NCBI GenBank assembly: GCA_037444445.1
Contig: JBBIMK010000014.1
Span: 19,626-51,625, forward strand
Direction of reading: 5' to 3'
DNA from: a bacterium
GTDB taxonomy: Bacteria; UBP7; UBA6624; JBBIMK01
Length of the DNA stretch: 32,000 nt
Positions 1 to 32,000 of this stretch are shown piece by piece. A program made the position numbers and the translations under genes. The notes below the pieces were generated by a model that had not been told where the DNA came from, made no database searches, and saw only the letters and a list, made by a program, of their open reading frames with translations. The first letter of the stretch is position 1. Each line of letters starts with the position of its first letter.

Positions 1-1740
1 TTTGCGGAAGAGCCTGCACCGGAGGGGCGGGAGAAACTTCGCCAGCGGGTATTTCAAATCTTTGACGAAGCCATGGCTATGGCGGAGAAAAGCCACGACT
101 CCAGCAGAAGGAGTGGAGCACTTTATGTTCTGACAGTGGAGATGGCAAAAGTGGATGTAGACCGTGCCGTGAAAGTGGCGATGAAAAATGAGAATCCCTA
201 CTCCAGTGCGGACGCTCTCCTTGAGGCCGCCAGGGAGTTAGTAAAAATAAATCCAGAGAGTGCCCTTGAAGTGGTGCGAAAAATTCCCGAATCTGAATTG
301 CTCCGTTTTTTAGGCATCACTTTGAAAAGATTAGATGAGAAACTGAAGGAAAAATGGCTTTACCCGGCGGAAAAATGGGCAAGGGATAATTTTGACGCCT
401 TCGCCTCTGCTAAGGCTGAGATACTCTGGCAGATTGCTGAAAATATCGGTAAGACGGATAAGGAGCGTGCCATCACACTCCTTGAGCAAGGCATCACAAC
501 GGCTGAGAAAATTATTGACCCTTACAGGAAATACAAAAGTCTACTGGAGATTCTCGTGAAGATGGCAGAAGTGGATGTCCAGCGTGCTCTGGAGTGGGCA
601 GATGAAGTCTCAGACCCCGAGGCAAAAGATGAAGCACTCCATAAAATATCTTCCGACCTCACAAAAGTAGATGTGCCCCAGGCCCTGGCAATCTCGGACA
701 AAATCGCTAACCCCACTGAAAAATCCCTAACTCTTGTGGAGATTGCCAGCGAACTCATGAAAACGGATAAAACTTCTGCCCTCGCCTTACTGGAGAAAGC
801 CACGGCCATAGCGGAAGAAATCAAATATCCGCAAAACAAAGTGGAGGTATACAGCGATATAGCCTCTCAACTGGCTGAGATGGAACCGGGGCGTGCCCTT
901 AGTCTCTTTGAAGTAGCCATTCATATAGCGGAAAACGAGATGTATGACGGGTGGAGGAAAGACTACGCCTTTTCCGTTATCTCCAGGGGTCTTTCCAGGG
1001 TGGATATAGGGAGGGCCCTGGAAGTTTCAGAGAAAATAACCGCTCTAAATGAGAAGGCAGAGACTCTTGAAAGCATTGCGATTCAGGCGGTGAGGACATC
1101 CCCCGACCTGGTTTTAGAAATCGTGGAGCAAATGCCCGAGTTTGAACCGAAGCCTGCGTCGTGGCTCAATAAGGATGGCCTCCTTTCCAGTCTCGCCAGA
1201 AAAGCGGCAAGAGTAAATCTTTCTTTGTCTCTTCAAGTAGTGGAGAAGATTCCTGACCCTTACTGGAAGAACCTCTCATGGGTTGAAATCGCTGAACCCC
1301 TGGCGGAAGTAGATTTAAGAAAAGCCCTTGACATCGTGGAGAAAGTGGTAGACCCTGGATGGAAGGCAGATGTTTTTCATCATATCGCCAATAGATTGGT
1401 GGACCGCCAGCCCGACCTTGCCGTAAGTTTCTATGAACGCGCCCTGATAGAAGCCAGGAAACTGGAAAATGAAAAAGATACAGCCATGGTGAGTCGCTTC
1501 ATCGCATCAGACCTCGCAAGGGTGGATGTGGAGCGAGCCATAGAGATTGCGGAGAAAATCACAATGCCGGGCTGGAAAGCATGGGCTTTCTATGACATCG
1601 CTATGAAAGTATTACCGAAAGAACGAAACCGGGGTTTGAGCCTTCTTGAACAATCTCTAAAACTCGGCAGGCAAAGAGAAAACCCCGACATCCTTGCCAG
1701 GGTAGCATCTGCTCTGTGGCAGGTGGGCGCAGGGAAATAA
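1..1740 (+). CDS. alpha-helical (HEAT/ARM-like) repeat protein, probably 5'-partial
   Basis: Frame 1 has no stop from nt 1 to the ATG at 73, so the gene probably begins left of the window. About 14 degenerate 32-40 aa repeats are anchored on A(K/E/R)VD(V/L)xRA(L/I)E(I/V)xEKI, often followed by DP(G/Y)WK. No catalytic motif recognised. Confidence 0.6.
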   Translation, partial: FAEEPAPEGREKLRQRVFQIFDEAMAMAEKSHDSSRRSGALYVLTVEMAKVDVDRAVKVAMKNENPYSSADALLEAARELVKINPESALEVVRKIPESELLRFLGITLKRLDEKLKEKWLYPAEKWARDNFDAFASAKAEILWQIAENIGKTDKERAITLLEQGITTAEKIIDPYRKYKSLLEILVKMAEVDVQRALEWADEVSDPEAKDEALHKISSDLTKVDVPQALAISDKIANPTEKSLTLVEIASELMKTDKTSALALLEKATAIAEEIKYPQNKVEVYSDIASQLAEMEPGRALSLFEVAIHIAENEMYDGWRKDYAFSVISRGLSRVDIGRALEVSEKITALNEKAETLESIAIQAVRTSPDLVLEIVEQMPEFEPKPASWLNKDGLLSSLARKAARVNLSLSLQVVEKIPDPYWKNLSWVEIAEPLAEVDLRKALDIVEKVVDPGWKADVFHHIANRLVDRQPDLAVSFYERALIEARKLENEKDTAMVSRFIASDLARVDVERAIEIAEKITMPGWKAWAFYDIAMKVLPKERNRGLSLLEQSLKLGRQRENPDILARVASALWQVGAGK

Positions 1741-1780
1741 TGACCCTTTTGGGGTCAGGCACCAAACGGTGTCATTATTT
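1735..1780. repeat. 46-nt double-hairpin intergenic element, copy 1 (forward orientation)
   Basis: AAATAATGACCCTTTTGGGGTCAGGCACCAAACGGTGTCATTATTT. Termini AAATAATGAC/GTCATTATTT are inverted repeats. Two internal 6-bp hairpins: TGACCC..GGGTCA and GGCACC..GGTGTC. The TAA stop of the upstream gene (1738-1740) lies inside the left terminus. Confidence 0.8.
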
Positions 1781-1807
1781 TGTGATTTACAATTATACCG
1801 GGTTGAG

Positions 1808-4800
1808 ATGGAAGAAGGGTGGGCAGAGCGATTGGGGTTGAACCCGGAGCAGTGGTCAGCGGTGAAGGCGCTGGCATCGGGAGGTGGGACATCTGGTGGG
1901 GGGAATTTGCTGGTGAGCGCCGCTGCGGGCAGTGGAAAGACGCGAACCCTGGTGGGCGCCTACCTGTATCTTTTCGCCACTGGCTCTGCTCCGCTGGAAC
2001 GCATTGTGGCAATTACCTTCACGGAGAAGGCGGGCGGAGAACTCCGTGCCAGAATCCGGGAAGGCATCCTGAATCTAAAACCTGAAATTCTCCACCCGGA
2101 ATCCGTAATGGAGCGCCTGGCGGAGGCACCCATCGGCACCATTCACTCCTTCTGCGGACGAATTCTCAGGGATTATGCGGGCGAAGCGGGCTTGCCCCCG
2201 GATTTTGAAGTCCTTCAGCCGGTGGAAAGCCAGTATCTGTTAGAGAAGGTGGCGCGAAACTGCCTGTCCCCACTGCTGGTGGCTTCCCGAAAAGAAAACG
2301 GGAGGGCAGATACCCTGACCGCCCTGCTGGCGCGGAATGAGTATCGCTTTTCTTCTATTCTAAAAAGCATTGTGGAAATCATCCTCTCGGCGAGAACGCG
2401 CCACCTGCCCCCGGAGAAGTGGACGGTGTATGGCTTGAAGGCGGAGGAGAGAAGTCAGGAGACAAAAGACAGGAAACAAACAGCGGGACAAGAGGCTCAA
2501 GAGAATACAATCCATAGTCAAAAGCCCGATGAATTAAAGTATACGAAAGATATTCTATTGTTAACAAAATATGTATATGATTCGTTTATAAAAGAGAAAA
2601 AGAGGCAGGGGTTGGTGGATTTTGATGACCTGTTAGAGAAGGTTCACGACCTTCTCACCGCCCATGAGGATATAGCGATAGAGGTATCTGGTCGATTCCC
2701 TTATATTCTCGTGGACGAATTTCAGGATACGGATATTCTGCAATATGCCATTTTTCAGGCTTTGCATCGGAAGGGAGCCAGGTTTTTCTTTGTGGGCGAC
2801 CCGAAGCAGTCCATCTATCGCTTCCGTGGCGCAGAAGTGGCTTGCTTCTATCAGGCGAGGAAGGATTTTCAGGTGACTCCATTGCACCTCTCCTGTAACT
2901 ACCGCTCCCGAAAGGGTCTGGTGGAGTATTACAACCGCTTCTTCTCCCTCACTTTTTCGGAAGGGCTCCAGGAGATACCCTACGAATATATGAAGCCCGC
3001 TCGGGAATCCACCTCATCGGGAAATGAGGGAGAATCGCTACCGGTTTCCGTCATCCTCCACCTGTCCACCTTCGTGGAAGAATTACGAGCCTTTGAGGTG
3101 AAGCGACTGGTTTCCCTCCTGCAGGAACTCAGGGCAGGGGGGCTGGAATGGGGCGACATCGCAGTGTTATTACGGAATTTTAGCCGGATTGTCCATTATG
3201 AATCCGCTCTCACCCGGGCTGGCATACCCTTCTTCACCTTCTCCGGCAGGGGGTTCTGGGACTCGCCTGAAATCCACGACTTCATCAACTTTCTCCGCTG
3301 CCTTCTCTTCCCGGCGGACAGGTTAGCGTATGCTTCCGTCCTGAAATCCCCCTTCGGCGGTGTTTCGGATGAAGGCTTGATGGCGCATTTTACGAAAACG
3401 AGGGTGGAAAGCGAGCCTCTGAAGGAGGATGCCCTTCGCATTCAAGCGGTAGATGAGTTGCTCACCGGGTTTCGTGAGAGGATGTGGAAAATCCCTCTTC
3501 CACGCCTTCTGGAGGAAATACTTCAGGAGTCCTGGGTGGGGGCGGTGTTATTAGCCACCCCGGGCGGGCTCAGAAAATATGCCAACCTGAAAAAACTCGT
3601 GGATTTAGCCAGGTCCCTCTCCAGAAGGTTCTCACTCACTCTGCCCGATTTCTTAGAGTATTTTCAGGTGTTCCAGGAGCGAGGGGCGGTGGAAGGGCCT
3701 GCTCCGGTGGATGTGCAGGATAAATCCACGGTGAAGTTCTTAACAGTCCACGCCGCAAAAGGTCTGGAATTCCCCGTGGTCATTCTGGTGGACAATTATT
3801 ATCACCTGCCCTCGCCGCCGGACATCCTGGTCTCCTCCCGCTATCGTTCGGATTTTTACCCGGATGAAGGCATTCTCGTCCGCACGCCGGAAACGGATGA
3901 AAAGGGCGAAAAACTGAAAGCCCCCCTGTTCAATCAACTCCTGAAGTGTGAGCGGATGAGGGAAAGGGAGGAAGAGAAACGAGGGCTGTATGTGGCCTGC
4001 ACCCGGGCGATGGACCGCCTCATCTTTTTCTTCAGCGCCAAAGTGAAGGAGGATAAAAAAAACAGGAGATGGATGCTGGACTTCCCCAAAAATGCCAGCC
4101 ATTGCTTCTCCACTCTGTTTGCTCTGGGACACGGGCTTTATGAATCCTTTAGAGACGAAGGGGATGGAACGCGGGGAAAACCATCCAGCCTGCTGGATGC
4201 CACTTCTATACAAGAGTTACAATCGTTGGTGGAATCGCATCTTCGGAAAGAAGGGCTTGAGGTGTTGAGTTGGGAGCCTGAAGTCCGTGGTCCAGAGGCG
4301 TCCGCCCCGGCTGTTCCTGTGGAAATGTCGGCGGTGGAGTATCAGAGGCGTTTCGCTCCCATACCTGCGCCTGAATGGAAGGGAATTCGTGAAGCGGTGA
4401 AAGTGGAAGCAGAGCCGCCCACCGAGGCAGAAGCCCGCTGGGGAAACATCCTCCATCGCTTCCTTTACCTCTGGGATTTTCAGCCCCAAACCGCACAGCG
4501 GGTGCTGGAGAAGGTGAGCCGAGAATTCGCTCTCTCTAAAGCCATGATGCTGGAAGTGAAAGAGATGACGGAAAACATCCTGAAAACCCCTTTACCCGGG
4601 TGGGTGGAGTCCGCAGTAAGAGTTCATAAAGAGTTCAGCCTGTATGAGAGAGGTGAGGCTGGCTGGGTTCACGGCAAAGCTGACCTGATTCTCATCTATC
4701 CCGACTCCTTCATCCTCGTGGATTACAAAGTCACGACTGGAGAAATAGAGCCCTATCGCCCGCAGTTAGCCTCCTACACCCGTATACTGAAAGAGAGCCT

Positions 4801-4864
4801 GGCACTCCCCCCTCGCGGAACCTACATTCTCGTTTTACCATCCACCACCCTGATTCGGCTGTGA
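1808..4864 (+). CDS. UvrD/PcrA/AddA-like SF1 helicase fused to a C-terminal RecB-type PD-(D/E)xK nuclease
   Basis: SF1 motifs present: AAAGSGKT (I), VDEFQDTD (II), VGDPKQSIYRFRGA (III), NYRS (IV), VHAAKGLEFPVV (V), LYVACTRA (VI). C-terminal GKADLILIY..ILVDYKV..QLASY is a RecB-family nuclease signature. Start moved from the ORF-track GTG at 1769, which lies inside the repeat element, to the in-frame ATG at 1808. Confidence 0.85.
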   Translation: MEEGWAERLGLNPEQWSAVKALASGGGTSGGGNLLVSAAAGSGKTRTLVGAYLYLFATGSAPLERIVAITFTEKAGGELRARIREGILNLKPEILHPESVMERLAEAPIGTIHSFCGRILRDYAGEAGLPPDFEVLQPVESQYLLEKVARNCLSPLLVASRKENGRADTLTALLARNEYRFSSILKSIVEIILSARTRHLPPEKWTVYGLKAEERSQETKDRKQTAGQEAQENTIHSQKPDELKYTKDILLLTKYVYDSFIKEKKRQGLVDFDDLLEKVHDLLTAHEDIAIEVSGRFPYILVDEFQDTDILQYAIFQALHRKGARFFFVGDPKQSIYRFRGAEVACFYQARKDFQVTPLHLSCNYRSRKGLVEYYNRFFSLTFSEGLQEIPYEYMKPARESTSSGNEGESLPVSVILHLSTFVEELRAFEVKRLVSLLQELRAGGLEWGDIAVLLRNFSRIVHYESALTRAGIPFFTFSGRGFWDSPEIHDFINFLRCLLFPADRLAYASVLKSPFGGVSDEGLMAHFTKTRVESEPLKEDALRIQAVDELLTGFRERMWKIPLPRLLEEILQESWVGAVLLATPGGLRKYANLKKLVDLARSLSRRFSLTLPDFLEYFQVFQERGAVEGPAPVDVQDKSTVKFLTVHAAKGLEFPVVILVDNYYHLPSPPDILVSSRYRSDFYPDEGILVRTPETDEKGEKLKAPLFNQLLKCERMREREEEKRGLYVACTRAMDRLIFFFSAKVKEDKKNRRWMLDFPKNASHCFSTLFALGHGLYESFRDEGDGTRGKPSSLLDATSIQELQSLVESHLRKEGLEVLSWEPEVRGPEASAPAVPVEMSAVEYQRRFAPIPAPEWKGIREAVKVEAEPPTEAEARWGNILHRFLYLWDFQPQTAQRVLEKVSREFALSKAMMLEVKEMTENILKTPLPGWVESAVRVHKEFSLYERGEAGWVHGKADLILIYPDSFILVDYKVTTGEIEPYRPQLASYTRILKESLALPPRGTYILVLPSTTLIRL

Positions 4865-4912
4865 AACATTCACCGCTATCTACTCTCTTCTGTGTGATAG
4901 GATAATACTGGC

Positions 4913-6481
4913 ATGGCGGAAGGGAAGAGAGAGAGTTTCATCCCTCTTTCACTTTTTTTGTTTTCTTTCTTTCTCCTTCTGGTTCGGTCGGCTCTTTACA
5001 GTTATTGGGCCGATGAAGCCTACACAGCCCTTGTGGTGGTTCAGCCGTGGGATGCTTACTGGAAGACCCTGCTGGAGGATGTGCACCCTCCACTCTACTG
5101 GCTGGTCTTGAAGCCGTGGGCGATGGTAGCGGGGAATTCGGAACTCGCCCTCCGTTATCCCTCCATCCTCTTTGCCCTGGGCTGTCTTGCCCTTTTCATA
5201 GCACTCATCCGCAGGATGTTTCCCGAAAAAGGAGTGGAGAGCCTGCTGGGTTTTCTCCTGGCACTCTCTCCAGCGTTCCTCCTTTATGCCCCTATGGCTC
5301 GCTATTATTCTATCTCCCTCTTCCTCTTTCTCCTTTCCACGCTTTTCTTTCTGGAGGCTGTGGAAGGGATGCCACGGCAAACGACGGGGTGGAGAGGACC
5401 GGGTTCCTGGAGGTGGGGGTTGTATGCCTTCTTTCTCGCTATGCTCATTTATACGGACCCGGTGGCGTGGACGGGGGCTATCTTTCACTTTGCCTATCTT
5501 CTGGTGCGCGGTGAAAAGGGGAAGGGCCTCTGGCTCTTCTGCTGGATGGTCTCCTTTCTTGTTTTTCTTCCGTATGTTCCGATTCTCGTAGAGGCGATAA
5601 GGGCGCACGGGGCGGAGGTTCATCTTTCCCCGATGGGGATGGTGAAGGAATGGGTGTTGAAGGCAGGATTTGGGGGCTGGGATTTCCTGCTGGGGCAGTT
5701 TGTTCCGCCCCTGTGGCTCGCAATCCCCGGGGGGCTATGCGCCCTGATTCTCAGCCTGTTCGGTTATTTTCATCTGCCCGCCCCCTCTTCTGTCCTGCCT
5801 GTTCCCTTCAGTAGAAGATTCTTCTTTCTGCTTGTTTGGGCTCTTCCTGCCTATGCCCTTTTGATGACGGCAGGTATTCGCATCGGGATTGAGTTTTTCC
5901 CTGCCCGCGTGTTCTTCCTGCTTCCAGCATTCGTTGTCTTGCCTGGATTGGGGATAGAAAGGTGTGTGAAATGGAAGCCCGGTGTTGTATGGTTTCTCCC
6001 TCTGGTCTACCTGATGAACCTGGGTAATGCGGATGCTCTTTTACTCCTTAGAGAGAATGCTCTATTCTCCACCTATGTCATCCGATGTGGCGAGGAGGCG
6101 CAGATGGCGAGGATGCAAACGGAACCCGGGGTTGAGTCCATCATCGTGGCTGATGAGGTTTGTATGCTGTTTTATCTAAAGGGTCAGCGAGAAGTGTTTA
6201 TTCTGAATGAGAAGGGAAAACTCCCCGCTTTGCGGGATGAAATTATACAGAAATTGCCGGGGAGGGTGGTGGTGAACTGGAACCCGAAAGATGTCACGGG
6301 TGGAGCAATGAAGGAGTTTCTGCAGTGGCTTTCCCTGGCTTACGGAGACCTGACCATCGGGCAGGAGAAAGAGTCTCCTCATATAACTTACCTGAAGCGG
6401 CTTGCGGGCATTTCGTCCCCGGTGATAAAACGCGAGATGAGGGTGTGGTCTGTTCTTCCGATTGACCCGAGGGTAGAATGA
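4913..6481 (+). CDS. polytopic membrane glycosyltransferase, GT-C fold (ArnT/PMT-like, GT39/GT83 type)
   Basis: Many hydrophobic segments. An early-loop YWADEAYTA acidic motif is typical of ArnT/PMT-type enzymes. A 4-nt ATGA overlap with the downstream GT4 gene indicates translational coupling. Confidence 0.6.
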   Translation: MAEGKRESFIPLSLFLFSFFLLLVRSALYSYWADEAYTALVVVQPWDAYWKTLLEDVHPPLYWLVLKPWAMVAGNSELALRYPSILFALGCLALFIALIRRMFPEKGVESLLGFLLALSPAFLLYAPMARYYSISLFLFLLSTLFFLEAVEGMPRQTTGWRGPGSWRWGLYAFFLAMLIYTDPVAWTGAIFHFAYLLVRGEKGKGLWLFCWMVSFLVFLPYVPILVEAIRAHGAEVHLSPMGMVKEWVLKAGFGGWDFLLGQFVPPLWLAIPGGLCALILSLFGYFHLPAPSSVLPVPFSRRFFFLLVWALPAYALLMTAGIRIGIEFFPARVFFLLPAFVVLPGLGIERCVKWKPGVVWFLPLVYLMNLGNADALLLLRENALFSTYVIRCGEEAQMARMQTEPGVESIIVADEVCMLFYLKGQREVFILNEKGKLPALRDEIIQKLPGRVVVNWNPKDVTGGAMKEFLQWLSLAYGDLTIGQEKESPHITYLKRLAGISSPVIKREMRVWSVLPIDPRVE

Positions 6482-7566
6482 GAGTGGGGCTGGACATTTC
6501 CAGCATCGTTCACGGGGCGGGCATCGGACGGTATACCGCCCTCCTCGCCGACGCCCTGAACACTTTAACGGATAAAGAGGTGGAACTTTTCTTCTTCTCT
6601 CGCCGGAACTTGCCCATCCATCTCCGCTGGGAGAAGGCTCATATTCGGGTTCTTCCTTCCTCCCGTCTCCTCTACCATCTGCTCTACCTCGGAATGGAGT
6701 TGAGAAAGGAGGGAGTGGAGGTTTTTCATTCTCCCGACTTTCTCCTCCCCCTCGGATTAAGGATACCGGGCATCATCACCGTGCATGACCTGTCGCCGTG
6801 GGATGAGCCTGAGAGCGTGAGTCACCGGGCACGAATCCTGTATCGCTGGTTCCTCCCCGCCTCCATCCGAAAGGCGAGCAGGGTCGTTGTGGATTCCGGG
6901 TTCACCCGCTCCCGCTTGTGCCATCACTTTCCCCAATCTGCTGAAAAGGTTCAGGTAGTCTATCCCGGTATTTCATCCGCCTTCAAGCCTCTTTCCCGGG
7001 AGAGGGTGGAAGAAGTCCTGTCTCGCTATCACATTTCCTCTCCCTATGCGTTGTTCGTGGGCACCCTGGAGGAGCGGAAGAATTTCCCTCTCCTATCCCG
7101 TGTAGTAGAAGGCTTGCAGAAGGACCATCCCATCGGCCTGGTGGTGGTGGGGCGGAAGGGAAGCGCAGGGTCTAAAATCCTCTCACAACTTCAAAAAATC
7201 CCTCACTTCCGGTGGGTTCCTCACCTGAACGATGAGGATTTATGTGCGGTTTACAGCGGCTGTGCCCTCTTCCTCTTTCCATCCCGGTATGAAGGCTTCG
7301 GCTACCCACCCCTGGAGGCTATGGCGTGTGGAGCGCCCGTGGTGGCAAGCAGGGTAGCCTCCCTGCCCGAATCCGTGGGTGAAGGAGGCATCCTCGTAGA
7401 ACCCGAAGAAGAAACATTCCTGAAAGCCTCACGGCAGATATTGTCCGACGCTTCCTTTCGTGAAAGTCTCATCCAGAGGGGGAAAGAATGGGTGAAGCGG
7501 TTTCCTGCTTCCGCCACCGCAGTCGCTCTCCTTTCCCTGTATCGCTCCCTTGCCCCGCCAAAATAA
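6478..7566 (+). CDS. family 4 (GT-B) glycosyltransferase
   Basis: Classic GT4 C-terminal motif FPSRYEGFGYPPLEAMACGAPVVAS. N-terminal Glyco_trans_4-like region with ITVHD. Confidence 0.85.
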   Translation: MRVGLDISSIVHGAGIGRYTALLADALNTLTDKEVELFFFSRRNLPIHLRWEKAHIRVLPSSRLLYHLLYLGMELRKEGVEVFHSPDFLLPLGLRIPGIITVHDLSPWDEPESVSHRARILYRWFLPASIRKASRVVVDSGFTRSRLCHHFPQSAEKVQVVYPGISSAFKPLSRERVEEVLSRYHISSPYALFVGTLEERKNFPLLSRVVEGLQKDHPIGLVVVGRKGSAGSKILSQLQKIPHFRWVPHLNDEDLCAVYSGCALFLFPSRYEGFGYPPLEAMACGAPVVASRVASLPESVGEGGILVEPEEETFLKASRQILSDASFRESLIQRGKEWVKRFPASATAVALLSLYRSLAPPK

Positions 7567-7602
7567 TGACACCTTTTGGTGCCTGACCCCAAAAGGGTCA
7601 TT
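7562..7602. repeat. 46-nt double-hairpin intergenic element, copy 2 (reverse orientation)
   Basis: AAATAATGACACCTTTTGGTGCCTGACCCCAAAAGGGTCATT is the reverse complement of copy 1 with one substitution. The far terminus diverges. The element overlaps the GT4 TAA stop (7564-7566). Confidence 0.8.
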
Positions 7603-7658
7603 CCTATACTTTTAGACCCTATAACTTTAGAGGAGGCGGGGTAGGATGGATAGCGAAG

Positions 7659-8741
7659 ATGAAGGAACGATGGGTATGGCTTAAAAACAATGTGTGGGGT
7701 GCCGGGTTCACGACGCAGAATCATTCTGCCGGGTTTGCTACCCTCCCGATTCGCCAGGCGCAGGGGTCTGGCGACCTGACGGTTTCTGACTGGGTGTATA
7801 ACCCCGCCGACGGAGTGGAAAGGGATTACCGGGTGAAAATCACTGCCCCGGGTGAGGTGGGCACCGCTCAGTTCCAGTGGAGTGATGATGGGGGTGTCAC
7901 CTACAATGGTCCTCTCACTACCAGCACCACTCCCCAGGCTTTGAGCCACGGCATCACCATCGTTTTCGTTCCCGGAACCGGACAGGATTTCTACACCGAT
8001 GATGCCTGGCAGTTCTACGGGTTGCTTCCCCATGGGTATAAAGCCTGCACCGATGAAAATCGGAACTCCACTTTCAAATCCTCCTCCGCCGTCTCTTCCG
8101 TCAATCCATTGATTTTGACGCTGGATTACTCGTCAGCCGGACGGATGGATGCCCTCATTCTGTATGATGCGGTGAACTTAAGGAAGGTGGAGGTGGTGTG
8201 TGGGGATAGTTCGCCCCCGGCTACGCTTCTGACTGCACTGACCTTTTCCGCCTCGCCGGCGAAGATTTTCATAGACCTTTCGGGGTTCAGTCCGACCCCA
8301 CATCGCTACTGGGCATTGAAGTTCTATCCACTGACGGATGGGGTTCCTGTAGAAATTTCAGAAATGGTGGTGGGGGAGGCTTTGAATTTCAGCCCCTCGC
8401 CCCTACCACCCATTTTCGTTCAGAAGTGGGTGGAGGAGAAGGCAGGAATCCTCTATCGTTCCGGCTCCACGCTGTCTTTCTCTTATCCTGAACTTACTGC
8501 AAGCCAGCGAGAGGCGATGGAATTCTATTTATCCGAAGTTTTTCATTCATCCATTCAAAGGGCGGTGGCGGTGGCCCGCCTGCCCTCCGGCGCCTCCACT
8601 ACCTATAAGGTCTGGCTGGGTTATCTGCGAGCCCGAGAGAAGGAAGTGGACGGACTAAAGCCTTATTTCTCCTACCGGGAAGCGGATGCCTCCCACCAGG
8701 CCATTTCCTTCCTCCTTGATGAATTGCCTGAGGGCGTGTGA
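7659..8741 (+). CDS. hypothetical protein with a single BNR/Asp-box motif
   Basis: 360-aa ORF. FQWSDDGGVTYNG matches the Asp-box pattern SxDxGxT(W/Y). No signal peptide or other recognisable motif. Start is uncertain because the strong AGGAGG at 7630 serves a 12-codon mini-ORF (ATG 7646) rather than this ATG. Confidence 0.5.
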   Translation: MKERWVWLKNNVWGAGFTTQNHSAGFATLPIRQAQGSGDLTVSDWVYNPADGVERDYRVKITAPGEVGTAQFQWSDDGGVTYNGPLTTSTTPQALSHGITIVFVPGTGQDFYTDDAWQFYGLLPHGYKACTDENRNSTFKSSSAVSSVNPLILTLDYSSAGRMDALILYDAVNLRKVEVVCGDSSPPATLLTALTFSASPAKIFIDLSGFSPTPHRYWALKFYPLTDGVPVEISEMVVGEALNFSPSPLPPIFVQKWVEEKAGILYRSGSTLSFSYPELTASQREAMEFYLSEVFHSSIQRAVAVARLPSGASTTYKVWLGYLRAREKEVDGLKPYFSYREADASHQAISFLLDELPEGV

Positions 8742-9212
8742 GTGGGGCTGGGGAGTATGCCTGAAAAAATGAAATATGTGGTGTGGATAACCGGGAGGAG
8801 AGGGGTTCATGGGTTTTACTCTCAAAAGAGCCAACCGCCCCTCACTCTGGATGCCCGTGAAACGGTTACGATTTACACCTTGGATGGACCCGTCTCCCTG
8901 CCCGTTTTACATATTTCTCCTTCCCTGAAACGGCTCAGCGCACTGCCTTACTCCTTGCTGACTGAGCGCTCTCGTCCCGTTGTGGAAGCACTTCTTGTGA
9001 ACTCTGCCAGTGAAATCAGTGAACAATTCCTCCTGAACTCCCACCGGGTTTCAGGGATAATGGATACCTTTTACAACGGAACTCTGCAGGTGGATGGGGT
9101 GAAGGAAGAGCCCGATGGCTTCCTGAAACTGGAGCCATTGTTTTCTGGCAGGATTACCCTCGTTCATCTCCTATCGGATGAAGTGAAAGTGAGAAGTGAG
9201 GGGTGGGAGTGA
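8742..9212 (+). CDS. hypothetical protein
   Basis: ORF abuts the upstream stop (TGA 8739-8741, then GTG 8742). Alternative ATG starts at 8757 and 8769. No motif recognised. Confidence 0.4.
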   Translation: MGLGSMPEKMKYVVWITGRRGVHGFYSQKSQPPLTLDARETVTIYTLDGPVSLPVLHISPSLKRLSALPYSLLTERSRPVVEALLVNSASEISEQFLLNSHRVSGIMDTFYNGTLQVDGVKEEPDGFLKLEPLFSGRITLVHLLSDEVKVRSEGWE

Positions 9213-9304
9213 AGAAGGGGAGGCAGGCAGGGTGAAGTGGAGAAGCGGGAGTCGGAGGATTGAAATTCAATGGTCTATTGTTCAAAAAAGGGGAGGGATA
9301 TAGG

Positions 9305-9619
9305 ATGTCGCAAGTGAAGAAGTGGTGGAAGAAAATCCAGCGGTGGTTTCGGAAGGAATTCCGGGACCCGGTGAAGGAAACCCTGAACGAAATGGTGAAC
9401 CGGCTGGAAGAAGTTTACAGGCGGTTTGAACCCGCCATAGCGGAGGATATGTCCATTCTCACAATTACCGTCCTCAACGCCAGCCTGAGCATCCTGATGG
9501 GGCAGAAGGAGAAAGCCCGAAAAGACTTGAAGGAGGTCTGGCGAAAGATGCGGAGCCGACGCGATGAAATTCTCACAGCCATAGAAGAAGTGCTAACGGA
9601 ACTCCATAACACCCCATAG
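9305..9619 (+). CDS. hypothetical small helical protein with a basic N-terminus
   Basis: ATG at 9305 lies 7 nt after a GGGGAGGG Shine-Dalgarno sequence, which is better support than the ORF-track TTG at 9260. N-terminus is MSQVKKWWKKIQRWFRK. No motif recognised. Confidence 0.4.
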   Translation: MSQVKKWWKKIQRWFRKEFRDPVKETLNEMVNRLEEVYRRFEPAIAEDMSILTITVLNASLSILMGQKEKARKDLKEVWRKMRSRRDEILTAIEEVLTELHNTP

Positions 9620-9654
9620 GCAGGAGCCAGTTTGTGGTATGATTAGATACCGGT

Positions 9655-9727
9655 GAGCCGCTAGCTCAGTCGGTAGAGCACTGGACTTTTAATCCAGGGG
9701 TCGCAGGTTCGATTCCTGTGCGGCTCA
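9655..9727 (+). tRNA. tRNA-Lys (anticodon UUU)
   Basis: Hand-folded 73-nt cloverleaf. Acceptor GAGCCGC/GCGGCTC, D arm GCTC-AGTCGGTA-GAGC, anticodon arm CTGGA-CTTTTAA-TCCAG, variable loop GGGTC, T arm GCAGG-TTCGATT-CCTGT, discriminator A. CCA is not encoded. Confidence 0.9.
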
Positions 9728-9819
9728 CACCTTCTTTATATCGGTTCCCGGCGAGGGAGCAGAGTGGAAGGACGCGATTTGTGCGCCCTGCATCTTCTTT
9801 ACACTCCCTTCTATTGTCT

Positions 9820-10725
9820 TCAGTAGCGTTCTATCGGGTAGCGCCAGTCCTTGTCCAGGCACATAGGGGAGATGCGGGTGATGGTGGGGCTTTTCCTCTT
9901 GTGCTCGTTCTTGATGACACGCTGGTGTATTTCTTCTACCACTCTCAGGGGAACATGCAAATAGGCGGATGCGATAACTGGTGAGAATTCCATATCCACG
10001 AGGGCATACAGGATGTGGTCTATCAGTCGGTAGGTGTGCCCTAACTCGGCCTCTGTGGTTTGCCCCTTCCATAAGCCGGGAGATGGAGCCTTCTGGATGA
10101 TGGCGGTGGGTATGCCCATAAAGTCGGCGAGTTGCCATACCTGAGTTTTGTATAAATCGCCGATGGGGTAAATGTCGGCGCCCATATCGCCATATTTCGT
10201 GCCGTAGCCCAATAACAGTTCGCTCTTGTTACTGGTGCCGATGAAAAGAGCGTTTCTAAGGTTGGCATAGATGTAGCCTATGATCATGCGGATCCGGGGC
10301 TTGATGTTGGCATAGGCTATCCGGTTGCCCCTGTGGGTGAGGCGGGGTTGTATCTTTATAAATTCTTCTATCAGTGAATTGATGGGAATGACGGCGCAGT
10401 CCGCTTTCAACCGCCTGGCTAAAGATAGGGCATCCTGTGTATCTTTATCCGGTGTAATGCCTTTTTCTGGCATCAAAAGGAGGAGGAGTTTTTTACCGAG
10501 GGCGAGGGAGGAAAGGGTGGCGACGAGAGAGGAATCTATACCACCGGAGAGGGCTACCACGCCCCCATTGAGGCTGGCTTTCTCTACCCGGGTGCGGATG
10601 GAGTTGACTATTACTTCTAAAATCTTGTGCAATTGTTCAGGATGGAATTCTATGGAAAAGGGATAGGAATCAGGCAAGGGCTGTGGGAGATTCTGGATAT
10701 GCTTTTCATCTTTCAAATTTCTCAT
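9820..10725 (-). CDS. nadE: NAD+ synthetase, synthetase (PP-loop ATP pyrophosphatase) subunit
   Basis: SGGIDSS PP-loop motif, plus conserved NadE blocks (GTSNKSELLLGYGTKYGDMGADIYPIGDLYKTQV). Confidence 0.9.
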   Translation of the reverse strand: MRNLKDEKHIQNLPQPLPDSYPFSIEFHPEQLHKILEVIVNSIRTRVEKASLNGGVVALSGGIDSSLVATLSSLALGKKLLLLLMPEKGITPDKDTQDALSLARRLKADCAVIPINSLIEEFIKIQPRLTHRGNRIAYANIKPRIRMIIGYIYANLRNALFIGTSNKSELLLGYGTKYGDMGADIYPIGDLYKTQVWQLADFMGIPTAIIQKAPSPGLWKGQTTEAELGHTYRLIDHILYALVDMEFSPVIASAYLHVPLRVVEEIHQRVIKNEHKRKSPTITRISPMCLDKDWRYPIERY

Positions 10726-10742
10726 ATCCCCTATCCCATTTC

Positions 10743-11564
10743 CTATTTCCTTTCATCAAAAGCCTGGAGGAGTTCCTCCAGCACATCCTTACGGAGTTCA
10801 CGGATCCGAATATCGCGACTCCTGACGATTTGTGCATCTTGCGAGGGCAATTGTGCGACGACCCAATCTTCCTCAAGGAATTTACCTCTTGAAATGATAT
10901 TCCCATGGGCATTGATGACCATACTACCACCCCAGTAAGAGACACCATCGTGGCACCCTGTGGAGTTGCAGAATAGGACGGGGATGATATTGTCCATAGC
11001 ACGGACGCGGAGGTAATGCTCCCAGATTTCGTCCTTTCCGCGGTCGTAGGGGGAGGCGGAAAGGCAAACGAGGAAGTGGGCATTGCGGAGGGTGAGGATT
11101 CGTGCAGGTTCGGGAAACCACATATCCTCGCAAATGAGGACCCCCAGGTTTCCTGCAGGGGTGGCGATGGGGGTGAAGGTCTTGCCCGGCTGGAAGTAGC
11201 GCTTCTCATCAAACAGGCGGTAGTTGACCAGCTGGGTTTTGTGAACAATTCCTGCTATGCGCCCTCTAAAAACGATGGCTGCGGAATTATATAAGAAACC
11301 CGATGAGTCCCGGGCTACATACCCGATGACCGCCGTGAAGCCTCTCACTTTTTTCACCAGGCTCCGGAGGGCTCCCTCGTTCTCCTCCACCTTATCCAGG
11401 TAGACATCCCCTGCGCCGAAGCCCAGAAGTGCCATCTCCGGTGTCACCAGCAGGTCAATTTTCTCACTCTTCGCCCTTTCTATGGCATCGGAAACCTTCC
11501 GGGTATTCCCTTTCACATCGCCCAGCCGGGTTTCTATCTGCGCCAGTGCAATCCGCTTGAACAC
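10743..11564 (-). CDS. carbon-nitrogen hydrolase (nitrilase superfamily), probable glutaminase subunit of NAD+ synthetase
   Basis: Glu-Lys-Cys triad context: VTPEMAL, HKTQLVNY, LICEDMWFPE. GTG start at 11564 with a GAAGGA upstream. The gene lies 17 nt upstream of nadE on the same strand. Confidence 0.8.
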   Translation of the reverse strand: MFKRIALAQIETRLGDVKGNTRKVSDAIERAKSEKIDLLVTPEMALLGFGAGDVYLDKVEENEGALRSLVKKVRGFTAVIGYVARDSSGFLYNSAAIVFRGRIAGIVHKTQLVNYRLFDEKRYFQPGKTFTPIATPAGNLGVLICEDMWFPEPARILTLRNAHFLVCLSASPYDRGKDEIWEHYLRVRAMDNIIPVLFCNSTGCHDGVSYWGGSMVINAHGNIISRGKFLEEDWVVAQLPSQDAQIVRSRDIRIRELRKDVLEELLQAFDERK

Positions 11565-11587
11565 AATTCCTTCACCGTCCTACCTTC

Positions 11588-11596
11588 ATTATATCA
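11588..11596 (-). promoter_or_regulatory. extended -10 promoter element (TGATATAAT) for the nit-nadE pair
   Basis: The minus strand reads TGATATAAT, 23 nt upstream of the GTG start at 11564. No good -35 element. Confidence 0.35.
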
Positions 11597-11613
11597 TTGA
11601 GGGATTGAACGGT

Positions 11614-11682
11614 GGAGCGTAGCGCCGGCATTCCTGCCGGCTTTCTTCATGACAGGAGCGGTTGCCGACCGGGAAGTCGGCG
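11614..11682. repeat. two tandem GGAGCG-prefixed GC-rich stem-loops (terminator or REP-like)
   Basis: Unit A is GGAGCGTAGC-GCCGGCA-TTCC-TGCCGGC (stem 11624-11641). Unit B is GGAGCGGTT-GCCGAC-CGGGAA-GTCGGC (stem 11664-11681). Unit B starts 2 nt after the tolC-like stop on the minus strand. No U-tract follows. Confidence 0.4.
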
Positions 11683-13143
11683 TTACGACTGCACCGGAGG
11701 GAGCCTTCCGCGCAATCGGTAGAGTTGTGCGAGGGAGAGATGCGCCCGGTAAAGGGAGTCTATGTAGACCAGTTGAGCGGAGAGAACATCGCTTTCCGCC
11801 CGGAGGACTTCCAGAAGGGTGACGAACCCCACATCATAGCGGGCGCGCACTCCTTCCAGGCTTTTTCTGGAAGAGATGAGGGCTTGCCGGGCTGATTCGG
11901 CCTGGGCGATGGCGCTCTGCACCCCACGGAGGGCATTCCGTCCTTCTTGCTCCACTCTCTTTTTCTGGAATGAATACGACTGCTGGAGGGAGAACAGGGT
12001 GGCTTGAGGGGGAGCGGGCTCCCGCTTTTCCATCCCAAAGGTGGTGGAATAAACCATCTCCGCCTGCCAGCCAGTGTATTTCAGGCTTTCTATGGATTGA
12101 GGGTGGTCGGCGCCCGTGCCCTGTAGCCCTAAGGTGAAATTCAATCTCCAGTCACCCTTCCCACGCCCCCGGGATGCAGACAGTTCAATCTCCGCACTCC
12201 TCTGTTGCAATGAAAGATTTTGAAGCGCCGGCGAATCCTTTATGATTTCTTTTAATATCTTTGCCTCTTCTATATTCCCATCCCCCGGCCATGGAACGCT
12301 CACAACGGGCTCTTTCAGCGGTTCCACCTGAAACTCTATGCCGAAGGGGAGATTCAGGAGCACCGACAGTTGCTCCTGAGCGGAGCGGTAATCCGCCAGG
12401 GCGGATTCTCGTTCCACATTCCTCTGGGCGAGACTGGCTTCTGCGGTAGAAAGCTCTACACCCGATAGCCGACCGGCAGAAACCCTGGCTTTGACCGCCT
12501 CCAGAGTCAGTTGTGCTTCTTTTACGGCCCCTTCTCGTGCCTCTAACACCGTGGCTTTCCTCGCCACATCCCAGTAAGCAGATAGCACGGACAATCCAAT
12601 TTCGCTAATTTTATCCTGCAAACGCACTTCCTCCAGTTGAAGACTGATTTCTGCCTGTTTCAGGGGGGCGATGAATTCCTTCCGCTTTACACTCCACAGG
12701 GGATAGGAATACTGGACGCCCGTCTGAGTAAAATAGGTAACCCGCCCTCCCCCGGGTGCAAAGAATGAGGTGGCGCCTCCCAGCCGGCTTTCGGTATAGG
12801 AGAAGCCAAAACTGGAGGCATTCCCGAAGGGCTTGAAAAGGGAAACAGAGCCCGTGGTAGAACTCTGGGAAGTGCGGATGAATGTATTGCCGAAAAGCTG
12901 CTGACCCCGCTGGTCTGGCGCCCATTGAAAGCGGACTTCCATCCCGGCCAGGAAGGTTCGCCCACTCACCCGTTCCACCTCTTTTCGTGCCCTTTCCACC
13001 GCCAGCCTCTGGATTTCTATCTCCGGATTCTGCTTCAACGCCAGAGTGATGGCATCAGAAAGGGAGAGAGAACGCTGTTCTGCCCCCGCCAGTGCCGAAA
13101 GAACACCCAGCGCCACGACCCAGAAAAATTTCCACCTCTTCAT
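11683..13143 (-). CDS. TolC-family outer-membrane efflux protein
   Basis: N-terminal signal peptide MKRWKFFWVVALGVLSALAGA. OEP-type repeat opening LSLSDAITLALKQNPEIEIQRL and a second half-repeat. GAGGTGA Shine-Dalgarno sequence upstream. Confidence 0.8.
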   Translation of the reverse strand: MKRWKFFWVVALGVLSALAGAEQRSLSLSDAITLALKQNPEIEIQRLAVERARKEVERVSGRTFLAGMEVRFQWAPDQRGQQLFGNTFIRTSQSSTTGSVSLFKPFGNASSFGFSYTESRLGGATSFFAPGGGRVTYFTQTGVQYSYPLWSVKRKEFIAPLKQAEISLQLEEVRLQDKISEIGLSVLSAYWDVARKATVLEAREGAVKEAQLTLEAVKARVSAGRLSGVELSTAEASLAQRNVERESALADYRSAQEQLSVLLNLPFGIEFQVEPLKEPVVSVPWPGDGNIEEAKILKEIIKDSPALQNLSLQQRSAEIELSASRGRGKGDWRLNFTLGLQGTGADHPQSIESLKYTGWQAEMVYSTTFGMEKREPAPPQATLFSLQQSYSFQKKRVEQEGRNALRGVQSAIAQAESARQALISSRKSLEGVRARYDVGFVTLLEVLRAESDVLSAQLVYIDSLYRAHLSLAQLYRLRGRLPPVQS

Positions 13144-13210
13144 ACTTCACCTCACCTCACACAACTTAATTATAGATGGAGGACGGAAGTAGCCACTCCC
13201 ATCTTCACCC

Positions 13211-13254
13211 AAATAATTGAACCTTTGGTGCCTGACCCCAAAAGGGTCGTTTTA
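13211..13254. repeat. 46-nt double-hairpin intergenic element, copy 3 (reverse orientation, degenerate termini)
   Basis: AAATAATTGAACCTTTGGTGCCTGACCCCAAAAGGGTCGTTTT. The 25-nt core TTTGGTGCCTGACCCCAAAAGGGTC (13224-13248) is identical to copy 2 (7576-7600) and to the reverse complement of copy 1 (1742-1766). Confidence 0.75.
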
Positions 13255-13276
13255 CTCCACTATATAATAATGACGG

Positions 13277-14470
13277 ATGCTGGAACTCATTAGAAGGCTG
13301 GGAGCAGACGCGGCGGAAGTGTATGAGGAAAAAACTACCTATCGCCAGGTGAGTGAAGGCGTTCTCACCCGTAGAGTGGAGAAAGGGATTGCCCTGCGGG
13401 TGTTGAAATCCGGGCGGTTGATTTTCCTCTCCAGCCCCTCTCCCGAGGATGCGCTTTCCCGTTTGAAATCCGCAGCAGGCAACCTGAAACACTTCCCGAA
13501 GCAAAATTTAAATTTCCCCCGGGTGTATGATAGGAAGCGAGCCCCTCAGGGCTACGACCCATTTTTAGACTCTTCCACCTTTCAAAGCCGGCTGGATACT
13601 CTTTCCTGTTCTTTCCCGCTTCCCTTCATAGAATACCGGGAGAAAATCAAAACCGTCTCGCTTTATAATTCGGAGGGGTTGAGTTTGCAGTATGCCTGCT
13701 CTTATCTGAGAGCGGGCTGGCGGTATGTCACCGGGGGGCTTCATTCTCCTGCCACGACTTTCTGGATTCAAAAACGATTCTTTCAAGATTTGTTGAAAGA
13801 ATGCTGGAGCCTGCCGGAGAGGGACCGAGAGACCGAGCACCCCGCTTCGCCTTTGCCCGGGGTGGAGAAGGTTCTCCCATCCTCATTTGTGTTGAAGCCA
13901 TCCGCAGTGAGACAGGTTCTTCAGGTGACCGCGGGGCAATTTTATGGAGGTTCTCACCCGCCGGAGCAGGTGTCGCCTGAATTCTCCCTCATAGACGATG
14001 GCACCCTGCCGGGAGGTTGGGGCACCGAGCCTGCGGATGGAGAAGGGTGTCAGCCCCGGAAAACCGTGTTGTATCAGGATGGACATCTGGAGGGGCTTTT
14101 GTATGATGCCTTGACGGGTGGTCTTTATGGGCATTGCTGTAGTGGAAACTGCATCAGGCAGGATTATCAAACCCTTCCCCGGATAGGCAGCACGAACCTT
14201 GTCATTCCTCCTTCCACGATGAGTTTTAGTGAGTTTATGGAAGGGGAAAAAGCCATCCCCGTGGTGAAACACTTTCTCACTCTACGCTTTCATCCTCCCG
14301 ATGTGGAGGGGATAGGTATATGGGAGATGAGGCATTATGGGGAGCCCGCTGGTTGTGTCTACACCAGCCCCATTCGCTGGAATTTTCGTGAGTTGTTGAG
14401 GAAGATATCGGGTCGTTTTGATGATTTTCGCCTGTGTGGGCATTATGGCTCCCCCTCCCTGCTGATATAG
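13277..14470 (+). CDS. PmbA/TldD-family protein (no HExxxH, so PmbA-like)
   Basis: N-terminus LIRRLGADAAEVYEE..YRQVSEG and C-terminal signature GNCIRQDYQTLPRIGSTNLVI (compare TldD/PmbA G-N-x-R-R-x-S-Y-x-x-x-P-x-x-R-x-T-N). About 40-50 aa shorter than typical family members. Confidence 0.7.
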   Translation: MLELIRRLGADAAEVYEEKTTYRQVSEGVLTRRVEKGIALRVLKSGRLIFLSSPSPEDALSRLKSAAGNLKHFPKQNLNFPRVYDRKRAPQGYDPFLDSSTFQSRLDTLSCSFPLPFIEYREKIKTVSLYNSEGLSLQYACSYLRAGWRYVTGGLHSPATTFWIQKRFFQDLLKECWSLPERDRETEHPASPLPGVEKVLPSSFVLKPSAVRQVLQVTAGQFYGGSHPPEQVSPEFSLIDDGTLPGGWGTEPADGEGCQPRKTVLYQDGHLEGLLYDALTGGLYGHCCSGNCIRQDYQTLPRIGSTNLVIPPSTMSFSEFMEGEKAIPVVKHFLTLRFHPPDVEGIGIWEMRHYGEPAGCVYTSPIRWNFRELLRKISGRFDDFRLCGHYGSPSLLI

Positions 14471-14520
14471 AATAAGATGCCTATTCTTTACGATAAAGAC
14501 ATTTAGGGTTACGCTTATAT

Positions 14521-16065
14521 ATGAAGATGGGGGAAGAAAGAACGGATGTGCTGGTGGTGGGGAGCGGGATAGGGGGAGCATCCGCCGCTGTATCCGCTTT
14601 TGAGAAGGGTGTTTCCGTCACTTTAATCACCAAAGCGAAAGGTCCTGCGGAAGCCACTACCCGCTACGCCCAGGGTGGGATTGCTACTCTGGGTGCTGAG
14701 GATTCGCCGGCGCTATTTGAGGGGGATATTTTATCAGCGGGATGTGGAATCAACGACCCTTCTGCGGTGAGAATTCTGACCACAGAAGGTCCGAAACTGG
14801 TGGAGGAGGTGCTGATGGGCCGTCTAAGAGTGCCTTTTGACAGGGATTCTCAGGGGCGTCTGGTATTCGGGCGGGAATCAGGGCATTCGGTTCCACGAAT
14901 TCTTCACTGCGCTGACGCCACGGGAAGCGCCATTGAGAAAGCGTTTATGCAATATATTCTGCAGAAGACCCACATCCGGGTCCTCACCGAGGTTCATGCC
15001 TTTGACCTTCTGCTACGGGATGGAGGGGTGTGGGGATGCACGATACTTCAGAAGGGGGGTGTGGAACTCCAGCCATTGCTCGCCAGGAAGACGATACTTG
15101 CCACGGGAGGCATCGGCGACCTTTATTTATACTCCACGAATCCACCGGGGAATTCCGGCGACGGTGTAGCGATGGCTGCCCGGGCGGGTGCCCTGATTCG
15201 CCACGCCGAATTTATTCAGTTCCACCCCACCGTCTACTTCCCCCCGGAGGGCACCGGCTGGAGGCCTCTTCTCATCACGGAAGCCATCCGGGGAGAGGGC
15301 GCCATCCTCCGAAATGCCCGCGGTGAAGCCTTTATGGAACGCTACGACCCGGTGCGTAAAGACCTTTCCTACCGCTATCTCATCGCAACCGCCGTGGAAA
15401 AGGAAATCCAGGATACCGGCGGAGTGGTGCTTGATTTAGAGCCCGTTCTGAAAAAAGTAGATTTCCCTCATCGCTTCCCGTCGGTTTATCAGGGATGTCT
15501 GAAGGTGGGGCTGGACATCCTGAAGGAGGGGCGGATACCGGTTCAGCCCGCTCAGCACTTCTTCTGTGGTGGCATCGCCGTAAACGAGAACGGGCAGACG
15601 ACCCTCTCTAACCTGTATGCTGTGGGGGAGTGCGCAGAAAGCGGGGTTCACGGTGCTGACCGCCTTTCCTCCACCTCGCTGTTAGAAGGGCTGGTGTGGG
15701 GATGGCGCGCCGGCGCCCACGCCGGGGAGGGAATCCGCTCCTTTACAGACACTGCTATCCCCACCGTTGTCGCCCCTTCCTGCGAGTGCGTGGACCAGCC
15801 TCTGCCCTCCGGGTTCACCCGTGAAAAGTTCCGCCGCCTTCAAACCCTGATGTGGAAAGAGGTGGGCATTCAGCGAACCCTCTCAGGGCTGGAGCACACC
15901 TACATAGAAGCCCTGAAACTGAAGGGTGAGGCGGACGACTACGCCCGCTTTCGGGTGGACCCGGAACTGAACGCCTTTCGCAATGCCTGCCTCCTTGCCA
16001 GCATCATCTCCCGCTCTGCGGCCGGAAGGAAATCCTCCCTCGGCTCTCACCGCCTGCGGGAATAG
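14521..16065 (+). CDS. nadB: L-aspartate oxidase
   Basis: FAD-binding DVLVVGSGIGGASAA, RYAQGGIA, and succinate dehydrogenase/fumarate reductase-type flavoprotein blocks (FHPT, GECA..GVHGANRL-like GADRLSSTSLLEG). Confidence 0.9.
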   Translation: MKMGEERTDVLVVGSGIGGASAAVSAFEKGVSVTLITKAKGPAEATTRYAQGGIATLGAEDSPALFEGDILSAGCGINDPSAVRILTTEGPKLVEEVLMGRLRVPFDRDSQGRLVFGRESGHSVPRILHCADATGSAIEKAFMQYILQKTHIRVLTEVHAFDLLLRDGGVWGCTILQKGGVELQPLLARKTILATGGIGDLYLYSTNPPGNSGDGVAMAARAGALIRHAEFIQFHPTVYFPPEGTGWRPLLITEAIRGEGAILRNARGEAFMERYDPVRKDLSYRYLIATAVEKEIQDTGGVVLDLEPVLKKVDFPHRFPSVYQGCLKVGLDILKEGRIPVQPAQHFFCGGIAVNENGQTTLSNLYAVGECAESGVHGADRLSSTSLLEGLVWGWRAGAHAGEGIRSFTDTAIPTVVAPSCECVDQPLPSGFTREKFRRLQTLMWKEVGIQRTLSGLEHTYIEALKLKGEADDYARFRVDPELNAFRNACLLASIISRSAAGRKSSLGSHRLRE

Positions 16066-16141
16066 ACTCTGGTCCTGTTCACCCGCCTTCATCAAGGGCG
16101 AAGCCCTGATAATACACACCCGGGAAATCTCCACCGTAGTA

Positions 16142-16193
16142 TTGACAGTTGACAACCCCTGATTTTTATCAGTGTATAATATAGGTGAGGAGG
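16142..16193 (+). promoter_or_regulatory. strong sigma70-like promoter plus Shine-Dalgarno for the DGQHR gene
   Basis: Duplicated TTGACA (16142-16147 and 16149-16154), TGTATAAT (16173-16180) and GGTGAGGAGG (16184-16193), which ends 11 nt before the ATG at 16205. Spacing from -35 to -10 is 20 or 27 nt, which is non-optimal, so the -10/TG element probably dominates. Confidence 0.5.
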
Positions 16194-16204
16194 TTGAGAG
16201 GTGA

Positions 16205-17311
16205 ATGCGTGCCATTCAGGTTCGTCAGAAAGAGGGAGTCTTCTATTTTGTGAACTACCCGGCGGTGGAGTTGCTGGAGAAAGTCCGATTTATCTCCCGC
16301 TATTACTACGAGGGTGAGAAGGTGGAGGAAGAGAAGCAGCCGAAGGATGAAATCGCCCAGTTCATTGGGAAAATAGAGAGGAGCGACCGGGCATTTCAGC
16401 GAGCCTTGAGTCGGCGGAAGGTGGCAAGCATCGTGAATTTCTACGAAACCGCCGGTGTTCAGCCCATCATCCCGGGCACGATTCTTTTGGTGACGGAATC
16501 CTTTCTGGATTTCAAACCCCTGGGGCAAGATGGGAATTTCGGGGAACTGGAGGAGCCTCCCGGCAAGTTTTTGGTGATAGACGGCCAGCACCGCCTGGCA
16601 GCCCTCTATTTCTACCGTCTCAAGCATCCGGAAGAAATCGCCAGGATTCAGGTTCCGACCATCATTTTTGACGGGAAGAGCAGTGATTTCACCGCCGAGA
16701 TGTTCGTGATTATCAACTCCACCCAGACGAAAATCAACAAGTCGCACCTGGTGGACTTGATGGAGCGGGTCACCTTCGGGACGAACCCGTACAAGAAGTT
16801 CGCCGCCGGAATCGTGGCTCATCTTTACACCGATGGCATTTCCCCCTTGCAGTATAAAATCAACCGCCTGGGCGGTCGCAGTAAGCAGGAAAAATGGATT
16901 CTCCAGTCGGAACTGTATAACGAAGTCCTCAAGGTGGTGGAACGCCACAAGAGGATGTTTGAGAAGAGATTTCTCCTCCGGTCCGACCGGGGCGCTGACC
17001 TGTTCGCGGATTACCTCCGCGCCGTCCGCCGCACGATGTACGAAATCTGGGGAAAGAAGGAGTTTATGTTCACGAATTCCGTTACCCTGAAAGCCCTCAT
17101 CCGGGTGCTCAATGACCTGCTGGATAAAGGGGCTGTGGTGGAGGGGTGGGAAGAAGATGGCGAAGAAGCCTTTATGCCTCTACTGGACCCCTGGAGAGCC
17201 CTATCTCCCAGGTTTCGCACGGAGGGGTTCTATGAACGGTTCCCCGCCAAGGGGCAGATTGAACGCGTGCGACGCATCCACCAGGAACTGAAAAATGCTC
17301 TCGGTCTGTAA
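16205..17311 (+). CDS. DGQHR-domain protein (DndB-like, ParB/Srx nuclease-fold superfamily)
   Basis: Literal DGQHR motif at residues 126-130 (nt 16580-16594) in the context FLVIDGQHRLAAL. Downstream FVIINSTQTKINKSHLVDL matches the second conserved block of DndB/DGQHR proteins. Confidence 0.85.
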   Translation: MRAIQVRQKEGVFYFVNYPAVELLEKVRFISRYYYEGEKVEEEKQPKDEIAQFIGKIERSDRAFQRALSRRKVASIVNFYETAGVQPIIPGTILLVTESFLDFKPLGQDGNFGELEEPPGKFLVIDGQHRLAALYFYRLKHPEEIARIQVPTIIFDGKSSDFTAEMFVIINSTQTKINKSHLVDLMERVTFGTNPYKKFAAGIVAHLYTDGISPLQYKINRLGGRSKQEKWILQSELYNEVLKVVERHKRMFEKRFLLRSDRGADLFADYLRAVRRTMYEIWGKKEFMFTNSVTLKALIRVLNDLLDKGAVVEGWEEDGEEAFMPLLDPWRALSPRFRTEGFYERFPAKGQIERVRRIHQELKNALGL

Positions 17312-17361
17312 ACAGGAATGGTGTAAAAGAAGCAGGGGAAATCCTGCCGGCAGTGTGGTAA

Positions 17362-17720
17362 TTATCTCCTCGTCTCTTCTTGAATGATGACGGGTGTTGG
17401 CGTGAGGTCAACGATGACTGGCTGACTGCTGACCTCCAGCCGGACAGGTTTCGGGTCTCCGGCAGAGGTTGGCGTCTCCCACAGCAAAGCCGGGCGCCGA
17501 ATGTCCTTCAATGGCACTTTCTCCCGTGGAAGGGGGTCGTCCATTCCCCGGACTTTATCTTCCGAAAGCCACGCCACCCACACCGCAGGCCGCCCCTCCT
17601 GAAACCGGAAGCGATAGAGTTCAACTCCGGGGTTGGAGTTCATCTTTTCTGCGTGCGAGAAACCATCCGTTTTCTCGGCCAGGAGTTTCAGGGCATAAGA
17701 TGCGGGCCAGGGCGGGGATT
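17362..17720 (-). pseudogene. probable C-terminal remnant of a truncated gene
   Basis: 93-aa ORF (ATG 17643) with no Shine-Dalgarno sequence. The frame stays open and protein-like for 26 more codons upstream (ESPPWPASYALKLLAEKTDGFSHAEK) until a TAG at 17721-17723, with no alternative start. The upstream end coincides with the start of the lower-GC cassette. Confidence 0.3.
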
Positions 17721-17723
17721 CCT

Positions 17724-18230
17724 ATGCACTCTCGTGAGACCTTTGAACGCCATATCCAAGAACTCTACGAAAGTGCAGAAAAGTTCAAGAGAAAGAGCAG
17801 GGAAATCGCGGCGTCTGCACAGGGGCGAGAGATGTATACTATCCAACCCAAGGAGTTGACTTCAGGAATTAAAGCAGGACTTGTCATTGAAAACTACCTG
17901 GGGGGCTTGTATCACCTGACAATTGATGAGTGGAAAGTAATAAATGACGCGATTGGCATCATCGAGTGCAAACATACAGAGCGGACCGCCTTGCCTTCAA
18001 GGGATGACATCAAGGACGCACTACTAAAGATGGCTCTATGGACCAACCTGAAGTCCATTCAGTATGGAGGGGAATCGTTCCCCGTCGTTCCGATCCTCCG
18101 CCTCACCTTTGCAGGTAGCACAGAGGCAGCCATAAACAAAGGGCGCAATAGAGATTTGGTCGCCGGACTCAAGGAAGAAGCCACAACTAACCGCTTTCAA
18201 TTATGGCTTAACGACCAGCGATTAGCATAA
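17724..18230 (+). CDS. small PD-(D/E)xK (restriction endonuclease/Hjc-like) fold protein, putative nuclease
   Basis: E-x11-D-x12-E-x-K arrangement: VIENYL..LTID..GIIECKH (nt 17889-17972). Start taken at ATG 17724 (alternative 17700). The ORF-track start at 17469 overlaps the minus-strand remnant and reads as low-complexity Pro/Ala sequence. Confidence 0.5.
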   Translation: MHSRETFERHIQELYESAEKFKRKSREIAASAQGREMYTIQPKELTSGIKAGLVIENYLGGLYHLTIDEWKVINDAIGIIECKHTERTALPSRDDIKDALLKMALWTNLKSIQYGGESFPVVPILRLTFAGSTEAAINKGRNRDLVAGLKEEATTNRFQLWLNDQRLA

Positions 18231-18300
18231 TTGCGTCACGCGGCCCCGACACTACCTCGCGAAGAAACCAGGCTCAGGGAATTTCTGATTTGCAGATTGC

Positions 18301-20439
18301 TTAATCAAGACTTAGGTGCTTCAGAATCTTGCTGTAAAGCTCTCGGACTTCAGAAGGACACTCAGTCGCATGACCCACAGCCCGTCCAACGAGGGCCTTG
18401 CTCTTACCAAACTGTTTTTCCGCGTCGTTGTACTTCTTGTTTGAAATGCTCTTAAAAAACTGTTCAGATTCCTCATTCGCAGTCTTTGCTAATGTGAATA
18501 CTCCACATTCCTCAGCGTGTTCCTTGACGCTTGCGAAGTTGATTTTGGTCGGTGGTTTGTTTTTAACGGTATACCCTGCACTTTCCAGTTGTTTTAGAAC
18601 ATTTTGTTGTCTCTTATTCTGAAGGTCGTAAGAGAGAGCTGGGCCATCACAAATGATGACCACGGGAATCCCGATGCTCCGGCAAATTGATGCATAATTA
18701 CCAAACTGCTGGTCCCCTCCGACTGAGAGCAAGGCCAAGTCAAGTTCTTCAGGAGATTTCTTACTTAGCGTTTTGGCTGCCTTAGGTAACCAAACTGAAA
18801 GTGCTCCGAGAAGCGTGTCGTCTTCCAGCAAGATTGCACCACGGGCAAATAGGAGTTGTCTGACCTCGGCATATTGTGAGAGATGGCGAATCATCTGCCC
18901 CGCACGCTTAGTTTCCGCCGGAAGTGTCAACCTTTTATGCCCAGTCCTATCTTCTTCCAGATAGAAGCGATGGATTTGCCGGATGTTTTGGTCATCCTCG
19001 CACGACACGAGATAGGGTGAGTGGGTAACCACGAAAAATTGTGCGCCACTATTTTGCTTCAGAACTCGGAGTATTGATGCTTGTCGTGTCGGATGGACGT
19101 TAGCCGCCGGTTCATCCAGAAAAATCACGCGACCCTCAGGCTCCCATAGTAAGGAACAAAGGAATAAGGTTTCCCAGTTCCCGGCTCCGGTCAATTCAAT
19201 AGGGATGTCGCGTTCAGATTTGGGAACGACAATGGAAATGAAGGAGCCGGGCTTATTCTCTTTGGGAACAATTCGCGATTCATGTTTCACATCTACCTCG
19301 TGGTCCGTCAATTCCCTGAACAGTTCAGCGATTTTCTTGTACCGCTCGCGGGATTGAGCATCCCCATTCTTGAGGTTGAAAAGATAAAGCGGAAGGTTCG
19401 CGCCATCCCGCAAATTCAAGTCCGCCCTCGATTTCTCGTAGATGTCGTACTTTGTCTGAGGAACACTCCTGATGTTTGATGTTACGATAAATGAACGCCG
19501 AAACAGAGCACCAAGGATAGAATACAGCCCATAACTTCTCGTGTCAGTTAGGGGGTTTTCACCTACGAGTTCAGAAAACTTGCGGATGAGTTCCGCTCCT
19601 TCACTTTCACGCTCTACCGCGCGGAGCTTGTTACCCTCGAGACGCATTGATACAATGGCGTCTTCAGAGAAAATCCCTCGGAGAGCGAAAGGTTGATTGA
19701 ACAGCACGTCCGGCTCCACAAGTGGGTCTGTGCAATCGCCTTTACACTTTTGATAGTTTCGTATTAGAGCCTGAATGGGGTTGATGTGGGAACGGTCTGC
19801 AGTCTTATTTGCGTGTTCAACCCCATCATAATATGGATGAATCCACCAGCGATACGCCACACTATCAACTTCGAACTCCCAGTAACACTCCCAGTTTTCC
19901 CGTAGCGCTCCAGCATATGACATCGTGAGCGTGCCGTGCAATAGGTCATCCAGCACTTTTTGGCTCTCCAGACTTTTCTGCACCCATTGTGGTATCTTCG
20001 CGGAAACTTTCTCAGCGAATCCCCGCCGAAGAGTCTGAATTTCTTCGGGTTCCATTCCGGTCTGTTGCAGGTTTGGCGCAAATTCGTTATTGAAGGCACT
20101 CTCCGCATCGTCCCGTGAGAGTGAGCATAGGCAAAGTTTGAAGAATGTGAGGAAGGCTTCTCTCTCATCGTCCCTGTCAAATGACACTCCAATTCTCACC
20201 AGGAAAGTCGGCGTTCCAGCGCCAATGCGGACAGCCTCGTTCCAGGGTCTCCAGGCACCTGTCCCCTTTGCAAATCCGACAAGATTATCTCGGAGCATCT
20301 CAAAAGCCCGAATGAAGTTCGTCTTACCGGCTCCATTGGGACCTACGAGCATATTCAGATGCTCGTCCAACCCCTCTATGGAAATCTCTTCAAAAGATAA
20401 GAAATCCTTCGCGTAGAAACTTGTGAATTTCATCTTCAT
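18301..20439 (-). CDS. OLD-family-like ABC-type ATPase with C-terminal Toprim-like domain
   Basis: Walker A GPNGAGKT (nt 20320-20343), signature-like LTGAGNWE, Walker B VIFLDEPAANVHP, H-loop VVTHSP, and a long insert between Walker A and B as in AAA_15/OLD proteins. C-terminal LLFARGAILLEDDTLLG and GIPVVIICDGPA resemble the Toprim Glu and DxD strands, but DxD is reduced to D-G-P. Confidence 0.8.
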   Translation of the reverse strand: MKMKFTSFYAKDFLSFEEISIEGLDEHLNMLVGPNGAGKTNFIRAFEMLRDNLVGFAKGTGAWRPWNEAVRIGAGTPTFLVRIGVSFDRDDEREAFLTFFKLCLCSLSRDDAESAFNNEFAPNLQQTGMEPEEIQTLRRGFAEKVSAKIPQWVQKSLESQKVLDDLLHGTLTMSYAGALRENWECYWEFEVDSVAYRWWIHPYYDGVEHANKTADRSHINPIQALIRNYQKCKGDCTDPLVEPDVLFNQPFALRGIFSEDAIVSMRLEGNKLRAVERESEGAELIRKFSELVGENPLTDTRSYGLYSILGALFRRSFIVTSNIRSVPQTKYDIYEKSRADLNLRDGANLPLYLFNLKNGDAQSRERYKKIAELFRELTDHEVDVKHESRIVPKENKPGSFISIVVPKSERDIPIELTGAGNWETLFLCSLLWEPEGRVIFLDEPAANVHPTRQASILRVLKQNSGAQFFVVTHSPYLVSCEDDQNIRQIHRFYLEEDRTGHKRLTLPAETKRAGQMIRHLSQYAEVRQLLFARGAILLEDDTLLGALSVWLPKAAKTLSKKSPEELDLALLSVGGDQQFGNYASICRSIGIPVVIICDGPALSYDLQNKRQQNVLKQLESAGYTVKNKPPTKINFASVKEHAEECGVFTLAKTANEESEQFFKSISNKKYNDAEKQFGKSKALVGRAVGHATECPSEVRELYSKILKHLSLD

Positions 20440-20453
20440 TCCACCTACCCTCC

Positions 20454-20462
20454 ATTATAGCA
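20454..20462 (-). promoter_or_regulatory. possible extended -10 element (TGCTATAAT) upstream of the ATPase gene
   Basis: The minus strand reads TGCTATAAT-GGAGGGTAGGTGGA-ATG. Only 14 nt separate the -10 element from the start codon, so the transcript would have a very short leader. Confidence 0.3.
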
Positions 20463-20567
20463 TAACACACCTATACAACTGCGAGTTGCCCCTAAAATGA
20501 CTCATAGATGGACTTTCGTGATGAACAGGATGTCTTCTACCGTCGGCGGTGTGCCTTCTGAGGCAGG

Positions 20568-21044
20568 CTATTCCACCAGCCCCAATTCCCTCATCACTTC
20601 TATCAGTTTCTCGCCGTAGTTTGGGTCGGAGGAATAGACTCCGGTGAGTGCGCGGGCGAAGCATTCAGCATCCTGCCCGCAGGACAGCGCTCTGTGGTAG
20701 ATGTATTTTCCTTTCTTCTTTCGGAAGAAGAGGCGGGCATGGTCAACCACACTTTCCTTCAAGTCCTCATAGACCTTAAAGGCTTCCTGCCTTCTATCCC
20801 AGCCTGACGGGGTATATTCCCAGGTGTAAAGGAAAACGGAGGGCTCACCCTTTCGGGCTTTGACGCCGAAGTAGTTGTTGGCATTCCGGGCAAGCCACGA
20901 TTGCCCCCAGCCGGATTCTAATAGCCCCTGCGCCACCGTCACCTGATAGGGGATGGCATCATAAGGGGAAATGGAGTGGACCTCTTTCGCCGCCTGAATT
21001 AACTCCTCCAGAAACTTCTTTCTTCCTTCGGATAATTTCGTCAT
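20568..21044 (-). CDS. N-acetylglucosaminidase-domain cell-wall hydrolase (FlgJ/LytD-type, phage-lysin-like)
   Basis: Glucosaminidase signature VAQGLLESGWGQSWLARNANNYFGVKA. No signal peptide. Confidence 0.8.
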   Translation of the reverse strand: MTKLSEGRKKFLEELIQAAKEVHSISPYDAIPYQVTVAQGLLESGWGQSWLARNANNYFGVKARKGEPSVFLYTWEYTPSGWDRRQEAFKVYEDLKESVVDHARLFFRKKKGKYIYHRALSCGQDAECFARALTGVYSSDPNYGEKLIEVMRELGLVE

Positions 21045-21409
21045 CGTTTCTCCTTCCCCTCGCTATTTCCTTTCAGCCTTAACAGGCACGCTGTTAAGTG
21101 GTTCATCGCCCTGGCCCTTTCACCCAGCCACCTGCCCAGGTCGTTCTCTGACAGGTTCAAGTAGATTATATTATGAGCGGGCTCAAAAACGAGTTCCAGT
21201 AGTTCATGAAGTAAAGCCGACTCCACCTGCTCCCGGGGGCACTGCCTGGAAACCTCTAATAGTGCGTATTTCCCCTCCGGGTCCACCACCTCCAGTTCCG
21301 CCCGATTCCCGGGTAGCAAGTAGACCACCTGAACCTCTATTTCCCAGTCCAGAAGGTCCAGGCGTCTTTGCCACTCCATCAAAATATCCTTCAGGGTTTT
21401 TGGGTTCAT
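21041..21409 (-). CDS. hypothetical protein, translationally coupled to the glucosaminidase
   Basis: ATGA overlap with the downstream gene. Start set at ATG 21409 (MNPKTLKD), 7 nt after GGGAGGTGA, rather than the ORF-track start at 21472. Contains LLHELLELVFEPAH, a zincin-like but non-canonical motif. Confidence 0.5.
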   Translation of the reverse strand: MNPKTLKDILMEWQRRLDLLDWEIEVQVVYLLPGNRAELEVVDPEGKYALLEVSRQCPREQVESALLHELLELVFEPAHNIIYLNLSENDLGRWLGERARAMNHLTACLLRLKGNSEGKEKR

Positions 21410-21567
21410 ATCGTCACCTCCCGTCATTCTAACCCAAGCGTAAGATGGAAAAAGGAGAGGGCAAGGGTTCACCCCCCTAGGGGGGGAAGGAGTTCAGGAT
21501 GGTAATGCCTGCTTCCGCTGGATAGAATGTGTTATGATAGATGTGGGTGGGCGGGAGAGGATGCAAA

Positions 21568-22206
21568 ATGATAAAGAGGGAAGCGAAGGAGTGGGACGAA
21601 AGTTACGGGGAAGGGTTTCCACCGGCCTGGGACACGGGCTTCCCTTCCCCCCTTCTGGTCAGGCTGGTGGAGCAGAATCCCGGGCTGAAAGGGTGGGCGC
21701 TGGATGTGGGCTGTGGCACGGGCACAAACGCCATTTACCTTTCCTCCAGAGGCTTTCAGGTGGTGGGGATTGACCTCTCACAAAAAGCCCTGAAAAGAGC
21801 AGAAGAAGGGGCGAAAAAGGCAGGCGTTCCGGTCCATTTCCTCCACGAAGACTTCCTTCGGTGCATCCCCCATATCCTTCAAATTCCCCATTTTCCCGGC
21901 GTCTTTGACCTGGTTTTTGACCGGGGGTGCTTCCATTCCTTCGTGAACTCAAAACGCCCCGCCTATGTCCGAATCCTCAAACAGTTAACCCGCCCCGGAA
22001 GCGTTTACCTGATGATTTGTGGAAGTGCGAAGGGACGCTGGCCCGCTACCCAGGGACCCCCAAAGGTTCGGAAGATGGAAATCCTTCACACCTTCCGTGG
22101 CGCCTTCCACATCCTCTCCATTGACGACACCCATTTTGAAGCCACTGCGGAATACCCGGACCACCGCCCCTGCGCCTACGCCTGCTACCTCCTCCGCAAG
22201 CCCTGA
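21568..22206 (+). CDS. class I SAM-dependent methyltransferase (small-molecule type, TPMT/TehB-like)
   Basis: Motif I ALDVGCGTGTNAIYL, post-I VVGIDLS, and DLVFDRGCFH. No (D/N/S)PP(Y/F/W) or PCQ DNA-methyltransferase motifs. Start at ATG 21568 follows GGGAGAGGA. Confidence 0.75.
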   Translation: MIKREAKEWDESYGEGFPPAWDTGFPSPLLVRLVEQNPGLKGWALDVGCGTGTNAIYLSSRGFQVVGIDLSQKALKRAEEGAKKAGVPVHFLHEDFLRCIPHILQIPHFPGVFDLVFDRGCFHSFVNSKRPAYVRILKQLTRPGSVYLMICGSAKGRWPATQGPPKVRKMEILHTFRGAFHILSIDDTHFEATAEYPDHRPCAYACYLLRKP

Positions 22207-22299
22207 AGGCTGATATGCAGGGAATATCAGGATGATAACAGCCTGCCGGCAAGCACCTCTTGACACCATACATTTTGAACCGCATCTTCACCCTCTGGC

Positions 22300-24354
22300 T
22301 TACGGGAAAGAGGCAGTCTTCAGGAAACGCTCGGAGAAAAAGAGGGGAAGGGAGGAAGAGAGGGAATTTCCACGATTATCCAGCGCACGAATAACAACAT
22401 AAATGGTAGTTGGAATAGAAGGAAGGGTGTATGAAACCCGCTTCACAGTTTGAGGTTGAAGTATTGGCTCTTTCGTCCATTTGCATGAAACTTCATATCG
22501 GAACCATGCGTAGAAAACAGAGTATTGCTGAGCGGAGCGTTTTTCCGATTCGCAGAAAGAGATTTCGTAGGAGACGGCCCCCGGATAAGGCTCCCACTCT
22601 AAAACCTCCCCGGCTCGCGCAGGAGATTTCGTGAGGACCTGGATGGCTCTAACAATCCGTATGGTTCCCAGCGTCGCTTCTGGGTTTTCAGCGGTAATCT
22701 GAATTTCGGGTAGAAAATAATGGGCAAGGGAAGTGCTGGATGGCTCTGTCAGGATGTCCTCCGGAAGGTTCAAAAGCAGGCGATAGGTTCTGTAAGGAAG
22801 GGAGGAAATGAGGAAGGAGCCATCTGCATTCAAAGGAAAATGGGTGACCTCGGTGGGAAACTCATCCTTTTCGGTAAATAAGTTTTTCACACGGGGGGAA
22901 ACAGAAACCCACACTCTTCTCACATCCGCATCCGGCTTCAGGACGCCGGGCATAAATTCCACTTTGCCGGAAACCTTCCCTGCCCGCTCTATGGAGAAGG
23001 CATCCTCCTTCGCTACTTCAACTCGGTTTTTGTGTTCTTCCGGCGCACCACCGTAACCTCTCCGGGCTTTGGGAAACAGAGCCATCTGGCGGTTGACTCG
23101 CCTCTGGAAGCTTTCCTCGGCTTGTTGAGCAGAAGGCACCTGGTGATGGAACGCAAACTCAATGTATCTGGCTTGTGCCCCCCGGTCCGTATCTTTCAAC
23201 ATCATAAAAGCCTCCCAGAGGGCTTTCGCTTCCTCCCGGGATAAGAAAGGGTCATTCTGGCTGAAAGTTTGAAGCACCAGCCCCCAGATTGCGCTCGTTT
23301 TATAAGGCTGAAGCGTTGCTTTCCGAATGAAATACTCTCGGAATGCCGGATACTCCACAGAATGCCGTTTCATACCAGTAAAACCGGGGAGGGGCTCTGA
23401 CAGATGAAACCTTTTCAAGGAGGGCTCAAGGTCAGCAGGTAAACGGTTAGACCACGCTTTCATAAAAGAATCGTGCATAGCGGTATAAATCTTCAGGGTG
23501 ATACCCTCGGGGTATATCATTGCATGGATTCGGGCGATTCCAGGCGGTCTGCCGGGATAAGCTGGAAATTTCTTATGACTCCGCTGAATCCACGAGTATG
23601 CGGGGAGGCAGAAAAGAACCGTTAGAACCAGGCTAATGAGGAGCATTTTTCGCATTTCCCCCCATCCTTTTGCTTTTTGCAAAGCAGGAAACAGCCACCA
23701 CACGAGAGCCATCGCTAAGCCTGCTCCCAGGAAGGGAATCAGGCGGAGAAAATAGTCGGGAAATTCCAGTATTGCTATTTCCATGTTCCAGCCGATGAAA
23801 TATAAGGAGAGGAAAATCACACTCACCGCGATGATAACAAAATACAGCCCCCGAAGCCAGCCTGCGAGGATGGGAACCGCCCCAAACTTCGTTCTCTCTA
23901 CCTTCATCAAAAGGAGTTCCGAAATCAGGAGAAAAGGGAAAACGGTCAGGCTCATCTTAAACAGAAACCCGGGAGTGAGCATTCGCGGATATATGGGATA
24001 GTATCCAAAAATCTGAAGTGTATACGGATGAAACTGCATCACCACACTGGCGAGAATCAGCATCAGAAACAGGAGAAACTGGATGAGGCGCAGGAAACGA
24101 ACCCAGAATCTGGCGGGCTTCATCCACACCCAGAAAAGCCAGATTCCCCAGATAATCAGCGCAAAAAAGGAGGGCAGGACAAACAGAAATGGCTTCCGAA
24201 ATAGACGGAACAGGAATGCCAGAATGTAGTGCCCCACATTCAAACTCTCTGGACGAAAGAAAAGCCTATCGTCGGTGAGGGCAGAGTAGCAAGATGCCCA
24301 CATCAGAAACATCCACAATCCGATTACTAACCCATAAAATGCCACTTTACGCAT
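22300..24354 (-). CDS. polytopic membrane protein with a large C-terminal soluble region
   Basis: About 8-10 hydrophobic helices in the first roughly 270 aa, followed by about 400 aa of soluble sequence ending in beta-rich, Fn3-like segments (EVLEWEPYPGAVSYEISF). No catalytic motif recognised. Confidence 0.6.
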   Translation of the reverse strand: MRKVAFYGLVIGLWMFLMWASCYSALTDDRLFFRPESLNVGHYILAFLFRLFRKPFLFVLPSFFALIIWGIWLFWVWMKPARFWVRFLRLIQFLLFLMLILASVVMQFHPYTLQIFGYYPIYPRMLTPGFLFKMSLTVFPFLLISELLLMKVERTKFGAVPILAGWLRGLYFVIIAVSVIFLSLYFIGWNMEIAILEFPDYFLRLIPFLGAGLAMALVWWLFPALQKAKGWGEMRKMLLISLVLTVLFCLPAYSWIQRSHKKFPAYPGRPPGIARIHAMIYPEGITLKIYTAMHDSFMKAWSNRLPADLEPSLKRFHLSEPLPGFTGMKRHSVEYPAFREYFIRKATLQPYKTSAIWGLVLQTFSQNDPFLSREEAKALWEAFMMLKDTDRGAQARYIEFAFHHQVPSAQQAEESFQRRVNRQMALFPKARRGYGGAPEEHKNRVEVAKEDAFSIERAGKVSGKVEFMPGVLKPDADVRRVWVSVSPRVKNLFTEKDEFPTEVTHFPLNADGSFLISSLPYRTYRLLLNLPEDILTEPSSTSLAHYFLPEIQITAENPEATLGTIRIVRAIQVLTKSPARAGEVLEWEPYPGAVSYEISFCESEKRSAQQYSVFYAWFRYEVSCKWTKEPILQPQTVKRVSYTLPSIPTTIYVVIRALDNRGNSLSSSLPLFFSERFLKTASFP

Positions 24355-24380
24355 TTTTCCTGCTCTCCCTCCTCAATTCT

Positions 24381-24389
24381 ATTATAGCA
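24381..24389 (-). promoter_or_regulatory. extended -10 promoter element (TGCTATAAT)
   Basis: The minus strand reads TGCTATAAT, then 26 nt containing GAGGAGGGAG, then the ATG at 24354. Confidence 0.35.
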
Positions 24390-24526
24390 CCACACTGCCA
24401 CATTTATCCTCCCTGCTGAAAAAAAGTGTATCACCCCTGTCAATGCCCCTGTGATTTCCCCTGTTTAACCGATACACTTTTCACCGGTCCCCTACCCGCT
24501 ATTCTCCCCTGACGATTGCCTGCTGG

Positions 24527-25669
24527 CTACGCTAACGGTGTATACGATGCGGCGGGGGCGCTGGAGATAAAATAAATGGTGGGCTGAAGGCGAAGAATCG
24601 CCCGATACCGCCAGTCCAGATGCCTGAAAAGTTCTGTCGGGTCGGGGGATTTCATCAGAGCCAGGCAGGCACCCCCGAACCCGCCTCCCATCAGCCTTGC
24701 CCCCGCAGTTCCCCGATAGGTCATCAGGGCAGACCACAGCGCGTTCAAATCATCGGAGGAAGCATGAAAATGGTCCCGAAGGGAGGCGTGGGTGGCGCAC
24801 ATCAGTTTTCCCAGAACCCGGTACCGCCTCTGCTCCAGGGCTTTCACCGCTTCCCGGACGCGGATATTTTCGTAGACCACATGACGAGCACGGGCATAAC
24901 TGGCCGAGGTCATCCGGTTGATGGCGCTTGCGTGCATTTCTGGCGTGACATCCCGGAGGCTTTTCACTTCGGGGCGGTGTGTTTGAAACACTCTCACCGC
25001 TTCCTCGCATTCTTGCCGTCGGAGATTATAATCCGCTGAGGACAGTTTTCTCCTGCTTCCGCTATCCACCACTACGAATCGCCACTTGCCGAGTTTTAAC
25101 GGAATATACCGATACAAAAGGTATCGGCAGTCTAATAGAAGGGCATAGTCTTTTCTGGCGAAGAGGACGGTGAACGGGTCCATAATACCGCACCGCACGC
25201 CGACGAACTCGTTCTCCGCCCTCTGTGTCAGGAGAGCCATTTCTCTCGGTGGAATGTTCAACCCACTCCCTTTTGCAATGGCAAGGAGGGATGCCACCTG
25301 TAAGGAAGCGGAGGAAGAAAGCCCTGCCTCCAGAGGTAAATCGCTCTGGATATATAAATCCTGCCCACGAATCGGATATCCCGCCCGGCTCAGCGTCCAC
25401 ACCACCCCCCGAACATAATTCGCCCATTCCTTCTCCGGATGAGGTGTCAGCCCTTCCCGGTCAAACTCATCCCAATCCTGGAAGGCTTCCGTGAACACCC
25501 GAAAATGGGTCCCCTCTCCACAAGCCTGATAAACACGCGTCCCCATCTGGATGGCAAAGGGCAGGACAAATCCTTCATTATAATCCGTGTGCTCCCCGAT
25601 GATATTCAGCCTGCCGGGTGCCCAGGCAAATCCCTCCGCTTTCTTCCCATATTTCTCCTCAAATCCCAT
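24527..25669 (-). CDS. galK: galactokinase
   Basis: Galactokinase signature GRLNIIGEHTDYNEGFVLP, GHMP-kinase motif LEAGLSSSASL, and C-terminal GGGFGGA. Confidence 0.9.
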   Translation of the reverse strand: MGFEEKYGKKAEGFAWAPGRLNIIGEHTDYNEGFVLPFAIQMGTRVYQACGEGTHFRVFTEAFQDWDEFDREGLTPHPEKEWANYVRGVVWTLSRAGYPIRGQDLYIQSDLPLEAGLSSSASLQVASLLAIAKGSGLNIPPREMALLTQRAENEFVGVRCGIMDPFTVLFARKDYALLLDCRYLLYRYIPLKLGKWRFVVVDSGSRRKLSSADYNLRRQECEEAVRVFQTHRPEVKSLRDVTPEMHASAINRMTSASYARARHVVYENIRVREAVKALEQRRYRVLGKLMCATHASLRDHFHASSDDLNALWSALMTYRGTAGARLMGGGFGGACLALMKSPDPTELFRHLDWRYRAILRLQPTIYFISSAPAASYTPLA

Positions 25670-25716
25670 CCGTTCTACTACTATACAGGAGAGAGGGTGA
25701 ATAGGGAAGAGCCCTC

Positions 25717-25762
25717 AAATAATGTCACCTTTTGGGGTCAGACCCCAAAATCTCAGTTATTT
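25717..25762. repeat. 46-nt intergenic element, copy 4 (variant)
   Basis: AAATAATGTCACCTTTTGGGGTCAGACCCCAAAATCTCAGTTATTT. It has the same length, the same AAATAATG terminus and CCTTTTGGGGTCAG as copy 1. Its centre is a perfect palindrome, TTTTGGGGTC-A-GACCCCAAAA. Confidence 0.65.
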
Positions 25763-25831
25763 GAAATCGTGATAAATGTCATTGTTTTCCTCTTTGACCT
25801 GTTTGAAAATGTATAACAGGAGGGATGAAAG

Positions 25832-26140
25832 ATGGCAGGAGAGTTAAGAAATTCGGAGCGATTACTTGCGACTGCTCTGGAGCAGTTAGGCGAATGCGGA
25901 GCCCGGGGAAGCCAGTGCCGGGTATTACGGGTTCTTCTGGATGAATTCCTGCGGGAAATGGGACCCTGGAAACTCGCTCATCTTCTGGTTACATCCGATT
26001 ATCCCGAGGCAGTAGAGAGCCTCCTCACCCTTCTGCAAAATGAAGCACCTTACGAGTCCTCCCTGATTGACCGGCTCATTACAGCCTCCCGCTGGGAGCA
26101 GGAATCCGCTGAGTTAATGCGGGATTTTGGTGCCGTTTGA
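25832..26140 (+). CDS. hypothetical small helical protein
   Basis: 102-aa ORF with AGGAGGG 8 nt upstream. Convergent with the giant lipoprotein gene. No motif recognised. Confidence 0.4.
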   Translation: MAGELRNSERLLATALEQLGECGARGSQCRVLRVLLDEFLREMGPWKLAHLLVTSDYPEAVESLLTLLQNEAPYESSLIDRLITASRWEQESAELMRDFGAV

Positions 26141-26150
26141 TTCTTGATTC

Positions 26151-26176
26151 GGGCAGGGAAATATCCCCGCCTTTTC
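26151..26176 (+). terminator. possible Rho-independent terminator
   Basis: GGCAGGG-AAATAT-CCCCGCC (7-bp stem with one A/C mismatch) followed by TTTT, 11 nt after the stop at 26140. Confidence 0.35.
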
Positions 26177-26181
26177 ACTCT

Positions 26182-29100
26182 TTACGGGTCTAATTCACTG
26201 CATTGAGTGCGGGTGAGGTTGGGTCCGGTGTCGTCGTAGTTCATCCCATTGCCCGGGTCTTTAGCGCCCTGGGCGTTGGTGGGGTCATTCGGGGAATCCT
26301 TCACATCAAAGTCGCCGTCCTTACGCAGGTCTAACTCGTGGACTTTTTCGTGGAATAGAGTGAGGTTATCGTTGTCCTTAGAGTTATCCACCGCTACCTG
26401 GGAGTTGGGCCAGAAGGTCACGCCGAGGACACCACGCCTGATGCCGGGGACATAATAGATGTTTTCCGTGTCGGGGTTGATATCAAAGTAGCCGAGGTTC
26501 ATGGCTTCAAAGGCATCGTTGTTATCACCGGGGTCGGCATAATCGCCATCGCCATTGCTGTCGTAGCGGTCCCATCCATCGCCATCTCTGTCAATTTTCT
26601 TCCAGTCCGCGGCGGGGATGGTAGTGAAGGTTGGATTGAAAGTGACAAAGAACCCGCAGTTACACAGGAGAGCATTGAGGTTGAAGGCGGCTTGAGCGGC
26701 ATCCACATCAGCCTGCGCTTCCGCCTGGGTTGCAGCGCCCTCCACGAGGTAGATGTGCATATTCAGAGTCTTTATGGGTTTAATCGTAAAGGGGAAATGG
26801 CGGAAGTTTTCACCAAACTTGGTCGGGTCGTAGAGAATTTCATTGGAATTTTCGTCATAGAGGCGCAAATCGGGAACCCCAATGTAGGATTCAACTATGT
26901 TGGGAACAACAGGAGGAGTGCTGTATTCCGCGAAGAAGGGAACCGATGTGCCTATCACACCGCCTGAGCCCACGAAATCAACCGTAAAGTCCACAAGCCA
27001 GAGGTCCGGGTTCCAGGGAGCATCAACGGGATTACGGCAGTTGACCGCAAATTGGGGAGCGGTGGGTTGACAGTCATTGAAGATAATCTCAGAACTTTTG
27101 GGCCAGACGAGTTGTCCTGAACCCATTTTCCAGCCTGGCTTGCCCTGCGGTATGCGGATTTCAAATTGAGTCCGGAATTGCGACCCCGGCGGAAAGCCAT
27201 TCCCTGTCTGTCCGGAAACCGGGTCGCGGTATTCTAACCTCCAGGGAGGATAGCCTACCGAAACACTGCCCTGAGCCCCTGAGGGAAGGTGGGTGCAGGT
27301 GAAGTTGCCCACATCGTAATCCGTTGCTTGCACTTCAGACTTCAATCTCCAGTCGCCATCCGATTGGAACGGACCGGGGGATAAGCTGGGGGTATCGGAT
27401 GTGCAGTTGACATCCGAAGGGCCTGGAAAAGGAACAGGATTGCCAAACGGGTCCCTCAGAAGGCTCTCTACGGGTCCGAAAACTGTAGAACGCAGGTCAA
27501 GCGACACGATTTCTGTGGGAATAATATCTACCGTCCTTGTGTCGGTGGGGTGAAACTTTTCCAGTGTGGAACGGTCGTGAATGAGAGCGCTGAAGTTATA
27601 TTTTCCAGAAGCATTCAGGGTGACATTGCCGGAGTAAGTGCCGTTGCCGTTGTCTGTCAGTGGGATGCGGTCGGTGAAGGTGCCACTTCGTGTGCCATTC
27701 ACTTCCACGAACACATCAAAGAAGGAAAAGTGGGTGGGCTGTCCCGATAAATCCAGCGTAACGATTTCAACGGGAATCGGCTCGCCAGCCCGGGCGGTGG
27801 GAGGAACGGTGATGTTTACCTGCGCTGGCTTCTGTATCACCGGGTCGTGAATTAGCAGAAACCACCAGTGCCAGAAACGGCAGATGAAGTGGCATCGGAA
27901 GACGATTTTATCTATGGGCTGTGTGGAGCGAACGGTGATTTCACTTCTCGCGGTTCCACCCCAGTTTGCCTGAAAATCCAATTCATTGCCATTGGCATCG
28001 TAAGCGGTCAGAGTGTTGGCACCGTTTCCTGGTCCGGATGGCGTCAGGTCTTCCTGCTTAACCGTGACCGAGTATGTGTTGGTGCCACGGAGGTCTAATT
28101 CAATGGCGCCGGGTTTGAGATAGACCCATCCGTCGGAGGTCTTCTGGTAACTCACGGGTCCACCGACGCCAAATTCGGTATCATTCTGAAATTTAGCTGG
28201 AATCTCGCCGATTTTTTGCCCGGTGGGCGGGTCGCCTCCTGCCTCGCTATAAATCGGCAGTGTAAAGTTCCACCAGGGAGGAATGCCGTCAAATTCGGGA
28301 ATCCAGGACCAGTAGGGCCACTGAAAAATCCATAGCCAGCAGAGGTCGGCTCCATCGCTGCCGGGATTTCCAGGGGTAGCGGTTCCAACGATGACGCCGG
28401 AAGCACCCCCGAAGTTGCCTTGACTGCCGGGTGGGCATCCAGCACCGCCATTGCCAGCATTGCCTCCTTTAGCGTTATAGACTCCAAAGGGGCCTGCATC
28501 GCATCGGGCATCCGCCCCGTTGCCACCATCTCCGCCTTTGTTGAACTTATCGCAATCCCCTCCATTTCCACCATTTCCACCTATGGCGGTGGCGTTTCCA
28601 TCCACCCGGGGTGCTCCCTGGAAGTCCCTGCCGCCCCGGGCATAAGCCTTTCCGCCACCTCCACCATCACAGCACGGGAGGCCGTTACCGCCATCGCCAC
28701 CTGTGGCATCCGCATTTCCTCCAACGCCACTGACAAGGGTGACTGCTCCGCCCGGTGTTCCGGGTCTGGCGGTGGCGAATCCGCTATCACCACCGAATGC
28801 ACGGAGGTCACAGCCTTTTTGCCCCGGGCATCCATCGGGTCGCGTTGCAGGGTTGGGAGTGGCGGTGGCATTTCCACCGCTTCCAGAAGTCGCATTGGCA
28901 TTACCTCCGGCACCGATGGCAGAAACCCCGAATCCGCCATTTCCACCCTCCGCCCGTGCATTTCCTCCCCATCCTGCCCAGGCGAACTGATTGCATCCAT
29001 TGCAATTGGAATCACCGCCATCGCCGGCGGTGGCCGTAGCGGTGCCTCCAGCGCCGCCATTATAGGTGCCGATGGGAAGGAGATGTCCGATAAATCTCGG

Positions 29101-32000
29101 GTCGCCGGGGCCGGAGGGACCATTTTCTTTATTGGTGACGAAATAAAAGGATGACCACCCGCCACTACCGGCAGTAGCCGTGGCTCTTCCTCCCCGTCCT
29201 GCATAGGCGTCGCAATTGGGGCAGGGTGGTGGCGTTCCTCCTGTGGCATCAGCGTTCCCCCCGGCGCCGCCGGTCAAGGTTCCACCGCCGGGGTCAAAAT
29301 TCACAGAGTAGCCTTCGTCATAGCAAACCTGCCCCGGTGGTGCGGTGTAGGCAATGCCCCCTCCACCCCTTCCACCCTTCCCGCCGATGGCCACCGAGCC
29401 ACATCCGTTGGCGCAGGCAGGAGTAGGGATTGCGGAAGCATCATTGATGGCGTTGCCACCATTTCCTCCGTTACCTCCAGAAACATTGAGTTGTCCGCAA
29501 AAGGAGATGGAGCCTTCGGGAGCGGTGAGTAAAACCCCGAAAAAGGCGGCGCCATTTCCACCTCTGACCGTGCCGTTGCAGACCCCGACGGCAGGAGTAT
29601 TGGGAGCGCCATTCCCTCCATTGGCTCCAATGAAGGTTCCACCGCACATCACGATTTTCCCTGAATGGGTGGCAACTCCAAACCCGAGGGCAGACTTTCC
29701 GTCCTCCCCCGGCGCAACACCATTGGCTCCAGGGGTGCTGGAAAAGACCAGCGTGGGATTCACCACCACTGTGGCAACAGAAAATCCAATGACGAGGAGA
29801 CCGCCCTGCCACCAGGTTTTCAACTGGGTGGAGCCCAGCACAGCCACAGGTTGACCGGAGAGGGTGGGGTCAGCACACAGAGCGCAATCCGGGCAGGTGC
29901 CCGTGTGGGATTGAGGCTCCGGAAATCCGGCAGGCTGATAGGAGGGAGGCAAAGGCGGAAAAGCCTGCGTGGGAGCGGGTGGGTCGGAATACCCTCTCTG
30001 CCCCCCCAGTAGCGGAACATACACGCGGAGAGAAGCCATGCTCTGAAGACCGGCTGAATCCTCGCCAATCAGTAAGGTGCTGGATGAACCTTCTGTGGTG
30101 AACGATTGTGAAGTGGCGCAAACTTCATTGTCAGAAGGGCAGGTGTAAGTCCATTCACTGGTCTCGTAAGCGGCAGTGGAAGGGACTGGATACCGCTGAG
30201 AGGTGAAATGGAAGGGAACCCCTGCAGGTTTGATTAACTCATCCGCCTCAAAGGGCTCCACACCCACCCAGAGAGAAGGAGGACCTGAAGAGGCATTGAC
30301 TTCTGGCGGTGCCTCCGGGTCATCGGGAGGGCGGAGATTCAGCATCAGGGTAGCCTTGCATTCATCATTTTCCTCGTCCTTTACCGTGAGGATAACTTCA
30401 TAAATTCCCCCCGCCGCATAGGAATGCTGAAGGGTGGTGGGGTTCTGCTCCACCGTAGTATCACCGTAGTCAATCTCCGTGATGGTGGTGGTTCCTCCGT
30501 CCGGGTCCTTATGGATGGCGCTGAAGCTCACAGGGATGGGGAAAGTGGGCGGAGTGCCGGAAGAAAGGGTATCCGCTTTGATGGCGCAGACGGGAGGGAT
30601 GGAGGAAGGCTCCCCCGTGGCTACATAAGTTAGCACTTCCTGACCGGGGCGAGGTCTATACCACGGGTCGCCGATGAACAGCATCCCCGAACTGCTTATG
30701 GAACCCTGTGGCTGTCCATCACTCCCACCTAAATAAAGGCTTCCGATGGTGCGGATAATCAAGTCCTTACCCGGAGTTTCCGGTGGACTGCACTGATTGG
30801 ATACCTCTCCTAAAATCTCGGGATTCTGGGTTTTGGATAGCAGGTTCAGAAGCAGTTCTGAGCAATCGGTGACGATGAGTTTTCCTCCTGGCTCAATGCG
30901 GAGTTTCCCCGTGATATTGAGGGTGGTGTCTCCGCCGGAAATCGTGACTGTGTCGCCAGAGCCAATGGTGAAATCACCATAATAATGTTCACCCGGTAGA
31001 ATGCTATTCGCTGTGCTGGAGTCAAAAGGATCTGGGTCAAGAACGATGAGGCTCATAGATTTTCTATCGGTGCGATTTTGAGCGTCTCTGACCTCAAATT
31101 CCAGAGGAAACTGCCCTGAAACCGCAATTAGCCCGGAAAGGGTTCCCGTAGCGGGAGAGAGGAAATCCGGGCGTGGCTCCGTCCCGCTGACGATTGACCA
31201 GGTGTAAGGCGGGCTTCCACCCACCGCCTGAAGATTGAACGGACCATATTCCTGCCCCGCTGTTCCATCCGGCAGGCTGGTGGTGGTAATTTGCAGTGCC
31301 TCCTGCGGCGTGGCAGAGACTTCCGCAGATTCCGGCGATTCGCCAGCGGAGTTGGAGGCGGTAACGACAAAATAATAGGTCTTCCCGTTCGTCAGCCCGG
31401 TGTGAGTGAAGACAGAGGTAACATTGGGGTGCTTCATCCCGTCGGAAAGCGTGTTATAGTTTGCTTTCGTGACACCCGGCTGGGATGCCATATAAAGGGT
31501 ATAGGAAGTGGCGCCCTGAGCCGGATCCCAGGCAATCGTCACGGACTGGTCTCCTGTGGAAATGATGCGGACATTCGTGGGTGCTGGCGGAGCCTGCACA
31601 TTATTCACCGTGAAGCTGGTGGGGGTGGATTCCGCAAAATTCCCCGCAGGGTCGTAGGCTTTTGCCTTGATGCTGTGAGAGCCATTGGCAACCTGTCGGG
31701 AATCCCAGTTGCAGGAGAAGGTCTGCCCCGAGGGTTTCGGTCCTGTGGCCGTGCAGGCAAGCACCTCTTCCGGGGAAGACACGAGGAACTCCATCCTCTG
31801 AATCGTGCCCGAGTTATCCTGAGCGGAGCCAGAAAGAGTCACAGTCCCGGAAATTTCCTGCCCGGGCGCAATCCCTCCCGTCACCGCCACATTCGTGGGG
31901 TTCTCGGTATCCGGCGGTGCGCCACCACCACCCCCGCAGGAAACCGTCAGATACACGAGAAAAATACCGATGAAAACCTGAATGCTCAGATTTTTTCCCA
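26182..32000 (-). CDS. giant (>1,924 aa) multidomain surface lipoprotein with a C-terminal HExxH/Ca-binding module, 5'-partial at the window edge
   Basis: The frame stays open from the ORF-track GTG (31956) to nt 32000, reading GKNLSIQVFIGIFLVYLTVSC. This is a hydrophobic signal sequence with a lipobox Cys at nt 31936-31938, followed by a GGGGG linker. Recognisable modules include Ig-like, Fn3 (PPAPTNV..YYFVVTASNSAGES), a putative Ig domain (LPDGTAGQEY..PPYTWS) and PKD (IDYGDT..HSYAAGGIYEVILTVKDE). There is also a Gly/Asn/Ala/Cys-rich repeat core, further Ig-like domains, a TSP3-like DxDxDG run and HEKVH. Confidence 0.8.
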   Translation of the reverse strand, partial: GKNLSIQVFIGIFLVYLTVSCGGGGGAPPDTENPTNVAVTGGIAPGQEISGTVTLSGSAQDNSGTIQRMEFLVSSPEEVLACTATGPKPSGQTFSCNWDSRQVANGSHSIKAKAYDPAGNFAESTPTSFTVNNVQAPPAPTNVRIISTGDQSVTIAWDPAQGATSYTLYMASQPGVTKANYNTLSDGMKHPNVTSVFTHTGLTNGKTYYFVVTASNSAGESPESAEVSATPQEALQITTTSLPDGTAGQEYGPFNLQAVGGSPPYTWSIVSGTEPRPDFLSPATGTLSGLIAVSGQFPLEFEVRDAQNRTDRKSMSLIVLDPDPFDSSTANSILPGEHYYGDFTIGSGDTVTISGGDTTLNITGKLRIEPGGKLIVTDCSELLLNLLSKTQNPEILGEVSNQCSPPETPGKDLIIRTIGSLYLGGSDGQPQGSISSSGMLFIGDPWYRPRPGQEVLTYVATGEPSSIPPVCAIKADTLSSGTPPTFPIPVSFSAIHKDPDGGTTTITEIDYGDTTVEQNPTTLQHSYAAGGIYEVILTVKDEENDECKATLMLNLRPPDDPEAPPEVNASSGPPSLWVGVEPFEADELIKPAGVPFHFTSQRYPVPSTAAYETSEWTYTCPSDNEVCATSQSFTTEGSSSTLLIGEDSAGLQSMASLRVYVPLLGGQRGYSDPPAPTQAFPPLPPSYQPAGFPEPQSHTGTCPDCALCADPTLSGQPVAVLGSTQLKTWWQGGLLVIGFSVATVVVNPTLVFSSTPGANGVAPGEDGKSALGFGVATHSGKIVMCGGTFIGANGGNGAPNTPAVGVCNGTVRGGNGAAFFGVLLTAPEGSISFCGQLNVSGGNGGNGGNAINDASAIPTPACANGCGSVAIGGKGGRGGGGIAYTAPPGQVCYDEGYSVNFDPGGGTLTGGAGGNADATGGTPPPCPNCDAYAGRGGRATATAGSGGWSSFYFVTNKENGPSGPGDPRFIGHLLPIGTYNGGAGGTATATAGDGGDSNCNGCNQFAWAGWGGNARAEGGNGGFGVSAIGAGGNANATSGSGGNATATPNPATRPDGCPGQKGCDLRAFGGDSGFATARPGTPGGAVTLVSGVGGNADATGGDGGNGLPCCDGGGGGKAYARGGRDFQGAPRVDGNATAIGGNGGNGGDCDKFNKGGDGGNGADARCDAGPFGVYNAKGGNAGNGGAGCPPGSQGNFGGASGVIVGTATPGNPGSDGADLCWLWIFQWPYWSWIPEFDGIPPWWNFTLPIYSEAGGDPPTGQKIGEIPAKFQNDTEFGVGGPVSYQKTSDGWVYLKPGAIELDLRGTNTYSVTVKQEDLTPSGPGNGANTLTAYDANGNELDFQANWGGTARSEITVRSTQPIDKIVFRCHFICRFWHWWFLLIHDPVIQKPAQVNITVPPTARAGEPIPVEIVTLDLSGQPTHFSFFDVFVEVNGTRSGTFTDRIPLTDNGNGTYSGNVTLNASGKYNFSALIHDRSTLEKFHPTDTRTVDIIPTEIVSLDLRSTVFGPVESLLRDPFGNPVPFPGPSDVNCTSDTPSLSPGPFQSDGDWRLKSEVQATDYDVGNFTCTHLPSGAQGSVSVGYPPWRLEYRDPVSGQTGNGFPPGSQFRTQFEIRIPQGKPGWKMGSGQLVWPKSSEIIFNDCQPTAPQFAVNCRNPVDAPWNPDLWLVDFTVDFVGSGGVIGTSVPFFAEYSTPPVVPNIVESYIGVPDLRLYDENSNEILYDPTKFGENFRHFPFTIKPIKTLNMHIYLVEGAATQAEAQADVDAAQAAFNLNALLCNCGFFVTFNPTFTTIPAADWKKIDRDGDGWDRYDSNGDGDYADPGDNNDAFEAMNLGYFDINPDTENIYYVPGIRRGVLGVTFWPNSQVAVDNSKDNDNLTLFHEKVHELDLRKDGDFDVKDSPNDPTNAQGAKDPGNGMNYDDTGPNLTRTQCSELDP

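Follow-up and report, generated by a model that had tools for sequence, protein, structure and literature searches.

The region at positions 16142-20462 of the window, by which is meant the whole 32,000-nucleotide stretch of bacterial DNA analysed, is probably a mosaic and not a system. It is composed of a resident gene for a DGQHR-domain protein, the remnant of a restriction gene, and a lone gene of the OLD family, the last two on foreign DNA. The three are unrelated though side by side. An earlier sequence-only reading had identified the genes and their domains correctly, but had taken them for one undescribed three-gene immunity module, which they are not. As that reading stated, each product is directed at nucleic acids and is without its canonical partners nearby, with no dnd, ssp, dpd, DUF4435, HNH, or reverse transcriptase gene, no adjacent UvrD helicase, and no nearby DNA methyltransferase. 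The gene upstream of the region is indeed nadB (TIGR00551, E 3e-118). On the far side, where a pair of cell-wall hydrolases had been proposed, one gene encodes a glucosaminidase, but its 143-aa partner matches nothing and has no recognisable hydrolase domain. Features of the region are listed in Table 1.

Table 1. Features of the region, in window coordinates.
Feature	Position	Strand	Extent or basis
DGQHR-domain (DndB/ParB-fold) protein gene, resident, stand-alone, outside the acquired segment	16205-17311	+	368 aa
Terminator-like hairpin directly after the stop codon of the GH1 remnant, oriented towards the end of the DGQHR gene	17331-17348	-	pattern scan
3' remnant of glycoside-hydrolase-like gene GH1, last 119 codons of 544 aa	17362-17721	-	tblastn against L001
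Left junction, resident/foreign DNA	17713-17714	.	blastn match to L001 stops at 17713; unrelated from 17714
5'-truncated type II restriction endonuclease gene, C-terminal PD-(D/E)xK domain	17714-18230	+	~171 of ~360 codons left
OLD-family ABC-ATPase/Toprim nuclease gene, intact, stand-alone, Class 1-type	18301-20439	-	712 aa
Right junction, foreign/resident DNA, inside the OLD start codon	20436-20437	.	match to L168
Extended -10-like element, then GGAGG, upstream of the OLD start codon	20454-20462	-	read from sequence

A foreign segment of 2,723 bp (17714-20436) has replaced most of a pair of glycoside-hydrolase-like genes: GH2, which encodes a lipoprotein, and three-quarters of GH1 from its 5' end. 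On the segment, an intact OLD-family gene converges with a type II restriction endonuclease gene of which only the 3' half is present. A sister-strain contig (L001) matches the window from 14024 to 17713 at 95.4% and then diverges. A second sister-strain contig, from the same sample (L168), matches from 21354 to 20436 at 92.6%, where GH2 follows instead of OLD. In the sister strain GH1 is intact, without a family match, and its residues 426-544 align to 17721-17365 of the window with 92% identity; the rest of GH1 and all of GH2 were not found in the window. The encoded ends of the two contigs, ...ADFTD in L168 and TDFFEK... in L001, have only TD in common and are compatible with a single GH2 gene. 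The truncated gene remnant seen in the sequence-only reading is real, but it lies between the DGQHR gene and the other two genes rather than at the outer edge of an island. The hairpin that follows it (GGCAGGATTTCCCCTGCT, then a T-rich tail) lies inside a stretch 95% identical to L001.

Composition sets the segment apart from its surroundings. Its GC content is 48.7%, against 53.9% in the rest of the window, and each of the 238 other stretches of equal length has a higher value; in tetranucleotide distance the segment reaches 0.346, compared with 0.194 +/- 0.036. The four hand counts of GC made earlier are exact (25, 27, 34, and 32 of 60), and the low-GC region they pointed to is genuine for the segment, without extending to the DGQHR gene. 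GC3 is 54% in the restriction remnant and 51% in OLD. Because the junctions are defined by one sister strain, on two short contigs, the direction of the change (gain here versus loss there) rests on composition. The donor probably carried a defence island in which methyltransferase and restriction genes converged on OLD, with partial capture by illegitimate recombination. Of the proposed acquired immunity module, what survives is that part of the region was horizontally acquired and carries a defence-type gene, OLD; a single three-gene module does not.

The OLD-like assignment of the 712-aa protein is confirmed by a Walker A motif (GPNGAGKT, with K39), a Walker B motif (LDEP), an H-loop, and an OLD-like Toprim domain scoring 34.7 bits (cut-off 23.2), with Pfam matches to AAA_21, AAA_15, and OLD-like_TOPRIM. 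The profile of its subfamily finds TsOLD (6P74), the Class 1 OLD of Thermus scotoductus and nearest relative of solved structure, as best match, at 2e-26 and 96 bits versus 62 bits for GajA, and 6P74 is also the best Foldseek match (4.4e-14) of the AlphaFold2 model (pLDDT 90.7). Identity to any protein found is at most ~34%. Genes for a UvrD helicase, a reverse transcriptase, a DUF4435 protein, or an HNH protein are not adjacent to OLD in the window. Neighbours differ among three independent homologue contexts (L003, L006, and L007), a comparison of a size that allows for a rare or non-adjacent partner. Class 1 OLD genes are defined as stand-alone genes with variable neighbourhoods (PMC10568477; PMC12796447). 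The window gene fits this existing definition and is a divergent stand-alone OLD nuclease with restriction-modification debris alongside.

The catalytic residues K39, D442/E443, H473, E539, and D598 are kept, and E543 is replaced by leucine. The window motif is EDDTL, versus EGxTE in 28 of 30 aligned relatives; L543 occupies the position of the TsOLD metal-B ligand D381, and residue 540, otherwise a nearly invariant glycine, is aspartate. In the subfamily as a whole, CDG replaces the Toprim DxD. Owing to these substitutions, nuclease activity may be weakened or atypical. They would also suit a role outside defence, either in cellular DNA transactions, as with archaeal Cran1, which belongs to an OLD class acting in the cell cycle (PMC12796447), or as a decaying passenger whose Toprim site is crippled. 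Such a role is unlikely, however, as the gene is strain-variable and foreign in composition, two of the three homologue contexts adjoin restriction-modification genes or an integrase, and the protein keeps its ATPase motifs along with E539 and D598. Class 5 OLD genes, moreover, are found in a conserved operon alongside a gene for a membrane protein, which is missing here, and the phage phenotypes of E. coli YbjD are reported not to need the Toprim domain (PMC13261556).

As a defence nuclease, OLD would work alone, by analogy with Class 1 enzymes, a bacterial member of which is a DNA nickase that defends against phage (PMC12392090). Following the Class 1 model, ATP binding and hydrolysis by the ABC-ATPase dimer would control the metal-dependent Toprim nuclease, which would nick or degrade DNA and thereby block phage replication. 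The extended -10-like element upstream (TGCTATAAT) lies in resident DNA and is conserved in L168; it is putative because a two-hexamer scan does not call it. The element may drive GH2 in the sister strain, and OLD would now be transcribed from this resident promoter.

The supposed mini-nuclease comes from the 3' part of a type II restriction gene of the ordinary kind, whose methyltransferase and N-terminal domain have been lost. The earlier description of a nuclease of ~170 aa holds for the frame ending at 18230 and for its D...ExK motif (TIDE...IIECK), which is invariant in the family, but the gene is truncated. The annotated frame (17724-18230) encodes 168 aa, and the remnant is the 3' 47% of a gene for ~360 aa. 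The PADLOC model REase_II (PDLC03572) matches at 3.9e-27, only over model positions 194-354 of 371. An exhaustive HMMER search finds 220 relatives, the full-length ones 350-390 aa long, and the window protein aligns only to their residues ~190-355. GIPMHS, at the start of the foreign DNA, matches the family's internal G[VI]xMHS motif. No Pfam, NCBIfam, or PDB match links the family to a named prototype enzyme. An N6_N4 methyltransferase gene followed by a full-length restriction gene is present in 75 of 80 related loci; neither this methyltransferase nor the family's N-terminal domain was found in the 32-kb window. The fragment is probably a non-functional remnant. Residual activity may persist, because the open 168-codon frame keeps a start codon and all catalytic residues.

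It is very unlikely that the fragment is an autonomous small restriction enzyme or other nuclease, with its methyltransferase or immunity factor elsewhere in the genome. The open frame does start at the methionine conserved in the family, with an ATG that follows a purine-rich stretch; it has a complete PD-(D/E)xK core and an NCBI protein annotation, and some type II enzymes are of this size. Yet conservation in the family is highest in the missing N-terminal domain (WVSPKRTRSYPYARVYDTL...), which is therefore probably essential, and the methyltransferase is absent from the window. Five database entries begin at the MHS/LHS methionine (P0189, P0217, P0220, P0268, and P0284), two of which were traced to contigs: P0217 (L178) is a fusion that follows a truncated methyltransferase and still carries N-domain sequence in frame, and P0220 (L179) begins 20 nt from a contig end.

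A functional two-gene module of this fragment and OLD, such as an ATPase-controlled nuclease effector, is hardly to be expected. The two genes share a foreign segment and are alike in composition, the fragment's catalytic residues are intact, and in 5 of 80 restriction-family loci the restriction gene is directly followed by one for an OLD-type ATPase-Toprim protein. The OLD-type genes of those five loci are, however, only distant kin of the window OLD (E ~1e-5); the restriction gene is a near full-length match in four of them (L137, L140, L149, and L153), and three (L137, L140, and L149) keep the methyltransferase. The window genes are convergent and not co-transcribed, and relatives of the fragment occur in none of 13 OLD loci. 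The fragment is better read as a deletion product, since its homology extends as far as the junction and L178 has another, independent truncation.

The DGQHR gene is resident and is linked to neither the restriction remnant nor OLD. Its identification stands, with the DGQHR motif at residue 126, 117 bits to TIGR03187 (cut-off 58.85), and 41.6 bits to Pfam DndB. Sister-strain synteny and composition place it outside the acquired segment: it adjoins nadB in two related strains (L001, 95% nucleotide identity; L002, 83-88%), its GC is 54%, and its GC3 of 70% is host-like. More than 5000 homologues were found, with full-length identity of 55-63% across phyla. The stand-alone family spans at least 547 species, its members from different phyla being 50-80% identical, and lacks a conserved partner. 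Most likely the protein works as a switch that binds both NTP and DNA, in the manner of DndB/ParB. Proteins resembling DndB bind ATP/GTP, and the dnd operon is repressed by DndB itself (bioRxiv 10.1101/2025.10.10.680097; PMC4507180).

Joint acquisition of all three genes as one new three-component defence system, as suggested by three nucleic-acid-directed products inside 4.3 kb without canonical partners, is extremely improbable and already contradicted, given that the sister strain has DGQHR at the same site without the other two, a host-gene remnant with its own terminator separates DGQHR from those two, GC3 is host-like only in DGQHR, the strands alternate (+, +, -) with separate promoter regions, and 82 DGQHR loci (1.04 Mb) hold no OLD or restriction-gene homologue, nor the reverse. 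Co-localisation had been proposed as a check on the trio, and no second member was found in any of the 82 DGQHR, 13 OLD, or 80 restriction-gene loci. The three families are never together in these 175 related loci (1.67 Mb), the sole co-occurrence being the distant OLD-type gene noted above.

The DGQHR protein has in common with DndB and DpdB the DGQHR motif on a ParB-like fold, but it scores far under their equivalog cut-offs (DndB, 17 bits against 328; DpdB, 40 bits against 300), has no dnd, dpd, or ssp genes beside it in loci with identified neighbours, and shows much stronger conservation across phyla than defence genes typically do. Type II restriction-modification operons comprise a controller, an N6/N4 methyltransferase, and a PD-(D/E)xK endonuclease. 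The 168-aa frame shares 53% identity with the catalytic domain at the C-terminus of the 363-aa P0187 and retains the conserved glutamate, lysine, and D...ExK motif, whereas the window lacks the N-terminal ~190 residues, the methyltransferase, and the controller gene.

Gabija GajA (Class 2) and the PARIS AriA and retron OLD proteins (Classes 3-4) have the same ATPase fold as the window OLD, and GajA and Eco8 the Toprim fold too. Foldseek matches to them range from 1e-13 to 1e-10, and the PADLOC models for GajA, AriA, and Old all match. Profile scores for Classes 2-4 are nonetheless below Class 1, and a GajB-type UvrD helicase, AriB (DUF4435), or reverse transcriptase is not adjacent; the sole UvrD-like gene in the window is 13 kb off (1769-4864). 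Class 1 enzymes (phage P2 Old, Thermus scotoductus 6P74, Vibrio cholerae Vc OLD, and E. coli YbjD) are ~525-590 aa long, whereas the window OLD has ~160 extra residues between Walker A and the signature region, is only 13% identical to TsOLD over the structural alignment, and differs at the Toprim DxD and metal-B positions. Like them, it stands alone in a variable neighbourhood, and TsOLD is its top match in both sequence profile and structure.

Three things make up the locus: an orphan DGQHR gene that is resident, the scar left by a disrupted host gene, and a foreign segment of 2.7 kb. The sequence-only reading had proposed that the DGQHR protein, a mini-nuclease, and an OLD-type ATPase form one undescribed three-gene defence module. 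All three open reading frames are found, as are the flanking nadB and glucosaminidase genes. The observation is largely right; the interpretation as a trio is wrong. Comparison with a sister strain and neighbourhood counts across each family separate the locus into three unrelated parts, and defence-like domains that adjoin one another do not necessarily make a system.

Features of the locus and its surroundings, by position in the window (GH1 and GH2, glycoside-hydrolase-like genes of the sister strain)
Feature	Position	Strand	Size	Description
UvrD/REP-type helicase gene	1769-4864		1031 aa	
tRNA-Lys	9655-9728			
DGQHR protein	16205-17311	plus	368 aa	TIGR03187 117 bits (cut-off 58.85); Pfam DndB 41.6 bits
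Terminator-like hairpin	17331-17348			accompanies the GH1 remnant
GH1 remnant	17362-17721	minus	last 119 codons	rest of GH1 absent from the window
Small nuclease ORF	17700 or 17724 (plausible starts) to 18230		168 aa	
Replaced segment	17714-20436		2,723 bp	sister strain has GH2 and the 5' three-quarters of GH1
OLD-type protein	18301-20439	minus	712 aa	Pfam AAA_21, AAA_15, OLD-like_TOPRIM
143-aa gene	21041-21472		143 aa	overlaps the glucosaminidase gene start
Methyltransferase gene	21541-22206			TehB/TPMT small-molecule type
Membrane protein gene	22300-24354		684 aa	multi-pass
Repeat protein gene	26182-31956		1924 aa	Big_7/fn3/PKD

Contigs for comparison were reached through 90%-identity cluster members of the window proteins, exact-sequence look-ups in the contig index being empty. 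They represent one sister strain (Logan SRR11582170; contigs L001 and L168) and one more distant relative (L002). L001 shares 95.4% identity with window 14024-17713 and diverges completely beyond. Its gene order is nadB, DGQHR, then the convergent 544-aa GH1, then GH2, and in L002 too DGQHR adjoins nadB. The likeness of GH1 and GH2 to glycoside hydrolases is by eye, and family searches with them returned no match. L168, from the same sample as L001, is 92.6% identical to window 21354-20436, a span comprising the 143-aa gene, the glucosaminidase gene, and the intergenic spacer, and then carries a lipoprotein gene (GH2) instead. Because the matches of L001 and L168 stop at its two ends, the segment occupies the site of GH2 and of the 5' part of GH1. 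The last residues encoded by L168 (...ADFTD) and the first by L001 (TDFFEK...) have only the pair TD in common; an origin of both from one GH2 gene is compatible with this, and the contigs may or may not join.

The right junction falls within the ATG of OLD, which coincides with the ATG of the replaced lipoprotein gene. Upstream of it are an extended -10-like element, TGCTATAAT, and a GGAGG (20436-20462), kept in both strains. Given the coinciding start codons and the upstream elements common to the two strains, OLD has apparently come under the control of the resident promoter. Scans of the junctions turn up neither direct or inverted repeats at their flanks nor an integrase or transposase, and the tRNA-Lys is 8 kb away from them. 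The case is one of a precisely bounded defence gene cassette in place of metabolic genes, with the incoming gene set at a resident start codon and, apparently, promoter. The 143-aa gene is kept in the sister strain; its product has no match in Pfam, NCBIfam, or PHROGs, and the 684-aa membrane protein has none in Pfam or NCBIfam. A second strain-variable locus is found by galK: the repeat protein gene of the window has its place taken, in the sister strain, by a 1423-aa Peptidase_S8 gene (L169 224-4495). Only short stretches near the 5' end of the gene align (39 nt with 95% identity, 226 nt with 77%).

The segment has a GC content of 48.7% versus 53.9% in the remainder of the window, a value under that of each of the 238 other windows of its size, and its tetranucleotide profile is the most deviant (0.346 versus 0.194 +/- 0.036). 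GC3 is 70% in DGQHR, 65% in both nadB and the GH1 remnant, 54% in the nuclease ORF, and 51% in OLD. Synteny and composition agree, and DGQHR is therefore resident while the nuclease ORF and OLD are foreign. The four GC counts made earlier by hand are exact on recount, and the foreign, low-GC module that they had pointed to holds for 17714-20436; it does not extend to DGQHR, given the GC3 and resident synteny of that gene. Of the two genes on the segment, we infer from sequence that the restriction gene is dead; the other encodes a divergent OLD nuclease of the stand-alone kind.

Co-localisation of the three families was assessed by tblastn of the three window proteins against related loci, and the full trio occurs in none of them. 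The 82 DGQHR loci (1.04 Mb) contain no relatives of OLD or of the restriction gene, and the 13 OLD loci (0.15 Mb) contain none of DGQHR or of the restriction gene. No DGQHR relatives and three weak OLD matches are found in the 80 restriction-gene loci (0.48 Mb). According to Pfam, the restriction gene is followed immediately by a same-strand gene for an OLD-type ATPase in five of these 80 loci (L137, L140, L149, L153, and L159), with a Toprim domain seen in two (L149 and L153). Such adjacency is compatible with shared defence islands, and could reflect either recurrent neighbours within islands or a real link. It also fits a donor of the segment that would have had methyltransferase and restriction genes beside OLD. 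What deserves further attention is the family of orphan DGQHR proteins and, in the OLD subfamily, the atypical Toprim site, not the trio. That the interest of the locus lies in the function of the orphan DGQHR protein, or in the 712-aa OLD subfamily as a distinct class, is conceivable but rather doubtful, and the trio would act jointly in neither.

The small nuclease ORF has no match in Pfam, NCBIfam, or PDB. A word-indexed search with it finds only the query protein, and tblastn against plasmids and phages finds nothing, even with a full-length relative as query. An exhaustive HMMER search recovers 220 relatives. The full-length ones are 350-390 aa long, and the window protein aligns only to their C-terminal ~165 residues; in the closest relative, the database protein P0187 (363 aa), residues 203-358 are aligned at 53% identity. 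Searches with full-length relatives against Pfam, NCBIfam, PHROGs, and PDB sequences gave no name for the family. In the family alignment the N-terminal domain is very conserved (WVSPKRTRSYPYARVYDTL...KDEG..GDRDFLQWDT), and no trace of it is found anywhere in the 32-kb window. The invariants of the C-terminal domain, E, E, D (TVDE), and ExK, are all retained in the window copy. The first foreign codons encode G-I-P-M-H-S, and because this matches the family-internal motif G-[VI]-x-M-H-S, homology reaches the junction, beyond the annotated start codon. From these alignments we conclude that the ORF is, in all probability, a 5'-truncated restriction gene, so that the earlier ~170-aa mini-nuclease would be the 3' half of a larger gene rather than a gene of its own.

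Most related loci show the classic arrangement of a type II restriction-modification operon: a ~286-aa gene lies directly upstream of the full-length restriction gene on the same strand in 75 of 80 metagenome loci and encodes an N6_N4 DNA methyltransferase (PF01555, 6.8e-47), often with a small HTH controller-like gene further upstream. This cognate methyltransferase is absent from the 32-kb window, as the sequence-only reading had noticed, and the methyltransferase gene listed in the table is of another type. Membership of a type II restriction-modification system is rejected, the endonuclease being incomplete and the cognate methyltransferase missing. Short relatives (166-181 aa) might instead represent an autonomous mini-nuclease, and five database entries do start at the same conserved methionine position. 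Two were traced to contigs and neither is autonomous. L178 (785-1399) holds another copy of the family gene that has lost its 5' part independently and is fused behind a truncated D12-class methyltransferase; its upstream frame still encodes the N-domain motif YQSDALHWNLDQ, and the annotated start is the conserved MHS methionine. In L179 just 20 nt separate the gene start from a contig end, and LGVK is in frame upstream. Reading the DNA of these two led to rejection of the autonomous form, and since L178 is a truncated fusion, annotated short forms of the family can be deletion products.

The DGQHR protein belongs to the DGQHR domain family TIGR03187, scoring above the model cut-off and carrying the motif at residues 126-130, where it is invariant among 28 aligned relatives. 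Membership of Dnd, Dpd, or Ssp is rejected owing to low equivalog scores and missing partner genes. The scores are far under the cut-offs for TIGR03233 DndB (17.4 versus 328) and NF041060 DpdB (40.3 versus 300), and TIGR04172 gives 41.5 bits versus 450. In agreement with what had been read from the sequence, no dndACDE, dpdA/C, or sspACD lies near the gene, which is surrounded by a pmbA/tldD-like gene, nadB, and the remnant of the hydrolase-like gene.

The family is stand-alone and uniform in length (367-378 aa; window 16205-17311 and loci L008-L087). It has more than 5000 homologues, with 55-63% full-length identity among the matches listed, and occurs in at least 547 species genomes from eight or more phyla. 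The taxa include Nitrospirota, Binatia, Acidobacteriota, Myxococcota, Methylomirabilota, Verrucomicrobiota, Planctomycetota, Armatimonadota, and one Thermoplasmatota genome. Mean column identity of the cross-phylum alignment is 74%. Between phyla, mean identity is 50-82% and reaches 94% for Binatia versus Verrucomicrobiota, which points to horizontal spread or mis-binning. Conservation of neighbours is confined to single lineages and no conserved partner gene is seen; by eye, the recurrent neighbours read like housekeeping genes. Binatia loci have ABC-transporter genes, and in Nitrospirota loci (L016-L069) a divergently oriented QueG-like (epoxyqueuosine reductase) gene and ThiE/ThiI-like genes flank DGQHR, again by eye. 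The QueG and tRNA-modification neighbours looked suggestive because DpdB acts in deazaguanine DNA modification. As the adjacency is confined to Nitrospirota and divergently oriented, it is taken as lineage synteny, and QueG is rejected as a functional partner.

DndB is an ATP-dependent repressor (PMC4507180), and DndB-like proteins have a ParB fold and bind ATP/GTP (bioRxiv 10.1101/2025.10.10.680097). The structure model of the DGQHR protein (pLDDT 69) gives a weak Foldseek match to ParB-like PadC; owing to this moderate confidence and weak match, it is uninformative on function. The stand-alone DGQHR protein may be an uncharacterised, conserved, horizontally spread NTPase of ParB/DndB fold, regulatory or defensive, that acts without dnd/dpd/ssp. 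Literature text searches found no paper on or description of the orphan family, and the present analysis brings this large and strongly conserved group to attention.

The OLD protein has Pfam scores of 86 bits for AAA_21, 59 bits for AAA_15, and 34.7 bits for OLD-like_TOPRIM (cut-off 23.2). The ABC-ATPase features of the OLD family are present as the Walker A lysine in GPNGAGKT (K39), the Walker B LDEP (D442/E443), and the H-loop THS (H473), all conserved across 31 relatives. The nearest relatives are 650-800 aa long with the same architecture, at no more than about 34% identity. Among PADLOC models, the type II restriction endonuclease model matches the nuclease ORF (3.9e-27), over only positions 194-354 of 371, and the AriA, GajA, and Old models match OLD about equally. 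The subfamily profile best matches the Class 1, or stand-alone, Thermus scotoductus OLD nuclease (TsOLD, PDB 6P74; 2e-26, 96 bits versus 62 bits for GajA). An AlphaFold2 model (pLDDT 90.7, pTM 0.90) likewise has 6P74 as its best Foldseek match (E 4.4e-14), followed by GajA and the retron Eco8 OLD. Both Pfam and Foldseek on the model place a Toprim domain at the C-terminus, with a fold like that of solved OLD proteins.

The two-metal site of TsOLD is formed by E377, D431, and D433 at metal A and by D381, S478, and E480 at metal B. By sequence, E377 corresponds to E539 of the window protein and D431 to D598, while sequence alone did not place counterparts of S478 and E480. The second Toprim aspartate is missing throughout the subfamily, in which CDG takes the place of the DxD of other Toprim domains. 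At codons 539-543 (window 18811-18825, minus strand), the window protein has EDDTL versus EGxTE in 28 of 30 aligned relatives. Because of this replacement, L543 stands at the position of the metal-B ligand D381, which is E in those 28 relatives. The 712-aa subfamily, with its enlarged ATPase insert and CDG for DxD, might form an OLD class of its own whose catalytic site is atypical.

In the window, OLD is bordered by the convergent restriction-gene remnant and by resident glucosaminidase genes. As had been reported, the canonical partners are missing: no helicase, reverse transcriptase, DUF4435, or HNH is encoded by the adjacent genes. No relatives came out of a genome-contig profile scan that used the OLD alignment, and a viral-contig scan gave weak, ATPase-only matches, so that homologue neighbourhoods come from three independent contexts. 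This small sample shares no neighbour gene, and two of the three contexts adjoin restriction-modification genes or an integrase. Genes upstream in L003 and L007, two homologue loci, were rejected as a candidate partner, not being homologous to each other.

In Class 4 OLD (PARIS) the Toprim part is a protein of its own, the DUF4435 protein AriB, apart from the ATPase AriA, whereas the window Toprim is fused in one polypeptide. Unlike Class 3 (retron), the window has no reverse transcriptase domain in any neighbouring ORF; Rfam, which covers retron RNAs poorly, gives nothing over 15500-22000 at E <= 0.1. Unlike in Class 2 (Gabija), what follows OLD is the restriction-gene fragment, in convergent orientation. 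The window has a single UvrD-like gene; of UvrD/REP type, it is probably a housekeeping helicase and is too distant (13 kb) to be a GajB-like partner. Class 1 is defined by stand-alone genes with variable neighbourhoods (PMC10568477; PMC12796447). The window gene likewise stands alone, with no neighbour common to its homologue contexts, and matches this definition. Vc OLD is an ATPase-dependent DNA nickase (PMC12392090), and P2 Old and Vc OLD, both Class 1, protect against phage. By analogy, the window OLD would defend against phage as these members do. Few stand-alone OLD proteins have so far been tied to phage phenotypes, namely P2 Old, Vc OLD, and E. coli YbjD, and the window protein adds a very divergent stand-alone homologue.
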